From the NCBI GenBank assembly GCA_045545475.1, contig JAZQAZ010000015.1:53096-117095 (forward strand): 64,000 bases of DNA, written 5' to 3'. The stretch is from Clostridia bacterium (GTDB lineage: Bacteria > Bacillota > Clostridia > CAKSNL01 > HGM11501). Made by a program: the position numbers and the translations under genes. Position 1 is the stretch's first letter, and each line of letters opens with the position of its first letter. Below, in pieces: positions 1 to 64,000 of this stretch. Below the pieces are notes generated by a model. The model was not told where the DNA came from. It saw only the letters and a program-made list of their open reading frames with translations, and searched no databases.

Positions 1-2035
1 AGGAAGAAAGTGTTCCCTTACCGCCAAGGTTTACTGCAAAGTCATAGCCTTCCCATCCGGTTGCCCGGTTACGGTCAATGTCAATGTAGATATGCATAAA
101 GCCATCTGCCTCAACTATATCCTTTTGCGCTTTTACAAGGAAATAGATATTTGCATCGTCTCTTGAAACCTTGGATGATAAAATGCGGTTTACTTCCTTT
201 GTAACATAGTGGTATTTTTCTCCTGTTAAGTGGTTTCTCATACCATAGATGTCTCTTTCATATCCTCCACCGATATTTAAATATTCGGGAGTTACGCTGT
301 CCCACTGTGAAAGGTCACCTGCTATATCAATAGCCTTTGCTTCGCCTGCAACACGGGCAGGGCGAACACCCTTATATTTTCTGACGAAGTCTATAAGGAG
401 CATATAATAATCGTCTCTGAGCTTTCCTTTTGAAGGCTCGATATCACGGCTGTTTTCATCGTCAAAGGTGTCAACAAAGGCATTTTCAAAGCCTGAATAC
501 ATACTCTGTCGGGCGGCAATCCATTCGTTCCAGCCACCAACCATTACCATAGCAGGATCTAAATCAAGGACACGTGATTCCTGCTCACGGAAGAAATATC
601 CCTCGTTCATTGCGCCTTCGCGATAATCCTCACCAAAGGCTTCGGTGTAGCTTCTTCCTCTTGTGTATGGGTCTGAAAATACGCCTGTCTTTTCATATTC
701 GAAAACATAGGACTGATTTATCGCAACACCGAGGCTTATACACTCAGGTCTTCCGTCTTCTTCCAAATCCCAGGCTGTCTGAGGATATTTCTGAAGCCAT
801 ACCCAGCTGTTTGCACCGTCTGTATATTCTCCGGCACTTCTGTTTCCCATATCCCTTACAGTGCAGTTATCAAAAATTTCATTTAAAAGTCTGTCGCTTT
901 CCGCGTCACCTGAACCGAAGGACTTATTGGATAAATACTCTCTTGTGGTTCCGCCGAATAAAAGGGGCTTGTCATCCCATGTAAACCAAAGGTCTTTATA
1001 CTGTTCATTTTTAATAAAGTTTAAGTAAATTGCCTTTACCTGCTTTTCTCTTTCCTTATAATCGGATGCCCAGGAATCCATAGCACAGATTTTCGGAACA
1101 TTTACACCTGCTGCCTTTGCATCGGAAAATGCCTGAAACATCAGAATTGTAGTATCAAGGAAAATGTTGCTTCCGTTGGTCCAGTCAAGGAAAACGGTAT
1201 CAACGCCCGCCATTGCAAGCATTTCTGCGTGACGGCGGAATTTGAAGTAGTCATAGTTACTTGTATAACCGAATATAGGCTCTGCCCAGTGATATACCGC
1301 ATTGGTATCCCATGCCTTATGGTTGTAATCATCCTTTGCATCGGGATTTTCCGCAATTATTTCAGAAGGAATTCTTGCATTTGAACCGCTAGAGGGCTTT
1401 GCGGTCGAAAGACTTCTTCCGCCTGACCAGTTCCAGTAGGTTATTCCGACTTTGTGAGTGCCGTTTTTTACATCTCCTACCTCGGCATAATCTGCAATTT
1501 TTCTTCCGAGAGCGTCAGTTGCCGCCAACGTGTCATACCATCCGTCAACAATGGCAGAATCGGGCACAATTGTATATGTATTTTCCACCGCCTTGTCGGA
1601 AAGTATTATTTCCGATACTCTGAACTCGCTTCCCGTATCACCATAGGTTGATTTAAGATATAAATCGTGAACGCCTTCGGTTGCTTCTATATTTGTATAA
1701 AACACCTTGTCATAGGATTCCTTGTCGCTTAAAACAATGTATCCTATGCACTTACCCTTTATGGGATCATCGATGCGAAGAGAAATTGCATCACCGTTTG
1801 AAGATGTTGATGACATATAAAAATCCGCCTTGATTCCGACAGATTTTATACCGGTGAAATCTATCCCCTTATAGCCCGCATACTGATCCATACGGCTTAA
1901 ATTTACCTTTTCACCCGAAAGCGATGCTCCCGATAAATCAAAAGCCGTATTTGCCTTTATTGTTTCTTCTGCCTTAACTAAAATGCAGGATGAAATCATT
2001 ACAAGGCAAAGTATTAAGCTAAGTAATTTTTTCAT
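1..2035 (-). CDS. Secreted CBM6-like + GH99/GH71-like glycoside hydrolase, third paralog of 12954-15725 and 19481-22201 (3' end outside window)
   Basis: Not in the ORF track because it runs off the window. Manual translation from ATG 2035 gives MKKLLSLILCLVMISSCILVKA (signal peptide)...GVHDLYLK...WAEPIFGY...RRHAEMLAMAGVD...GGWNEW...SRDIEPS...DRNRATGWEGYD, with no stop before base 1. Confidence 0.85.
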   Translation of the reverse strand, partial: MKKLLSLILCLVMISSCILVKAEETIKANTAFDLSGASLSGEKVNLSRMDQYAGYKGIDFTGIKSVGIKADFYMSSTSSNGDAISLRIDDPIKGKCIGYIVLSDKESYDKVFYTNIEATEGVHDLYLKSTYGDTGSEFRVSEIILSDKAVENTYTIVPDSAIVDGWYDTLAATDALGRKIADYAEVGDVKNGTHKVGITYWNWSGGRSLSTAKPSSGSNARIPSEIIAENPDAKDDYNHKAWDTNAVYHWAEPIFGYTSNYDYFKFRRHAEMLAMAGVDTVFLDWTNGSNIFLDTTILMFQAFSDAKAAGVNVPKICAMDSWASDYKEREKQVKAIYLNFIKNEQYKDLWFTWDDKPLLFGGTTREYLSNKSFGSGDAESDRLLNEIFDNCTVRDMGNRSAGEYTDGANSWVWLQKYPQTAWDLEEDGRPECISLGVAINQSYVFEYEKTGVFSDPYTRGRSYTEAFGEDYREGAMNEGYFFREQESRVLDLDPAMVMVGGWNEWIAARQSMYSGFENAFVDTFDDENSRDIEPSKGKLRDDYYMLLIDFVRKYKGVRPARVAGEAKAIDIAGDLSQWDSVTPEYLNIGGGYERDIYGMRNHLTGEKYHYVTKEVNRILSSKVSRDDANIYFLVKAQKDIVEADGFMHIYIDIDRNRATGWEGYDFAVNLGGKGTLSS

Positions 2036-2051
2036 ATTTTGTCCCCCTTAA

Positions 2052-2852
2052 TTATTTCCCGATTTTTTCTTTTCTTTTCATAAATTCTTCTCTCAGGCTT
2101 TCAACTACCGTGTCTTCTTTCAAAGCCAGAATGTCCTTTGCAAGTCTCTTTGCATATAATTCGATAAGCTTATCCCCTTTTTCCTTTGTAGCTTTGGAGG
2201 GGCTTCCCGTAACGTGTTCGGGATAGCTTGCATACCAGGAGAAAGGTGTTTTAACCCTTCCTAAATGCTTGACACGTTTAAGCGCCTCAATAGGCTCCGG
2301 AGCTTTGCAGTTTTCAAGCTTTACGCTGCCCGGTGCCGCAGACATTGCAAGGCTTGTTTCCCAGGCATCTGCGTGACCTCCGTCAGGCTTAACATATTTA
2401 TATACCTCATCAAGTTCACTTGAGCTTAATCCCACATCAAAGCTTACGGCATAGAGGGTATAAGGAACATCTCTGTCCATATTTGAGAAAAGGAAATAAT
2501 TAAGCATCGGCATATTTCCGCCGTGGCCGTTTACAAACATAATTTTTGTAAAGCCGTTTCGCCCTATTTCATCGCATAGATTGCGAAGAATGGTAAGTGT
2601 TAAATCCGAATCAAAAACTATTGCTCCGGGAGAATGTGTTGCCTCGTGTCCCTGCCCGAACCAATAGCCGGGGAAAACCACACAAGGTTCAAGCTTTGCG
2701 GCTTCGACCGCTATTTTGTGAGCCGCCAGAACGTCTGTCCCAAGGGGGCCGTGGTCTCCGTGACGTTCCAGTATTCCTATGGGTATCAGGCAAATTTTTT
2801 CTTTTTTCGCCATTTCCTCAAGTTCTTTAGATGTTAAAAGTTCCCATTGCAT
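2052..2852 (-). CDS. Creatininase-family amidohydrolase (tandem copy 2)
   Basis: ERHGDHGPLGTD, NGHGGN and GGHADAWETS metal-binding motifs. Confidence 0.85.
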   Translation of the reverse strand: MQWELLTSKELEEMAKKEKICLIPIGILERHGDHGPLGTDVLAAHKIAVEAAKLEPCVVFPGYWFGQGHEATHSPGAIVFDSDLTLTILRNLCDEIGRNGFTKIMFVNGHGGNMPMLNYFLFSNMDRDVPYTLYAVSFDVGLSSSELDEVYKYVKPDGGHADAWETSLAMSAAPGSVKLENCKAPEPIEALKRVKHLGRVKTPFSWYASYPEHVTGSPSKATKEKGDKLIELYAKRLAKDILALKEDTVVESLREEFMKRKEKIGK

Positions 2853-2868
2853 ACTGCCGCCTCCTTAA

Positions 2869-3672
2869 TTATTTCCCGATTTTTTCCGACCTTTCCATAA
2901 ATTCTTCTTTAAGGCTTTCCACAACAGTATCTTCCTTAACAGCCTTTATATCTCTTGCAAGAACCTTTGCATAAAGCTCTATAAGCTTGTCGCCCGCTTC
3001 TTTATTCGCCATGGAAGGATTACCCGTAACGTGTTCGGGGAAGCTTGCATACCATGAAAAGGGTGTAAAAACTCTTCCCAAATGATTTACCCTTCCCATA
3101 GCCTTTATGGGTTCAGGAAATCTTTGATATTCCATCTTCACGCTTTCGGGCGCAACAGACATAACAAGGCTTGTCTCCCATTTATCTGCGTGTCCGCCCG
3201 AATCTGCCGCCATGTAGCTATCCGCCTCTTCCCTTTCAGAAGGTGTAAGACCTGAATCGTACATTACGGAATAAAGTGTGTAAGGAACATTTTTATCCAT
3301 TGTTGAAAAAAGGAAATAGGAAAGCAACGAACCGTTTCCGCCGTGGCCGTTTACAAACATAATTTTTGTAAAACCGTTTCTTGCAATTTCGTCGCAGAGA
3401 TTTTTAAGAAGGGTTAATGTGAAATCCGATTCAAAGCTTACCGCACCAACTGAAAACTTTGCTTCGTGAACCTGACCGAACCAGTAAACGGGGAAAACCG
3501 CACAAGGCTCGATTTTTGCAGCTTCAACCGCAATTTTATGTGCAACAAGTCCGTCTGTTCCGAGGGGCAGATGCTCTCCGTGACGCTCAAGTACACCGAT
3601 CGGAACAATACAAAGCTTTTCTTCCTTTGCCATTTTTTCAAGATCTACAGGTGTTGATAATTCCCACTGCAT
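2869..3672 (-). CDS. Creatininase-family amidohydrolase (tandem copy 1)
   Basis: ERHGEHLPLGTD, NGHGGN, GGHADKWETS; colinear paralog of 2052-2852. Confidence 0.85.
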   Translation of the reverse strand: MQWELSTPVDLEKMAKEEKLCIVPIGVLERHGEHLPLGTDGLVAHKIAVEAAKIEPCAVFPVYWFGQVHEAKFSVGAVSFESDFTLTLLKNLCDEIARNGFTKIMFVNGHGGNGSLLSYFLFSTMDKNVPYTLYSVMYDSGLTPSEREEADSYMAADSGGHADKWETSLVMSVAPESVKMEYQRFPEPIKAMGRVNHLGRVFTPFSWYASFPEHVTGNPSMANKEAGDKLIELYAKVLARDIKAVKEDTVVESLKEEFMERSEKIGK

Positions 3673-3684
3673 AGTGCCGCCTCC

Positions 3685-4551
3685 TTATCTGTAAATGCCC
3701 TTTTCGGGCTCATACATAAAATATCCAACGCCAAAGCCAACGCTTTTGCCGTCTTTAAGATACTTATAAAAGCTCTTCTGAAAGCTTGTCTTAAGGTCTT
3801 CTTCCTTTACATCGTCAAAATTCAATTTGTCGAAAACCCGCCAGTAATCGCAATTGCCGCTATCCTTTTTAAATACAATTTCAAAGCAATCGTAAAACAT
3901 TTTCATATTGCTTCCCTCTTTATAGCAGGAGGCGATTCCCGGATGTATAAGCCAGGATGCACATCTTACAGGCATCGGGCCTGTATATCCGAAAAAGTCA
4001 TAGGCTTTTTTAAGGGAATCCATTAAAAGCTCTTCTGTAAGAGGACCGGTTGAAGGAATGTGGCAGTTTAATACAGTATCGCCCTTTTTCACATAGTCCT
4101 TAAAATCAACGTCCGAAGCCATAGGCTCATACTGAAGTCTCCCCAGACCGTAAATTTTAAGCCAGTAATAAAGGCTCATCCAGTCGGAAACAAAGGTGCC
4201 GACGATTCCGTAAACCTTCTTGCACTCGTCATTTTTTGTGGACAAATCAAGCACGGAATTGTAATATACATCCTCTGATATTCCCTTTGCCTTGTAGATA
4301 TAGCGAAGAGGTCTTGCCGCAAGGAGCAAAAATGCCAGATTTACTGTGTAAATATGTATATTTTTCTCCTCCGAAAGCTGTTTTAATATTTCATTATATT
4401 TTCTTTCACGGCAAAGGAACAAATCGTCAAGCGCACACTTTATATCGTCTCTTGATTCCTTATCTTCTGTTAAAGTGTCGCATACAGAAGAAAGGTAAGC
4501 CGAATCCTCCTTTGAAAAGCCGATTTTTACTAAAAATTCATACATTTTCAT
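3685..4551 (-). CDS. Acyltransferase-domain protein (NAT_N + GNAT_C like)
   Basis: GLGRLQYE, LNCHIPSTGPL and RCASWL motifs typical of this family. Confidence 0.7.
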   Translation of the reverse strand: MKMYEFLVKIGFSKEDSAYLSSVCDTLTEDKESRDDIKCALDDLFLCRERKYNEILKQLSEEKNIHIYTVNLAFLLLAARPLRYIYKAKGISEDVYYNSVLDLSTKNDECKKVYGIVGTFVSDWMSLYYWLKIYGLGRLQYEPMASDVDFKDYVKKGDTVLNCHIPSTGPLTEELLMDSLKKAYDFFGYTGPMPVRCASWLIHPGIASCYKEGSNMKMFYDCFEIVFKKDSGNCDYWRVFDKLNFDDVKEEDLKTSFQKSFYKYLKDGKSVGFGVGYFMYEPEKGIYR

Positions 4552-4582
4552 TTCACTTCCTGTAAATATATTGTTACTGTAA

Positions 4583-4611
4583 ATTATAATATTTTAATGG
4601 TTAATTGTCAA
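4583..4611 (-). promoter_or_regulatory. Consensus sigmaA promoter for the acyltransferase-creatininase x2-GH99-like operon
   Basis: TTGACA-17 bp-TATAAT on the minus strand. Confidence 0.8.
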
Positions 4612-4659
4612 ATAATTTAAGCCTTATTACAATCAGAAAATGTACCGGTTTCCAATTAC

Positions 4660-6096
4660 TTATATGCTAAGCTTATCTGCAAATTTCAGTATCTTTTCCG
4701 AGTTTTCAAAAAATTCTTTTTCGCTGTAATGGTCTTCAGAGTTCCAGGTTCTGTCAACGGTCTGGGCAAGATTGAGAATAACTCTTTCTCTCATTCCCTC
4801 AAATGAGCTTCCCCACTGGCAAAGCATACCGCCGAGCACCATTTCCGGAGGCTCCAATTTAAGTCCGTTAAACGCCTTTGATGGCCAAGCCCAATGCTGA
4901 AGCTCGTGAACCTTCCAGTCTTCCCCTGCAACCGTCCACTTAAATTCGTGATTCAAGTCTTTTTCAATCCATTCAGGAACAACATACATAGGCTTCCAGG
5001 AGGCATTTACCACCTTAAATCCCGCTTCGATAAGTTCGGGGCCTATCTGATAATAATTTTCCCAAGAAATAACTATGCATTCCCTTGAAATTTTTTCTGT
5101 TCCCTCTTTCGGAAATCCTTCCCACACAATGGGCGTTCTTCCCAAAGAAAGACAAATATCAACTATTTTAGCCGTAAAATGCGAGTAAAGCTCCTTTGTT
5201 GAGCCAATGCCGTTTTTCTTCATATACTCTGTGCAAAGTGTGCAGTCTGCCCACTTTTCGTGCTTCGCCTCGTCGCATCCTATGTGGATGTATTTTGAAT
5301 ATTTGAAAATTTCCGCAATTTCGGAAAGCATTTTTTCTATATTTTCAAAAATGTGAGGTTTTCCTATACACATTATGTTTTCTGTCCATTTTTTCTTGTC
5401 AGCCGGGTTCATAAGTACCTTTGCCGTTTCGCTTTCTTTGAAAAACTCGTTTGCAAATTCATCGGGACAGTTTCTGATTAATTCCGCCGAGTGACCTATT
5501 CCCTCAAACTCCGGGATAAGCTCCACTCCTGCCTCATTGGCATATTCTACAAGATATTCAATTTCTTCCCTCTTATAACTTTTCCCCTTTGTTGCTGCAT
5601 CAGGGAAACATTTAAGAGGCAGTGTCCATGCCTTATTATCCATCAGGTGAAGCTGTATGTACTTTACCTTATACAGCCAGCAAATATCCACAAGTGCAAT
5701 AAGGCTGTCGAAATCGGTTAATTCCGTCTTTACGTCTTCCATATATGCACGAAAATCCTTGTCGGGCTTATCAACTATCTCTGTATCCCGCAGTTTAAAA
5801 CCATTTTCGGCTTTTTCCATAAGCTGAATCATGGTTGCAAGTCCGTATGCCGCCCCCTCTGTATCCGATGCATATACAAAAGCACCATTTATTTTATATT
5901 CGTCTTTATTTAAACTTTCATCATATAAAAGCTTAATTCCCGCATCTCCGCTTTTAAGTCTGACACCGTAAATTTTACGACACATTCTTAAAAAAGTCTT
6001 TTTGCAAAAGGAAAGTCTTTCATCAGATGAAAATTCAGGCGAAATGAAAATTTCTCCCTTTTCTTTTATGCTTTTAACCTTTGGTATAATATTCAT
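4660..6096 (-). CDS. GH20 family beta-N-acetylhexosaminidase-like hydrolase (no signal peptide)
   Basis: N-terminal IIPK domain, QLHLMD, LIPEFEGIGH, catalytic HIGCDE motif. Confidence 0.85.
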   Translation of the reverse strand: MNIIPKVKSIKEKGEIFISPEFSSDERLSFCKKTFLRMCRKIYGVRLKSGDAGIKLLYDESLNKDEYKINGAFVYASDTEGAAYGLATMIQLMEKAENGFKLRDTEIVDKPDKDFRAYMEDVKTELTDFDSLIALVDICWLYKVKYIQLHLMDNKAWTLPLKCFPDAATKGKSYKREEIEYLVEYANEAGVELIPEFEGIGHSAELIRNCPDEFANEFFKESETAKVLMNPADKKKWTENIMCIGKPHIFENIEKMLSEIAEIFKYSKYIHIGCDEAKHEKWADCTLCTEYMKKNGIGSTKELYSHFTAKIVDICLSLGRTPIVWEGFPKEGTEKISRECIVISWENYYQIGPELIEAGFKVVNASWKPMYVVPEWIEKDLNHEFKWTVAGEDWKVHELQHWAWPSKAFNGLKLEPPEMVLGGMLCQWGSSFEGMRERVILNLAQTVDRTWNSEDHYSEKEFFENSEKILKFADKLSI

Positions 6097-6110
6097 TTAA
6101 CCTCTTCCCT

Positions 6111-6860
6111 TCATTCTTTTGCTATTATATCGCAAAGTCTCTTTTCACAGAAGTCCAGAAATTCGCCCCAGCTTTCACCGTCAATAAAGAGGTTTTCTCC
6201 GGTGGTTGCAAGAATCTCCGCCTTGTCCTCCGTATTGTTGTTCCACACGTGGTTTCCGATAAATACATCAACCTTTTTTTCTTTTAATCTTTTAAGTGAG
6301 TTAAAATAATCCTCTCTGCAGTTATCATAGTCAAACCTTTCTTTCACAAGAGTGTTTGCTCCCGCACCGCCAAAGGTTCCCACCTTGTATGTTATGCCAT
6401 TTTCTTCGGTTTCGTAAAAAAGTGAAATTGTACCTTCTGTGTGACCAGGCGTTTCCATAACCTCAATTCTTGTATTGCCGAGGGAGACAACATCTCCATC
6501 TTTCAAAAGAGCATCGGCAATAAAATATTTTTCTGCCTTTTTGGCATCCTTTCTTCCGATAAAGGTTTTAGCTCCCGTAAGATCAGAAAGTGCCGCCGTT
6601 GCCTCGGTATGATCCCCGTGCCAGTGAGTGAGAATGATATATTTTATATCATAAGGTGAAAAGCCAAGCTTGTATATGGAGTTTATCAAAAGAAACAAAG
6701 TATCGCTGTAGCCGACATCAATAAGAATAAGTCCGTCACCGGTGTCAATAAGATGGGCTGAAGCAGGATAAGTTCCGACAAAATAGGTGTTGCCCACAAT
6801 CTTAAATGGCTCCATTTTTCCTTCGTAATGGGCAGCAAAATTCTTCACTTTTCTGTACAT
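6111..6860 (-). CDS. Metallo-beta-lactamase fold hydrolase, subclass B3-like
   Basis: EPFKIVGNTYFVG, THWHGDH, TPGHT, GNH; start set to ATG 6860 behind an AAGGAG RBS. Confidence 0.8.
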   Translation of the reverse strand: MYRKVKNFAAHYEGKMEPFKIVGNTYFVGTYPASAHLIDTGDGLILIDVGYSDTLFLLINSIYKLGFSPYDIKYIILTHWHGDHTEATAALSDLTGAKTFIGRKDAKKAEKYFIADALLKDGDVVSLGNTRIEVMETPGHTEGTISLFYETEENGITYKVGTFGGAGANTLVKERFDYDNCREDYFNSLKRLKEKKVDVFIGNHVWNNNTEDKAEILATTGENLFIDGESWGEFLDFCEKRLCDIIAKE

Positions 6861-6901
6861 AAAACACATCTCCTTTTACATATCAAACCCTGTTTAATAA
6901 A

Positions 6902-6930
6902 ATCATAGCATAAGACTTTTTCCTTGTCAA
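6902..6930 (-). promoter_or_regulatory. sigmaA promoter for MBL-GH20
   Basis: TTGACA-17 bp-TATGAT. Confidence 0.7.
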
Positions 6931-7032
6931 CGTTTTCAAATCGAAAGTTTTTCGAAAACAAAAAATTGTGTAATATATTTGTTTTTTTCGCATTTTTTCG
7001 TAATATTTCAAAAAGTGTTTTTTGCCTCATAT

Positions 7033-7068
7033 AAAAAAATATAGTGGCTGATGTCTATATCAGCCACT
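7033..7068 (-). terminator. Intrinsic terminator after CE15 gene
   Basis: 10-bp stem agtggctgat/atcagccact followed by a T-tract on the minus strand. Confidence 0.75.
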
Positions 7069-7085
7069 GATTTTTATTCAGTATT

Positions 7086-8219
7086 TTACCATTCAAAGTT
7101 CTTCTCTATCTGAGGATAGGGATTTATTGTAAGATGCTCGCTTAAGGGAAGGCCCTTTCTTACTCTGTCCATAAAGTTTAAAAATTCAATATAATCAGGA
7201 AGCTTATGGCGATGCTGACCGGGACGGAACCATGCAGCAGCATGATCTTCGCAGCCTAAGTATTTATAGCATTCCTTTACAGCCATAAAGTTCTGCCATG
7301 CACCGATGGGGTTTATCCAGTAGTCCTGCATACCTTCGCACTGGAGGTAGTATCTCGGTGCAACAAGTGCTCCGAAATAGTGCATATCGTAAGGAAGATC
7401 CTCTTCTCTGTCGCGGTAAGGTGTAAGACCGTCACCCATCCATGTGGGGAAAGCATCAAGCATATCGGCAAGTCGCTCTGTTCTTCTGCCCGCATCACCC
7501 TGGTCTGTTACAACCGCGCGGTAGGAAACTGCACCGTGACAACCGGAGTTATTGGGGCAGGTGTACTTAATTCTTTCGTCTATTACTGCCGCAAGCATAG
7601 CGGTTTTTCCGCCGCGGGAATGGCCTGTTACACCAACCTCTGTTTCGTCAACGAATGAGAGCTTTTCGAATACATCCATACAAACCATATAGCCCCACGC
7701 CCAGGCACCGATATCGGTGAAGCGGACATCGGGATATACTCTGTGAAGTCCGCCCTCGCGGCTTCCCTTAATGTCATTTGCAAGCTCCAGACGGTTAAAG
7801 CGCGCGGCAATATAGCCTCTTCTCATAGCTTCCCATGCAACATCGCTTTCCATATTCTGATAGCAGCCGTCACCCGTTAATACAACGGGATATTTTTCTG
7901 TTTCGCTTAAGGGGGTGTCGCCTCCTCCGGGGCTTACACCGGGAACATAAGGAATGTTTAATTCAAGTGTAAAGGAAACCTGACGTTCCTTTGTTCCCGC
8001 ATAAATCTTGTACCATGTGGGAACATGGTTTCTTGTAAGCGTATTAAGCCGTTCAAATTCAACAACCTCGGGATGGGGCGGAATTTCGCCGTATTCCGTC
8101 TCAACAATCCTTTTCTTAATGGCTTCTCTTTCCTTTTCCCACTCTGCGGGAGTCATTCTTGTTCCGTCTTCCTTTAAAAACGGATCGGGCATTTTTCCTA
8201 AAAATGTAATCTGTCTCAT
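7086..8219 (-). CDS. CE15 family glucuronoyl esterase-like alpha/beta hydrolase
   Basis: IGAWAWG and nucleophile motif GHSRGGK; LPYDMH..ALVAPR. Confidence 0.8.
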   Translation of the reverse strand: MRQITFLGKMPDPFLKEDGTRMTPAEWEKEREAIKKRIVETEYGEIPPHPEVVEFERLNTLTRNHVPTWYKIYAGTKERQVSFTLELNIPYVPGVSPGGGDTPLSETEKYPVVLTGDGCYQNMESDVAWEAMRRGYIAARFNRLELANDIKGSREGGLHRVYPDVRFTDIGAWAWGYMVCMDVFEKLSFVDETEVGVTGHSRGGKTAMLAAVIDERIKYTCPNNSGCHGAVSYRAVVTDQGDAGRRTERLADMLDAFPTWMGDGLTPYRDREEDLPYDMHYFGALVAPRYYLQCEGMQDYWINPIGAWQNFMAVKECYKYLGCEDHAAAWFRPGQHRHKLPDYIEFLNFMDRVRKGLPLSEHLTINPYPQIEKNFEW

Positions 8220-8232
8220 GCTAACTACTCCT

Positions 8233-8718
8233 TTACTCTTTTATATACTGATAGGCAATCCTGGGACTGCCGTCCTCTACATAAATTATACCGCAGCGCT
8301 TAAAGCCGTTTTTTTCGATTAAATACTGCATTTTTTTATTGTCATTGTGGGTGTCTATGCGAAGATTTGAAAAATCCTCCTTACAGAAATCGCACACCTT
8401 TTTCATTATTCCCTTGCCGTTTTTACCTGCCCCCACACGGTGAATTGTTTTATAGGGTTCGTCAGAAAGCCATGCACCGTCCTCTATGTAAGCGTAGGTT
8501 TTATCCCTTCCTCCGATATAGGCAAAAACTCCGGTGATTTCGCCATCTTCATCCACAACGTAAAGCTGACCTTTTTCTATATCATCTGTTAAAAGTTCTC
8601 TTTTCGGGTAGCCGCCTGCCCACTGGGTTGGATTTCCCGACTCCCGCATAAAGTTCCTTGCAAACTCGTAAACGGAAAGAATCTCATCAAGCTCTTCCAT
8701 TTTTGCTTTTCTTATCAT
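8233..8718 (-). CDS. GNAT family N-acetyltransferase
   Basis: MIRKA start, IHRVGA, LRIDTHNDNKKMQ..GFKRCG. Confidence 0.85.
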   Translation of the reverse strand: MIRKAKMEELDEILSVYEFARNFMRESGNPTQWAGGYPKRELLTDDIEKGQLYVVDEDGEITGVFAYIGGRDKTYAYIEDGAWLSDEPYKTIHRVGAGKNGKGIMKKVCDFCKEDFSNLRIDTHNDNKKMQYLIEKNGFKRCGIIYVEDGSPRIAYQYIKE

Positions 8719-8846
8719 TGTTCCACCTGCTTTCAATACACCGACAGTATAACATTATCAAATGTCTTTTGCAAGACAAAAACGAAAAATTCTTTGTCTT
8801 TATTTTGTCAAAAGAGTAAAATTTAACGGAGTATTTATGCACTCCG

Positions 8847-10355
8847 TTAAAACATCATATTTTTAATATATTCTTCTGTGAAAAAACTACTTTCGGCAAG
8901 GGAAATTGTCACTGCTTTTTTTGAAATTTCATTGGCTTTTTCAAGCATCTCCTCACTTAAAAGAAGCATTGCCGCCCCCATAACGGCACCATTTCCTATG
9001 CACTTTGTTTTTTCCTTTATTCCTTTCGGGAAGAGACCTATCGTTTCAGCCGAATAAAGGTTAAGCGTTTTTCCGAAACCTCCACAAATAACTACACTGC
9101 CGATTTCCAAAGTCTTCACATTTTCAAAATGCAAAAGCGTTTCTATCCCTGAAAAAACGGCACTTTTGGCAAGTTGTATCTGCCTTATATCCTCGGGCGT
9201 AATGAAAACATCTTCGCATATATCAAAAACCTTTTCCATATAGCCGGTTTTATCAACAGTTCCTTTTTTTATAAGACTTGCTACAGCATCTATAATTCCG
9301 CTTCCGCAGATTCCTGCAGGACTTTCATCTCCTATTACATGAAAATCAATTTTTCCGTTTTCAAGCCATACCTTGTCAACAGCACCTTTTCCGCCCTGCA
9401 CTCCGCACTTTATTCCCACTCCTTCAAATGCCGGACCTGCCGCAGTTGAACAAACGGTAAGCCTTCCGTCCTTACAAAGCGCCATTTCTCCGTTTGTGCC
9501 TATATCTGCTAAAAGATGTATCCCTTCTTTATCCGTTATTTCAGACGCTAAGAGTGCACATACCATATCTGCCCCTACAAAGGCCGATATACACGGCGGA
9601 ATGTAAATTTCAGCATCTCCCCTTAAGGCGGAGATCCCCACCTCATATGCCGTAAGTATATTTCCGAAAAGCCGCTTTGTGGTAAAAGGGGCACAAGATA
9701 GCGGTGTTGTATCGGTATTGGTGAGCAGATGAAGCATTACCGTATTTCCGGTTATTACCGCCCTGTCAATATATCCCGGATTGATTTCAGCATGCTTTGC
9801 CATATCAAGTATCAGGCTTGTTATATCCTCTCTCACAAGAGCAGAAAGAATCTTTCCCTTTCCTGAAAGCTGTGCTTCAATTCTGCTTACCACATCATAG
9901 CCAAACCTTTTCTGGGAGTTTAATCGGCTGCTTTCTGAAAGCAAAGCTCCCTTTGAATCATAGAGTCTTGCACAAACGGTGGTGGTTCCTATGTCAATTG
10001 CTACGCCATAACGTGAAAAAACAGGATTAATGGTTATTGCCGGCAAAATTCCGTCTGATATTATTACATTTTCCGAAATGCCTTCAAAAATGCGTATCTC
10101 TCCGTCTCCAAAAGCTTTAAGACAACAGGCAAGACGAATTCCTTTTTCAAGCTCACTTTTCGTAAGCAGACTTAATTCATCCGCCGTTGGAGGATTAAAA
10201 CATCCTTTGGCATACACTTTACATTTACCACACTTTCCGTGACCGCCACAGGGCATTGAAGATTTTTTTGTATTTTTCAAAATTTCTTTTACATTAAGGT
10301 TTTCTTCAAACTCAAAAGTGACATCTTCTATTTTGAGAATCGGCAAAGCACACAC
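8847..10355 (-). CDS. RACo/ASKHA (DUF4445) ATP-dependent reductive activator of corrinoid proteins with N-terminal 2Fe-2S domain
   Basis: CGGHGKCGKC...RLACC, AIDIGTTT, DIGTNGE, AGPAFEG, GICGSG. Confidence 0.9.
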   Translation of the reverse strand: MCALPILKIEDVTFEFEENLNVKEILKNTKKSSMPCGGHGKCGKCKVYAKGCFNPPTADELSLLTKSELEKGIRLACCLKAFGDGEIRIFEGISENVIISDGILPAITINPVFSRYGVAIDIGTTTVCARLYDSKGALLSESSRLNSQKRFGYDVVSRIEAQLSGKGKILSALVREDITSLILDMAKHAEINPGYIDRAVITGNTVMLHLLTNTDTTPLSCAPFTTKRLFGNILTAYEVGISALRGDAEIYIPPCISAFVGADMVCALLASEITDKEGIHLLADIGTNGEMALCKDGRLTVCSTAAGPAFEGVGIKCGVQGGKGAVDKVWLENGKIDFHVIGDESPAGICGSGIIDAVASLIKKGTVDKTGYMEKVFDICEDVFITPEDIRQIQLAKSAVFSGIETLLHFENVKTLEIGSVVICGGFGKTLNLYSAETIGLFPKGIKEKTKCIGNGAVMGAAMLLLSEEMLEKANEISKKAVTISLAESSFFTEEYIKNMMF

Positions 10356-10399
10356 CTCCTTTCTAATATTTTAACATACAATCTCTTTTTAGTAAACAA

Positions 10400-10429
10400 A
10401 AAGTTGCCACGCATCTTCGTGGCAACTTT
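10400..10429 (-). terminator. Intrinsic terminator
   Basis: 12-bp inverted repeat aaagttgccacg/cgtggcaacttt right after stop 10433. Confidence 0.75.
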
Positions 10430-10432
10430 AAG

Positions 10433-12940
10433 TCATTCTGCTATTTTGCTTTCAATTGTAATTTCCCTTGTTTCACCGTTCCATGAAACGTTATAGCCAA
10501 GATGTTCAGATACGAATCTTAAGGGAATGAAGGTTCTTCCGTCCTTAATTCTCGGATACTGCGGAAGGGTGTATCTTACCGTTCCGTACTTGGTGCCTTC
10601 AATGGTTACGAGGTTGTTCCATATCTGGATATGGATAACCTTACCGTCCTTTTTAATTGTAACTTTCTGCTCTTCACCTTCCCATAAAACTTCAGCTCCC
10701 ATTTCCTCCAAGAGTCCTCTTAAAGGAATCATTGTGCTTCCGCTTACGATGTATGGTGCAACGTCGGTTGTAACCGTTTTTTCACTGCCGTTTTTCTTAA
10801 CGTAAATTTCATTTTTGTCAACGGTTAATACGTATTTTTCCTGAGCTTTTAAAAGTCTTTCTTCTTTGTCTTTTCTGGTTTCGTAAATTTCAAGCTCTGC
10901 GCACGCCGCCTTATTTGAATAGCCCTCTAAAATTTCAAAACGAAGGAATCTTGCCGTAACTGCCTCATCAAATACAATAAGCTTTACGTTTGCCGAGCGG
11001 GCATTTGAAAGATTTTCCTTTACAAGTGTGTAGTTTTCGCCATCCAATGACGCATAGATATTATATTTCTCCCAGGTTCCGTGCCAGTCGGAGGAGCCAC
11101 GGGGCGTCATATTGATTCTTGAAATCTTTATTTCGTTCATCAGACTTAAATCAACGATGAAGGGTGCGCTTTCGTGGGATGCACTCTGCCAGAAACGGCT
11201 TGTTCCGTCAATCATAAGCTGAGGATGATTGTCAACCCAGGATTCAACGTTTGCAGAAATTCCGGCTACGGAAAGGTCTACCTTTACAAGTCCGTTTTCC
11301 TTTGAATAAGCCGGATAGTCCGAAGGCTTTACCGTGTCATAGTCTGCTAATGGCGATATAAAGTCGATTTCCGCACAGGTTCCGTGCATTTTGGTATCAA
11401 CAATAAGCTTTGCCTTTTTGATGTTTATGTTTGCGGAGAAAAATCTGTTCTTTCTGCCGTTTCCGATATCGAAGGTAAAGGTTTCAACAAGGGTGTATTC
11501 GCCATCATCGGTGTCGGATACATAAAGCTCGCAGGAAAGCCAGTTTCCGCTGTTTCCCGAAGGTCTTGTAGTATAGGCAAAGCCCGATGCCGTAATCGCC
11601 TTATCCATCTTTATTTCGATTGTATAAGGTGGAGGATCGCTGGATGTTATGGTAGAGCCCGATGCGGTGTAATTTGTGTGCCAGAAGGTTGCCGTGTTAT
11701 CGTCAAGCATTGCCTTGGGTGTGGTGAAGGATGCACAGCTTGTCGCCGTGATTGACCACGCCTTTTTACCCTTTACATAGCTTGTGTTAAGTTTTCCGTC
11801 AACCTCTGTCTCCTCGGGTGTTACGGTTTCTGTCTTATCTCCGCCGAGGACAGACTCAGCCGAGGGTTTATCTATATTTCCCTTAAGGATTTTAATTTCC
11901 GCTGCTGTGCCGTAATTTCCCTGGGCTTCTGTCACCTTTATCATAAGAGCCTTATATGTTCCCTTTTCGATTTTAAATGTCACTTCTTCTCTCGTTCTTA
12001 AAACGGTATCAAAATCCAGTGTCACAGTTGCAGAAAGTTTGTATTCTGCACCGTCTTTAGAAGTGTAAATTTCAGCCTTCTTCCAGATACCTGCAGAGGA
12101 TTCGTCTTTTCTCGGAACATAGCTTATGCCGGAAACTTCTCTTTCATCGGGGAATACTATTGTAATTATATGAGGACACTCATCCTTACTTACAATCTGT
12201 CCGTTTTCAACGGTGTAGCTTGTGTGCCAATAGCTTTTTTCATTATTGTCAAATGCTCCCGATATTCCGCCCATTCCGTCGCTGGATGCCTTTATTTCCC
12301 AGCTCTTGGCGTCGGTATAGGATTCCGCTTTTCCTCCCGATGCAGAAGGAGTTGTGATATCCTCCTTTGCACTTTCAATCTTTGTTCCGTCAGACTCTAT
12401 AGCTTTAGTTGTACTTGTAACTTCGCCTTTCAGGATTTTAATTTCTGCCGCTGTTCCGTAGTTGCCCTGAGCTTCCGTTACCTTGATTCTTATCGCCTTG
12501 TAATTGCCCTTTTTAATTGCGACCGTTGCCTCTGCTCTCGATGCAACAAGGTCAAATTCTGCAGTTGTGTTAAGGGTAAAGGTTGCACCGTCAACTGATG
12601 TGTAAATTTCAGCCTTTTTCCATATACCTGCAGAGGATTCGTCTTTTCTGGGAAGATAGCTTATACCGGAAACCTCTCTCTCGTCGGGGAACACGATATC
12701 GATTATGTGAGGACATTCTTCCCTTTTCACAATCTGTCCGTTTTCTACGGTGTAGCTTGTGTGCCAATAGCTCTTTTCGTTATTGTCAAAAGCTCCCGAT
12801 ATTCCGCCCATTCCGTCACTGGAGGCTTTTATTTCCCAGCTCTTTGCATCTGTGTATGCTTCAGACGCAGATACGGGAAGGCAGCATATAACGCTTATTA
12901 TAAGACTTAATGTTAAAGTAAGTGCAAATATTTTCTTCAT
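10433..12940 (-). CDS. Secreted protein: 4x F5/8 type C (CBM32/discoidin-like) domains + C-terminal copper-amine-oxidase-N-like (stalk) domain
   Basis: Signal peptide MKKIFALTL (start 12940, GGAGG RBS); repeated AFDN..YWHT...AAEI units; C-terminal TMIPLRGLLEEMGA...RTFIPLRFVSEHLGY. Confidence 0.8.
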   Translation of the reverse strand: MKKIFALTLTLSLIISVICCLPVSASEAYTDAKSWEIKASSDGMGGISGAFDNNEKSYWHTSYTVENGQIVKREECPHIIDIVFPDEREVSGISYLPRKDESSAGIWKKAEIYTSVDGATFTLNTTAEFDLVASRAEATVAIKKGNYKAIRIKVTEAQGNYGTAAEIKILKGEVTSTTKAIESDGTKIESAKEDITTPSASGGKAESYTDAKSWEIKASSDGMGGISGAFDNNEKSYWHTSYTVENGQIVSKDECPHIITIVFPDEREVSGISYVPRKDESSAGIWKKAEIYTSKDGAEYKLSATVTLDFDTVLRTREEVTFKIEKGTYKALMIKVTEAQGNYGTAAEIKILKGNIDKPSAESVLGGDKTETVTPEETEVDGKLNTSYVKGKKAWSITATSCASFTTPKAMLDDNTATFWHTNYTASGSTITSSDPPPYTIEIKMDKAITASGFAYTTRPSGNSGNWLSCELYVSDTDDGEYTLVETFTFDIGNGRKNRFFSANINIKKAKLIVDTKMHGTCAEIDFISPLADYDTVKPSDYPAYSKENGLVKVDLSVAGISANVESWVDNHPQLMIDGTSRFWQSASHESAPFIVDLSLMNEIKISRINMTPRGSSDWHGTWEKYNIYASLDGENYTLVKENLSNARSANVKLIVFDEAVTARFLRFEILEGYSNKAACAELEIYETRKDKEERLLKAQEKYVLTVDKNEIYVKKNGSEKTVTTDVAPYIVSGSTMIPLRGLLEEMGAEVLWEGEEQKVTIKKDGKVIHIQIWNNLVTIEGTKYGTVRYTLPQYPRIKDGRTFIPLRFVSEHLGYNVSWNGETREITIESKIAE
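11879..12856 (-). repeat. Intragenic near-identical domain duplication (copies ~12425-12856 and ~11879-12319)
   Basis: YTDAKSWEIKASSDGMGGISGAFDNNEKSYWHTSYTVENGQIV...KVTEAQGNYGTAAEIKILKG occurs twice; DNA similar with synonymous differences. Confidence 0.9.
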
Positions 12941-12953
12941 GTGCCGTCCCTCC

Positions 12954-15725
12954 TTAATCAAGTAATGCCGCAGCAGAAAGTGCTGCATTTTTATCTATTT
13001 CATGGCTCGATACAGCATAAATTCCGTTACCGAGACTTTCCGCCTTCCATCCGAATACATCGGCAAAATATGTATATGGCAGGTAAATTATTCCGTCAAT
13101 ATTTTTACATACTGCAGAAAGATAATTTGCCTTTCCGTTTACTCTTACTTCAGCTGAACCTATAACATTGCATGACCAGATATAATCTTCAATCTGTGCA
13201 CGAATTGATTTGTTACCTCTGTAGTCTGCCAGAGGTTCATCTGAAAGTCCCAAGTTAAAGTTCTTTACAAAAACCATATTAAGGTCGGAATAATACTCAA
13301 CCTTAGTTTCACCATATCCCAAGATTTCCTCTGCCGCAAAGAGGGGTACATATAAAACGCCGTTTTCTTCAAAAGAATTTACCCTTATATCTGACTCGTT
13401 TACATACATTTCTCCGCCGTTTACATTCATTTTCGCACTTCCCGCCCTAAATACCGAAGTATCTGAAAGTGCCTTTCTGGTTGTTTCATCAAGGGAAACT
13501 TCTTCAATTTCTGTATAGAGATAATTAAAACGTCCGAGAGGTGCAACACTGCCGAATTCGTATAATCTTAAAATATCTCCGTTTTCTTCTGCTCCGTCTG
13601 CCCACTTAAATTCAAAATCGGAAACGGTTTCTCCAAGGAGCCAGATGGGTATAGAAACCATAAATGTGTTTTCCTTCATGCTAGTGGGGCAATCAGCAAC
13701 CTTTGCCCATGCACCGTTATAGCCTGCGGCAGAAAGCTCGCCAAATCCCGATACGTTAAATGAGAAGTCATAGCCTTCCCAGCCTGTCGCTCTGTTTCTG
13801 TCAACATCTATATAAAGATGCATGAAAGAGTCGCCTTTTTTGATAGGCTCTTCTGTTTCTACAAGGAAGTAATAGTTTGCATCGTCACGTGCAACCTTTG
13901 CTCCCGTAATGTAGTTTGAAAGCTTTGTGACATAACGATAGTTTTCTCCCGTTTCGGGATTTACGTAGCCGTAATCGTCACGCTCATAAGCTCCTCCTAC
14001 ATTCAGGTAGTGCGGAGTAACATCTGCCCACTGTTCGCTACCCATATTTATGTCAATGGTCTTTTTCGCTGATGCGACAGGTGCTTTTCTTACGCCCTTA
14101 TACTTTCTTATAAAGTCTGTCATCATCATATAATAGTCATCACGAAGACTTCCTCGTGAAGGCTCCATATCACGGCTCTTTTCTTCGCTGTAAGTATCAA
14201 CAAATGCGTTCTCAAATCCCGAATAACCGTTATGACGGCCGTTCTGCCATTCATTCCATCCGTCAATTAATACAATCGCCGGATCAACCGAGAGTGCACG
14301 GGAAATCTGTTCGCGGAAGAAATAGCCGATGTTTTTAGCTTCAGGTCTAAAGTCATCACCAAACGCTTCGGAATACCCTCTGCCCTTAGTGTAGGGATCA
14401 GAAAATACGCCGTTATCGTCATATTCATATTCGTAGGAGTGGTTGATTGCAGTACCTACCGGCACGCACTCAACTCTGCCGTCAGCTGTTACGCCCCACT
14501 TGGTCTGAGGATAGTTCTGAAGCCAGTTCCAGGCCCCTGTGGGTTCACTGTCGCCTGCACCTCTGTAGCCGTTACAGCGGAAGGTGAACTTATCTATGAT
14601 ATCTTCCATAATATCGTTTCTTGAAAAGTCTTCTCCGGGCTTGAAGCTGCTTTCCGGCGAAGGTGTCATAAGCAGGTACTTACCATCAAGCTGATACCAT
14701 ATATCGGCATAAGCTTCTTCTCTTATTATGCTTAAGTAAACCGCCTGACAGAATCTTTCTCCTCCGCCCCAGGGACCGAGAGCCGAAAGTTCCGGAATGT
14801 CAACGCCGTCCTTCTTGGCATCCAAAAATGCTTCAAGAAGAACTTCCATTGAATTCCAGAAAACAACCTGTCCGTTGGACCAGTCAAAAAGAAGAAAGTC
14901 AACTCCTGCTGCCGAAAGCATTTCTGCATGACGGCGGTAAACCCAATAATCTCTTGAATGGTAGTAGCCAAAAAGGGGCTCGCCCCAGTAATATGCCCCT
15001 GATATACCTTTGGATTCGGGCCAGGCGGGATGGTCATAGTCATCCTTTGCATCGGGGTACTTTTCAATAAGCTTTTCCTGAAGAGTTACAACGCTTTTGG
15101 GCACTCCGTTAAGCCCGAAATTAACCCAGTAGAAAATACCCACATCGTGAAGTCCTTCCTTCACGGGACCTGCTTCTTCATAGCCTGCCAGTTTTCTGCC
15201 CAAAGCATCGGTTCCAACCCAGGTATCGGAAAAATCGTCAATGATGGCTGAATCAGGAACAACAGGAACACTCGGTGCTTCTTCCTTGGAGAGAATAACG
15301 TCCTTTATGTAAATTTCCTGGTCGGAAATATAGGTAGTCTGAATATAAAGCTTTACCTTTCCGCTTACGGGATACAAAAGGTTTCCGGAATAAACCTTGT
15401 CCTTTGAATCCATATCGTGAACACTTATATAGCCCACACAGTCTCCCTCTAAGGGATCGCCGATTCTTATTCTGAATGTTTCTCCGTTTTCGCTTGAAAC
15501 AATTTTGCAGTCGGCAACTAATGAGATAGACTTAACTCCTGTCATATCAACGTCATCCCATCCTATATAGGCACTGTTTTTAAGCCTTACACCGTTTTCA
15601 GTTTTTTCAGCGTTTGACTCAAAGTCTGCCTTGGTAACATCCAAATTCATATCGCCATCTTCAGCGAAACAGAATGTGGGTGCCATGATTACAAGGCACA
15701 AAAGAATACACAAAGCTTTTTTCAT
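12954..15725 (-). CDS. Secreted CBM6-like + GH99/GH71-like TIM-barrel hydrolase + beta-sandwich + stalk-like domain
   Basis: Signal peptide; YWGEPLFGYYHSRD, RRHAEMLSAAGVD, IDGWNEW, SRDMEPS; C-terminal GVLYVPL/GIIYLPY..DVFGW. Confidence 0.7.
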   Translation of the reverse strand: MKKALCILLCLVIMAPTFCFAEDGDMNLDVTKADFESNAEKTENGVRLKNSAYIGWDDVDMTGVKSISLVADCKIVSSENGETFRIRIGDPLEGDCVGYISVHDMDSKDKVYSGNLLYPVSGKVKLYIQTTYISDQEIYIKDVILSKEEAPSVPVVPDSAIIDDFSDTWVGTDALGRKLAGYEEAGPVKEGLHDVGIFYWVNFGLNGVPKSVVTLQEKLIEKYPDAKDDYDHPAWPESKGISGAYYWGEPLFGYYHSRDYWVYRRHAEMLSAAGVDFLLFDWSNGQVVFWNSMEVLLEAFLDAKKDGVDIPELSALGPWGGGERFCQAVYLSIIREEAYADIWYQLDGKYLLMTPSPESSFKPGEDFSRNDIMEDIIDKFTFRCNGYRGAGDSEPTGAWNWLQNYPQTKWGVTADGRVECVPVGTAINHSYEYEYDDNGVFSDPYTKGRGYSEAFGDDFRPEAKNIGYFFREQISRALSVDPAIVLIDGWNEWQNGRHNGYSGFENAFVDTYSEEKSRDMEPSRGSLRDDYYMMMTDFIRKYKGVRKAPVASAKKTIDINMGSEQWADVTPHYLNVGGAYERDDYGYVNPETGENYRYVTKLSNYITGAKVARDDANYYFLVETEEPIKKGDSFMHLYIDVDRNRATGWEGYDFSFNVSGFGELSAAGYNGAWAKVADCPTSMKENTFMVSIPIWLLGETVSDFEFKWADGAEENGDILRLYEFGSVAPLGRFNYLYTEIEEVSLDETTRKALSDTSVFRAGSAKMNVNGGEMYVNESDIRVNSFEENGVLYVPLFAAEEILGYGETKVEYYSDLNMVFVKNFNLGLSDEPLADYRGNKSIRAQIEDYIWSCNVIGSAEVRVNGKANYLSAVCKNIDGIIYLPYTYFADVFGWKAESLGNGIYAVSSHEIDKNAALSAAALLD

Positions 15726-15765
15726 ATTTTACCCTTCCCTTCTTATTACTTATCAGCTTAAACTG

Positions 15766-15838
15766 ATTATAACACCACAAAAAATAAATTTATATATAAA
15801 ATCGTACATATTTAATGAAAAAATTATAAAATCGTACA
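15766..15838 (-). promoter_or_regulatory. Extended -10 promoter with upstream 14-bp direct repeat (candidate AraC operator)
   Basis: TGtTATAAT (-10 at 15766-15771), poor -35; tataaaatcgtaca at 15795-15808 and 15825-15838. Confidence 0.55.
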
Positions 15839-15994
15839 CTCGTGTTGTAATTTATATATTTTTCTGTATTTTATTATAATGCATTTTCTCACCCTTATCA
15901 ATAGCTAAAATATCTCAAAACATGCACAAAATAATTTTAAACCTTGAAAAAAACGCAATTAGCATATATAATTATTCAGAAGGGAGTAATTTTT

Positions 15995-16849
15995 ATGATT
16001 ATGAACGTAGCATACTCGAGCACAGATAAAGTTTCTGACATAGAAGATTTGTCACGTCCTCTCAAAATAAATTGCTGTGGACATTTCATTGTAGATTCCC
16101 GCCCCGGTATAACAACCGAGCATCCCGAAGGCAGACGTGACTATCAGCTTATATATATAGCATCCGGCAAAGGACATTTTTATTTTGACGGAATCGAGCA
16201 CATTGTAACACAAGGGCATATGATTTTATTCAGACCTCACGAGCCCATGCAGTATTATTATTATCCGGAAGATAAAACCGACGTATATTGGGTGCATTTT
16301 ACCGGAAAGGACGTCCCCTTGCTACTCAAACATTATGAGCTTCCCGAAAACGGAAACATATTCTACACCGGGGTTTCTCCCGATTATCAGTGGATATACC
16401 GCCAGCTGATACGTGAGCTTCAGCTTAAGCGAACAAATTATGAGGAAATGCTTTCTCTTTTACTAAATCATATATTCTTGGTTATAAACCGCTATATCAA
16501 AGAGAGTAACACCCCCGGAAGCGATATGGTAAACGAAATTGAGAGAGCAGTTTCCTATTTTACGGAAAACTACCAAAAAGATATAAGCATTGAAGCTTAT
16601 GCAACAGAACGAAGTATAAGCAAAAACTGGTTCATCCACAGTTTCAGGAGAATAATGAAAGTAACCCCCATGCAATACATTTTGTCACTTCGCATCTCTG
16701 CCGCAAAAGCTTACCTTGAAAGCACTGAAAAAAATATAACCGAAATAGCCTATGCCGTAGGCTATGATAACCCATTATACTTTTCAAGACTCTTTAAAAA
16801 ATTCACAGACCAATCTCCTTCAGAATACAGAAAACAAAGGCAGGATTAA
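15995..16849 (+). CDS. AraC family transcriptional regulator (divergent from GH99-like/CBM32 pair)
   Basis: N-terminal cupin-like domain, C-terminal ITEIAYAVGYDNPLYFSRLFKK..SPSEYR; start at ATG 15995 behind GGGAG. Confidence 0.92.
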   Translation: MIMNVAYSSTDKVSDIEDLSRPLKINCCGHFIVDSRPGITTEHPEGRRDYQLIYIASGKGHFYFDGIEHIVTQGHMILFRPHEPMQYYYYPEDKTDVYWVHFTGKDVPLLLKHYELPENGNIFYTGVSPDYQWIYRQLIRELQLKRTNYEEMLSLLLNHIFLVINRYIKESNTPGSDMVNEIERAVSYFTENYQKDISIEAYATERSISKNWFIHSFRRIMKVTPMQYILSLRISAAKAYLESTEKNITEIAYAVGYDNPLYFSRLFKKFTDQSPSEYRKQRQD

Positions 16850-16866
16850 CCTGCCTTTGTTTTTTT
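16831..16866. terminator. Bidirectional terminator between convergent genes
   Basis: aaaacaaaggcagg/cctgcctttgtttt inverted repeat. Confidence 0.75.
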
Positions 16867-19465
16867 ACTGTTCGTTTGTAATTGTAATAGTCTTAGTTTC
16901 GCCATCCCATAAAACAGTATACCCAAGATGTTCAGAGCAGAATCTTAAAGGAATGAATGTTCTTCCTTCGACAATTCTTGGTTCCTGATTAAGGGTATAT
17001 CTCACTCTTCCGTAGCGACCGCCGGTTACATAAACGATGTTGTTCCATATCTGAAATTCTATCTTCATCAATGAATTTTCAACGATTATGGACTGATTTT
17101 TGTCAACCCATTCTATTGTGGCTCCCATTTCCTCCAAAAGTCCTCTTAAAGGAATAAGGGTGTAGCCTTCATCAATGAACGGAGAAACATCCAACGTTAC
17201 GTTCTTTGTTTCCCCGCCCTTCGTAACTTCAATTACCGGAGAGCCTATCTTTAGCACATATTTTTCAAAATTGCTTTCTTGGCTGTCTTTATAATCTCCG
17301 GCAGACTGATAGAAGGTAACTTCTGCACAGGATGCTTTGTTTGTATAGCCTTCCACTATTTCAAACTCCACATAGCGTGCCTTTACTGGAGAATCAAACT
17401 TAACATTTTTAACCTTCATGCTTCGCTCAAAGCTGTGGTTTTCAAGGACACATTCATAATTTTCTCCGTCTAAGCTTACCCACACGTTAAATAAATCCCA
17501 GTTTCCGTGAAAATCCTCACTTTGTCTCGGTGCCACATCAAAGGAGTCAATACTCCATTCTCCGCCAAGGTCGATTGTTAAAATAAAAGGTTCCTTTTCT
17601 TCCGAAGCAGTCTGCCAGAAGCCTGTCATAGCCTCATCCAAAACACCTGACGGCTCGTGATTAAGCCAGAAGCCCTGAGGTGAGGATGCACTCATATTGG
17701 CCTTCGGTATTTCGTACACGGCAATTTCATCATAGATTTCGGTGTATTCTGCAGGTGTTACGGTTTTCTTTGCAGGATCAGACTTATAAAAGTCGATTTC
17801 CGCACAGCTTCCGTAACCTCCTACGCCCTCTTTAATTTCATATCTTATACGCTTTGCCTTTATGTTTGCGGCAAACATCTTCATTTTTTTACCGTTGTCC
17901 TCGTCAGCTGTGCCTTCTTCAATTAAAACCCAGTCATCCGAATCATCGATACATCCGTAAATAGCATACTTTGTGGGGTTTCCTGCCTCTCCGTCCGGTC
18001 TTGTTGTAAACTCAACGCCTGAAAGCTCCCTTACTTCGGGGAAGGTTATATCTATATAGTGAGGCGGAAGCTCTCTTGATACAATTATGGAACCTTCGTT
18101 TTTATAGTCTGAGTGCCAGTAATTTACATAGTCACCGTCGATGGGGCGACGCATATAGGCATTATCCTTCACTTTGGAGCTTGAAAGTTTTACTTCCCAG
18201 GCACCCTTACCAGTAAGATAGGTACCGTCGTCTCCCTGCACATCATCTGTGTTTGTTGCAGAAGCTCCGGATTCCTCTTTTTTTGTATCTGAAGACGTAT
18301 TTTCGTTTTCCCGTGTGGAGCTTTTGTAGTCCTTTAATGCTACGGTCTTCTTTGATGCATCACTCACCATAAACTCGATTTCCGTACAGGATGCATAACC
18401 GTCTACGCTGTCGGTTATCTTGAAGCGTACCTTTTTTGCACTTACGTTGGAATTAAGGAGTACTTCAAACTGTGCTGCCCCCTTTACTGCCGTTCCCGAC
18501 TCTAAAAATACCCAGGTTTCGGAATCGTCGGCACATCCGTATATAGAATATTTAAGGGGATTACCCGCTGTACCTGTTACACGGTTTATGAATACAACTC
18601 CGGAGAAGGTTCTCGCCTCGGGGAAGGTTATATCCACAAAGTGCGGAGGATTAACCTTTCCTGTAATCTGGCTTCCTTCGTTGGTGTAGTCTGTGTGCCA
18701 GTGCTGTTCCATATCGGTATCTATAGGGCGGCGGACATAGCCATCACTTTTTACCTTGGAGCTTGAAACGGTAACATCCCAGCTTTCCTTGCCTGTTAAA
18801 TACTTACCGTCATCGCTCTGATGCACTCCCGGATTTCCTTTGGAAGTGAGGCTTACCGCAGCATCTCCTGTTGAAGGTTTCTCGGTATTTTCCTGTGTAT
18901 TTTCTGTTGCCGTCGTTTCGGTGTCTTTTACATCGCCCTTCAGCATTATAATTTCTGCGGCGGTGCAATAGCCGCTATTTGCCGCAGTAACGATGAACTT
19001 AATTGACTTGTAACTTCCCTTTTCAATAGCTCTGTCTGCAGTTGCCCGGCTTTTTGCAAGGTCATATGTTACTTCTCTTAAAAGCTTATATTCGCTTCCG
19101 TCAGCACTTCCGTAAATTTCAACCTTTTCCCATATGCCTGATGTGGAATCCACATTGTTTTTCTGACGAGGAACATATCTTACGCCTGAAATTTCAAGAG
19201 CTTCGGGAAATTCTATTATGATTTCGTAGGGAGGATTATCGTGTCCTACTACCTTTCCGTCCTCAACATAATATTTTGAATGCCAGTAGGTATTAATATC
19301 ACCGTCTATCGCCTTTGTGATGTCGTTAAATTCGCCCATTATGCTCTCTGTCGTAATTGTCCAGCCCGATGTGTCGGTATAGGCATCCTCCGCAAAGGAA
19401 GGAATAACGAAAAGCATTGATGTTATAAGACTTAATGCAAGTAAAAGTGTAAATATCTTTTTCAT
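16865..19465 (-). CDS. Secreted protein: 4x F5/8 type C domains + stalk domain (paralog of 10433-12940)
   Basis: Signal peptide; AIDGDINTYWHS, PIDTDMEQHWHT, PIDGDYVNYWHS, VLDEAMTGFWQT; TLIPLRGLLEEMGA...RTFIPLRFCSEHLGY. Confidence 0.8.
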   Translation of the reverse strand: MKKIFTLLLALSLITSMLFVIPSFAEDAYTDTSGWTITTESIMGEFNDITKAIDGDINTYWHSKYYVEDGKVVGHDNPPYEIIIEFPEALEISGVRYVPRQKNNVDSTSGIWEKVEIYGSADGSEYKLLREVTYDLAKSRATADRAIEKGSYKSIKFIVTAANSGYCTAAEIIMLKGDVKDTETTATENTQENTEKPSTGDAAVSLTSKGNPGVHQSDDGKYLTGKESWDVTVSSSKVKSDGYVRRPIDTDMEQHWHTDYTNEGSQITGKVNPPHFVDITFPEARTFSGVVFINRVTGTAGNPLKYSIYGCADDSETWVFLESGTAVKGAAQFEVLLNSNVSAKKVRFKITDSVDGYASCTEIEFMVSDASKKTVALKDYKSSTRENENTSSDTKKEESGASATNTDDVQGDDGTYLTGKGAWEVKLSSSKVKDNAYMRRPIDGDYVNYWHSDYKNEGSIIVSRELPPHYIDITFPEVRELSGVEFTTRPDGEAGNPTKYAIYGCIDDSDDWVLIEEGTADEDNGKKMKMFAANIKAKRIRYEIKEGVGGYGSCAEIDFYKSDPAKKTVTPAEYTEIYDEIAVYEIPKANMSASSPQGFWLNHEPSGVLDEAMTGFWQTASEEKEPFILTIDLGGEWSIDSFDVAPRQSEDFHGNWDLFNVWVSLDGENYECVLENHSFERSMKVKNVKFDSPVKARYVEFEIVEGYTNKASCAEVTFYQSAGDYKDSQESNFEKYVLKIGSPVIEVTKGGETKNVTLDVSPFIDEGYTLIPLRGLLEEMGATIEWVDKNQSIIVENSLMKIEFQIWNNIVYVTGGRYGRVRYTLNQEPRIVEGRTFIPLRFCSEHLGYTVLWDGETKTITITNEQ

Positions 19466-19480
19466 TTTTCTCCCTCCTTA

Positions 19481-22201
19481 TTAAAATTCCGATGCTGCAG
19501 TTTTAACTGCATTTACATCAATTTCGTGACTTGATACTGAGAATATATCACCTTCATTATACATCTTCCAGCCAAATACGTCACACACATAGGTTAAAGG
19601 CACATAGCAAAGACCGTCTTTAACAACTACCGGAGCCTGTAATGTCGCAGCTTCGCCGTTGATTCTTACTTCATTTGTGCCAATATATGTATATGACCAG
19701 ATATTATCTGTAATTTCAAAGTTTTTAAGATTGAAATTCTTAAGGAAGAACATATTCTTGCTCTGACGGTATTCATATTTTGTTTCGCCGTCACCCAGGA
19801 TATATTCAAAGGCACTTGCAGGCACATAAAGAGTTCCGTTTTCCATAAAGGTTGAAACTCTTGTATCAGCGTCGTAAACATAGTTTTTTCCGCCGTTTAC
19901 AAACATTTTATTTTCACCCGCTTTAAATACCGATGTATCGGAAAGTGCGTTTCTTGTTTCAGCATCAAGGCTCTTTTGCGGAACTTCTGTGTAAAGATAG
20001 TTAAAGCGTCCCATGGGAGCAACGCTTCCGAATTCGTAAAATCTTAAAATATCTCCGTTTTCAAAAGAATAGTCTGCCCATTTAAATTCAAGGTCTGCCT
20101 TATCGGTTTCACCGAGTATGCCCCTTGGAATCGAAACCGTATATACATTTCCTGTTATGTTTAAAGTTGCATCGGCCTCTTTAATCCATACCCCTTCCTT
20201 GTAGCTTGCAATTTCGCCCTTGCCTGTTACATTAACGGAGATGTCATATCCTTCCCAGCCTGTTGCCCAGTTTCTGTCAACATCAATATAAAGGTGCATA
20301 AAGGAGTCATTGTCCTTAATATCATCTTCGCACTCTGCCATGAAGTAGAAATAATTTTTGTCTCTGGCAACCTTTGCACTTCTTATAACATTTGAAAGCT
20401 TTGATATAAACACATATTTCTCTCCGGTATCGCCGTTGGTAAGACCTGTTGCATTTCTTTCATAACCGCCTTCTATGTTGATAAATCGGGGTTCTACATT
20501 ATCCCACTGCGATACGTCACCGCTTAAGTTAATGGTTGTTTCACCGCTTGCTAAAGGTGCAGGACGAACGCCCTTATATTTTCTAATATAGTCAACCAAT
20601 ATGTTGTAATAGCCGTCCTTAAGCACTCCTGCCGACGGTTCAAAGTCTCGGCTGTTTTCATCGTCAAAGGTATCAACAAAGGAGTTTTTGAAGCCTGAAT
20701 ATTCTGAATTTCTTACCGCTGTCCATTCGTTCCAACCGTCAATCATAACCATAGCGGGATCAAGTGCCAAAACTCTTGACATCTGCTCTCTGAAGAAATA
20801 TCCCATATGCATAGCTTCCTCCCTGTAGTCTTCGCCAAAGCCTTCTGTGTAGCTTCTTCCCTTTGTGTAGGGGTCTGAAAACACACCTGTTTTTTCAAAC
20901 ATAAATACGTATGATTGGTTTATTCCCGTACCTGCAGATACGCTTTCGACTCTGCCGTCAGCCATTTTGCCGTAAGCTGTCTGGGGATACTGCATAAGCC
21001 AGTTCCATGCCTTTTCATCGGAGTATTCTCCGCCCTGACGACTTCCATTTTGCCTGAAGGTAAAGTATTCAAATATTTCCTTAAGAAGTGCATCGTTTTC
21101 CGAATCTTCTCCTGTTACAAAACGAGAGAGCGTATCAGGATTGGTCGAGCCAAACATAACGGGCTTTCCTTCCCACTTATACCAGAGATCGTTATACTTT
21201 TCAGGCTTGAAGTAGTTAAGGTAAAGGCACTTAATCTGTGCAAGCCTGTGTTCGTAGTCTCCGCTCCATGAGGAAAGACAGCTTACTCCCGGAACATTAA
21301 CGCCCGCCTTTTTTGCATCGTAAAATGCTGAAAAGAGGATATTTGTCTGAGTTATAAAAGCACTTCCTCCATTGGAAAAGTCAAAGAAGATTGCATCCAC
21401 TCCCGCATTTGCCAGCATTTCCGCATGACGGCGATATACCCAGTATTCATTACTTGTGTAAAAACCAAAGAGAGGTTTTGACCAGAAATAGTTTCCGTTG
21501 ATATCCCATACGTCACTGTAATAATTTTCCTTTTCTGAAGGATGAGCAGCAATTATCTCGGAGGGGATTCTTGCATTATGAATGTCTGTCACGGTCCAGT
21601 TCCAGTAAAGCATACCCACCTCGTGGAGGCCTTCCTTTACTTCGCCGACTTCTTCATAGTCGGCAAGTTTTCTTCCCATATGGTCAGTTCCTGCCCATGT
21701 ATCTGAGAAGTTATCGATGATTGCAGTATCGGGAACAGGCACATAGGTATTTTCAACAATTTCTCCGGAAAGAACAATTTCTTTTACCGAGATGGCGTTG
21801 TTTCCGCCATAGGTTGCCACAACATAAAGGTCGTGAACTCCTGTTACTTCTTTTATATTTGTTGAAAAAACACCGTCAATGGCGTTGCCTTCGTTGAATA
21901 CAACATAGCCAAGACATTCACCCTTTTGGGGATCGTCAATTCTTATGCCGAAAGCCTCACCGTTTGCACCGCCTGTAATTATGGAATCCCCCTTGATTGA
22001 TATACTCTTAATACCGGTTAAATCCACATTTGAAAAGGCGATATACCTTCCCTTCGCAAAGCCTTTAACTGCATTTCCGGAAACCGACACTCCGCTGCTT
22101 TTTGAAAAGGACACCGCAATTAAAGTTTTGTCCGCTGCAAAGGAAGTCACAAGGGACAGTGCCAGAATTAAGGCAAGTGTCAGGCAAGCTAACTTTTTCA
22201 T
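19481..22201 (-). CDS. Secreted CBM6-like + GH99/GH71-like hydrolase + stalk-like domain (paralog)
   Basis: Signal peptide; GVHDLYVV; WSKPLFGFY, RRHAEMLANAGVD, IDGWNEW, SRDFEPS, DRNWATGWEGYD. Confidence 0.7.
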   Translation of the reverse strand: MKKLACLTLALILALSLVTSFAADKTLIAVSFSKSSGVSVSGNAVKGFAKGRYIAFSNVDLTGIKSISIKGDSIITGGANGEAFGIRIDDPQKGECLGYVVFNEGNAIDGVFSTNIKEVTGVHDLYVVATYGGNNAISVKEIVLSGEIVENTYVPVPDTAIIDNFSDTWAGTDHMGRKLADYEEVGEVKEGLHEVGMLYWNWTVTDIHNARIPSEIIAAHPSEKENYYSDVWDINGNYFWSKPLFGFYTSNEYWVYRRHAEMLANAGVDAIFFDFSNGGSAFITQTNILFSAFYDAKKAGVNVPGVSCLSSWSGDYEHRLAQIKCLYLNYFKPEKYNDLWYKWEGKPVMFGSTNPDTLSRFVTGEDSENDALLKEIFEYFTFRQNGSRQGGEYSDEKAWNWLMQYPQTAYGKMADGRVESVSAGTGINQSYVFMFEKTGVFSDPYTKGRSYTEGFGEDYREEAMHMGYFFREQMSRVLALDPAMVMIDGWNEWTAVRNSEYSGFKNSFVDTFDDENSRDFEPSAGVLKDGYYNILVDYIRKYKGVRPAPLASGETTINLSGDVSQWDNVEPRFINIEGGYERNATGLTNGDTGEKYVFISKLSNVIRSAKVARDKNYFYFMAECEDDIKDNDSFMHLYIDVDRNWATGWEGYDISVNVTGKGEIASYKEGVWIKEADATLNITGNVYTVSIPRGILGETDKADLEFKWADYSFENGDILRFYEFGSVAPMGRFNYLYTEVPQKSLDAETRNALSDTSVFKAGENKMFVNGGKNYVYDADTRVSTFMENGTLYVPASAFEYILGDGETKYEYRQSKNMFFLKNFNLKNFEITDNIWSYTYIGTNEVRINGEAATLQAPVVVKDGLCYVPLTYVCDVFGWKMYNEGDIFSVSSHEIDVNAVKTAASEF

Positions 22202-22341
22202 ACTATTTCCTCCTAAAAATAAGTTGACAAGTAATTGACTCTACATATATAATACAATTAAATAATTTATAATTCAAGTAAAATATTGCACTTTTAAGCG
22301 AAAAAAACAAAAATATTATTATTTAAAAAAGAAGGTACTTT

Positions 22342-23112
22342 ATGGAATTTTATCAGGTAAAATCTTTGTGGCCCGAAAAGAAAGGTTTTTCCCTTTACCG
22401 GCCGAAGATAAACGATGAATATATCTTCCTTCACTTCCTTACACCTGCCACACTTTTTCTTTCCGGCGAATATGTCCCCGTAAAAGCAGGTGCCTCCATT
22501 TTTTACGCCCCCGGCTCGTGTCAGGAATTTTCCTCAAATGACTCCGAGCTTCTTCACGACTGGTTTCACGTGTCTTCTGATTTTTCACAATTAATGGAAA
22601 AATATGGGGTTTTTCCGGGGAAAATTTATTATCCGGAAAGTGCCGAAATAACCGAAATTGTAAGAGAAATAGAACTTGAATGTCTTACATCCGGGGTACA
22701 TTTTCACGATGCCGCAAGGCTCCTTTCAGAAAAACTTTTAATTACTCTTTCAAGAAGTGCATCAGATGAAAATCCCCTCCCCCAATCTCCCGGAGACCTT
22801 CATAAAAAACAGTTTATATATGCACGAAGCCATATTCATATGGACTATAAACGAGACTGGTCGATAGACGAAATGGCCGAGCTGGTTCATTTAAGTGCTT
22901 CCCGTTTTTTCACATTATATAAAAATATTTTCGGAATATCTCCAAAGGAAGATTTGTTAAAATCCCGCATACAGCACGCAGAAATGCTCCTTTCCCAAGG
23001 GTATTCCGTTAAAGAAGTAGCAACGCTTTCAGGTTTTTCCAATCAGTATAATTTCATAAGGCAATTTAAAAAGATAACCGGCCAGACCCCCGGGAAATAT
23101 AAAAAGGACTGA
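22342..23112 (+). CDS. AraC family transcriptional regulator (divergent from second pair)
   Basis: HDWFHV sensor domain; SVKEVATLSGFSNQYNFIRQFKKITGQTPGKY. Confidence 0.92.
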   Translation: MEFYQVKSLWPEKKGFSLYRPKINDEYIFLHFLTPATLFLSGEYVPVKAGASIFYAPGSCQEFSSNDSELLHDWFHVSSDFSQLMEKYGVFPGKIYYPESAEITEIVREIELECLTSGVHFHDAARLLSEKLLITLSRSASDENPLPQSPGDLHKKQFIYARSHIHMDYKRDWSIDEMAELVHLSASRFFTLYKNIFGISPKEDLLKSRIQHAEMLLSQGYSVKEVATLSGFSNQYNFIRQFKKITGQTPGKYKKD

Positions 23113-23137
23113 ATGCAATCGCATTCAATCCTTTTTT
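23101..23137. terminator. Bidirectional terminator
   Basis: aaaaaggactgaatgc/gcattcaatccttttt. Confidence 0.7.
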
Positions 23138-23147
23138 CATATACTTT

Positions 23148-24920
23148 TTATGCTTCGCTTCCGCGCATAGTGTCGTTTTCTTTTATGTGTTCTATCGGTT
23201 TTCCGACATTTATAAGTCCGTTATTATATGCAATTCCTATGGAAGTTCTTGTATATCTTTTTATGTCAAAGGCATTATCTGTCGCAGGTAGAGGAGGACG
23301 AAGCTTGAAATGCTCGGGATCCATTTCAACAGAATAATCCTTTATGCAATGGTAAATGTCCATAATTTCGTGCATTAACTCTACCACTTCGGGATTTTCG
23401 TGCATAACCTCGTTGTTGTAGCGGTGATAATCTATATTTGCCCTTATGAACATAAGGCGCCATCTCCAGGATTTTTTACCCCACTCGGGAAGCAATCCGT
23501 CAATTTCCTTTGCAAGAGCAAGTGCCCTTTCCGCAAGAGAAAAATCGGTAAGATTATTTTCGGGTGTCAGATTTATTTTAACCCTGTCATAGTTTTTAAC
23601 GTGGTTTTCTTCAATCAGATTAACCATTTCAACAAACTTTTCCGTTTCCTTTAAGCCGAAGTGATAGCTTGCATATTCCGCCACGGCTTTTTCGGGATCG
23701 TTGTTGAAATCCTTGTAAAGTCCTGATACAACATACTTATTAAGGTCTTCAAATATGCCTTCGGAGTACATTCTTCCGCCATCAAGCTTTCCTTCTGTCG
23801 CTCTGAACAATTTCGTATATCTTTTCGGGAAGAAGGATGCACCGTATCCGCCCCAGGGCCAGAGTCCCCACATGGATATTTCGGGAAATGCAGTAAGAGG
23901 AAGGCCTCCCGGCACTTTCACATCGATTGGGTAGCGGGGATATTTTGTGTGGGAATCGGCTTCTATAGCATCGCACCATTTTTCATTTTCAAGAGATTTT
24001 GAAAGTCCCTCCCATTCGCCTGACGGAGGTGAGTCAAAAAGCCAGGTGCTTACCGTAAGCTTGCAATCGGGGAAAAGCTCTCTTGCCACTGCCTTGGCTC
24101 TTTTAGCCGCTTTGATATATCCGTTTCCTCCCCAGGGAGAGCATTTTTCACATCCGCAGCCGCCCTCATCATAAGGGAAGGTTGATATCATATCAATTTC
24201 AATTCCGCGTTTTTTATATTCGCCAAGCACCATACGGTTTTGTTTATCGAGTATTTCCTGACCTACTTTAGTTGAAGGGCAAGCTTTATTTCCGTGTTCG
24301 CATCTTAAACCGTAGGGATCAAATATTTTTTGGGTTTTAGCCTCATCAGGCACGGGTAAAAATGTGCAGGATGTAGCGACGCTCGTGGACAGCTTCATAC
24401 CCAGAGATTTGATAAATTTCTGAATTTCTGCAAGATGGGAAAAAGCATCTTCAATTTCCTTGTTTCCTTCTGCTTCCCCCAAAAACGGCATTCCGATGTG
24501 TATGCGGTTTATGCCCATAAGTGCAAGATCCTCGTAATAGTCGAAAACTTCAGAAAGGGGTGCCATCCAGTAAAAGGTATGAAAATGAGTTGCCGTGTAC
24601 ACGCATCTTTCGCTGCAATCGGGAGTTTTATAACCTCTCTTTTCAGAAGGTATAATTCCGCTTTCGTCAAATTTGCTTGAATAGAGAAATACCCCTACTC
24701 CTGCAAAGACGTTTATGAGCGAGTCTGCCTTTACGGTTATCATTTCAGGTTTTCCCGTTATTCTGTAAGAATCGGGACGCATAGCTTCATCTGTCTCCAG
24801 AACCAAAGTGAACTCAGCTTCTTCGGAAAGTTCCATTCCGCGTGCCGTAAGCCTTTTTAATACCGTATCGTAAACAGGCTTTAATCTTTCATCCGAAACC
24901 AAGATGTTGAAAGTTTTCAT
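23148..24920 (-). CDS. Uncharacterised cytoplasmic protein, probable glycoside-hydrolase-like (hexosaminidase-type N-domain + TIM barrel)
   Basis: N-terminal PDSYRI...ITVKADS...FAGVG resembles the GH20/GH67-type accessory domain; PYDEGGCGCEKC motif; no signal peptide. Confidence 0.45.
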   Translation of the reverse strand: MKTFNILVSDERLKPVYDTVLKRLTARGMELSEEAEFTLVLETDEAMRPDSYRITGKPEMITVKADSLINVFAGVGVFLYSSKFDESGIIPSEKRGYKTPDCSERCVYTATHFHTFYWMAPLSEVFDYYEDLALMGINRIHIGMPFLGEAEGNKEIEDAFSHLAEIQKFIKSLGMKLSTSVATSCTFLPVPDEAKTQKIFDPYGLRCEHGNKACPSTKVGQEILDKQNRMVLGEYKKRGIEIDMISTFPYDEGGCGCEKCSPWGGNGYIKAAKRAKAVARELFPDCKLTVSTWLFDSPPSGEWEGLSKSLENEKWCDAIEADSHTKYPRYPIDVKVPGGLPLTAFPEISMWGLWPWGGYGASFFPKRYTKLFRATEGKLDGGRMYSEGIFEDLNKYVVSGLYKDFNNDPEKAVAEYASYHFGLKETEKFVEMVNLIEENHVKNYDRVKINLTPENNLTDFSLAERALALAKEIDGLLPEWGKKSWRWRLMFIRANIDYHRYNNEVMHENPEVVELMHEIMDIYHCIKDYSVEMDPEHFKLRPPLPATDNAFDIKRYTRTSIGIAYNNGLINVGKPIEHIKENDTMRGSEA

Positions 24921-25012
24921 TTTTATTCCCCCTTATACTTTGTTTACTTAATTATAGCACAGGAGAAAATTAAAATCCTTAAATTTTTTTACCGTTTTTC
25001 TGCCTTTTTTCT

Positions 25013-25819
25013 TTATTTTTTTGTTATTCTCAAAAAATCCTTCATCAATTCCTCTGTCGGAGCTTCATATCGGAAACATTCTCTGTTAAGTGCCGTATAT
25101 TTATGTTCTCCCATTTCATGATACGGCAAAAGCTCCACATCTTTTATCCGTAAACCTAAAAGAAAATCCGCTATCTTTTTCATTTCGGCAGAATCATCGT
25201 TAAAGCCCGGAATTACAGGGATTCTTATTATGATATCCCCTTTGAATTTTTCCGAAAGCTTTTTAAGATTTTTTATTATCTGCTTGTTTGAAACACCGGT
25301 TCCTTTAATGTGCAATTTTTCCGAAAAGCACTTTATATCATATAAAAACAAATCTGTATACGGCAAAATTTTTTCAAATCTATCCCAGGGTACATTTCCT
25401 GCCGTGTCAACTGCCGTATGTATTCCGTTTTCCTTGCACATTTTAAGGATTTCCAAAAGAAAATCCATTTGCAGCATACATTCTCCACCCGAAAATGTTA
25501 CTCCGCCGCCTGATGTTTCGTAAAAACTTTTATCCTTTATAATTTCATTAAAAACCTCATCAACAGTATATTCTTTTCCACAGATTTCCTTTGCATCATT
25601 AAAGCAGAAAAAACTTTCATTATCCACAGACAAATTTTCACATCTGCCGCATTTGGTGCATTTATTTTCATAAAACAGGATTTCCTTTTCAAAATGTTGA
25701 CTCTCAGGATTATGGCACCATTTGCATCTTAAGTTGCATCCCTTAAAAAATACCGTTGTCCGTATTCCCGGACCGTCGACATATGAATTTCTTTGTATAT
25801 CAAAAATTATTGCTTTCAT
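25013..25819 (-). CDS. Glycyl-radical enzyme activating enzyme (radical SAM)
   Basis: DGPGIRTTVFFKGCNLRCKWCHNPE, GGVTFSGGE, LLPYH; short ferredoxin-like insert CTKCGRC...C. Confidence 0.95.
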   Translation of the reverse strand: MKAIIFDIQRNSYVDGPGIRTTVFFKGCNLRCKWCHNPESQHFEKEILFYENKCTKCGRCENLSVDNESFFCFNDAKEICGKEYTVDEVFNEIIKDKSFYETSGGGVTFSGGECMLQMDFLLEILKMCKENGIHTAVDTAGNVPWDRFEKILPYTDLFLYDIKCFSEKLHIKGTGVSNKQIIKNLKKLSEKFKGDIIIRIPVIPGFNDDSAEMKKIADFLLGLRIKDVELLPYHEMGEHKYTALNRECFRYEAPTEELMKDFLRITKK

Positions 25820-25938
25820 CAAATTCTCCTATAATCACTCAAAAAATAAAATGTAAGTTTTGCAATTTCATCAGGGCGTATATAACGTTCTGTTGCGTGA
25901 CGTTTGTATTTTTTGATTTATTGTTCCTGAAGCAGCAT

Positions 25939-27360
25939 TCACCTTAACGAATCTTCTTTGTCGCACTCCAACAGCATCAGCATTGTAAGCTCAAGTGCTT
26001 CGAGCATTCCGTCAATGCTGATGCATTCATCAGGCTGATGCACTCCGCCGTGACCTTGGGTTAGACCGTTTGGTATACCTCCGCGGAGTGTAGTTCCTAT
26101 TTCGGCAGCACAAGGCAGATGCATTGCGTAGGTTCCGCCTGCATTAATATACATTTGGGCTTTTTCATTTCCCGTGTATTTTTTATATGTATTAAGACAA
26201 GTCTGAAGATACGGATTGTTCTCATCAACTATATGTGCGTTCACAGCTCTAACAAATTCAGCCTTCCAGTTTTTATTTTTAAGTGTATTTACAATTTTCT
26301 CCTGCATAACGCTTATATCGGCACATTTCCCAAAACGCACATCAAAGGATAATGAAATTTTCCCGTCATTTACTTTTATCATTCCATTGGTACAGGTAAG
26401 CTTTCCGAATTGGTCATCTTCACAGTCAATTCCAAAAGGCGCACCGTAATAATTTGATAATAAATCCCGGACAAACTTCATCTGCTTTCGGTCATTTTCG
26501 TTTAATCCTTCGCAGGAAGATAGTAATTCAGCCAAAATATATCCTGCATTAAGCGACCCATCCGGTAATGCACCGTGTTTTGAAATACCCTCTGCAGCAA
26601 TGATAATTTCACCATTTTCTACGCTTATATTTATTCGTTCTGTTTTGCTCTTTTTTAAGCTTTCAAGCAGTATATCACTATATTTCAGTCTCGCCGTTGC
26701 CTTGCCTAAAATAATATTAAAGCTTTCGCCGCCGTTAAAATCTGTGATTTGTTCAAAACTCTTGTCAGCTACGGCAAAAAAACGCATAATCCCCTTGTTG
26801 CCCCGATAAAGCGGAAAAGTCGTGTCACAAACAAGCGAGAAATCAGGAGCTTTATGTTTTTTTCCATAGCTTAAAACATCCTCCATGCCCGATTCTTCAT
26901 TTGCACCCGTAAAGCATACAAGTCGAGAATTGAACGGAATATCAAGTTCCTTTAACATTTTCATACAGAAAAGAGAAATAACAATCGCAGATTTGTCATC
27001 TAAAACACCTCTGCCAATTAAACAGCCATCCTTTTCAACAGGTTCAAAAGGGCTTGTTAAAGTCCAGTCGTCATATACCGGCACAACATCGGCATGGGCA
27101 AAAAGTCCAAGGCTTTTTGTCCCGTTGCCGCAATTTGACAGCAGATACCCGCCTTCTCTGTCATACTCTGTTTCAAATCCGTTTTCTCTGTACAGTTTTT
27201 CAGTATATTCAAGTACATATGCACAAGCTTTTCCAAACGGAGCATCCGGTGTTGTTTCGCCTCTTACAGAAGGGATTCTGACAATTTCTTTCAAAAGTTC
27301 TACAATTTCATCCTTGTTATTGATTATGTAGCTATGTATTTGTTCTTTGTAGCTTAACAT
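25939..27360 (-). CDS. M20 family metallo-dipeptidase/amidohydrolase (PepV/Sapep-like)
   Basis: AHADVVP, GRGVLDDK, GANEESGM, GGTYA, HQPDE. Confidence 0.88.
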   Translation of the reverse strand: MLSYKEQIHSYIINNKDEIVELLKEIVRIPSVRGETTPDAPFGKACAYVLEYTEKLYRENGFETEYDREGGYLLSNCGNGTKSLGLFAHADVVPVYDDWTLTSPFEPVEKDGCLIGRGVLDDKSAIVISLFCMKMLKELDIPFNSRLVCFTGANEESGMEDVLSYGKKHKAPDFSLVCDTTFPLYRGNKGIMRFFAVADKSFEQITDFNGGESFNIILGKATARLKYSDILLESLKKSKTERINISVENGEIIIAAEGISKHGALPDGSLNAGYILAELLSSCEGLNENDRKQMKFVRDLLSNYYGAPFGIDCEDDQFGKLTCTNGMIKVNDGKISLSFDVRFGKCADISVMQEKIVNTLKNKNWKAEFVRAVNAHIVDENNPYLQTCLNTYKKYTGNEKAQMYINAGGTYAMHLPCAAEIGTTLRGGIPNGLTQGHGGVHQPDECISIDGMLEALELTMLMLLECDKEDSLR

Positions 27361-29477
27361 TTGTGTGCTGTCCTTTCTATAATTTCATCCTGAATTACAT
27401 CGCCAAGCTTTACAAAATAATCGGAGAAGCCCGATACTCTGACACGTAGATTACTATAATTGTCGGGCGTTTCTTTTGCTTTAATCAAATCTTCCTTTGA
27501 TACATAGGTGAGCTGAAAATGAACGCCGCCGTTTTTGAAATATGTTTCAAGCATATCAACGGTTTTTTCAAAATTATCATCATTTTTTATAAGCTGTTCA
27601 TCAAGCATCAAGTTTGTTACCGTAGCACCGCATCCGATTCCGCTTGGGTCCACCTTGGCAACGGAATTGAGCAATGCAGTAAGGCCGTTTCTGTCCCTTC
27701 CTTCGCTCTGACCAAGTCCGAATTGCAAATCGTCGCCCTTAAATCTTCCGTCAGGCGTTGCATCCGTTTTCATACCATACCTTCTGCCGTAAGGATTGTA
27801 TCCCATAAGGTCGCCCACCAGCCAATGATAGCCGAAAAGGTTTGTCTTGTCTTTTAAGAACTCATACAAGCTTTGGTACAGCTTCCTTGCAACATAGTTT
27901 GAACGCTCAGTATCGTTTCCGAAAAAATCGCCCTTTTTAAGGATAATTGCCCGAAGCTCAGCATAGCCCTGCCAGTTATTTTTCAAGGCATCAATAAGCT
28001 CTGCCATAGTTATAATTTTTTCATCAAATACAAATTGCTTTACTATTATAAGCGAGTCTATAACATTTGTTATTCCGATATACATGGGCGATGCAATAAC
28101 CGTATCCCCTGCACCCTGAGTTAAGCTTTTTCCCTTTTCTATGCATCCGTTAAAGAAAAGGCTTGAAAGATAATTGATATCCTTTGCACGGATGCTGTTA
28201 TATTTATTGTCATATTCATAGCCAATTTCAAGGTCCGCTTTCATTTCTTCAAGAAAGGCAGAATAAAAATCCTCAAAGCTTTCGGCATTTATAATTTTCT
28301 CACTTTTCTTGTGAAAAAGTGTTTCAACAGAGCGGGCAAAATTTATTTTGGAGTTACTTCCCGAAATTGCACCGAGAAAAGCAGGCTCGTTGCACCCTAC
28401 GGTTGTATATCCTACCGCCTTTTCAAAGGGGAATCCGCAAATTTCGGTATAGCATTTTATGCGCTTTTCATCATTCTGGAAAGCAATTCTTTTATGTGGG
28501 TCTTTCCTTTCCATATCAAGAGCGTACTTAAAAACCTCGTGGGGAGTTTTCTTCGTCCATCTCAAAGTTACCTGCGGAATATATGTGGGAAGCTCGGTCA
28601 TACTTTCAATAATCAGCTTGGATAACTCGGTAAATCCGTCTTCTCCGTTCGGAAGATAACCGCCTACGCAAAAATGTGATTCTCCCCCTCGCGTGAAATT
28701 GCGGGAATCCTTACGCGTTGCCGCCTGAAGCATTAAAAAAAGCTCCTGAAGATACATTTTCGCATCATCTTTCGTTATAACCCCTTTTTTAATATCCTCT
28801 TCGTAGAAGGGATAAAGATATCTATCAAGGGTTCCCACGCTGTCCGGATCCGCCGCAAAGCAGATATAAATAGTCAAAACCGCCTCATAAAATGACGAAG
28901 GCTTGTTTTCGGGAACATTTAATAGTGCCTTTGAAAGCTTCATAAGATTTTCTTTATACTCTTCCTTTTCAACGGTTTTTGAAAGCTCCAATGCTCTTTC
29001 AGAGCACTTATGCGCCCATTTTATATAGACAAGTGCAACCTTTCTTATAGCTCTTAAAAATTCAGTTTCTTCTTTTTCGGTGTGTATTTTAAGTGAATCG
29101 TCAATTTCTCCGATAATTCCCGAAATTCCTTTTTCCAAAACCTTTTTATAGTCAGCCGTGGCGTGCTGCCACTCCATTGTAGAAAGATTATCCACATCTT
29201 TGCCGTAAAAGCCCTGAAGCAATTCTCCAAAACCTTTATGTCCTCCTCTGCGGAAGGCATCTCCTACAACCGAGCCGTCGCAATTAAAAAAGCCTGTCAT
29301 CAAAGAGTAGGGCGTAAGCACAGGCTCCTGGTTAAGGATAAATTCGCAAAGCCTTTTTGACTCCATTTCCTCTCTTCCCAAAAACACATCTTCTCTGTCA
29401 AACTCTGTTGCCTTCGGATGGGCATACATTTCTCCTGCAAGGGTTAATTCAAGTAATGCTTTTATTCTTTCTCTCAT
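27354..29477 (-). CDS. Glycyl radical enzyme of unknown substrate (not canonical PFL)
   Basis: Cys loop TVGCNEP (single Cys, CxE), ATPDGR, Gly loop RVRVSGF. Confidence 0.92.
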   Translation of the reverse strand: MRERIKALLELTLAGEMYAHPKATEFDREDVFLGREEMESKRLCEFILNQEPVLTPYSLMTGFFNCDGSVVGDAFRRGGHKGFGELLQGFYGKDVDNLSTMEWQHATADYKKVLEKGISGIIGEIDDSLKIHTEKEETEFLRAIRKVALVYIKWAHKCSERALELSKTVEKEEYKENLMKLSKALLNVPENKPSSFYEAVLTIYICFAADPDSVGTLDRYLYPFYEEDIKKGVITKDDAKMYLQELFLMLQAATRKDSRNFTRGGESHFCVGGYLPNGEDGFTELSKLIIESMTELPTYIPQVTLRWTKKTPHEVFKYALDMERKDPHKRIAFQNDEKRIKCYTEICGFPFEKAVGYTTVGCNEPAFLGAISGSNSKINFARSVETLFHKKSEKIINAESFEDFYSAFLEEMKADLEIGYEYDNKYNSIRAKDINYLSSLFFNGCIEKGKSLTQGAGDTVIASPMYIGITNVIDSLIIVKQFVFDEKIITMAELIDALKNNWQGYAELRAIILKKGDFFGNDTERSNYVARKLYQSLYEFLKDKTNLFGYHWLVGDLMGYNPYGRRYGMKTDATPDGRFKGDDLQFGLGQSEGRDRNGLTALLNSVAKVDPSGIGCGATVTNLMLDEQLIKNDDNFEKTVDMLETYFKNGGVHFQLTYVSKEDLIKAKETPDNYSNLRVRVSGFSDYFVKLGDVIQDEIIERTAHKC

Positions 29478-29622
29478 AAAAAGACCTCCTACCTATGGAT
29501 ATTGTAATTATACTTACAAACGCAACTCATTAAAATGCACCAATAATATCATTTGCACTTTTCGACACTGTTTTGTGTTGACAAATGCAAATAATTATAG
29601 TATCATCGTAGCGGGTGATGCT

Positions 29623-30405
29623 ATGAATACTGATTTTAATATAACTAAAATCCATACAGCAATTTTTGTAAACAAATATGACCATCCGAATGCAAGGTTG
29701 AATTTCCCTGGAAACCTCAAATATAACGAACTCATATATCATATCAGCGGAGAAGCAACGGTGCATTTCAACGGTAAAACCTTAGAGACAAAGAAAAACA
29801 CCATCCGCTTTTTGCCTAAGGGTGAAAACAAAGGATATGTTGTTGAAAAGAAAGAATTCGGCGAATGCATAGATATATTTTTCGACACAGATTTACCCGT
29901 ATCCGATGAAGCATTTACAATAGATATGGCTGAAAATACCACCGTCGGAAATTTATTTAACAAGTTTTTTACTACCTGGATTTCAAAAAACGACGGATAT
30001 AGATTTGAATGCCTCTCAATTTTATACAAAATTTTCGCACAGATGCAAAGCAAAAATTATATTCCTCAAAACCAATATGATAAAATAAAGCCTGCTATCA
30101 CATATATTGAGGAAAATTTCCACAAAGAGAAAATCAGCATTGCTTCTTTGGCTGAAAAATGCAAAATAAGCGAGACTTATTTTAAAAAGCTTTTCATAAA
30201 GAAACTTTCGATGCCGCCGTCTAAATATATTATTCAGATGAAAATTAACTTTGCAACAGAGCTTCTTCGCTCAGGATTATATTCAATTACGCAGATTGCC
30301 GATATGTGCGGATATGAAACTCCCTACTTTTTCAGCCGTCAGTTTAAGGAGTATGTGGGCTTGTCCCCTACCGATTTTGCAGAAAAATTCAAAGTTTCAA
30401 AATAA
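29623..30405 (+). CDS. AraC family regulator divergent from GRE operon
   Basis: SITQIADMCGYETPYFFSRQFKEYVGLSP; probable start ATG 29623. Confidence 0.92.
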   Translation: MNTDFNITKIHTAIFVNKYDHPNARLNFPGNLKYNELIYHISGEATVHFNGKTLETKKNTIRFLPKGENKGYVVEKKEFGECIDIFFDTDLPVSDEAFTIDMAENTTVGNLFNKFFTTWISKNDGYRFECLSILYKIFAQMQSKNYIPQNQYDKIKPAITYIEENFHKEKISIASLAEKCKISETYFKKLFIKKLSMPPSKYIIQMKINFATELLRSGLYSITQIADMCGYETPYFFSRQFKEYVGLSPTDFAEKFKVSK

Positions 30406-30407
30406 CA

Positions 30408-30447
30408 AAAAACCTCCTGGTCAGAAACTTCTGACCAAGAGGTTTTT
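30408..30447. terminator. Bidirectional terminator
   Basis: aaaaacctcctggtcagaa/ttctgaccaagaggttttt. Confidence 0.75.
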
Positions 30448-30448
30448 A

Positions 30449-32236
30449 TCATATGTATTGTATGAAGGTAACCCACTTTCCGCAGCCGCCGACAGAGCCG
30501 ATTTCGATAAATGCTTCCGCTTCTTTATCGTTATCAAAGTAAAATTCAAATTTATTTTCTCCTCTTTCGGGAGTGAAAATGCTGCAGCAGCCTCTGTGAA
30601 AAGCGGGAACATATTCTAATCCCGCTGCCCTTTCGTGGATTTTTTCTCCGTTGAAGAAGGTATCAAACTTTGCTTTTCCGTTGTGGGAAATTTTTAAGGC
30701 CCTTCCCCCTACCGCAGGAATGAAATCAAGGGTATAGCGGTATTTTCCCTTCGGCACGGTAAAGTAAGCAAAGGGCGTTTCAACATCGTACTTTTCGCCC
30801 GTTTCAAGATTTTCAACGTGATAAACTTTTGCATCGGGGAAGCCGAAGGAAGCATCCCAATTTAAGCCGTTTACCGAAAACATTACATTTACGGTGTTAA
30901 CCGGCACTCTCTTTTTAGCTATGAGTTTTTTTACATTGAAGGCATATTCTGCCTTATCGCCCGGCGCAAGGTCAAGATTGAAGGAAGAAGGTTTTATAAT
31001 TACATTCTGAGATGCACCGAGTGTAAATGTTCCCTTCATTTCAGTCTTTGTTCTGTTTTCTATTTTTATCTTGAAGTTATTTTCCTTTTCATAGCAATAT
31101 GCCACAGTTTCGGGATATACCACACTCACGGTAAGAGGAGTTTCCGCTATAAGTGCCTCTGTAAGTTCATAATCCTTATCGATATGTCCGCTTAATCTGG
31201 GCGGTGCCATATTGTATGTTTTTCTGTCTTTTGGAAAGTTTTCAAATTTCACATCGGAATTATAATATTCCATAACCTTTTCAGCGACAAATGCCACCTC
31301 GTCACAAAAATCCCCGATTGTAGCAGATTCTGTCACGTTTATCATATTGTAAGAAAGTAAGAGTTCATCTCCGATAGGTTTTGTCCACTTTTCAGAAATT
31401 CCTTCGGGATTAAGTATTCCCACAATAGAACCTACCGTTGCCGCAGTGCAGTCCGCATCGTGACCTAAATTTGTAGCGGTGCAGATAGCCGTGTCAAAAT
31501 CGCCTTTTGAATGAAGAAGTGCCGTTAAGATAAAGGACACATTTATTGTTACATCCGTCCAGTTTTCCGAGCTGTAGTTTTCAAGTATTCTGCTTCGAAC
31601 CTCAACCGGGTCCTTTGTTTCATTGTACCATTTAACGGCATCACGGAAGGCTTTGCTCATTTTTGCATCTTCCGGAATGTAGGAAATTGCCTTGTCGATC
31701 ATTTTTTCAACATCGGTTTCGGTAAACGCCATACTTTCAAGGGCGGCAAGAAACATAATGGCGTGAATTCCGTCATCTGCGTGGTCGGTGCATCCGTCCT
31801 CAATTGAAAGCTTAACCGCAAGGTCGGGATTTCCCGGTGCCAGGCACGCCCAGAGTTCACTTCTTATTGCCGCACCCATACCGCCGTGAAATTTATTGTT
31901 GTATCTGCCTGACAATGGGGCATAAATCTTTTTCTGATAGTTTCCTTCGGCAACGCCGTATTCGTCGGGCAGGGTTTCCTGATTGTAAAGCCTCCAGGTA
32001 TCGCCCATATTAAATCTGCTTACGGGAAGTCCCGTTCTCATAATTATTTCAAGGGCTGAAACCTGCAAATCAAGATCGTCATTCGGTATCATTGTATCGG
32101 GAACGGGATCGTAATATGTCACATTATTGACCCGGCACCTTCCCTCAAATGGCATACCGAGTGTTCCGCCCACGGACTTACCTATAAAACATCCCTTAAG
32201 CTTTTTTCTGTATACGCCATAATCAAGTTCTTTCAT
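30449..32236 (-). CDS. Long ADP-ribosylglycohydrolase family protein with C-terminal beta-sandwich domains
   Basis: GGTLGMPFEG, PNDDLDLQ, GMGAAIRSE, CTDH, GHDADCTAATVG. Confidence 0.85.
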   Translation of the reverse strand: MKELDYGVYRKKLKGCFIGKSVGGTLGMPFEGRCRVNNVTYYDPVPDTMIPNDDLDLQVSALEIIMRTGLPVSRFNMGDTWRLYNQETLPDEYGVAEGNYQKKIYAPLSGRYNNKFHGGMGAAIRSELWACLAPGNPDLAVKLSIEDGCTDHADDGIHAIMFLAALESMAFTETDVEKMIDKAISYIPEDAKMSKAFRDAVKWYNETKDPVEVRSRILENYSSENWTDVTINVSFILTALLHSKGDFDTAICTATNLGHDADCTAATVGSIVGILNPEGISEKWTKPIGDELLLSYNMINVTESATIGDFCDEVAFVAEKVMEYYNSDVKFENFPKDRKTYNMAPPRLSGHIDKDYELTEALIAETPLTVSVVYPETVAYCYEKENNFKIKIENRTKTEMKGTFTLGASQNVIIKPSSFNLDLAPGDKAEYAFNVKKLIAKKRVPVNTVNVMFSVNGLNWDASFGFPDAKVYHVENLETGEKYDVETPFAYFTVPKGKYRYTLDFIPAVGGRALKISHNGKAKFDTFFNGEKIHERAAGLEYVPAFHRGCCSIFTPERGENKFEFYFDNDKEAEAFIEIGSVGGCGKWVTFIQYI

Positions 32237-32359
32237 CAAAATCACTCCTTTTACTTTATTTTATCGTACATTACAGATTTTGTAAATGATATTTAACGGC
32301 AACATAAGTTGACTTTTATTGACATTTCTGCTAAAATTACTTCAAAGAGGTGATTTTTA

Positions 32360-33277
32360 ATGGCAGAAGAGAAAAACTTTACAGGCGGATTTGTTGACGG
32401 GAAATACTTTGTCAGAATCGGACGATACAGTAAAAACCTTTTCAGAAACGTTGCCTATACCTATCACCCTTCGGGGTATCTTCACTCCTATCACACCCAC
32501 GATTTTTACGAAATGAATTATGTACTTAAAGGAAAATGCGTAAACTATGTAAGCGGTGAAAACCTTGAAATGAACGAAGGCGATGCAATTTTAATGCACC
32601 CGGGCACCTTTCATTCGGTTTATGCCGAAAACGATTCTCTTGTTGTAAACTTTTTAATACGCAGTGAATTCCTTCTTTCCAATATGTCCTCATTAAATTC
32701 CGACTTTCCTTTCGGGAAATTTATTGATGCTTCAAAAAAGGACGACTACTACAGATATATTCTTTTTACCGATGGCGAAACAAGCACCGACCTTTGCAAA
32801 AAGCTTATAGAGCAGATTGAAAAGGATGCTTCAGGCACGGCAGAAGGTTTTTTAAGAGAAGAGGCACTTTTTCTTCTCCTTGCATCTGACCTTGCGACGA
32901 AGAAAACCAATCAGATACTCTCAGAGCAGAAGGGCAGAGAATCAGAAAAGCTTCACGAGGCCATGATGTTTTATGCCTACGAGCACTATAACACCATAAC
33001 CCTTGAGGCACTTTCAGAAAAATTCGGTTATTCCAAAAGCCACGTGTGTCGCATATTCCGCCATTATACGGGAACCACCTTCCACGAAATATTAACCGAT
33101 GTAAAGCTATCTTATGCCTGCACCTATCTCAGAGAATCGGATTTATCCGTTCAGACAGTCGCACAAAAGGTTGGCTTTCAGAGCATTGAACATTTTCACC
33201 GACTATTTAAAAATAGGTTTTCGATTTCTCCGCTTAAATATAGGTCCTCTCCTGAAAACATTGCCCGTAATATGTAA
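32360..33277 (+). CDS. AraC family regulator with cupin sensor
   Basis: HTHDFYEMNY...PGTFH cupin; SVQTVAQKVGFQSIEHFHRLFK. Confidence 0.92.
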   Translation: MAEEKNFTGGFVDGKYFVRIGRYSKNLFRNVAYTYHPSGYLHSYHTHDFYEMNYVLKGKCVNYVSGENLEMNEGDAILMHPGTFHSVYAENDSLVVNFLIRSEFLLSNMSSLNSDFPFGKFIDASKKDDYYRYILFTDGETSTDLCKKLIEQIEKDASGTAEGFLREEALFLLLASDLATKKTNQILSEQKGRESEKLHEAMMFYAYEHYNTITLEALSEKFGYSKSHVCRIFRHYTGTTFHEILTDVKLSYACTYLRESDLSVQTVAQKVGFQSIEHFHRLFKNRFSISPLKYRSSPENIARNM

Positions 33278-33311
33278 AAAAGGTTGCTTAAGTTTCCTTA
33301 AGCAACCTTTT
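33278..33311. terminator. Bidirectional terminator
   Basis: aaaaggttgcttaag/cttaagcaacctttt. Confidence 0.75.
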
Positions 33312-33312
33312 A

Positions 33313-33582
33313 TTATTCAGCGTCCTTGCTCTTGATTTTACTTAAGAGCGATGTAACTATAATGATTACGCCGATTACGACGAATATACCAAGCATTCCG
33401 AGTCCCATATAGCTTAAGTTGTCAACGAAAGCACCGGGATTAAACTTAAATTCTGCTTCGCTCGTTTCTACTGTGGCTTCCGTAGCTGTAACTTCGGTAT
33501 TTTCTAAAACTTCGCCTTCAATTTCAAGAATTACTTCTTCTGTCTCTGTTTCTAAAACTTCTGTTTCAATAACTTCGTTCAT
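33313..33582 (-). CDS. OadG-like small membrane subunit (acidic N-terminus, single C-terminal TM helix)
   Basis: LSYMGLGMLGIFVVIGVIIIV helix; directly downstream of oadB. Confidence 0.65.
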   Translation of the reverse strand: MNEVIETEVLETETEEVILEIEGEVLENTEVTATEATVETSEAEFKFNPGAFVDNLSYMGLGMLGIFVVIGVIIIVTSLLSKIKSKDAE

Positions 33583-33596
33583 TTAAGTACCCTCCC

Positions 33597-34736
33597 TTAC
33601 TTCAAAAAGAAATTAAGAATAAGACCGCCTGCGATAACCGATGCAATCTGTCCCGATACGTTTACACCGATAGAGTGCATTAAAAGGAAGTTCTGAGGAT
33701 CTTCCGCAAGGCCCATCTTGTGAACGATTCTTCCTGACATGGGGAATGCAGAAATACCTGCCGCACCGATCATGGGGTTTATCTTTTTCTTTAAGAAAAG
33801 GTTTAAGAATTTTGCAAAAAGCACGCCGCCTGCAGTATCAAAGATAAATGCGATAAGACCAAGGCCTAAGATTAAAAGGGTCTGAGGCTGTAAGAACTTA
33901 TCAGCCTGCATCTGTGTTGCAATTGTGATACCAAGGAAAATTGTAACAAGGTTAGCTAAAACCTTCTGGGCAGTGTCGGAAAGTGAATCAAGTACTCCGC
34001 ACTCTCTGATTAAGTTACCGAACATTAAAAAGCCGACTAAGCTTGCTGCAGCAGGAGCTATTATTGATGCTATCAAAGTAATTACAATGGGAAAAAGAAT
34101 CTTTGTAAGCTTGGATACGCTCTTTCCCTGATATTCCATGCGGATTAATCTTTCTTTTTTGGTTGTTAAAAGCTTGATTACAGGGGGCTGAATAATGGGA
34201 ACCAGTGCCATATAAGAATATGCCGCAACCATTATTGCACCGGTATATTCTGATTTTAATTTCTGTGCAACAACTATTGATGTGGGTCCGTCAGCCGCAC
34301 CGATTATCGCAATGGATGCCGCATCGTTTATTTCAAAGAACATTGATGCCATACAAAGGGTAAAGAAAATACCAAACTGTGCAGCAGCACCGAAAATCAT
34401 AAGCTTCGGGTTTGATAAAAGGGGGCCGAAGTCAATCATCGCACCGATACCGATAAAGAGTATCAACGGGAAAAGCTCGTTTGCAATACCTGCGTTATAA
34501 AGCGTGCTTAAGGCACCTATTTCTTCTTCTCCGTTTTCCAGAATCTGCGTTACCGCACCGGACATGGGGATGTTTACCAAAATTGCACCAAAGCCCATGG
34601 GGAGAAGAAGCGTAGGCTCCATATCCTTCTTTATGGCAAGGTAGATTAAAATTCCGCCGATAATCCACATTACGATAAGACGCCAGTCACTTAACCCTTT
34701 GACATTTTCAAAAATGCCTAAAATTTTGTCTAACAT
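33597..34736 (-). CDS. oadB: Na+-translocating decarboxylase beta subunit
   Basis: MEPTLLLPMGFG, GAAAQFGIF, IIGAADGPTSI, AAYSYMALVP, GAAGISAFPMSGR, NVSGQIAS. Confidence 0.92.
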   Translation of the reverse strand: MLDKILGIFENVKGLSDWRLIVMWIIGGILIYLAIKKDMEPTLLLPMGFGAILVNIPMSGAVTQILENGEEEIGALSTLYNAGIANELFPLILFIGIGAMIDFGPLLSNPKLMIFGAAAQFGIFFTLCMASMFFEINDAASIAIIGAADGPTSIVVAQKLKSEYTGAIMVAAYSYMALVPIIQPPVIKLLTTKKERLIRMEYQGKSVSKLTKILFPIVITLIASIIAPAAASLVGFLMFGNLIRECGVLDSLSDTAQKVLANLVTIFLGITIATQMQADKFLQPQTLLILGLGLIAFIFDTAGGVLFAKFLNLFLKKKINPMIGAAGISAFPMSGRIVHKMGLAEDPQNFLLMHSIGVNVSGQIASVIAGGLILNFFLK

Positions 34737-34751
34737 AATATCCTCCTTTGC

Positions 34752-34778
34752 AAAATAAAAGACAGACTTTCGCCTGTC
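34752..34778 (-). terminator. Attenuator terminator in oadB leader
   Basis: GACAGGC-GAAA-GUCUGUC hairpin followed by UUUUAUUUU just before the RBS. Confidence 0.75.
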
Positions 34779-34852
34779 AGACCAATTTCCGGCAAACAGA
34801 AATTACTTTCTGTGACAGACTCCCCCACTTGCCGGAAGCTATTAAACCAACT
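34778..34852 (-). ncRNA. Probable Na+-sensing riboswitch (DUF1646 / Na+-I like) in oadB 5' leader
   Basis: Leader: GGUU...UUCCGGCAA..(inner hairpin CAGAAA/UUUCUG)..UUGCCGGAA...UGGUC, then terminator. Starts right after a perfect promoter, upstream of a Na+ pump gene. Class assignment is from memory of the consensus. Confidence 0.6.
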
Positions 34853-34857
34853 TCGCT

Positions 34858-34886
34858 ATTATACAACATTTCCCTGAAATTGTCAA
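34858..34886 (-). promoter_or_regulatory. Consensus sigmaA promoter of oadB leader
   Basis: TTGACA-17 bp-TATAAT. Confidence 0.85.
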
Positions 34887-35019
34887 CAATATAATAATGT
34901 ATATTTTAATCTTGACAAGCCCCTTTTGATGATTATACTATGTTTTGTGGTGAGAAATTTATATAAATATATAATTTTCTTTGATAAAATATAGTAAATC
35001 AAAAAGAGAGGTGTTTTTT

Positions 35020-36555
35020 ATGAGTTATATTCCCGAAGTAAAAACCACAACCAAAGGATATTTCCCCATCAAAGAAGGCTTTCTGTCCGAAACCTATGTA
35101 GCTTTCGGAGGAACGGAGTACACCCACGATTACAGTTTATTGAATTACAAGCTTTATAATGATGACTACAAGGTTGTAATTGACGGCAGGGAATATAAAG
35201 CAAGAAACTGCCGTGTATCAAAAATTCCCTTCAACCGTCCCTGGCCCGGCCATCAGAGAGATTTTTCTCAGAGCGAGGATGCCGCTTTCATTTCCGTTTA
35301 CGGCTCTGCACCCGTGACCTTAACAGTTTCACTTAAAGGCGGTTTCCCCTCTCCCGTAGTCAGACCTTTATCAAAAAACATCATACCTGAAAAATCAGGC
35401 GACGATGTTGTAATTACTTTAGAAAAGCACGGTCAGTATGTACTTGAGCCTGAAAGTGAGCATAACGCCCTTCATATATTCTTTGAGGAGGAAAAGGAAT
35501 ATCCCGATGCAAAGGATGCAACCTACTATTTCGGTCCCGGTGTTCACTTTCCCGGTGTTATCACCTTAAAGGACAACGATTCGGTTTATATCGACAAGGA
35601 AGCTATAGTTTTCGGTTCACTCTATTCCGAGGGCGGTAAAAACATCCGTGTTTTCGGTGGCGGTACAATCGACAATTCCACCGAGGAGCGAATTTGCGAA
35701 AACTGCTACGAAAACTATACAAAGGGAACACTCCGTTTTTATGACTGCAAGGACACCGTTATAGAAGACATAATATTGATGAACTCATCGAACTGGATTT
35801 TAGCTCTTTTTGACTGTGACGGTGCAGTAATTGACAATATAAAAATCATCGGTCATTGGAGATACAATGCGGACGGAATTGACCTTACCAATACAAGCAA
35901 TGTTTTAATTAAAAATTCCTTCATCCGTTCCTTTGACGATACCATTACCATAAAGGCAATTTACGAGCATCCGTCTCCTGTTGAAAATATTGTTGTCGAC
36001 AACTGTGTACTCTGGTGCGACTGGGGAAACAACTGCGAAGTTGGTATTGAAACCGATGCTCCCGTATACAGAAACATTGTCTTTAAAAATTCCGACCTTG
36101 TTCACAATGCCGCAACGGCGATGGATATTCAGAACGGCTGCGGTGCCGATATAAGCAATGTCACATTTGAAAACCTGAATATCGAATATTCAAAATACGC
36201 CCTTCCCATGGTTTTCCAGCAGTCGGAAGAACAGGTTTATACAGCAGATAAAATGGGCGTTCCCAATTTGATAGCCATAGTAAACCACAAAATGCCCCTT
36301 CGCAAACGAACCGACGAGGGCGTAATCCGCACCACCAAGGACTTTTTCGGCTATACCCACGACATATTATTCAAAAACATAAATGTCTATATGGATGAGC
36401 TTGAAAGAAAGCCCTCCGTTATCCTTAAGTCCTATGACGAAAATGTAGTTTTCAAAAACATTGTAATTGACTCTCTTTATATAAACGGAGCAAAGCAGGA
36501 AAATCTTGACAGCTTTAATTTAATTCTCCAAAATTCAGAATATGAGGTAAAGTAA
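35020..36555 (+). CDS. Pectin-lyase-fold (beta-helix) glycoside hydrolase, GH28-like, cytoplasmic
   Basis: YYFGPGVH, YNADGID, IRSFDDTITIK, beta-helix repeats; start ATG 35020 after GAGGTG. Confidence 0.75.
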   Translation: MSYIPEVKTTTKGYFPIKEGFLSETYVAFGGTEYTHDYSLLNYKLYNDDYKVVIDGREYKARNCRVSKIPFNRPWPGHQRDFSQSEDAAFISVYGSAPVTLTVSLKGGFPSPVVRPLSKNIIPEKSGDDVVITLEKHGQYVLEPESEHNALHIFFEEEKEYPDAKDATYYFGPGVHFPGVITLKDNDSVYIDKEAIVFGSLYSEGGKNIRVFGGGTIDNSTEERICENCYENYTKGTLRFYDCKDTVIEDIILMNSSNWILALFDCDGAVIDNIKIIGHWRYNADGIDLTNTSNVLIKNSFIRSFDDTITIKAIYEHPSPVENIVVDNCVLWCDWGNNCEVGIETDAPVYRNIVFKNSDLVHNAATAMDIQNGCGADISNVTFENLNIEYSKYALPMVFQQSEEQVYTADKMGVPNLIAIVNHKMPLRKRTDEGVIRTTKDFFGYTHDILFKNINVYMDELERKPSVILKSYDENVVFKNIVIDSLYINGAKQENLDSFNLILQNSEYEVK

Positions 36556-36591
36556 AAAAACACACAGAGCAAAATGCTCTGTGTGTTTTTT
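36554..36591. terminator. Bidirectional terminator
   Basis: aaaaaacacacagagca/tgctctgtgtgtttttt. Confidence 0.78.
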
Positions 36592-36598
36592 CGTATAA

Positions 36599-37336
36599 TT
36601 ACATTTTCCTTCTGCATCCGTCTATCTGAATGTTCTGTCCTGAAATATAGCTTGACTCATCACTTGCAAGGAACAATATGAGGTTTGCGTTTTCCGCATC
36701 TGTGCCTGATCTTCCTATATAGGAAAAATCGGAAGGCTCGTTAAAATTAACATCCAAGTTTTCAGATGGGCTGACAGTTCCCGGAGAAACAGCGTTTACT
36801 AAAACGCCTTTATCCGCCACTTCCTTGGCAAGTGCCTTTGTCATTGATATAACCGCACCCTTGGTGGCTGAATAATGTGTCATATTTCCGTTTCCGTAAA
36901 CACCGGCAACGGATGCAACATTTATTATTCTTCCGTAGTTTCTTTCAACCATTCCCGGAAGTACAGCTTTCGTCATATATACAACGCCCATTATATTTAC
37001 GTCAATAAATTTGCGCCATTCAGAAAAAGGAGTGTCGAGAAAGCTTCTCCATCCTCGCCAGAGCGCCGCATTGTTGACGAGAATGTCAATTCTTCCGAGT
37101 GCTCCCTCTGCCTCTTTTACAACCTTTTCTACATCTTCTTCATTGCTTACATCGCACTTATAAATAAGGACATCTTTTGTATATTTTCCGACTTCGTTTT
37201 TAACCTTTATAAGCTTTTCATAATCAATGTCAAGAAGAATGAGCTTTGCTCCTTCTTTCGCAAACCTTAAAGCCGTTGCTCTGCCTATTCCTACACTCGC
37301 ACCTGTAATAAGTGCCGATTTATCTTTAAGCTTCAT
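36599..37336 (-). CDS. SDR family oxidoreductase
   Basis: TGASVGIG, NNAA, YSATK, VNAVSPG. Confidence 0.92.
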   Translation of the reverse strand: MKLKDKSALITGASVGIGRATALRFAKEGAKLILLDIDYEKLIKVKNEVGKYTKDVLIYKCDVSNEEDVEKVVKEAEGALGRIDILVNNAALWRGWRSFLDTPFSEWRKFIDVNIMGVVYMTKAVLPGMVERNYGRIINVASVAGVYGNGNMTHYSATKGAVISMTKALAKEVADKGVLVNAVSPGTVSPSENLDVNFNEPSDFSYIGRSGTDAENANLILFLASDESSYISGQNIQIDGCRRKM

Positions 37337-37348
37337 AAAAAATTCCTC

Positions 37349-38098
37349 TCATATATTGTCCCTTATTGCCTTTAAGTTTTCAAGAAGCGGCTGGGCGGGG
37401 GCTGCAAGCTCGTCGTGCTCATATACCGCAAGATACATAACACAGCCGATTTCTCCGCCGATTCTTCTAAGTAATCTGCATTCTCCTCCGCTTAAGAACA
37501 AAAAGGGTATCGAAAGCTTTTCCTTAAGAAGATTTATTATTTTAAGGTTTTCAAGCTGCTCTTCCATAGTTTCCGCACCCACAACCAGTTTTGCAATGTC
37601 AGCACCACGTCTTTGATATTCAAGGGCAATTTCCAGTACCTTTTCGGCAGGAGTGAATTTAAGGATATGAGATGAAATTAAAACCTCAGCACCCTTTTCG
37701 TGAAGCTTACCAATTAATTCCATCTGCTTTTTTGCGGCAGCTTCATTCATCGTTACTTCGCCCGGAGTTTTATCATAAAGGTCACCCAGCACATCAACCA
37801 AGGTTGCGCCGCATTCTGCCAGCTCCAAAAGCTCTTCTGCTATTTCCTCGTCAGACTTTCCTTCGTTGTGATAGTTTCTGTAATTGGTGGCATAGACAGG
37901 TTTATCGGTATATGAGAAAAGCTCCTTATAGGTTTCTTTGTTTCTGTATTCGGGATTAAGCTGTTCAAACTGCATACCTATCGCCTCTGCCCCACAGGCT
38001 ACGGATTTATCTGTAAGCTCCTTTATGCGCTCGGGAGTTTTTGCTATTACCATTGAGGTGATAATTGCCCTTTCGCTGTTAAGAAAAGTCTTTTTCAT
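37349..38098 (-). CDS. Type I 3-dehydroquinate dehydratase (AroD)-like protein
   Basis: YATNYR, LVDV, ISSH (catalytic His), GADIAKLV (Schiff-base Lys), APAQP. Confidence 0.75.
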   Translation of the reverse strand: MKKTFLNSERAIITSMVIAKTPERIKELTDKSVACGAEAIGMQFEQLNPEYRNKETYKELFSYTDKPVYATNYRNYHNEGKSDEEIAEELLELAECGATLVDVLGDLYDKTPGEVTMNEAAAKKQMELIGKLHEKGAEVLISSHILKFTPAEKVLEIALEYQRRGADIAKLVVGAETMEEQLENLKIINLLKEKLSIPFLFLSGGECRLLRRIGGEIGCVMYLAVYEHDELAAPAQPLLENLKAIRDNI

Positions 38099-38099
38099 A

Positions 38100-38864
38100 T
38101 CAGCGCCACCTTCCCATAGCGTTTCTTCCGCCGTCTATCATTATGTTTTCGCCGTTTATAAACTGACCTTTTTCCGATGCCACAAAAAGACAAAGGTCAA
38201 TTATCTCCTGAGGCTCTGCCGCCCTTCCCAAAAGTGTCCTCATACCTGCCATTGACGGTCTTGTAAGAACGGGGCCGGGAGATATACAAACACATCTTAT
38301 ATTATGCTTTGCCCCAAACTGTGCAAGGCCTTTGGTAAGTCCGTACATTACTCCCGATTTAGCCGCGGGGTATTCCATATGATAGGCATCCCCCTCCATA
38401 CCGGAAATTGAGCCTATATTTATGATAAGTCCGCTTTTCTGCTCTCTCATCTGCTTTGCAACGGCGTGGGCAAAATAGAACTGGGCCCTGAAATTAACGT
38501 CTATTCCCCAGTCGTAAACCTCGATGGGCACATCTGGAAATTCGGGATATTTTTCCATATCAACCTTCTGCATCCTTACGGCAGTACCGCCTGCAAAATT
38601 TGCAAGAATGTCTATACGTCCGAAGGCTTTGACTGCTTCATCCCTTGCCATACATGCATTTTCATATTGGCGGACGTCGCACAAAACGCCTATTGCCTTG
38701 CCCTTACCTTTATTATTAATCTCAGCTACCTTTTCATTAAGCACATCTTCGTTTACGTCACACATAACCGCGTTTCCGCCAAGGGATGCAATATTCTCGG
38801 CAAATAAAAGTCCCATACCCGATGCCGCACCTGTGATAAGAGCAACCTTTCCCGTAAAATCCAT
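38100..38864 (-). CDS. SDR family oxidoreductase
   Basis: TGAASGMG, YPAAK, ISPGPV. Confidence 0.9.
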   Translation of the reverse strand: MDFTGKVALITGAASGMGLLFAENIASLGGNAVMCDVNEDVLNEKVAEINNKGKGKAIGVLCDVRQYENACMARDEAVKAFGRIDILANFAGGTAVRMQKVDMEKYPEFPDVPIEVYDWGIDVNFRAQFYFAHAVAKQMREQKSGLIINIGSISGMEGDAYHMEYPAAKSGVMYGLTKGLAQFGAKHNIRCVCISPGPVLTRPSMAGMRTLLGRAAEPQEIIDLCLFVASEKGQFINGENIMIDGGRNAMGRWR

Positions 38865-39009
38865 AATAATCCTCCTCTGCTTTTTTCTTTATTATATAAC
38901 TTCCTTTATAAAGATACAATATCAAAAACGGTATACATTTGATGTTTTCGGTGTCATTTCCGTTATTTTGCTTGATATTTTTTATCTTTTATGGTACACT
39001 TCTTGATGG

Positions 39010-39774
39010 GTGATGAAAATGGATTTTGATAAAATAATAATTACAAAGCTGCTTTCCATGTTTGTGGTACACTCACCGAAGGGAAGAAATGATAAGATTT
39101 TCGAGCGTCCAAGCTACGCCCTTTCTTTTACAAATGACGGGCAGATAACCTATACCCACCGTAAAAAGAGCTTTATATCGGATAATTTCTCTGCGGTAAT
39201 CCTCCCCAAGGGGCAGACCTATGACATAAAGGGCGACAAAGAGGGCTTTTTTCCCGTTATCAATTTCGAGTGCGAAAACTTTTCGGCTGATACCTTCACC
39301 CTGTTCCCCATAAAAAATATGAATGCCGTTATGAAAGATTATGAATTATTGAAAAACGCATTTTTCAGCGGCAAAAATAACCTTCATACAATGGGGCTTT
39401 TTTATAATCTTTTATCAGGAATTGTAAACCAGGGACGGGAGCAATCAAAGCTTTTATCCCCCGCAATAAACTATATAGAAGAAAACTACTCATCCGAAAT
39501 AAGCAATTTATATCTTGCAAAGCTTTGCCACATAAGCGAGGTGCATTTCAGGAAGCAGTTTAAAAAAGCTTACGGCATATCCCCCTATCAGTATATAATA
39601 AACTTACGGATAAGTAAGGCAAAGCAGCTTCTTTCCGAGGGCTATCTTAAAATAAGTGCGGTCTCCGAAAAGTGCGGTTTTTCAAATCCCTATCATTTCT
39701 GCCGTCTTTTCAAGCAGAAAACAGGCTTAACCCCCTCTGAATATATGAAACGGAACAAGATTTTTGCACCTTAA
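39010..39774 (+). CDS. AraC family regulator divergent from SDR-AroD-SDR operon
   Basis: KISAVSEKCGFSNPYHFCRLFKQKTGLTPSEY. Confidence 0.92.
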   Translation: MMKMDFDKIIITKLLSMFVVHSPKGRNDKIFERPSYALSFTNDGQITYTHRKKSFISDNFSAVILPKGQTYDIKGDKEGFFPVINFECENFSADTFTLFPIKNMNAVMKDYELLKNAFFSGKNNLHTMGLFYNLLSGIVNQGREQSKLLSPAINYIEENYSSEISNLYLAKLCHISEVHFRKQFKKAYGISPYQYIINLRISKAKQLLSEGYLKISAVSEKCGFSNPYHFCRLFKQKTGLTPSEYMKRNKIFAP

Positions 39775-39861
39775 GGTATTACTTAAAATACACATTTTTG
39801 CGGTTAATAAACAGATGACAAATAAGCAAAAGTGTGCTATAATACACCGGAAAGAGTTATA

Positions 39862-39875
39862 CAAATAAGAATTTG
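39862..39875. repeat. CAAAT-N4-ATTTG palindromic site upstream of EamA gene
   Basis: caaat-aaga-atttg immediately before the RBS. Confidence 0.45.
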
Positions 39876-39889
39876 ACGGAGACGTAATC

Positions 39890-40750
39890 ATGGATAGAAA
39901 AGCATTTATTAAATACATATCAGCATTATTGTTGTTTGGACTTAACGGGATAGTCGCAAGTCATATACCGCTGAACAGTTATGAAATCGTGTTTTTACGG
40001 ACACTAATTGGTAGTGTTCTGTTGGTTGCCTTGTTTTTACTTAGCAAAGGTAAGTTTCATATAAAAACATACAAGAAAGATTCACTTTTCATAGTCCTAT
40101 CTGGTATCGCAATGGGAACAAGTTGGATGTTTCTTTATGAAGCATATCAACAAATAGGTGTAAGTTTATCATCATTGCTCTATTATTGCGGACCTGTAAT
40201 TGTAATGATATTATCACCACTTATCTTCCGTGAAAAACTAACTGCTCCTAAACTGTTGGGGTTTGCAACGGTGCTTGTTGGCATTATCCTTGTGAATGGT
40301 AATACATCTGGCAGTAGCAATACTTGGGGATTGTTCTGCGGTGCAATGTCGGCAGTGATGTATTTCTTTATGGTAACACTCAACAAGCAATCAAAAAGTA
40401 TCAGCGGAATGGAAAACTCTGTAATTCAACTTGTGGTTAGTTTCTTGACTGTTGCGATATTTACAGGAATTAAGCAAGGTTTTATTATCAATGTTCCTGC
40501 AACTGCTTGGGGATGGATTTTAATACTTGGTATTCTTAATACAGGCATCGGTTGTTATCTGTATTTTTCACCACTTGCCAAACTCCCTGTGCAAACAGTA
40601 GCGGTATGTGGTTATTTGGAGCCATTGTCGGCAGTTGTTTTTGCCGCTTTATTACTTGGTGAGAAAATGACAGCAGTTCAGATTGTTGGTGCAATTTGTA
40701 TTATTGGTGGAGCAATGATAGGCGAATTGATAAAACTAAAAAAAGCATAA
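39890..40750 (+). CDS. EamA/DMT family transporter
   Basis: About 10 TM helices, two EamA repeats, YLEPLSAVVFA..LLGE. Confidence 0.9.
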   Translation: MDRKAFIKYISALLLFGLNGIVASHIPLNSYEIVFLRTLIGSVLLVALFLLSKGKFHIKTYKKDSLFIVLSGIAMGTSWMFLYEAYQQIGVSLSSLLYYCGPVIVMILSPLIFREKLTAPKLLGFATVLVGIILVNGNTSGSSNTWGLFCGAMSAVMYFFMVTLNKQSKSISGMENSVIQLVVSFLTVAIFTGIKQGFIINVPATAWGWILILGILNTGIGCYLYFSPLAKLPVQTVAVCGYLEPLSAVVFAALLLGEKMTAVQIVGAICIIGGAMIGELIKLKKA

Positions 40751-40767
40751 CAAATTCCAATTTGTTA
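40748..40767. repeat. CAAAT-N4-ATTTG palindromic site at EamA stop codon
   Basis: taacaaat-tcca-atttgtta overlapping TAA. Confidence 0.5.
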
Positions 40768-40779
40768 CTTAAATATCTG

Positions 40780-40816
40780 AAAGCAGCAAGGTGCATTTAA
40801 CCTTGCTGCTTTTTTT
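40780..40816 (+). terminator. Intrinsic terminator after EamA
   Basis: aaagcagcaagg/ccttgctgcttt followed by a T-tract. Confidence 0.8.
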
Positions 40817-40865
40817 ACTGAACAGCTTCTCCTTAGTTGTTTACAAAAAATTTTAAAATTTCCTA

Positions 40866-40928
40866 TTGACAATTTGACCTTCTTTGACTATAATATACTT
40901 ACAAAGGTCAAAAATAGTCAAAGTCAAA
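40866..40928 (+). promoter_or_regulatory. sigmaA promoter with CtsR operator boxes
   Basis: TTGACA(40866)-17-TATAAT(40889); inverted boxes tttgacc-ttc-tttgact in the spacer, direct boxes ggtcaaa-aat-agtcaaa at 40906-40922. Confidence 0.92.
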
Positions 40929-40949
40929 TTTCGACAAGGAGATGATAAC

Positions 40950-41396
40950 ATGCATTTAAGTAACAGCATCGAAGAATTTTTAAATGAGCTTTTAAGAGAC
41001 GAGGACGGAATTATAGAAATAAAGAGAAATGAGCTGGCAGAGCGCCTTGGCTGTGTCCCCTCCCAGATAAACTATGTAATACAGACACGCTTCACCAAAG
41101 AGCGGGGCTACTCGGTTGAAAGCAGAAGGGGAGGCGGAGGCTTTATCCGCATCACCAAGGTTAAGGTCCGGGGCGACGAATATATTATGCATATAATAAA
41201 TTCGATAGGCTCCTCCCTGGATTACGCAACAGCAAGGGCTTTAGTTTCCAATTTACTGGGGTATAATAAAATAACGGAGCGGGAAGCAAAAATCATTTTA
41301 GCATCCCTTTCCGATAACATTCTTCCCTTCCCCGCACCCATCAAAAATGAAATAAGAAGTGCGGCAATGAAAAATATACTTATCAACTTAATCTGA
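40950..41396 (+). CDS. ctsR: Class III heat-shock repressor CtsR
   Basis: CVPSQINYVIQTRFT..GYSVESRRGGGGFIRI; start ATG 40950 after AAGGAG. Confidence 0.97.
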   Translation: MHLSNSIEEFLNELLRDEDGIIEIKRNELAERLGCVPSQINYVIQTRFTKERGYSVESRRGGGGFIRITKVKVRGDEYIMHIINSIGSSLDYATARALVSNLLGYNKITEREAKIILASLSDNILPFPAPIKNEIRSAAMKNILINLI

Positions 41397-41410
41397 AAGG
41401 ACTGATTTTT

Positions 41411-41878
41411 ATGTTATGTGAAAGATGCAAGCACAATCAGGCAACAATGCATTACACAGAGGTTATTAACGGCAAGGTGACAGAATATCACCTTTGCGAG
41501 AAATGTGCAAGAGAGGAAAAGCTTTCTGCTGAATTTACCGATTTTGACATTTTCAATATGTTTTCTCCCAAAAAGGAGAAAAACGAAACAGGGCTTATCT
41601 GCAAGAGCTGCAAAACCACATTGCCCGAATTTAAGAAAACCGGTATTGCAGGCTGCTCAAAATGCTATGAAACCTTTGCTTCCGTAATTGAGTCCATGCT
41701 TTTAAGAACGCAGGGAACATCAAAGCACATTATGCCTGAGGAAATCAAAAAGGAAGAAACCACCGACGAAAAAATAGCAAAGCTTCAGTTATCCCTGAAA
41801 AAGGCAATTGAAGCGGAAGAATATGAAAAGGCGGCAAAGATAAGAGACGAAATCCGCACACTTAAGGAGGAGGAGTAA
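41411..41878 (+). CDS. mcsA: McsA (CxxC + UvrB/C domain)
   Basis: CERC, CEKC, CKSC, CSKCY; EEYEKAAKIRDEIR. Confidence 0.95.
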   Translation: MLCERCKHNQATMHYTEVINGKVTEYHLCEKCAREEKLSAEFTDFDIFNMFSPKKEKNETGLICKSCKTTLPEFKKTGIAGCSKCYETFASVIESMLLRTQGTSKHIMPEEIKKEETTDEKIAKLQLSLKKAIEAEEYEKAAKIRDEIRTLKEEE

Positions 41879-41880
41879 TT

Positions 41881-42894
41881 ATGAGCTGGTACAATGAAAA
41901 CGGACCCAAAAGCGAGGTTGTTGTAAGCACACGCTGCCGCTTTGCGAGAAATTTATCAAGCTATAAATTCCCCTCAAAAATGACAAGCGACGAGGCGAAC
42001 CGCTTAATAGACGAAATAAGCGATACATTTTTTAATTCCAATGCTTCCTTTAAGGAGGAATTTTCTCTTACCAAATCAAACGAAGTTTCAAGAGAAGCAC
42101 TCTTAACACTTTTTGAAAAGCATTTAATCAGCCGTGATATGGTGAAAAATCCACTCCCCTCCGCAGTTTTGCTTAACAAAGACGAAACTGTTTCCATAAT
42201 GCTTATGGAGGAGGATCACTTAAGGCTTCAGGTTATTCTTCCCGGCTATCAGACAAAGGAGGCACTTAAAACCGCATCGGATTTTGAAAAGCTTCTTGAC
42301 GGAAGGTTCGGCTTTGCGAAAGATGAAAACTTAGGCTATCTTACAGCCTGCCCCACAAACCTTGGAAGCGGTTTAAGAATTTCTGCCATGCTCCACCTTC
42401 CCGCCCTCACAATGACAAAAAGAATTGGTCAGATGCTTAATTCCGTGGGTAAGCTTGGTCTTACCATAAGAGGAATGTACGGTGAAGGCACAGAGGCAAG
42501 AGGTTGTTTATACCAGCTTTCAAATCAGGTTACCCTGGGAATGACGGACGAAGAAATATTAACCAAGGTAAATTCCGTAATTGACCAGATAGTATCAATC
42601 GAGACAAAGCTAAGAGATGATATATTAAAGGCAAACGAAACAGAAATTAAAAACCGTGTTATGAGAGCATACGGCATACTTAAAAATTCCTATTCATTGA
42701 CAAGCGAGGAAGCAATAGGTTACCTTTCCGATTTAAGACTTGGTAAAGCTCTCAGCATAACCGATTCGGACTATAAAAGCATTTCCCAAATGCTTGTTAA
42801 AGGCTCGCCCGCCTGCCTTATTTTTGAGGAAGGACTTTCAGATCCTCTGGAACGAGATTTAAGACGAGCTGATTTAGCAAAAGAAATTTTATGA
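41881..42894 (+). CDS. mcsB: Protein arginine kinase McsB
   Basis: STRCRFARNL, MEEDHLRLQ, GYLTACPTNLGSGLR. Confidence 0.96.
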   Translation: MSWYNENGPKSEVVVSTRCRFARNLSSYKFPSKMTSDEANRLIDEISDTFFNSNASFKEEFSLTKSNEVSREALLTLFEKHLISRDMVKNPLPSAVLLNKDETVSIMLMEEDHLRLQVILPGYQTKEALKTASDFEKLLDGRFGFAKDENLGYLTACPTNLGSGLRISAMLHLPALTMTKRIGQMLNSVGKLGLTIRGMYGEGTEARGCLYQLSNQVTLGMTDEEILTKVNSVIDQIVSIETKLRDDILKANETEIKNRVMRAYGILKNSYSLTSEEAIGYLSDLRLGKALSITDSDYKSISQMLVKGSPACLIFEEGLSDPLERDLRRADLAKEIL

Positions 42895-42907
42895 AAGGAT
42901 GATTTAA

Positions 42908-45343
42908 ATGGCATCTTTTGAAGACAGATTTACAGAAAAAGCCAAGCATGTTTTATCAGCGGCACAGGACTTTGCCGAAAAAATGGGCACAGGCTTTGTG
43001 GGAAGTGAGCATCTTCTTTTAGGCCTGCTTGACGAAGAAGCAGGCTCGGCATATCGCTATCTTACAAGCAAGGGTGTAACCCAAAATGCCGTAATTGATA
43101 AAATTTCCGAAATTTTAGAAATCCCCGGCGAAGCCAAGGCTGTTACGGAATACACCCCCAGAACCAAGAGGATTCTTGAAATAAGCTTTATGGAGGCAGG
43201 AAACTTAGGTTCCGGCTATATCGATACAGAGCATATATTACTTGCCTTATTCCGTGAAGGGCAGAATGTTGCTCTTCGAATCCTTGCCGCTATGGGACTT
43301 CCGAGAAATGCATATAATGACATACTGAACTTTTTAGTAGGCGGAAACGAAACTGCTGCGTCTCCTAAAAACGGTGATGCTCACGGTAATGTGAAAAAAA
43401 GCAAAACTCCCACGTTGAGCCAGTTTGGCAGAGACCTTACAAAACAGGCAAAGGAAGGAAAGTTCGACCCGGTTATAGGCAGAGACGATGAAATTAACCG
43501 AGTTATTCAGATTTTATCCCGCAGAAGCAAGAATAACCCCTGCTTAATCGGGGAACCCGGCGTTGGTAAAACCGCCATAGCCGAAGGCCTTGCACAGATG
43601 ATTGCAGAGGGCAATGTCCCCGAAAATCTCCGTGGAAAAAGCCTGTTTACTTTGGATTTATCCTCAATGCTTGCAGGTGCAAAATACAGAGGTGAATTTG
43701 AAGAAAGGCTTAAAACCGCCGTTGATGAAATTATAAAAAGCGGAAATGTGGTTTTGTTTATTGACGAAATTCACACCATCATCGGAGCAGGTGCAGCAGA
43801 GGGTGCGATTGATGCATCCAACATATTAAAACCCTCCCTCGCCCGTGGGGAGCTTCAGTTAATCGGTGCAACCACCATAAATGAGTACAGAAAATATATC
43901 GAAAAGGATGCGGCACTTGAGCGTCGTTTCCAGCCGGTAACCGTGGGTGAGCCCTCGGTTGAAGAGACAATAGAAATCCTTAAGGGATTAAAGGATAAGT
44001 ACGAAGCCCACCATAACGTAGAAATCACTCCCGAGGCGATTAATGCCGCGGCAAAGCTTTCCGCAAGATATATTTCAGATCGTTTTCTTCCAGACAAGGC
44101 GATTGACTTGATTGACGAAGCCTGCTCCAAAGCAAGGATGATTACCTTAACGCCTCCCGATGAGCTTAAGGCAATTGAAGAAGAGCTTTCAGAAGTCAAA
44201 AAGGAAAAGGATGCGGCAATAGCTTCCCAGGAATTTGAAAACGCCGCACTTCTCCGTGACAAGGAAAAGGAGCTTTCTGAAAATCTCCGCCTGAAAAAGG
44301 ATGAGTGGAGCAAGAAAAATTCCGAGCGTCATACCGTTATCACCGATGAACATATCGCATCAATTCTTTCTGACTGGACGAAAATTCCCGTAAGCAGACT
44401 TGGTGAGGACGATGCAAAAAGGCTATTAAAACTTGAAGAAACCCTTCACGGCAGAGTAATCGGTCAGCATGATGCGGTAAGTGCCGTATCCCGTGCCATA
44501 AGGCGTGGCAGAATGGGACTTAAGGACCCCAAACGTCCCATAGGCTCCTTCATATTCTTAGGCCCCACCGGTGTAGGTAAAACGGAGCTTTCAAAGGCAC
44601 TTGCCGAAGCGATGTTTGCAGACGAGGATGCAATGATAAGAATTGATATGTCAGAGTATATGGAAAAGCACTCGGTATCAAAGCTTGTGGGCTCCCCTCC
44701 CGGCTATGTAGGCTTTGAAGAGGGCGGTCAGCTTACTGAAAAGATAAGAAGAAAGCCCTATTCCGTTATTCTTTTTGACGAAATTGAAAAGGCACATCCC
44801 GATGTATTCAACATTATGCTCCAGATATTGGACGACGGCATTTTAACCGATTCTCAGGGCAGAAAGGTTGATTTCAGAAATACGGTTATCATAATGACAT
44901 CAAATATCGGTGCAAGAAAAATTACCGATACCGCAAAGTCCATAGGCTTTTCGGACAATAATGCCGATGCCGATTATGAAAAGATAAAGGACGGAGTTTT
45001 ATCCGAGCTTAAAAAGGAGTTCCGCCCCGAATTTCTTAACCGAATTGACGAAATAATCGTTTTCCATAAGCTTACGGAGCCGGAAATAAAGGAAATTGCA
45101 TCCCTTATGCTTGAAAGCGTTAAAAAGAGAATGAAGGCAATGGAAATAGATGTTGAGTTTACCGACAATCTCGTTTCCATGATTGCGAAGGAAGGCTTTG
45201 ACGCCACTTACGGTGCCCGCCCCTTAAGACGTGCAATTCAGACAAAGGTTGAAGACTTTTTAGCAGAAAAGATGCTGGAAGGCGTTATAAAAGCCCCCAC
45301 GAAAATCACCGTGGACTTTGACGAAAAGGTATTGATAAAATAA
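42908..45343 (+). CDS. clpC: ATP-dependent Clp protease ATPase ClpC
   Basis: Clp N repeats, GEPGVGKT, GPTGVGKTE, GSPPGYVG, UVR linker. Confidence 0.97.
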   Translation: MASFEDRFTEKAKHVLSAAQDFAEKMGTGFVGSEHLLLGLLDEEAGSAYRYLTSKGVTQNAVIDKISEILEIPGEAKAVTEYTPRTKRILEISFMEAGNLGSGYIDTEHILLALFREGQNVALRILAAMGLPRNAYNDILNFLVGGNETAASPKNGDAHGNVKKSKTPTLSQFGRDLTKQAKEGKFDPVIGRDDEINRVIQILSRRSKNNPCLIGEPGVGKTAIAEGLAQMIAEGNVPENLRGKSLFTLDLSSMLAGAKYRGEFEERLKTAVDEIIKSGNVVLFIDEIHTIIGAGAAEGAIDASNILKPSLARGELQLIGATTINEYRKYIEKDAALERRFQPVTVGEPSVEETIEILKGLKDKYEAHHNVEITPEAINAAAKLSARYISDRFLPDKAIDLIDEACSKARMITLTPPDELKAIEEELSEVKKEKDAAIASQEFENAALLRDKEKELSENLRLKKDEWSKKNSERHTVITDEHIASILSDWTKIPVSRLGEDDAKRLLKLEETLHGRVIGQHDAVSAVSRAIRRGRMGLKDPKRPIGSFIFLGPTGVGKTELSKALAEAMFADEDAMIRIDMSEYMEKHSVSKLVGSPPGYVGFEEGGQLTEKIRRKPYSVILFDEIEKAHPDVFNIMLQILDDGILTDSQGRKVDFRNTVIIMTSNIGARKITDTAKSIGFSDNNADADYEKIKDGVLSELKKEFRPEFLNRIDEIIVFHKLTEPEIKEIASLMLESVKKRMKAMEIDVEFTDNLVSMIAKEGFDATYGARPLRRAIQTKVEDFLAEKMLEGVIKAPTKITVDFDEKVLIK

Positions 45344-45395
45344 AAAAATCCGCAGTGTAGCACTTTAAATGGCAAAGCTTCTTGATGAAAACATA

Positions 45396-45443
45396 AAAAC
45401 AAAGTCAGACTATTAAAATTCCCCAATAGTCTGACTTTGTTTT
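45396..45443. terminator. Bidirectional terminator between clpC and lipoprotein gene
   Basis: 19-bp arms aaaacaaagtcagactatt/aatagtctgactttgtttt. Confidence 0.8.
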
Positions 45444-45446
45444 ATT

Positions 45447-46535
45447 TTACTTCTGCAAACTTATAACCGGCTCTTCACCATCTTTATAAAGCAAATAAAT
45501 ACCATCTGCTACCTTTCGAACTTCACAGATATTAGTTGTATCTTTATCGTGGTAAATGTATTCTAAAAAATCTCCGGATATTTTCCATGTACCATCTGAT
45601 ATGTACTGATTTTCCAGTATTCCGTTTTCACAAAAAACTATTGGTTCACCATAATTACTGGATGAATTCCACTCCCCTACTATAACAGCTTTGATTTCTT
45701 CAGAATGTAATAATTGATAATTGTCTTTGTTTTCTTTGAAATATTCAATTGCATCTTCAGATGTTGGAGAAAGCAAATAGAACATCAGTTGTGATTCTTC
45801 ATATTTTTCTTTTGCATCGGAGTAATCTCCTGCAAGTTCAAATTTTTCCATTGCATAGCCGTATTCTTTTTTATTAAAAAGTTCTATGCCACTATTATAG
45901 AATATCTCCCCTGATTCTTCATCAAATTCTGTAGTATAAGTCAATTTAGTATATTTCCTTTTCGAATCCGGAATACTTACTTGAATATCAAATGTATCAT
46001 CCAAAGATTCCGGCTCAAAATCAACGATACCGGCAATTCTGTAAGATTCGCTTCTTCCGGCGAACAGTAAATGATTCATTGTATCAATTTCTTCGAGAGC
46101 CCGTTGTGTATGTCTATCTATAATTACACTTGAGGACATATTAAATCCGCCATCTTTTAAGCCACTTATATCATACGATTTTCCGTTGTATTTAATTTTC
46201 CAGTCAAGCTTGAGAATAATATCTTCGGATGAGCTAAAAGGACTTCCTACACTCATAGTTGCAGCTCGATCTTTATTATTTACTGTAAATGAAATCACAA
46301 CAACGGACTTACCTGTCGGAGCACCATATGCGGTTTTTTTGTCTGTCGGTGCCAAATACGTTCCATTATGCGTTGCACTCGCATAAACAGAAAGTTTTGC
46401 ATCATCAATACTAAAGTCAACAACATCCGTAGAAGCAGTTTCCCATAAATTCAATGTGTTTTTGTTATTTCCACCACACGCACAAAGCACTACAGTCAAT
46501 GAGAACATTAAAAACAAACCAACTATTTTTTTCAT
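45447..46535 (-). CDS. Hypothetical lipoprotein (TPR-like helix pair in C-terminal half)
   Basis: MKKIVGLFLMFSLTVVLCA-C lipobox; AT-rich. Confidence 0.7.
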   Translation of the reverse strand: MKKIVGLFLMFSLTVVLCACGGNNKNTLNLWETASTDVVDFSIDDAKLSVYASATHNGTYLAPTDKKTAYGAPTGKSVVVISFTVNNKDRAATMSVGSPFSSSEDIILKLDWKIKYNGKSYDISGLKDGGFNMSSSVIIDRHTQRALEEIDTMNHLLFAGRSESYRIAGIVDFEPESLDDTFDIQVSIPDSKRKYTKLTYTTEFDEESGEIFYNSGIELFNKKEYGYAMEKFELAGDYSDAKEKYEESQLMFYLLSPTSEDAIEYFKENKDNYQLLHSEEIKAVIVGEWNSSSNYGEPIVFCENGILENQYISDGTWKISGDFLEYIYHDKDTTNICEVRKVADGIYLLYKDGEEPVISLQK

Positions 46536-46606
46536 TTCTTATAATTCCTTTCTAAATTAATCTTTAACTTAAATAAATTTTTCTCCTTTCTAAAAAATCA
46601 TGCAAT

Positions 46607-46806
46607 AAAAAATGCGCCTACCGAAGCAGACGCATAAAAAACGCAAACTCCGATAGTCGCCAAACTAATTGATTAAGACAAGAACAAATCTATATCACCT
46701 CAATAGGAATTTGCATTTTTATCAAATTCAAAAGGTAACACAAATAAACTTATCCTTTAATAAAAAGAAAAAGTCCTTGTCAATAATATTCAATTAGTTT
46801 GGCATA
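46607..46806 (-). ncRNA. Candidate structured 5' leader / attenuator RNA
   Basis: 14-bp perfect long-range stem 46659-72/46790-803, 9-bp pairing 46706-14 with 46643-51, UUCG terminator hairpin 46612-35 + U-tract. Confidence 0.55.
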
Positions 46807-46809
46807 ATT

Positions 46810-46838
46810 ATTATAACATATTTTTCAAAAGATTTCAA
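46810..46838 (-). promoter_or_regulatory. sigmaA promoter (extended -10) driving the structured leader
   Basis: TTGAAA-17-TATAAT with TG at -15. Confidence 0.7.
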
Positions 46839-46955
46839 TAGTTTTTAATTTTTTTATACACCATTTCAAAATACAGAAGATTTTACTGCTTTTTGAAACA
46901 TTCAGCGTCTCCCGTTACATTAAAACGAGACGATATAAGCATCGTCCCTTACGAT

Positions 46956-46991
46956 AAAAGGCAGAAACGAAATTAATCGTTTCTGCCTTTT
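46956..46991 (-). terminator. Terminator of succinate operon
   Basis: aaaaggcagaaacga/tcgtttctgcctttt. Confidence 0.8.
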
Positions 46992-47022
46992 AATTTTGTA
47001 TTTAAGAGAACTATATTGCGGA

Positions 47023-47577
47023 TTATTTTGATTCAAGATAGTTCTTTCTGCCTTCTTCATATAAGTTATTACCCTCAGAGTCGATTATTACAACAAGTGG
47101 CATATCCTCTACATAAAGCTTACGGAGTGCTTCTGCACCAAGGTCTTCATAAGCAATAAGCTCACACTTTTTGATGCACTTGGCAAGGAGTGCACCTGCA
47201 CCGCCGATGGCACCGAAATATACGCCGTCGTACTTTTTCATTGCTTCAACCACTTCGGGAAGTCTTGCGCCCTTACCTATCATACCTCTTGCACCAACGC
47301 TCATCATTGTGGGGGCGTAGGCATCCATTCTTCCGCTGGTTGTGGGTCCGGCAGAGCCAATAACCTTACCCGGCTTTGCTGGGGTGGGGCCAACGTAATA
47401 AATGGTAGCATCTTTCGGATCAAAGGGAAGTGCTTCACCCTTTGCTAATGTTTCGCACATTCTCTTATGTCCCGCATCACGGGAGGTATAAATTTCACCG
47501 GTTAAATAAACCTTGTCGCCTGCCTTAAGTGTTCTTGCAAGCTCGCTTGTTAAAGGAAGATTAATATGCTTTTCCAT
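47023..47577 (-). CDS. Class I fumarate hydratase beta subunit (Fe-S hydro-lyase C-terminal)
   Basis: SRDAGHKR, YYVGPTP, SAGPTTSGRMD, MIGKG. Confidence 0.92.
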   Translation of the reverse strand: MEKHINLPLTSELARTLKAGDKVYLTGEIYTSRDAGHKRMCETLAKGEALPFDPKDATIYYVGPTPAKPGKVIGSAGPTTSGRMDAYAPTMMSVGARGMIGKGARLPEVVEAMKKYDGVYFGAIGGAGALLAKCIKKCELIAYEDLGAEALRKLYVEDMPLVVIIDSEGNNLYEEGRKNYLESK

Positions 47578-48419
47578 TATATCACCTCCGACTTATGACG
47601 CGTTACGTGACAGTTGATATTTACTGCACAGGGCATACCTGCGATATGTGTGGGAAGAGTTTCGATGTTAAGACCGATTGCCGTTGTCTTTCCGCCAAAG
47701 CCCTGGGGACCGATTCCGAGCTGATTGATTTTTTCGAGCATTTCCTTTTCAAGGTCTGCATAGAAAGGATCGGGATTTTCGGAATCTAAACTTCTCATAA
47801 GAGCCTTCTTTGCAAGAAGAGCACACTTATCAAATGTTCCGCCGATGCCAACGCCTACTACCATAGGGGGACAAGGGTTAGGACCTGCTGTTTCAACAAC
47901 CTCCAGGATAAAGTCCTTTATTCCCTGAAGACCTGCAGAGGGCTTGAACATTCTTATCATACTCATATTTTCGCTTCCGAAGCCCTTGGGACCAAGAGTG
48001 ATTTTAACGTTCTCACCGGGAACGATTTCCGTGTAGAGCATTGCGGGAGTGTTATCTCCGGTGTTTCCGCGTCTTACGGGGTCAGCCACAACGGACTTTC
48101 TTAAATAGCCTTTGTCATAACCGCGTCTTACACCTTCGTTTACGGCGTCTGTAAGGTCGCCGCCTGTAAGATGCACATCCTGACCGATTTCAAGGAATAC
48201 ACAAGCCATTCCTGTGTCCTGACAAACGGGAACATCCTCACTGTCCGCAATTTCAAAGTTTTCAATGATATCATCAAGAACGCCCTTTGCAATTTCGCCG
48301 TCCTCACATGCACGGCAGGACTTAATTGCACATTTAACATCCTCGGGAAGGTGGTTGTTTGCTTCTATACAAAGTCTTTCAACCACGTCAGTAATCTCGT
48401 TCACATTAATTTCACGCAT
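47577..48419 (-). CDS. Class I fumarate hydratase alpha subunit
   Basis: PVCQDTG, GDNTPA, KGFGSEN, NPCPP, NCHVTRH; start ATG 48419. Confidence 0.93.
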   Translation of the reverse strand: MREINVNEITDVVERLCIEANNHLPEDVKCAIKSCRACEDGEIAKGVLDDIIENFEIADSEDVPVCQDTGMACVFLEIGQDVHLTGGDLTDAVNEGVRRGYDKGYLRKSVVADPVRRGNTGDNTPAMLYTEIVPGENVKITLGPKGFGSENMSMIRMFKPSAGLQGIKDFILEVVETAGPNPCPPMVVGVGIGGTFDKCALLAKKALMRSLDSENPDPFYADLEKEMLEKINQLGIGPQGFGGKTTAIGLNIETLPTHIAGMPCAVNINCHVTRHKSEVI

Positions 48420-48433
48420 TTTTATTCTCCTTT

Positions 48434-49588
48434 TTATAAGAATTTTCCGATAAACTGGCAGGCGAGCACAACGCACACCAACGCCACGGGATAGGTTGCC
48501 GCATATGCCGATGCAACATCATCAGTTTTCGTAACCTTAACAAGTGTTCCGAGGGCAGGAGTTGATGTCATACCGCCGCAGATTGAGCCTAAGTTATTGA
48601 ATATGGAAAGCTTCAACACCTTTGCCGCCATTATATATCCTATGAACATCGGAATAAGTGTAATGAGTGCACCGTAAACGAAAAGCATAGCACCGTGCTT
48701 TGAAAGGGTTTCCACAAAGCCTGCACCGCCCTTTACACCTGCACCCATCAGGAAAAGTGCAAGGCCGAATTCTCTCATAGCTTCAAGTACGGGCTTTTTA
48801 ACCTTTAACGAAACCTTTCCCACTTTTCCGAAATGTCCCATTACAAGACCTGCAATCAGCGGGCCTCCGGATGTACCGAGGGCAAAGCTTGTGCCTCCGG
48901 GAAGCGGGATTGTGATTTTTGCAAGGATTATACCAAGCACAATGGCAACTGCGAAAGCACCGAAGCCGAAGCTGTCGATACAGAATAAGCTTTTGCCTTC
49001 TTCCTTTATCTCAACGCCGGATGCCGCTTCAAACTTTTCTTTTTCCTTGTCAATATCAATTTTAAGGATTTTCGGAACAAGCTGAACGAAAAGCACAACG
49101 CCCACAACGCCGAAGGGATAAGCAATACCGTAGCCTACGGATGCAAGGTCTGAGCCGGTTGCTTCAATTGCCGCACCGAGACCGGGGGTGCTTGTAAGAG
49201 CACCTGCCATCATACCAACTGAAATATCCGTCGGAATATTGAATACTTTTATAATTCCTATTGTTGTAAGAGCACCTGCGGCAATTACGATAACACCAAG
49301 TAAAATATAAGATTTTGCATTTACTTTGAAGTTTCTGAAAAATTTAGGGCCTGCGATAAAGCCAACCGCCGTAACAAAGGCGATAAGCCCCAGATCTCCC
49401 ACAACGGAAGGAACGCTGTAGCCGAAATGGCCGAAAACAAGAGCAACAAGAAGCACTCCCGCCGTTCCAAGCTCAAGTCCTGCAATTTTTATACTTCCGA
49501 TAATATAGCCGAGGGAAAGTATTAAAAATGTAATCATAAGGGGATTTCCCATTACAGATTCGGTAAACCAGGTAATAAGTGTTTCCAT
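48434..49588 (-). CDS. AspT/YidE/YbjL family permease lacking TrkA-C domains; probable dicarboxylate (succinate) exporter
   Basis: Duplicated membrane domains with GALTSTPGLG and GGMTSTPALG, YGIAYPFG, YAATYP. Confidence 0.8.
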   Translation of the reverse strand: METLITWFTESVMGNPLMITFLILSLGYIIGSIKIAGLELGTAGVLLVALVFGHFGYSVPSVVGDLGLIAFVTAVGFIAGPKFFRNFKVNAKSYILLGVIVIAAGALTTIGIIKVFNIPTDISVGMMAGALTSTPGLGAAIEATGSDLASVGYGIAYPFGVVGVVLFVQLVPKILKIDIDKEKEKFEAASGVEIKEEGKSLFCIDSFGFGAFAVAIVLGIILAKITIPLPGGTSFALGTSGGPLIAGLVMGHFGKVGKVSLKVKKPVLEAMREFGLALFLMGAGVKGGAGFVETLSKHGAMLFVYGALITLIPMFIGYIMAAKVLKLSIFNNLGSICGGMTSTPALGTLVKVTKTDDVASAYAATYPVALVCVVLACQFIGKFL

Positions 49589-49596
49589 AAAAACCC

Positions 49597-51189
49597 TCAC
49601 TTTCTGGTGTAATCGGGAAGAAGTCTCGGAGATGCGGTGTCATTTACGATACCTGCTTCCTTTCTTTCCTTCTCGAATGCTTCAACGTGAGAAAGAGTAA
49701 GCTCTCCAGCCTCTGTTTCTTTGCTTAACTTTGCCGCCATTTTACCTGCGTGACGGCCGAATACGATGATGTCAAGAAGTGAGTTACCCATAAGACGGTT
49801 TCTTCCGTGTATACCGCCCACAGCCTCACCTGCAACAAACAGGTTTTTAACATCTGTCATGCCATCGGGATTAATGAAAAGACCGCCGTTCTGATAGTGG
49901 AGAGTGGGGAAAACAAGCATAGGCATTTTTCTTATATCCCATCCGTATTTTCCGTACATTCTCATCATTCCGGGAATTCTCTTTTCGATTGTTCCCTCAC
50001 CGTGGATTTCTTCAATCATGGGAGTATCAAGCCATACCGCACTTCCGTGGGGTGTTGTTACACCTAAATTTCTTTCAGTACATTCGCGGATGATGGATGC
50101 CGCAGATACGTCACGGGTTTCCAAAGGATGCATAAATGCAACACCTTCGGCATTTACAAGCATAGCACCGATGGAACGAACCTTTTCTGTTACAAGTGCA
50201 CCGTAAATCTGGTCGGGATATGCAACGCCCGTGGGATGATACTGAAGGGTATCTGCATATAAAAGCTTTGCTCCCGCACGGTAACCTAAAATAAGTCCGT
50301 CAGCTGTTGCACCGTAGTGGTTTGATGTGGGGAAGCCCTGATAGTGAAGTCTTCCCGCACCGCCGGTTGCGATGATTACGGTTTTAGCTCTTGCAATTAA
50401 GATTTCGCCTGTTTCCATATTTTTAAGAACTGCACCTGTTACGCTTCCCTTACCGTCTGTAAGAAGCTCAATTGCCGCAGTAAAATCAACCACGGGAATC
50501 TTGCGGTTTAATACTTCATCACGGAGAGTTCTCATAATTTCAGCACCGGAATAATCCTTTGCGGCGTGCATTCTCTTTCTTGATGTACCGCCGCCGTGGG
50601 TGGTAATCATTGTGCCGTCCTTATCTTTATCAAACATTACGCCAAGGTCGTTAAGCCACTTGATGGCACCGGGGCCGTCTGTTACAAGCTTTCTTAAAAG
50701 CTCGGGAACGTTTGCATAATGACCGCCGCCAAGAGCGTCGATATAGTGCTGTGCGGGAGAGTCGTTTTCTTTGTCTGCCGCCTGGATACCGCCCTCTGCC
50801 ATCATTGTGTTGGCATCGCCGATACGAAGCTTTGTAACAATCATTACGTTTGCACCTGCTTCATTTGCTTCAATTGCCGCAGATGAGCCGGCACCGCCAC
50901 CGCCTATTACAAGTACGTCAACATCGTAGTCGATTTTTGTAAGGTCAATGTCTAAATCAAGGGTTCTGCTTTTTCCCTGAAGAAGCTCGCAAAGCTCTTC
51001 GGGCACCTTGTCTCCCTTGTTGGGGCCGACGGTAAGGTTTTTAAAGCCTTCTTCCTTATAGTCAGGATGGAACTTCTTTAAAAGTGCATCCTTTTCTTCT
51101 GCTGTCATTCTCTTTGGCTCAAAGCCGATTCTTTCTTTTCTTGTAGCTTCAACTTTTTTAACTGAAGCAAGCATTTCCTCTGTAAACAT
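49597..51189 (-). CDS. frdA: Soluble fumarate reductase flavoprotein subunit (TfrA/FrdA-like)
   Basis: GGGGAG, MMAEGG, QYHPT, TEKVR, LETRD, LHYQNGG, HGRNRLMGNSL; operon with fumarase. Confidence 0.8.
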   Translation of the reverse strand: MFTEEMLASVKKVEATRKERIGFEPKRMTAEEKDALLKKFHPDYKEEGFKNLTVGPNKGDKVPEELCELLQGKSRTLDLDIDLTKIDYDVDVLVIGGGGAGSSAAIEANEAGANVMIVTKLRIGDANTMMAEGGIQAADKENDSPAQHYIDALGGGHYANVPELLRKLVTDGPGAIKWLNDLGVMFDKDKDGTMITTHGGGTSRKRMHAAKDYSGAEIMRTLRDEVLNRKIPVVDFTAAIELLTDGKGSVTGAVLKNMETGEILIARAKTVIIATGGAGRLHYQGFPTSNHYGATADGLILGYRAGAKLLYADTLQYHPTGVAYPDQIYGALVTEKVRSIGAMLVNAEGVAFMHPLETRDVSAASIIRECTERNLGVTTPHGSAVWLDTPMIEEIHGEGTIEKRIPGMMRMYGKYGWDIRKMPMLVFPTLHYQNGGLFINPDGMTDVKNLFVAGEAVGGIHGRNRLMGNSLLDIIVFGRHAGKMAAKLSKETEAGELTLSHVEAFEKERKEAGIVNDTASPRLLPDYTRK

Positions 51190-51205
51190 AAAAGTTCCCC
51201 CTTTC

Positions 51206-51880
51206 TTATTTCTCAATTTCTCTTGTATTGTAAAGCTCTTTCAACTCTTCAATGGGCTTTTGCATAAGGTCTTCGATTAATTCCGTAAAGGTGCCTTCCT
51301 CGATTTCCTTAACTCTTGCCTCCAAGTGTCCGCTGGAAGGTGCAAGATACTTACCTGTAAGACGTCTTGCAAGAAGACCAACCTGAGGATGGCTTATTCC
51401 TGCAGGGCAGCGGGATGAGCAAACGCCGCACATTACGCAGTCGAAGGATTCCTCGGCACACTTTTCAAAGTCGCCTCTCTGAGCATATGCGATGTACTGC
51501 ATTACGTTAAGATCCTGAGTACATGCCTTTGTGCAGGCATTACATCCGATACAGCTGTAAATTTCGGGATAAAGCTGCATCATAATCTGACTTGTGGGAG
51601 AAACCTCGTTTATGTTGTATACCTCTTTTATGAGCGGGAAGAAAGGAAGTGTTGCCACATACATATTGTCCTCCACCGTTGTCTGGCAGGCAAGGCAAAC
51701 CTTTAAGTCCCTCTCCCCTTTTATACGGTAGATTGTTGCACAGGCACCGCAAAATCCGTTACGGCAGCCGCAACCTCTTACCAGGCTGTAGCCCGCATAT
51801 TCCATGGCACTCATTATTGTGAGCCCTGCGGGAACAGTATATTTCTTTCCGAAAAAGAATACATTTACCATATTTTCCAT
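51206..51880 (-). CDS. frdB: Fumarate reductase iron-sulfur subunit (2Fe-2S + 2x4Fe-4S)
   Basis: CRNGFCGAC...LACQ, CIGCNACTKAC, CVMCGVCSSRCP. Confidence 0.78.
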   Translation of the reverse strand: MENMVNVFFFGKKYTVPAGLTIMSAMEYAGYSLVRGCGCRNGFCGACATIYRIKGERDLKVCLACQTTVEDNMYVATLPFFPLIKEVYNINEVSPTSQIMMQLYPEIYSCIGCNACTKACTQDLNVMQYIAYAQRGDFEKCAEESFDCVMCGVCSSRCPAGISHPQVGLLARRLTGKYLAPSSGHLEARVKEIEEGTFTELIEDLMQKPIEELKELYNTREIEK

Positions 51881-51896
51881 ATCGCACTTACCTTTC

Positions 51897-52751
51897 TCAA
51901 TACTCGTCCGGCAATTCGTCTACTTCGTCACAGCGAAATACAGGGCCGTCCTTGCATACATATTTTGAACCGATGTTACATCTTCCGCATTTGCCGATAC
52001 CGCACTTCATACGAAGCTCCAAGGTAGTGTAAACCTGCTCCTTGGAAAAGCCAAGCTCGCCCAATGCTTCAAGCACAAACTTGATCATTATGGGAGGGCC
52101 GCATACCAAAGCGGTTTTATCGTTGGAGAAGCCTATTTCCTTAAGGTAGGAAGGAACAAAGCCGACGTGACCATTCCAGGATTCTTCCTCGCGGTCGATT
52201 GTAAGGTACACGTTTGTGTCCTTCATATTCTTCCATACGTTTTCGATTTCGGAAAGGCCCACAAGGTCGGCACTTGAACGAGAGCCGTATAAAATATCAA
52301 CCTTACCGTAATCGTCACGATTATCAAAAACATAGTTTATAACAGAGCGAAGCGGTGCAAGACCGATACCGCCTGCGATAAAGAGAAGGTCCTTTCCCTT
52401 AAGCTTATCCTCTACGGGGAAATGGTTTCCGTAGGGACCTCTTATGGCTATTTCACTGCCAACCGTTAGGCTATGAAGATAGTCGGTTAAAACGCCACAC
52501 TTTTTAATACTGAATTCCTGATATTCTTTATTGGTGGGCGATGATGTTATTGAAAACATACCCTCGCTTACGCCGGGAGCACAAAGCATTGCACATTGCC
52601 CTGGCATATGTTCAAACATTTTTCCGCCACCAGGTGCATTTACTCGGAAGGTTTTAACATCGGGAGTCTGCTCTGTTATTTCGGTGATAATACCAACCTT
52701 CGGGATAAGTATATCTTCCCTGTATTTACTTTTGCATGTACAGTCGCTCAT
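51897..52751 (-). CDS. flxA: FlxA-like FAD/NAD(P)-binding oxidoreductase (AsrB/PyrK family)
   Basis: FSITSSP, RGPYGN, IAGGIGLAP, VCGPPIM, MKCGIGKCGRC...CKDGPVF. Confidence 0.8.
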   Translation of the reverse strand: MSDCTCKSKYREDILIPKVGIITEITEQTPDVKTFRVNAPGGGKMFEHMPGQCAMLCAPGVSEGMFSITSSPTNKEYQEFSIKKCGVLTDYLHSLTVGSEIAIRGPYGNHFPVEDKLKGKDLLFIAGGIGLAPLRSVINYVFDNRDDYGKVDILYGSRSSADLVGLSEIENVWKNMKDTNVYLTIDREEESWNGHVGFVPSYLKEIGFSNDKTALVCGPPIMIKFVLEALGELGFSKEQVYTTLELRMKCGIGKCGRCNIGSKYVCKDGPVFRCDEVDELPDEY

Positions 52752-52752
52752 T

Positions 52753-53778
52753 TCACTTACCTTCCTTTCCGAAGGCCTTTATGACCTTTACTATATTAAG
52801 TGCTGAGGGACATTTGTCAACACATCTGCCGCAGCCCACGCAGGAATACATTCCGTCGTTATTGGCAGGGAAATATACTAACTTGTGCATAAATCTCTGA
52901 CGGAAGCGCTGCATCTGGCTTGTTCTGTTGTTTCCGTGTGCCATCATTGTGAAATCCGAATACATACAGGAGTCCCAGCAGCGGTAACGCATAACGCCGT
53001 TACCTGTAGTATAGTCCTTTATGTCATAGCACTGACAGGTGGGGCAGGAAAACGTGCAGGTTCCGCAGGCCAAGCAGCCCTTATATAAATCCTCCCACAA
53101 CGGTGAATTGAACTTTTCGTCTGTTGCATCGCCGTCCCAGCCCTCAAGTGACAGATTGCTGTAGGGAAGCTTTTTTACTATTTCCTTTATTTTTGCCTTT
53201 TCTTCTTCAGTTTCCTTATCTCCGCCGTCGATTAAAAATTCACCGATAAGCTCTAAAAACTTTTCGCCCTTTTCGGTTTTAGCATCAAAGATTAATTCAT
53301 CGCCAACCATGTAATACACAGCATCGCCCAAAGGATTAGCTGCATCAATACCGAAAACTGAGCAGAAACAGCTCTCCTCAGGGAAAGAGCAGGCAGCAGT
53401 TACAATTACGCCGTGGTCACGTCTTGCGGCATAGAATGTGTCGATGGGTTCAGATAAAAACACTTTATCCAAAACCTCCAAGCCTGCAACGTCGCATCCT
53501 CTCATTCCGAAAACCACAAAATCGTGAGACTTAAGCTCTTCTGCAGTTATCTTCATTTTGCCTTCTTCTTTGGTGCAGGTGTATAAGGTTTCGCTCTGTG
53601 GAAAGAAAATATCCTTGGGTGATTTTACGGTTTTAAGTGTATCTAAATCCGCCTTTGTTCCTTCCTCATAAAGAGCGAAGTTTGTACCTGCTCCGATTTT
53701 TACGGGTACGTAGAGTTCATTTTTTCCGGAGATAAAGGAAAAGAGTGCATTAAGATTTTCTTTTTTAATCTTTTTCAT
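52753..53778 (-). CDS. flxB: FlxB-like 4Fe-4S protein (AsrA family)
   Basis: CLACGTCTFSCPTCQC, RCWDSC, RFMHKL, CVGCGRCVDKCP. Confidence 0.78.
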   Translation of the reverse strand: MKKIKKENLNALFSFISGKNELYVPVKIGAGTNFALYEEGTKADLDTLKTVKSPKDIFFPQSETLYTCTKEEGKMKITAEELKSHDFVVFGMRGCDVAGLEVLDKVFLSEPIDTFYAARRDHGVIVTAACSFPEESCFCSVFGIDAANPLGDAVYYMVGDELIFDAKTEKGEKFLELIGEFLIDGGDKETEEEKAKIKEIVKKLPYSNLSLEGWDGDATDEKFNSPLWEDLYKGCLACGTCTFSCPTCQCYDIKDYTTGNGVMRYRCWDSCMYSDFTMMAHGNNRTSQMQRFRQRFMHKLVYFPANNDGMYSCVGCGRCVDKCPSALNIVKVIKAFGKEGK

Positions 53779-53780
53779 TT

Positions 53781-54746
53781 TTATCTCCTTTCGTCAGGCT
53801 CTAAATCATCAAAGGTAAAGCTTGTGAGGGGTGCTTCATCCTCGATGTTTTCACCTGCATTATACTTTCCAAAATATGTGTCAATATCTTTTATAAACTT
53901 CTTGTTGAAAAGATAAAGCGGAATACCCTGTGGGCAAACACGGCTGCATTCGCCGCAGTCTGTGCATCTTCCCGCAACGTGGAAGGCTCTTATGATGTGG
54001 AACATCTTTTCTTCAAAGGAATCGGAGTTTGCCTTCTGCTCTGAGTCAAACTTAGCAGAATCAAACACGCACTTTCTGCAGGAGCATGCGGGGCATACGT
54101 TTCTGCAGGCGTTGCAACGGATACACTTTGAAAGTTCCGCCTTGAAGAAGGAAAATCTTTCTTCGGGTGTCATAGCTTCGATTTTTTCAACCTCGGAAAA
54201 TCTTTCTTCGTCGGCGGTATCTATGCTATCCCCTATTACCTCGTCATAAATTCTGTGTTCTTTGCCCTTGCACATATGGCATCTGCCAAGAAGTGCTTCC
54301 TTATAGGAAACTTCCTCTTCACCGTAAAGGGTTTTAACCTTAAGCGTTTCGTTTTCCGAAAACTCTTCCGCTCCCTCTATTTCAAGGATTCCCTTTACGC
54401 CCTTTGCCTTTATTTTTTCAATATCAAGCTTACCCTTACAGCCAACGCCTATTATATAGGCAGCTTCTCTTTTTACTCTGTTTTCCTTTAAGAGCTGGTT
54501 AAAGCTGTAGGTGTCGCAGGGCTTTAAGAATACAAGTGTTTTTCCTTCCAGCTTGGAAGCTTCAATCATAAATTTGCTTAAATTTGCACCTGAAAATCCG
54601 TCATAGATAAAGTCTTGAAGTTCTTCTGCACTGTTAAAGAAATAAGGCTCGTGGTTATATCCCATATCCCCTTTTTTCCAGCCGAGGACTCTTTTAACTT
54701 CGCCGCTATTAAGAAGCTCTTTTGCTCTTTCAATCAGTCTTTGCAT
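53781..54746 (-). CDS. flxC: FlxC-like 4Fe-4S protein (FrhB/FdhB-like N-terminus)
   Basis: LKPCD, CIRCNACRNVCPACSC, HVAGRCTDCGECSRVCP. Confidence 0.75.
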   Translation of the reverse strand: MQRLIERAKELLNSGEVKRVLGWKKGDMGYNHEPYFFNSAEELQDFIYDGFSGANLSKFMIEASKLEGKTLVFLKPCDTYSFNQLLKENRVKREAAYIIGVGCKGKLDIEKIKAKGVKGILEIEGAEEFSENETLKVKTLYGEEEVSYKEALLGRCHMCKGKEHRIYDEVIGDSIDTADEERFSEVEKIEAMTPEERFSFFKAELSKCIRCNACRNVCPACSCRKCVFDSAKFDSEQKANSDSFEEKMFHIIRAFHVAGRCTDCGECSRVCPQGIPLYLFNKKFIKDIDTYFGKYNAGENIEDEAPLTSFTFDDLEPDERR

Positions 54747-55174
54747 CTTAAGTCCTCCAATCTTACGTTTTTACCAAGGGATTTTATCTTATCGACAAAT
54801 TCTGTCATTGTCTGTGAAAATTTAACACCCTCTGCCGCAGATACCCATTCGACTCTTGTTCTGCCACGCTCAACACCGATAAAGTCAAGCATTGAAAATA
54901 ACAGCGTCATACGGCGTCTTGCGTAGTAGTTACCTGTTGAATAGTGGCAATCGCCGGGGTGACATCCGCAGATTATAACTCCGTCCGCTCCCTTTTCAAA
55001 GGCACGTAGAATAAACATGGGATTAACACGGCAGGAGCAGGGTACTCTTATAATTTTAACGTCGGCACTGTAGGAAAGACGGCTGCTTCCCGCAAGGTCG
55101 GCACCGGCATAGGAACACCAGTTGCAGCAAAATGCCACAATCTTCGGCTTAAATTCTTCGTTTGTTAACGGCAT
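54734..55174 (-). CDS. mvhD: MvhD/FlxD 2Fe-2S subunit
   Basis: AFCCNWCSYAGAD, RVPCSCRV, GCHPGDCHY..GN, WVSAAEG; start ATG 55174. Confidence 0.92.
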   Translation of the reverse strand: MPLTNEEFKPKIVAFCCNWCSYAGADLAGSSRLSYSADVKIIRVPCSCRVNPMFILRAFEKGADGVIICGCHPGDCHYSTGNYYARRRMTLLFSMLDFIGVERGRTRVEWVSAAEGVKFSQTMTEFVDKIKSLGKNVRLEDLRCKD

Positions 55175-57153
55175 ATTGCATCCACCTCCGCTATAATCTG
55201 TCTGTTGGAAAAGCCCTGAAGATCCATCGAACCCGAGGGACAGGTTACGGTGCAGGCACCGCATCCCTGACAAAGAGCGTTGTTCACAACCGCAACGCGT
55301 CTTTCTTCCTTAATTCCGTGGTCATTTACAAGCTTTACTTCATAGGAAATTGCACCGTAGGGGCAAACCTTTGCACAATTTCCGCATCCGTTACACATAA
55401 GCTCATCAGCTTTTGCGGTGCAGGGATTCGTCATAAGCTTATCCTTTGCAAGCAAGCCTATCGCCTTTACTGCCGCCGCACCCGCCTGAGCAACTGTTTC
55501 GGGAATGTCCTTTGGTCCCTGGCATACACCGGATAAGAACACACCTGCTGTGGGTGATTCCACGGGGCGGAGCTTGGGATGAGCCTCCGTCAAGAAATTA
55601 TTTGTATCAATACTTGCAGTAAGCATTGTTGCAATGCTTCTTACGGAAGGATCGGGCTCAATTGCCGCAGCTAAAACAACCATATCCGCTTTCTTTTTAA
55701 TCTGCTCGTTTGAAAGCAGATCGACGCCGTTAACAAGCAATGTTCCGTCGCTTTCGACACATACCTTACCAACCTGACCTTTTATATAGTTAACGCCGTA
55801 CTCTTCCACCGCACGGCGGTAAAACTCGTCAAAGTTTTTACCGGGTGTTCTGACATCAATATAAAATACGGTTACGTTTACATCCGGGTATTTATCACGA
55901 ATGAGCATAGCGTGCTTTGCAGTGTACATACAGCAAATTTTGGAGCAATAGCTCTTTCCTCGCTCGTCATTGCATCTGCTTCCCACACACTGAATGAATA
56001 CGATTTCCTTGGGTGCTTTGCCGTCGGAAAGGCGTTCCAAGTGTCCCTTCGTGGGGCCTGCCGCATTCATAATACGTTCAAGCTCCAAGCTTGTAACAAC
56101 ATCTTTGCTCTCGCCGTAGGCATATTCGCCGTACTTATCAAGCTTTATCATATCAAAGCCCGTTGCAACAACAATTGCACCGTACTTTTCGGTTATGATT
56201 TCGTCCTTCTGACTATAATCTATCGCCTTTGCCTGACAAACCTTTTCACAGATGCCGCACTTACCCGTCTTGAACTTTGTGCAATGCTCTGTATCAATTA
56301 CGGGAACGTTGGGAATTGCCTGAGCAAAGGGGGTGTAAATAGCACTTCTTAAATTAAGTCCCTGGTTAAACTCGCTCTTTGCCTTTTTGGAGGGGCATTT
56401 ATCCTGACAGACACCGCAGCCTGTGCACTTTGTCATATCAACATATCTTGCTTTTTTACGGATATCCACGGTAAAGTCGCCGACAAAGCCCGACACCTTT
56501 TCAATCTCGCTATATGTATAGATATTGATTTTCTCGTGGGCTGCTGCCTCCACCATTTTGGGCGTTAAAATACAAGCCGAGCAGTCAAGTGTGGGGAAAG
56601 TTTTATCAAGCTGTGCCATTTTTCCGCCTATAGAGGGTGTTTTTTCAACAATATCAACCTCATAGCCTGCATCTGCAATATCAAGAGCCGACTGAATTCC
56701 CGCTATACCGCCACCTATTACTAAAGCACGCTTTGTAACACGGCTTTCACCGGGCATCAGGGGCGTATTAAGGTTTACCTTTGCAACTGCGGCACGGGCC
56801 AAAACGATTGCCTTTTCAGTTGCCTCGGTTATATCCTTATGAATCCAGGAGCAATGCTCACGGATGTTGGCAATTTCAACCATATAAGGATTGAGACCTG
56901 CACGCTCTGCCGCCTTTCTGAAGGTTCCTTCGTGCATACGGGGTGAGCAGGAGCATACAACGATTCCCGAAAGCTCCTTTTCCTTGATGGCGGCGGCAAT
57001 TAATGCCTGACCTGCCTCGGAACACATATATGCATAGTCCTCGGCGTGAACAACACCTGGCTCTTCTTTTATTATTTCAACAACTTTTTTAACGTCAACC
57101 GTTGCGGCGATATTACTTCCGCAATGGCAGACAAAAACTCCGATTCTCTGCAT
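55165..57153 (-). CDS. hdrA: Heterodisulfide reductase subunit A (bifurcating FAD)
   Basis: GVFVCHCGSNI, CSCSP, NIREHCSW, GGGIAG, DKTFPTLDC, YCSKICC, CQGPKDI; start ATG 57153. Confidence 0.95.
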   Translation of the reverse strand: MQRIGVFVCHCGSNIAATVDVKKVVEIIKEEPGVVHAEDYAYMCSEAGQALIAAAIKEKELSGIVVCSCSPRMHEGTFRKAAERAGLNPYMVEIANIREHCSWIHKDITEATEKAIVLARAAVAKVNLNTPLMPGESRVTKRALVIGGGIAGIQSALDIADAGYEVDIVEKTPSIGGKMAQLDKTFPTLDCSACILTPKMVEAAAHEKINIYTYSEIEKVSGFVGDFTVDIRKKARYVDMTKCTGCGVCQDKCPSKKAKSEFNQGLNLRSAIYTPFAQAIPNVPVIDTEHCTKFKTGKCGICEKVCQAKAIDYSQKDEIITEKYGAIVVATGFDMIKLDKYGEYAYGESKDVVTSLELERIMNAAGPTKGHLERLSDGKAPKEIVFIQCVGSRCNDERGKSYCSKICCMYTAKHAMLIRDKYPDVNVTVFYIDVRTPGKNFDEFYRRAVEEYGVNYIKGQVGKVCVESDGTLLVNGVDLLSNEQIKKKADMVVLAAAIEPDPSVRSIATMLTASIDTNNFLTEAHPKLRPVESPTAGVFLSGVCQGPKDIPETVAQAGAAAVKAIGLLAKDKLMTNPCTAKADELMCNGCGNCAKVCPYGAISYEVKLVNDHGIKEERRVAVVNNALCQGCGACTVTCPSGSMDLQGFSNRQIIAEVDAICR

Positions 57154-57157
57154 TTTG

Positions 57158-57547
57158 TCACCTCTTAAATCTTCTGAAAGCACTCATCAAAAGCTGCTGA
57201 GGAGTGTCTTCATCAATAAGGTTTGGAATTTCTTCTGCTTTAAGCAAATCTTTACCCTTTTCTCTTATTACAACCTGTCTTGCGGCATCAATAAGTCTTC
57301 CGGGCTCAACGCCTCTCGGGCAACGCTCGATGCAGGCAAAGCAGGATAAGCAACGCTCCAGAGTTTTGCTTTCAGCCAGTGCTTCAATATTTCCCTTTTC
57401 AACGTAGGACACAAACATATGAGGCTTTATATCCATTTCGTCAAAGGCGGGGCATGTTGCGGAGCATTTTCCGCACTTCATGCATTTTGAAGGATTGGCA
57501 CCGCTTATTTCCTTTATCTTTTCCTTTGCATATGTCTTATCCATCAT
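57158..57547 (-). CDS. hdrC: Heterodisulfide reductase subunit C
   Basis: CMKCGKCSATCP, CLSCFACIERCP. Confidence 0.88.
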   Translation of the reverse strand: MMDKTYAKEKIKEISGANPSKCMKCGKCSATCPAFDEMDIKPHMFVSYVEKGNIEALAESKTLERCLSCFACIERCPRGVEPGRLIDAARQVVIREKGKDLLKAEEIPNLIDEDTPQQLLMSAFRRFKR

Positions 57548-58329
57548 TCACCCTCCTTTACGCCGAGAGCTTCGGCAAGAAGCTCGGTAAAGTAAACTAC
57601 GGGGATTTCCGATCCGTTTTTCTTTAAGTTATACATACATAAGGGGCAGGCCGTAATTAACATATCGGCTGAAAAGTCTTTTGCACTGTCTGATATTTTT
57701 TTGCACATCTTTTCACTTGTTTCGTTATCCTTAAGGCTTATGTAGCCGCCGCAGCACTCGTTACGGTAGGGATAAACTACCGCTTCTGCTCCGAGAGCTT
57801 TTATGAAATCCTCCATAATGGTGGGGTTTTCGGGGTCGTCAAAAGCCATAACCTTGCCGGGACGAAGAAGCAGACATCCGTAGTAAGCGCCGATTTTCTT
57901 TCCCGTAAGAGGATTTTTAACAGCTTCTCTTAATTTGTCAAAGCCGACCTTATCACGGAGAACTTCAAGATAGTGAAGCACGTTGGTTTCACCTGCGTAA
58001 GCTTCGGCAAGTCCCATATAGTTATTTGCCTTCTCTCTTATGGAAGAATCTGTTTTTATATCATTATTTACTCTTTTTATAACATGATGGCAGGCAGAGC
58101 AGACGGTAACCAAATCCTCTCCCTTTTCCTTTGCGGCATTAAGTGCACGTACGGAGGATAGCTTTGTTGCAATTTCGTCCTTGCTTAAGGGATATACTCC
58201 CCCACAGCACTGCCAGTCTTCAATTTCCGTAAGGCTGAAGTCCAAAACCTCGGCACACTTTTTAGCATATACATCAAGCTCTTTAGCCTTGGTTTTTAAC
58301 GTACAACCGGGATAGTAACTAAAGTTCAT
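57544..58329 (-). CDS. hdrB: Heterodisulfide reductase subunit B (CCG domains)
   Basis: YYPGC..CCGG..CSAC and YYGC..CCGG..ACPLC. Confidence 0.92.
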   Translation of the reverse strand: MNFSYYPGCTLKTKAKELDVYAKKCAEVLDFSLTEIEDWQCCGGVYPLSKDEIATKLSSVRALNAAKEKGEDLVTVCSACHHVIKRVNNDIKTDSSIREKANNYMGLAEAYAGETNVLHYLEVLRDKVGFDKLREAVKNPLTGKKIGAYYGCLLLRPGKVMAFDDPENPTIMEDFIKALGAEAVVYPYRNECCGGYISLKDNETSEKMCKKISDSAKDFSADMLITACPLCMYNLKKNGSEIPVVYFTELLAEALGVKEGE

Positions 58330-58341
58330 CTTGTTGCCTCC

Positions 58342-59289
58342 TCAGATTTTTATATGTCTCATTGTTTCACGAAGCTTATCCGCACTTGCGTGAAGCTTTG
58401 TAAGTTCTTCATTTGTAAGTCTCACAGGCATTTTACCCTGTACGCCGTTTGGTCCGATAATAGTAAGGGTGCTAAGGCAGATATCCTCAAGGCCGTATTC
58501 GCCGTGCATCATTGATGAAACCGTATTTATGGAATCATAAGCAGAAAGTAACATTCTGCAAAGACGGCATACGGAAACTGATACCGCATAGTAGGTTGCA
58601 CCCTTGTACTTTATAATTTCACCGCCCGAAGTGTGCACATATTCTTCCATGGAATCACGGTCAAGATAGCTTGAATATTTACCTGCCTCTGTCATTACCT
58701 CGATGTACTCATCAAGCATAGCACCTGATATCTGTGTACAGCTCCAGGGTACGAAGGACGAATCGCCGTGCTCGCCGAAAACATAGGCATGGATGTTTTT
58801 CTGTGCTATGTTAAAGTGCTCGGAAAGGGCAAAACGAAGTCTTGCCGTATCAAGAAGCGTTCCCGAGCCTATTATCTGATTTTCGGGAAGTCCGGAAATT
58901 TTTGTAAATACATAAGTTATTATATCAACGGGATTACTTACGATAACATATAAGGCATTGGGAGCAACGCTTACAATGGAAGGCGTAATTGACTTTATAA
59001 TGTCAACGTTGGTCTGCGTAAGCTCAAGGCGCGTCTGTCCCGGCTTTCTCGCAATACCCGATGTGATAATTACAATGTCAGAATCTCTGGCATCCTCATA
59101 GTCTCCCGAAATTACGGAAATAGGGTCACGGAAGCAGGTTCCCTGGATAATATCCATAACCTCGCCCTCCGCCTTGTCCTTATTTACGTCGATTAAAACG
59201 ATTTCGCTTGCAAGATCCTCCATTGAAAGAGTGTAGGCAATTGTGGAGCCTACGCTTCCTGCACCTATAATAGTAATTTTTCTGCTCAT
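58342..59289 (-). CDS. mdh: LDH/MDH family dehydrogenase, most likely malate dehydrogenase
   Basis: GAGSVG, SGIARKPG (Arg at the specificity position; LDH has Gln), NPVD, LDTARLR, GEHGD; start ATG 59289. Confidence 0.75.
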   Translation of the reverse strand: MSRKITIIGAGSVGSTIAYTLSMEDLASEIVLIDVNKDKAEGEVMDIIQGTCFRDPISVISGDYEDARDSDIVIITSGIARKPGQTRLELTQTNVDIIKSITPSIVSVAPNALYVIVSNPVDIITYVFTKISGLPENQIIGSGTLLDTARLRFALSEHFNIAQKNIHAYVFGEHGDSSFVPWSCTQISGAMLDEYIEVMTEAGKYSSYLDRDSMEEYVHTSGGEIIKYKGATYYAVSVSVCRLCRMLLSAYDSINTVSSMMHGEYGLEDICLSTLTIIGPNGVQGKMPVRLTNEELTKLHASADKLRETMRHIKI

Positions 59290-59360
59290 TTCATCCGGTC
59301 CTTTCCTGAATGTTCTGATGGTAAAGATTCCCGCAAATATGCGGTTTTTCACCATTTATC

Positions 59361-59389
59361 ATTTTAACACATTGAAGTTTTTTTGTCAA
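59361..59389 (-). promoter_or_regulatory. sigmaA promoter of mdh-hdr-flx-frd-fum operon
   Basis: TTGACA-17-TAAAAT. Confidence 0.75.
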
Positions 59390-59451
59390 ACTTTTTACCC
59401 TTTTTTAGGGTCCTTTTTTATATATTTCCCAAAGTTGCACAAAAAGATATA

Positions 59452-59485
59452 AAAACCAATTGTTAAATTTATAACAATTGGTTTT
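59452..59485. promoter_or_regulatory. Palindrome containing Rex-like operator (TTGTTAA-ATTT-ATAACAA, 59460-59477)
   Basis: One mismatch to clostridial Rex consensus TTGTTAA-N4-TTAACAA; 14-bp arms overall. Confidence 0.45.
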
Positions 59486-59493
59486 CTGCACAC

Positions 59494-59520
59494 AAAAAAC
59501 GAAGGCTTTCGCCTTCGTTT
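59494..59520 (-). terminator. Terminator after 6S RNA
   Basis: aaacgaaggc-tttc-gccttcgttt plus T-tract on the minus strand. Confidence 0.75.
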
Positions 59521-59531
59521 AAGTTTGTAAC

Positions 59532-59710
59532 ATCCCCCGCATGAACCGTCTTGTACGCTTATTCAAACCTGCTCTCGCAGGTGGGCAATCCTACATCTGC
59601 TCCTGGGCTTCCTACCCGTAGCAGGCTTGCACGCCACAGATAATTCAGGATTTCCCTTAAAAAATGTGTTGGTTTAAATAGGGGCGTACTCTCTCGAGAG
59701 CCGCAGGGAT
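59532..59710 (-). ncRNA. ssrS: 6S RNA
   Basis: ~180 nt, ends pair (AUCCCUGCG...GCGGGGGAU); motifs AACCAACACAUU, UGGCGUGCAAGCC, AGGAAGCC, CCCACCUGCGAGAGCAGGUU typical of clostridial 6S. Confidence 0.85.
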
Positions 59711-59774
59711 AAAATCAAATGAGAAATGAGAAATTAGTAATGTGTAATTAAATTATATGCTTAATTTATACTAA

Positions 59775-60077
59775 TTATTCAAAATCAAATTCGTCTGCGT
59801 TGTTTTCCTTGAAGATATCGTATACCTTGTTTAATACGTCGTTATCTTCAACGCCTGCAAAAAGCCAGGCTTCTTCATCGTCAGACTCATCATCGGGAAT
59901 CATTTCCATAATTAAAACTGTTCCGTCCTCATCGTCAACGGGAATAACAACAGCATACTGCTTACCCTCGTATTCAACGCTGTCAAGCCATTCGCATGAA
60001 ATTTCCTTGTTTTCTTCTTCATCAAACAAAACGATTATGTTTTCTTCGATAACTTCGTTCTTTTCAATATCTGCCAT
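59775..60077 (-). CDS. DUF1292 family acidic protein
   Basis: IIVLFDEE..CEWLDSVEYEGKQYAVVIP..LNKVYDIF. Confidence 0.8.
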   Translation of the reverse strand: MADIEKNEVIEENIIVLFDEEENKEISCEWLDSVEYEGKQYAVVIPVDDEDGTVLIMEMIPDDESDDEEAWLFAGVEDNDVLNKVYDIFKENNADEFDFE

Positions 60078-60146
60078 ATCAATTCTCCTTTTACTTTAGT
60101 AAATATAATTTTATACTAAAGTTGCCGTTCTGTCAATAGGTTGAAT

Positions 60147-61520
60147 TTAATTTAATCCGACAAATTCTTCAATGTCGCACACAACTCCGAAGTCTGCATA
60201 ATCAAAAATCCGTGCGTCCTTATCGTTATTTACGGCAATTACATACTTCGCACCCTCATACCCAACAGTGTGATGTGCCGCACCTGATATTCCAAGAGCA
60301 ACATAAACTTTTGGAGAAACCTTTTTTCCCGTTAAGCCCACCTGATGCTCATAAGGTGCTTTTCCCGTATCAACAAGGCCACGGCTTGCCGCCATTTCGG
60401 CACCCAGGCTTTCCGCAAAAATCTTAACCTTATCAAGACTGTTTTTTGCACCCTTACCGACAGATATAACAATGTCGGCACTCTTCGTTTCGCACCTCAC
60501 CGTTGCCATCTGCGGAAGAGTTCTGCATTCGATTTTCGCATAGACATCCCCACTCATTGCAGGACGGTACATATAAAGCTTTTCGCCGTCGGTCTCAAGG
60601 TTAGTACAGTCGGCACAAAGTCCGGTTTCCAGCATTGCGGAAACAATCGGTGCCGTTCGTCTTCCCCATAAATCCGCATTCCAGAGAACAACCTTTGCAT
60701 TTTCCGCCTTAAGATATTCTGCTATTTCTCCTGCACTATTCTTTTCGATTTCAACCACGTTATCAGAAAGCTTTTTTGCAACAGGTAAAACTTCTTTTCC
60801 CACTGCATAAATTTTAGGAAGCTTTATTTCAGATTCCTTTATTTCTTCCTTTTCGGCACTTTCCGCCGAAAGCTTTTTTATCAAAGGAATAAGTTCTTCC
60901 TTTTGGATAAAGCGGCAATGCCTCATTTTATCCTCACTTTGGAAAACCTTTAATACTTTTGTGGGAGAGCCTGAAAGTCCGCACTTATTAACATCTGCTC
61001 CAACCGCGGAATTATCCCACACAGTGACTTCCCCCACCTTTGAGCGGATAGAAGGAAAGCGAAGCTCTGCTATTCTTTCAACAGTAATTAAGCAGGGAAG
61101 ACTTACTTCTTCCTCCCCCATTCTGGTTTTGCACTTTACCTTATCGCTTACTTCCGTTATCTCCATTACATTTGTTATTACAGGAATATCCAACATAGCA
61201 GACAAGCAAGGTCCGACCTGTGCAGTATCGCCGTCTACGGTCTGTCTGCCGCAAATTATAAGGTCATAATCTATTTTAGAAAATGCCGAAGAGAGTATGT
61301 GGCTTGTAGCAAGCGTGTCACTTCCCGCATAAACGCTGTCAGTAAGTAAAATTACCTTTGCACCAAGGCGTGTAAGTGCCAAAAGTGCATCCTTGCCTGA
61401 TGGCGGACACATACTTATAACGGTTACATCGTCTGACAGTCTTAAAGCACATTCCAATGCCGATGCATCGAAGGGATTTATATCTCCCTTTATTATTTTA
61501 ACACAAACTGCAATTTTCAT
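60147..61520 (-). CDS. Fused electron transfer flavoprotein beta-alpha (EtfB-EtfA)
   Basis: N-half VCVK..INPFD, AGSDTLATS, GRQTVDGDTAQVGP; C-half GLCADC, RPAMSG, AASRGLVD, QVGLTG, GISGAAHH. Confidence 0.88.
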   Translation of the reverse strand: MKIAVCVKIIKGDINPFDASALECALRLSDDVTVISMCPPSGKDALLALTRLGAKVILLTDSVYAGSDTLATSHILSSAFSKIDYDLIICGRQTVDGDTAQVGPCLSAMLDIPVITNVMEITEVSDKVKCKTRMGEEEVSLPCLITVERIAELRFPSIRSKVGEVTVWDNSAVGADVNKCGLSGSPTKVLKVFQSEDKMRHCRFIQKEELIPLIKKLSAESAEKEEIKESEIKLPKIYAVGKEVLPVAKKLSDNVVEIEKNSAGEIAEYLKAENAKVVLWNADLWGRRTAPIVSAMLETGLCADCTNLETDGEKLYMYRPAMSGDVYAKIECRTLPQMATVRCETKSADIVISVGKGAKNSLDKVKIFAESLGAEMAASRGLVDTGKAPYEHQVGLTGKKVSPKVYVALGISGAAHHTVGYEGAKYVIAVNNDKDARIFDYADFGVVCDIEEFVGLN

Positions 61521-61523
61521 TTA

Positions 61524-62996
61524 TCAGTACTCTCCGTGATAAATTGGTGCCAAAGCATCGTGTACCGCCTTATATTTTTTATACTGCTTAGCATAAATTT
61601 TGTAATTTTCCATATTCGGTTCTGTCTTAAGTACAGTTTCGTTGCAGGCACTTACTGCCCCCTTGGCATCAGTCCACAAGCCTGCCGCCACACCTGCAAG
61701 CATTGCACTTCCGAAGGATGAGTCGCTGTATTTTTTCTTGACTAAGGTTATGCCCAGCATATCCGATGTAATCTGCCTCCACAAGGGGCTCTTTCCGCCA
61801 CCGCCTATTATAACGGCTTCGCTATCGTGCTCCATGCCGATTTTTGAAAGTGCATTCATACAGTCAAGAATAGACATTGAAACGCCCTCCAAAACCGCAC
61901 GGGTAAAGTGCGCCTTGGTGTGGCCTGCACGAACGCCCACGAAGCTTCCGCAAAGCGAAGGATCTGCATAAGGAGTAAGCTCTCCGTTTAAGTAGGGATG
62001 GAACATCAACCCTTCCGCTCCGGGAGCGATTTTTTCCGCCCCCGCATCAAGTACTTGATAGTCTTCAGAGAAGGTATCTCTATACCAACGATAGGATGCG
62101 GCACAGGATTTTGTCGCCGTTCCGGGATACCAGAGGCCATCTATAACGTGGGAGTAGTTAATTAAGTTCTTATCGGGGTAGGGCTTATCAGTAACAACAC
62201 AGATTCTTCCTGCCGTTGCAAGCTTTATGGTCATCTGTCCCTTTGCTACGGCACCGGATGCAAATACCTCCATAACCGTATCGGTGGTACCGCAAAGAAC
62301 CGGTGTTCCTTCAGAAAGTCCTGTATCTTCTGCCGCCTTTTTCGTAATTTTACCAACGATATCGGAAGGATTACAGAGCGTAGGAAGCATAGACTTATCA
62401 ATTGAAAGCTCAGAAAGAAGTTCTTCGGAATAGTCCATTTTACCATAGTCAAAGAACATACTTCCTTCTGCTTCAATAACGTCTGTCACATAGTCACCCG
62501 TAAGCTGATGGCGGACATAGTCCTTGGCAAAAACGATTTTCTTTGTTTTTTTCCATATATCAGGTTCGTTGTTCTTTATCCATAAAAGCTGAGGAAGCGT
62601 CCAGATGGTATCCACCTTATGAAGTGCCTTTTCTAAAATAAAGTCTCCCATCTTTTCTTTGAGATAGTTAACTTCCCCGATGCTTCTTGTATCCGTCCAG
62701 TAAATCGAGGGGCGAAGCACGTTGAAATCCTCATCCATAATAACCGCTGTGTGAGTTGCGGCATCCAAGGATACTGCTTCAATATCCGAAGGATTTACGT
62801 TGCTTTTTTCGAGCACCGCTTTTATATTTGCCTTTGTAGCCTTATACCAGTCGTCCGGATTCTGCTCCGTCCATCCGTTTTTCGGATAAAGAGTGGGATA
62901 TTCATAGGTCGCTTCGGCGTAAATTTTGCCGTCTGCCCCAAGCAAGGTTGCCTTGGAAGCACCGCCACCGAAGTCTATACCGAGTACATATTTCAT
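61524..62996 (-). CDS. FGGY family sugar kinase (xylulokinase-like)
   Basis: LGIDFGGG, EQNPDDW, IYWTDTR, FHPYLNGE, RAVLEGV, GGGGKSPLW. Confidence 0.85.
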   Translation of the reverse strand: MKYVLGIDFGGGASKATLLGADGKIYAEATYEYPTLYPKNGWTEQNPDDWYKATKANIKAVLEKSNVNPSDIEAVSLDAATHTAVIMDEDFNVLRPSIYWTDTRSIGEVNYLKEKMGDFILEKALHKVDTIWTLPQLLWIKNNEPDIWKKTKKIVFAKDYVRHQLTGDYVTDVIEAEGSMFFDYGKMDYSEELLSELSIDKSMLPTLCNPSDIVGKITKKAAEDTGLSEGTPVLCGTTDTVMEVFASGAVAKGQMTIKLATAGRICVVTDKPYPDKNLINYSHVIDGLWYPGTATKSCAASYRWYRDTFSEDYQVLDAGAEKIAPGAEGLMFHPYLNGELTPYADPSLCGSFVGVRAGHTKAHFTRAVLEGVSMSILDCMNALSKIGMEHDSEAVIIGGGGKSPLWRQITSDMLGITLVKKKYSDSSFGSAMLAGVAAGLWTDAKGAVSACNETVLKTEPNMENYKIYAKQYKKYKAVHDALAPIYHGEY

Positions 62997-63028
62997 AAAA
63001 TCACCTGTTTTTCCTAAAATTCAAGTAA

Positions 63029-63050
63029 GGGGTTGTATTTCTACAACCCC
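63029..63050. terminator. Intergenic hairpin (stabiliser or weak terminator)
   Basis: ggggttgta-tttc-tacaacccc. Confidence 0.45.
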
Positions 63051-63056
63051 TGAAAA

Positions 63057-63920
63057 TCAGTTTTCAACTGTAATTATGTGTGTTGCCTCGAAGTTCTTTC
63101 CTACATCTAAACTTACGATGCCTTCTTTTCTTACGATGTTAAGGTCGGAATCCACGGGATCCTGTACGCCGCACCAGGGTTCAATGCAGATGTATTCTGC
63201 ACCCGGCTTTGTCCAGAGTACGAAAAAGTCATGACCGGGGAATTCAACGCTTAAGGCGTAGTCGCTTAAGTTGTGCTTAAGAGTAACCTTTCTTGAATTG
63301 ATGTTTTTGAAAACAATGGCATCAACCTTGAAAAAGTCATACTTAAGGGGAAGAACCTTAGAAGATTCCATAACTCTTATGGTGTTATGCTCAAGCAGGT
63401 TTCCGTCTAAAATGTAGCTGTCAAGTGTTTCTTCCTTGTCAAAAACTATGCTGTAATCTTCTATTCCGCCCTTTGTTGCATAGCCCTCGTGAGCACCAAC
63501 GGAAAAGTACATAGTCTTATCATCCTTGTTAACAACTTCATAGGTAACCTTTAAGCTATTTCCTGTAAGTGCATACTTTACAAGAAAATCATAGGAGAAG
63601 GGATAGTTTGCATCAAAATCAGGATTTCCTGAAATTTTAAACACCGCTTCTTTTTCGGATGCTTCTGCCACTTCAAACTCAGAAAGCTTTGCAAAGCCGT
63701 GCTTGGGAAGGGTATATTCCTTTCCGCCGTAGGTGTACTTGTCGTAGCGAAGTCCGCCGCAGATTGGGAAAAGAATGGGAGCCTTGCACGCCCAAACGGA
63801 AGGATCTCCTGACCAGAGATAGTTAACACCGTTTTTCTCAATTTTCTGAATTTCCGCACCCTTTGTTGATATATCAACGGTAAGGAACTCGTTTTTAAGT
63901 GTAATTATTTTGTCAGCCAT
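63057..63920 (-). CDS. Aldose 1-epimerase family protein (LacX-like)
   Basis: KGAEI, YLWSGD, APILFPICG, KHGFA, FSVGAH, YICIEPW. Confidence 0.88.
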   Translation of the reverse strand: MADKIITLKNEFLTVDISTKGAEIQKIEKNGVNYLWSGDPSVWACKAPILFPICGGLRYDKYTYGGKEYTLPKHGFAKLSEFEVAEASEKEAVFKISGNPDFDANYPFSYDFLVKYALTGNSLKVTYEVVNKDDKTMYFSVGAHEGYATKGGIEDYSIVFDKEETLDSYILDGNLLEHNTIRVMESSKVLPLKYDFFKVDAIVFKNINSRKVTLKHNLSDYALSVEFPGHDFFVLWTKPGAEYICIEPWCGVQDPVDSDLNIVRKEGIVSLDVGKNFEATHIITVEN

Positions 63921-64000
63921 AAGTGATCCTCGTCTGTGGTCATGTAGAAGCCTCTGTCAGCTCCTGCCATAATCCAAAGATAATAGTTATCATATCCGGG
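63905..64000 (-). CDS. iolB: 3' end of IolB-like 5-deoxy-glucuronate isomerase (partial)
   Basis: Manual translation PGYDNYYLWIMAGADRGFYMTTDEDHLWLTK* matches the IolB/KduI C-terminal PGY..YYL..MAG pattern; overlaps the epimerase start. Confidence 0.65.
   Translation of the reverse strand, partial: PGYDNYYLWIMAGADRGFYMTTDEDHLWLTK

Follow-up and report, generated by a model that had tools for sequence, protein, structure and literature searches.

Our analysis points to a two-gene operon that probably encodes a secreted, heterodimeric glycan-degrading complex. In the genome that contains the window (the whole 64,000-nucleotide stretch of DNA analyzed here), that of an uncultured gut bacterium, 42 genes encode secreted hydrolase-like proteins (H), and all of them have a gene for a CBM32-array protein (L) downstream on the same strand. 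In the mechanism that we favor, H would be an endo-acting glycoside hydrolase from a large unnamed family related to GH99 and GH71, and L would be a non-catalytic targeting subunit with a fixed C-terminal core and variable arms on flexible linkers. Once exported by Sec, the two proteins would dock through their stalk domains; L would keep the complex on its glycan while H cleaves, and the genome's exo-enzymes would complete degradation.

Organization and amplification of the H-L pairs

All of the ORFs named in the preliminary description were found in the window (Table 1), with the true start of L1 shifted to 12940. The ORF call for this gene spans 10433-12988, and the ATG at 12940 lies 13 bp past the H1 stop and is preceded by a GGAGG site; the gap between H2 and L2 is 15 bp, so the reported spacing of 13-15 bp is confirmed. 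Pfam searches recovered the four F5_F8_type_C stretches described for each of L1 and L2. The stalk domain at both C-termini was also recovered, with strong Cu_amine_oxidN1 matches in L1 (E 1e-32) and L2 (2e-27), a weaker one in H2 (6.5e-9; H2 also matches CBM_6 at 5e-8) and one at the cut-off in H1. The third paralog, H0, continues beyond the window and is then followed by an L gene of its own.

Table 1. Features of the H-L units in and next to the window.
Feature	Position	Strand	Remark
H0, 5' part of third H paralog (920 aa complete)	2..2035	-	ORF; extends beyond window
L gene 15 bp after H0; 1045 aa, five F5/8 domains	G000:C15:49215-52352
Terminator-like hairpin, 12 pairs and T run, closing the H1-L1 unit	10400..10429	-	consensus match
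L1, 835 aa; signal peptide, four CBM32-like F5/8 domains, C-terminal L-type PF07833 stalk	10433..12940	-
H1, 923 aa; signal peptide, CBM6-like domain, GH99/71-like barrel, beta-sandwich, H-type stalk	12954..15725	-
13-bp direct repeat, two copies 30 bp apart, H1-AraC 1 interval	15796..15838	.
AraC-family regulator 1, divergent from H1	15995..16849	+	likely ATG 15995; ORF call from 15944
Terminator-like hairpin, 14 pairs, where L2 and AraC 1 converge	16831..16863	-
L2, 866 aa; four CBM32-fold domains and stalk	16865..19465	-
L2 stalk domain, residues 733-866; modelled interface residues 789-792, 805-808, 810, 822	16868..17269	-
H2, 906 aa; CBM6-like 24-147, (beta/alpha)8 barrel 160-548, beta-sandwich 549-740, stalk 741-906	19481..22201	-
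H2 stalk domain; modelled interface residues 817, 819, 829-830, 835, 837, 846, 848-850	19484..19981	-
H2 putative catalytic loop after last barrel strand; W490-N491-E492, D510, R518-D519, E521	20639..20734	-
AraC-family regulator 2, divergent from H2	22342..23112	+

The preliminary description saw a three-gene unit, AraC regulator included, present twice in tandem. The layout stands, but a recent tandem duplication of all three genes was ruled out: H1 and H2 share 50% identity, L1 and L2 37% and the two AraCs 26% over 186 aa, the genome-wide best match of each window AraC is another protein than its window counterpart, and H0 has no adjacent AraC. Nor is the proposal of a separate sensor for each copy supported: a divergent AraC lies directly upstream of only 11 of the 41 evaluable H genes. 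The 13-bp direct repeat upstream of H1 is kept in two relatives (L049 and L050) and is a candidate AraC operator. Promoter and terminator site totals equal the shuffled means, so that single sites are merely suggestive.

Across the genome, L directly follows H in 41 of the 42 pairs, the other having an intervening gene. H and L genes together make up 8.2% of the genome, and the 42 paralogs have a median identity of 41%. The earlier view of a dedicated, amplified and diversified unit is thus supported. Assembly artefact and contamination were ruled out: the pairs lie on 22 contigs, contamination is 0.4%, and the expansion is repeated in sister genomes. The GC content of the pairs is 42.7%, versus ~41% for the contigs carrying them. 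In three RNA runs of one study, 6-7% of the words were present, and only short scattered contig pieces of mixed identity were obtained.

Among GTDB loci of relatives, L is present for 72 of the 73 evaluable H genes, a count that leaves out 14 H genes cut by contig ends and one duplicate. In the sole locus without L (L082), H is split and is followed by a remnant of L. These adjacency counts overstate independence, as they come from related genomes in which many of the loci are orthologous. Copy numbers of H and L are almost 1:1 across 14 genomes of the order (H-type/L-type stalks: 42/41, 46/45, 47/42, 4/5, 9/10, 35/33, 39/38, 12/11, 17/17, 3/4, 16/12, 10/11, 10/11 and 1/0). L-type tails occur in 10 of 400 genomes of the class, all from the source organism's family. 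The adjacency expected of homologs in other genomes therefore holds within the lineage but not outside it, where none of 14 H homolog genes in six outgroup Clostridia has an L partner; 49 metagenome loci of H homologs gave no stalk matches. Because H homologs outside the lineage stand without L, the pair is a family-specific invention. The nearest paralog is common to H and L in 25 of 40 pairs, and co-duplication is also seen in distances that correlate across all H and L domains (Mantel p<=0.04 throughout). Our literature search, which could miss a recent CAZy family number, found no prior account of the H-L pair or of the H enzyme family.

Predicted docking through the stalk domains

Structural modelling predicts that the H and L stalks bind each other, and we consider this very likely. 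The source genome contains 108 matches to PF07833, whose profile is strong in L and weak in H. The H stalk nevertheless aligns to 1d6u 7-81 with a Z of 11.0 (rmsd 1.6, 74 residues). In a quick tree the H stalks (42 rows) grouped in one clade (SH-aLRT 100) and the L stalks in a second (support 94), both separate from 24 further stalk domains, and a PF07833-type stalk would have split into H-only and L-only subfamilies. The L stalk lacks the Val-Asn-Gly hairpin and the H stalk lacks the Trp-x-Gly motif. With 55% mean identity, the stalk is the most conserved part of L. Known PF07833 stalks (E. coli amine oxidase 1d6u, PaSOD 8imd) are homodimers, including the Paenibacillus superoxide dismutase that the available text of PMC10432803 describes as homodimerized by a PF07833-annotated domain, whereas the H and L subfamilies apparently form heterodimers. 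The portion of PMC5434538 at hand treats Cu_amine_oxidN1-type proteins as oxidases, a reading that we did not adopt.

As the preliminary description had anticipated, the C-terminal domains are predicted to interact: the cognate H2-L2 stalk complex reached an ipSAE of 0.71, versus 0.00 for the best of three controls. Three runs shared 100% of contacts, with a partner pLDDT of at least 86 and a small interface (19-20 contacts). The mark applied to ipSAE, reached by 116 of 157 solved pairs and 2 of 215 mismatched pairs, is only a rough guide for the alignments used here; close cousins pass the test too, and the H-L pair folded was the cognate one only. Solved structures include a related stalk homodimer (8imd, at E 4e-4; E. 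coli amine oxidase gave E 0.13-0.9), and likeness to it may contribute to the pass. In the model, the Asn-Gly hairpin of H (846-850) and strand 817-819 would contact L residues 789-792 and 805-808.

Covariation was scored for 390,280 H x L column pairs over 52 representatives. The top two, H819-L807 (z 9.2) and H846-L791 (z 8.7), are both modelled contacts, and the 20 modelled contacts had a mean z of 1.93, versus -0.03±0.22 when shuffled (0/60). By block, stalk-stalk pairs account for 25 of the top 200 where 11.7 were expected; no other block was clearly enriched, and so no second H-L interface was found. Model and covariation are not independent because the same alignments underlie both. In leave-one-out partner matching, the 20 contacts placed the cognate partner at a mean rank of 11.9 of 50 (first in 6 and within the top five in 19 of 50), versus 28.0±2.4 for entropy-matched non-contact columns (0/300). 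The sequences thus suggest a partial preference for the cognate partner. A 9-pair version of the matching (mean rank 9.1) was set aside since its pairs were picked after scores had been seen. The charge and aromatic swaps at 819/807 (F-W, K-E, Y-R) and the charge reversal at 850/789 are compensatory. Co-change of such interface residues during unit duplication would yield the partial cognate preference.

Alternatively, H and L could be co-transcribed and act separately, each stalk homodimerizing or binding the wall, with the signals above arising from ancestry and from likeness to solved stalk dimers. Co-duplication does correlate the distances of all domains, PF07833 domains are reported as homodimerizers, and a stalk that is the most conserved part of L is expected for a common ligand. 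Ancestry, however, would not pick two spatially adjacent contacts out of all column pairs, nor would entropy-matched non-contact columns then fail to predict partners. The compensatory swaps also argue for a heterodimer, as does the presence of L exactly where the H stalk is derived; H homologs with an ordinary stalk have no L beside them. We therefore regard separate action as very improbable. Together, the pairing, the predicted complex and the covariation favor the earlier suggestion of a dedicated enzyme and lectin-like partner that probably bind through their stalks.

In cohesin-dockerin systems, a small docking domain links a catalytic to a non-catalytic carbohydrate-binding protein outside the cell. 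The H-L complex would follow a docking logic similar to that of the cellulosome (PMC11557425, in the text available), but H and L have no dockerin, and the cellulosome scaffold is shared and promiscuous whereas each H has one adjacent, dedicated L with a co-evolving interface.

The H barrel and its putative active site

A structure search with the modelled H2 barrel ranked GH99 at the top (Z 19.1, rmsd 4.5, 275 aligned residues), and in a comparison with 48,161 chains MANEA gave the best barrel match. GH71 chains scored Z 14.5-15.3 against the H2 model and share with it a barrel followed by a C-terminal beta-sandwich. By sequence the relationship is distant, with 12-16% identity to GH99 (BxGH99 4ad2, human MANEA 6zdc) and 10-14% to GH71 (Agn1p 8yfh/9m6l, AnGH71C 9fnf). 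H1 reached 21 bits (E 2e-4) for the GH99 family PF16317, below its cut-off of 33, H2 and H0 had no match, and no H protein of the window matched GH71 in Pfam.

The catalytic motif of GH99 is given as EW[H/G]E in the accessible part of PMC11025385. Its first Glu is present right after the last barrel strand in 42 of 42 H proteins, while a Glu at +3 occurs in 0 of 42; the paralogs carry A/T/V/S/N at this position, which is Ala in 88% of 297 aligned homologs. E492 was equated with the GH99 Glu by the motif, the local Pfam match and its position after strand 8, not by residue-level superposition; a PDB search with the catalytic-core profile gave only chance IMPDH matches and hence no residue-level alignment to GH99. 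In GH71, according to the excerpted text of PMC12394665, a D-x-x-E dyad starts the beta8-alpha8 loop, and loss of its second acid lowers activity 1,600-15,000-fold. That dyad is absent in H, where the 42 paralogs have E-W-x-A/T instead. Since the second residue of the D/E-x-x-E dyad is missing, H belongs to neither GH99 nor GH71, and the family assignment to GH99 made earlier was dropped.

Four residues, D274, E492, D510 and D519, are invariant in all 42 H proteins and conserved at 1.00 in 293-297 aligned homologs. The beta8-alpha8 loop contains an inserted hairpin, bearing D510, that sets H apart from GH99, as do the added CBM6-like, beta-sandwich and stalk domains. D510 and D274 are putative active-site acids, and catalysis by H seems likely.

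H might instead be a disabled barrel used as a lectin within the same heterodimer, the 42 pairs serving as a set of adhesins or receptors that recognize surfaces, particles or other cells. The acid missing at +3 in every paralog would fit this, as would the adhesin-typical beta-helix repeats in four L genes and the lack of a transporter or regulator near most pairs. A WNEW-x-A motif, however, is the norm in standalone homologs of ~600 aa. These homologs are found alongside exo-glycosidases in SusC/D loci, and a locus often has more than one copy. Conservation of D274, D510 and D519 extends across phyla; proteins that only bind would be likelier to vary at these positions. A lectin role therefore appears unlikely, and we favor H as an enzyme.

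The H family comprises at least 6,320 proteins, mostly annotated as hypothetical (1,181 clusters at E<=1e-30). Expansions of the family occur in several lineages of uncultured Clostridia (in 21 of 300 genomes, with as many as 60 candidate loci), and F5/8 domains are fused to the H core in 5 of 42 homologs scanned. NCBIfam has no family for H or L, and all 30 ESM Atlas matches are 'hypothetical protein' clusters. A PDB sequence search gave no match for H2 alone and only CBM6 for the H profile. The CBM6-like domain of H2 aligns to 2v4v with a Z of 18.6 (rmsd 1.6) and the H profile matches 1gmm (E 8e-7); the loop that bears Trp in solved CBM6 structures is variable in the H consensus.

Glycan binding, location and substrate

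PF00754 was found in L1, L2 and 40 of 40 other paired L proteins, and the modelled CBM32 fold of L aligns to 2v72 over 135 residues (Z 22.8, rmsd 1.3). The nearest structural relatives are modules from C. perfringens mucin enzymes that bind Gal/GalNAc (NanJ 2v72, GH89 4a44, ZmpB 7jnb). These arrays resemble L in fold, tandem layout and secretion but sit in the enzyme's own chain, whereas L is a separate gene product paired with one enzyme. Every L copy has a core of two F5/8 domains and a stalk, to which 0-3 extra CBM32 domains or beta-helix repeats are added; the repeats were recognized by eye, in parts of the proteins with no Pfam family. In the L2 model, low-confidence linkers follow domains 1 and 2, and short helices connect domains 3, 4 and the stalk. 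The Trp-His motif is kept in 106 of 114 non-terminal F5/8 domains, and His and Arg are both present by pattern in 98 of 114. In CBM32 modules this motif has a role in galactose binding, and the His-Arg pair belongs to the galactose site. The terminal F5/8 domain mostly lacks the motif His, with Trp-Gln in 24 of 41.

In agreement with the preliminary description, none of the genome's SLH matches falls in an H or L gene, its four dockerin matches all lie outside them, and LPxTG is found in 0 of 84 H and L proteins. One doubtful lipobox occurs among the same 84, and no cohesin match was found among 46 F5/8 proteins scanned. Whether the complex is located at the cell surface is, in our estimate, an even call. 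A surfaceome included PF07833 proteins, according to the part of PMC4137172 available. Four non-SLH candidate binding modules, which may include a PF07833 domain, failed to label cells in a Paenibacillus screen, as far as its available text goes (bioRxiv 10.64898/2026.09.23.753664).

These data bear on the idea that L serves chiefly as an anchor or adaptor, in which the stalk face or the terminal F5/8 domain binds the organism's own wall and displays H, the extra CBM32s being secondary. The invariant core, the terminal domains without motif His and the surfaceome are consistent with anchoring, and loci in which F5/8 domains are fused to H still retain a short L (L120, G002:C30). Yet PF07833 has no known wall ligand, the lack of labelling weighs weakly against one, and a single shared anchor would be enough, whereas 42 co-evolving L proteins with variable arms would imply specificity on the substrate side. 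We judge anchoring to be an unlikely main role and prefer L as a targeting subunit.

The preliminary description also drew an analogy to SusD. Bacteroidota homologs of H do occur in SusC/D loci, and L resembles an SGBP in role, but L is not SusD-like and the H-L pair has no TonB-dependent transporter, lipoprotein anchor or linked transporter. No SusC/D or solute-binding family was detected (E<=1e-8) in the 120 of 139 flanking genes scanned, and the genome has only 14 ABC-permease matches, so the analogy was not retained.

Among 49 loci of H homologs, SusD is present in 15 and GH78/GH106 rhamnosidase clusters in 18, a link that has no background control, is lacking in 31 of the 49 loci and depends on cluster labels from one representative each. 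Several H-homolog copies are present in 23 of 48 loci, and some of the SusC/D loci carry F5/8-containing or DUF4959/DUF5000 proteins. The source genome itself has 9 GH78-type, 9 GH106-type (7 above cut-off) and 10 GH20 matches, together with 7 weak GH28-type beta-helix matches. We tentatively suggest a rhamnose-containing microbial glycan as substrate, at somewhat less than even likelihood. The likeliest candidates would be variable L-rhamnose/HexNAc/Gal heteroglycans, such as the capsules or wall polysaccharides of other microbes; structurally variable substrates would explain the 42 diverged copies.

Glycans from the host or the diet (O-glycans of mucin, side chains of rhamnogalacturonan, alpha-mannan or alpha-glucan of fungi) are a less probable target. 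The kinship of the CBM32s to modules of mucin enzymes and their kept Trp-His motif point in this direction; alpha-mannan and alpha-glucan are substrates of GH99 and GH71, and GH78, GH106, GH28, GH43 and GH42 act also on plant glycans. PL1 and GH88/105, however, had no match in the source genome (95% complete), and no GH28 or lyase was found among the 14 recurring neighbor clusters of the Bacteroidota homologs that were scanned. A single plant or host substrate would also not require so many divergent paralogs.

A stalk-clipped enzyme-lectin complex, as predicted by the model, would be a mode of assembly for which we found no earlier description. It would give PF07833, a domain that is very common in secreted Bacillota proteins yet poorly understood, a testable function with named residues, namely partner-specific heterodimerization. 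H represents a large family, as yet unnamed, that resembles GH99/71 but differs from both relatives in its catalytic dyad. The 42 natural pairs constitute a dataset on how paralogs avoid cross-talk and possibly a source of orthogonal protein tags. In a bolder and rather doubtful extension, PF07833 would be a general extracellular docking code of Bacillota comparable to cohesin-dockerin, the organism would be specialized in grazing on glycans of other gut microbes with some 40 insulated heterodimers, one per bacterial capsule or wall glycan, and H would be a new glycoside hydrolase family, possibly of endo-alpha-L-rhamnanases, whose catalytic residues are arranged differently from the GH99/GH71 dyad. 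If the substrates are microbial glycans, the H-L pairs would bear on how bacterial capsules and walls are recycled in the gut, and by whom.

The probable enzyme–partner pair in the genome and its relatives

Each of the two window units encodes H, a secreted hydrolase-like protein, and L, a secreted protein with an F5/8 (CBM32) array and a C-terminal PF07833 (Cu_amine_oxidN1) stalk, beside a divergent AraC gene. An ORF check bore out the positions given in the preliminary description for these six genes and for the partial third paralog, H0. As described there, L1 and L2 each carry four F5/8 domains, with a strong PF07833 match. In H1 and H2, the Pfam matches to CBM6 and/or PF07833 are weak, and the GH99 match of H1 falls below threshold. 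L1 starts 13 bp past the H1 stop codon, and a terminator-like hairpin, a kind of site no commoner than in shuffled sequence, lies 3' of both L1 and L2. The units share 50% identity in H, 37% in L and 26% in AraC, are old paralogs, and keep their gene order in sister genomes (loci L049 and L050).

The genome containing the window, G000 (2.74 Mb, 95% complete), holds 42 full-length H genes, each with a same-strand L downstream. Forty-one pairs are directly adjacent; in the other, a 274-aa gene, sugar-isomerase-like by eye, lies in between. Together the H and L genes take up 223,764 bp, or 8.2% of the genome, and lie on 22 of its 50 contigs; pairwise identity among H ranges from 30 to 82% (median 41%). 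F5/8 domains number two (6 genes), three (6), four (23) or five (7) per L, a total of 157 that includes one L cut by a contig end, whose missing half is probably the fragment on contig C35. Four L have their N-terminal domains swapped for what by eye are beta-helix-like repeats. Every complete L retains two F5/8 domains and a stalk, which in one case is divergent and internal. Consistent with the reported absence of a catalytic domain, no catalytic Pfam family was found among the 42 paired L.

Those relatives that carry names are MAGs from uncultured Clostridia, one of them labelled goat colon. Each of the family's 13 other genomes (the whole order in the genome set) has H, and H-type and L-type stalks occur at nearly 1:1, from 3/4 up to 47/42 per genome. 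Among 73 GTDB loci, which are kin and in many cases orthologous, L follows 72 of the 73 evaluable H genes (14 H cut by contig ends left out, one duplicate removed). The sole exception, at locus L082, is a pair in which both members are decaying, unless the assembly there is at fault. Of 400 genomes in the class, 10 had L-type stalks; all belong to the same family, and at most ten candidates were scored in each genome. The H catalytic core was found in 21 of 300 class genomes and also in thousands of proteins from Bacteroidota and others, named 'hypothetical' or 'DUF5010 domain-containing'. The proposed adjacency did not extend outside the family: an F5/8 gene lay behind none of 14 core genes in six outgroup genomes, including two with ordinary stalks. 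In G012, a divergent family member, the only full-length H with a clear H-type stalk and downstream room is followed by an F5/8 gene (locus L123). Because the outgroup core genes stand alone even with ordinary stalks, and the G012 gene has its partner, the presence of L goes with the derived H stalk. The enzyme–lectin pair is real, family-specific and massively amplified.

The GH99/71-like family has also expanded, there with no L partners, elsewhere among Clostridia families (genomes G123, G173, G273, G296 and G027), including all seven genomes of one family, with up to 60 first-look candidates (G123). Several of these proteins look like lipoproteins. Such expansion across families suggests that specialisation on one class of substrate arose more than once.

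Predicted association of the stalks

In a quick tree, the stalks of H group apart from those of L, and both groups apart from 24 other stalk domains that the genome encodes. L stalks have lost a Val-Asn-Gly hairpin and H stalks a Trp-x-Gly motif. H and L have undergone duplication as a pair: they share their nearest paralog in 25 of 40 cases (two pairs with a missing or internal stalk were excluded).

The suggestion that the partners interact through their C-terminal domains is supported by a complex model: the H and L stalks scored an ipSAE of 0.71, none of three controls exceeded 0.00, the interface had 19–20 contacts, the runs agreed fully and partner pLDDT was at least 86. The benchmark for the ipSAE mark, passed by 116 of 157 solved pairs against 2 of 215 mismatched ones, gives counts that are only rough for the alignments used here. 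Covariation was scored over 390,280 column pairs, the full H against the last 450 L residues, in 52 representatives below 70% identity. The two strongest of these pairs, H819–L807 and H846–L791 (H2 and L2 numbering), are both modelled contacts. Residues at 819/807 include F-W (9), K-E (8), Y-R (6), R-Q (4) and H-Q (4); 850/789 is basic-acidic in 28 of 52, and reversed in H2/L2. The 20 contacts alone ranked the true partner at a mean of 11.9 of 50, against 28.0±2.4 for matched non-contact columns (0/300), and placed it first in only 6 of 50. The model and the covariation use the same input, and distant stalk homodimers are already solved. The precedent for dimerisation via a PF07833-annotated domain is a homodimer (PMC10432803); that in PMC11334425 is a prediction. 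The predicted stalk–stalk heterodimer of H and L has good computational support.

Set beside the proposed parallels (SusD/SGBP systems or a mini-cellulosome), the pair works like a one-to-one version of cohesin–dockerin or of the SGBP–enzyme arrangement, and belongs to neither. The genome's SLH and dockerin proteins are separate from H and L, as expected from the preliminary description. No earlier description of the pair or of the H enzyme family was found in the literature searched. Other secreted proteins bearing two ordinary stalks (see table) are possible adaptors in a wider stalk network.

Features of the probable enzyme H and partner L

In the H2 model (pLDDT 91.9, pTM 0.91), the barrel is most similar to GH99 (Z 19.1, rmsd 4.5, 275 aligned), followed by GH71 (Z 15.3). 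A CBM6-like domain (Z 18.6) precedes it; a beta-sandwich comes after, then a stalk resembling residues 7–81 of E. coli amine oxidase (Z 11.0). In both GH99 and GH71 the beta8-alpha8 loop opens with a D/E-x-x-E dyad (PMC12394665, PMC11025385), of which GH71 requires both acids (PMC12394665). The first Glu, E492, is kept in 42 of 42 H. The second acid is present in none of the 42, and 88% of 297 homologs have Ala there, which places H outside both families. Two invariant residues, D510 and D519, share the extended loop with E492, and a third, D274, is at the end of barrel strand 2; one of these three probably supplies the second acid. That such residues are conserved in standalone homologs, which occur among exo-glycosidases, speaks for H being an active enzyme and the founder of a new family. 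H is, as modelled, an uncharacterised GH99/71-like enzyme.

The L2 model (pLDDT 83.6, pTM 0.42) has four CBM32 folds (Z 22.8 to the NanJ CBM32). The linkers that follow domains 1 and 2 are disordered, and domains 3, 4 and the stalk are connected by short helices. Where F5/8 domains are fused to H itself, a short L still follows, so the L core is needed beyond CBM32 supply. The beta-helix-like repeats that replace N-terminal CBM32s in four L match no Pfam family. On contig C37 such repeats also occur in a 1014-aa protein and in the 2668-aa F5/8–SLH protein directly downstream, possibly an anchored companion.

Substrate, regulation and surrounding genes

Of 80 metagenome loci with standalone H homologs, the 49 above 10 kb were examined: SusD occurs in 15, and GH78 or GH106 rhamnosidase clusters in 18, a raw count with no background control. 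At locus L146, an aldolase, an isomerase and an FGGY kinase adjoin H and GH78. Recurring neighbours of Bacteroidota H homologs (L142–L221) include DUF5722 (9 loci), a GH127-like cluster (6) and WbsX-like proteins (4); a literature search on DUF5722 turned up no paper. G000 has many rhamnosidase and hexosaminidase genes, seven weak GH28-type matches and no match to PL1 or GH88/105. Repertoire and loci would fit heteroglycans that contain rhamnose and HexNAc, and the number of paralogs would fit a highly variable class, for example the surface polysaccharides of microbes.

A sensor of its own for each copy proved not to be a rule: a divergent AraC is the first real upstream gene at 11 of 41 evaluable H (two with a short, probably spurious ORF in between), well over the background of 82 AraC-like genes in 2,356. 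A solute-binding protein was not found among 120 of the 139 H/L flanking genes, those scanned, which held one permease; the genome has 14 ABC-permease matches. Neighbours include GH20, GH78, GH106, GH2, GH42, GH43, esterases and housekeeping genes.

Coordinates of features in the window and in compared loci
Sequence	Positions	Feature
Window	2052-8219	Upstream of H0: tandem pair of creatininase-like amidohydrolases, GNAT-like acyltransferase, GH20, CE15-like esterase; may act in sugar de-acylation
Window	8847-10355	RACo-type corrinoid reactivator (ASKHA + 2Fe-2S), directly 3' of L1 past its terminator
Window	15796-15838	Direct repeat of 13 bp with its copies 30 bp apart; L049 and L050 retain it; spacing found nowhere else in genome; candidate AraC operator
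Window	23148-29477	590-aa protein (sole match weak NAGLU_N); by eye, radical-SAM activase, peptidase-like gene, glycyl-radical enzyme
Window	30449-32245	ADP-ribosylglycohydrolase-family protein, long C-terminal extension, adjoins AraC; sugar-use context
Window	40884-45343	Ordinary-looking ctsR-mcsA-mcsB-clpC operon (named by eye)
Window	47023-58329	Fumarase / fumarate reductase / Hdr-Flx-like cluster (identified by eye)
L082	5884-9901	Split H, then fragmented L
P0004		Two N-terminal F5/8 domains fused to H, then short two-domain L
L120	1-3036	Same fusion, then short two-domain L
G002, C30	60160-64237	Same fusion, then short two-domain L
L141 (G011)	1977-10205	Two L genes (812, 971 aa), both with L-type stalks, behind one H
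L004	8010-11921	Beta-helix-like repeat protein
L027	9394-16462	Beta-helix-like repeat protein
L028	7809-10985	Beta-helix-like repeat protein
L018	7900-10212	Beta-helix-like repeat protein
L038	1696-9699	Beta-helix-like repeat protein
L035	162-3083	Secreted, two ordinary stalks; F5/8, GDSL or beta-helix domains
L036	4335-7283	As L035
L011	2492-4780	As L035

We put forward as a tentative reading, and one we consider rather unlikely as a whole, that PF07833 may be a general extracellular docking code of Bacillota, deployed here as insulated enzyme–lectin heterodimers in a grazer of capsule or wall glycans, with H as a new GH family.
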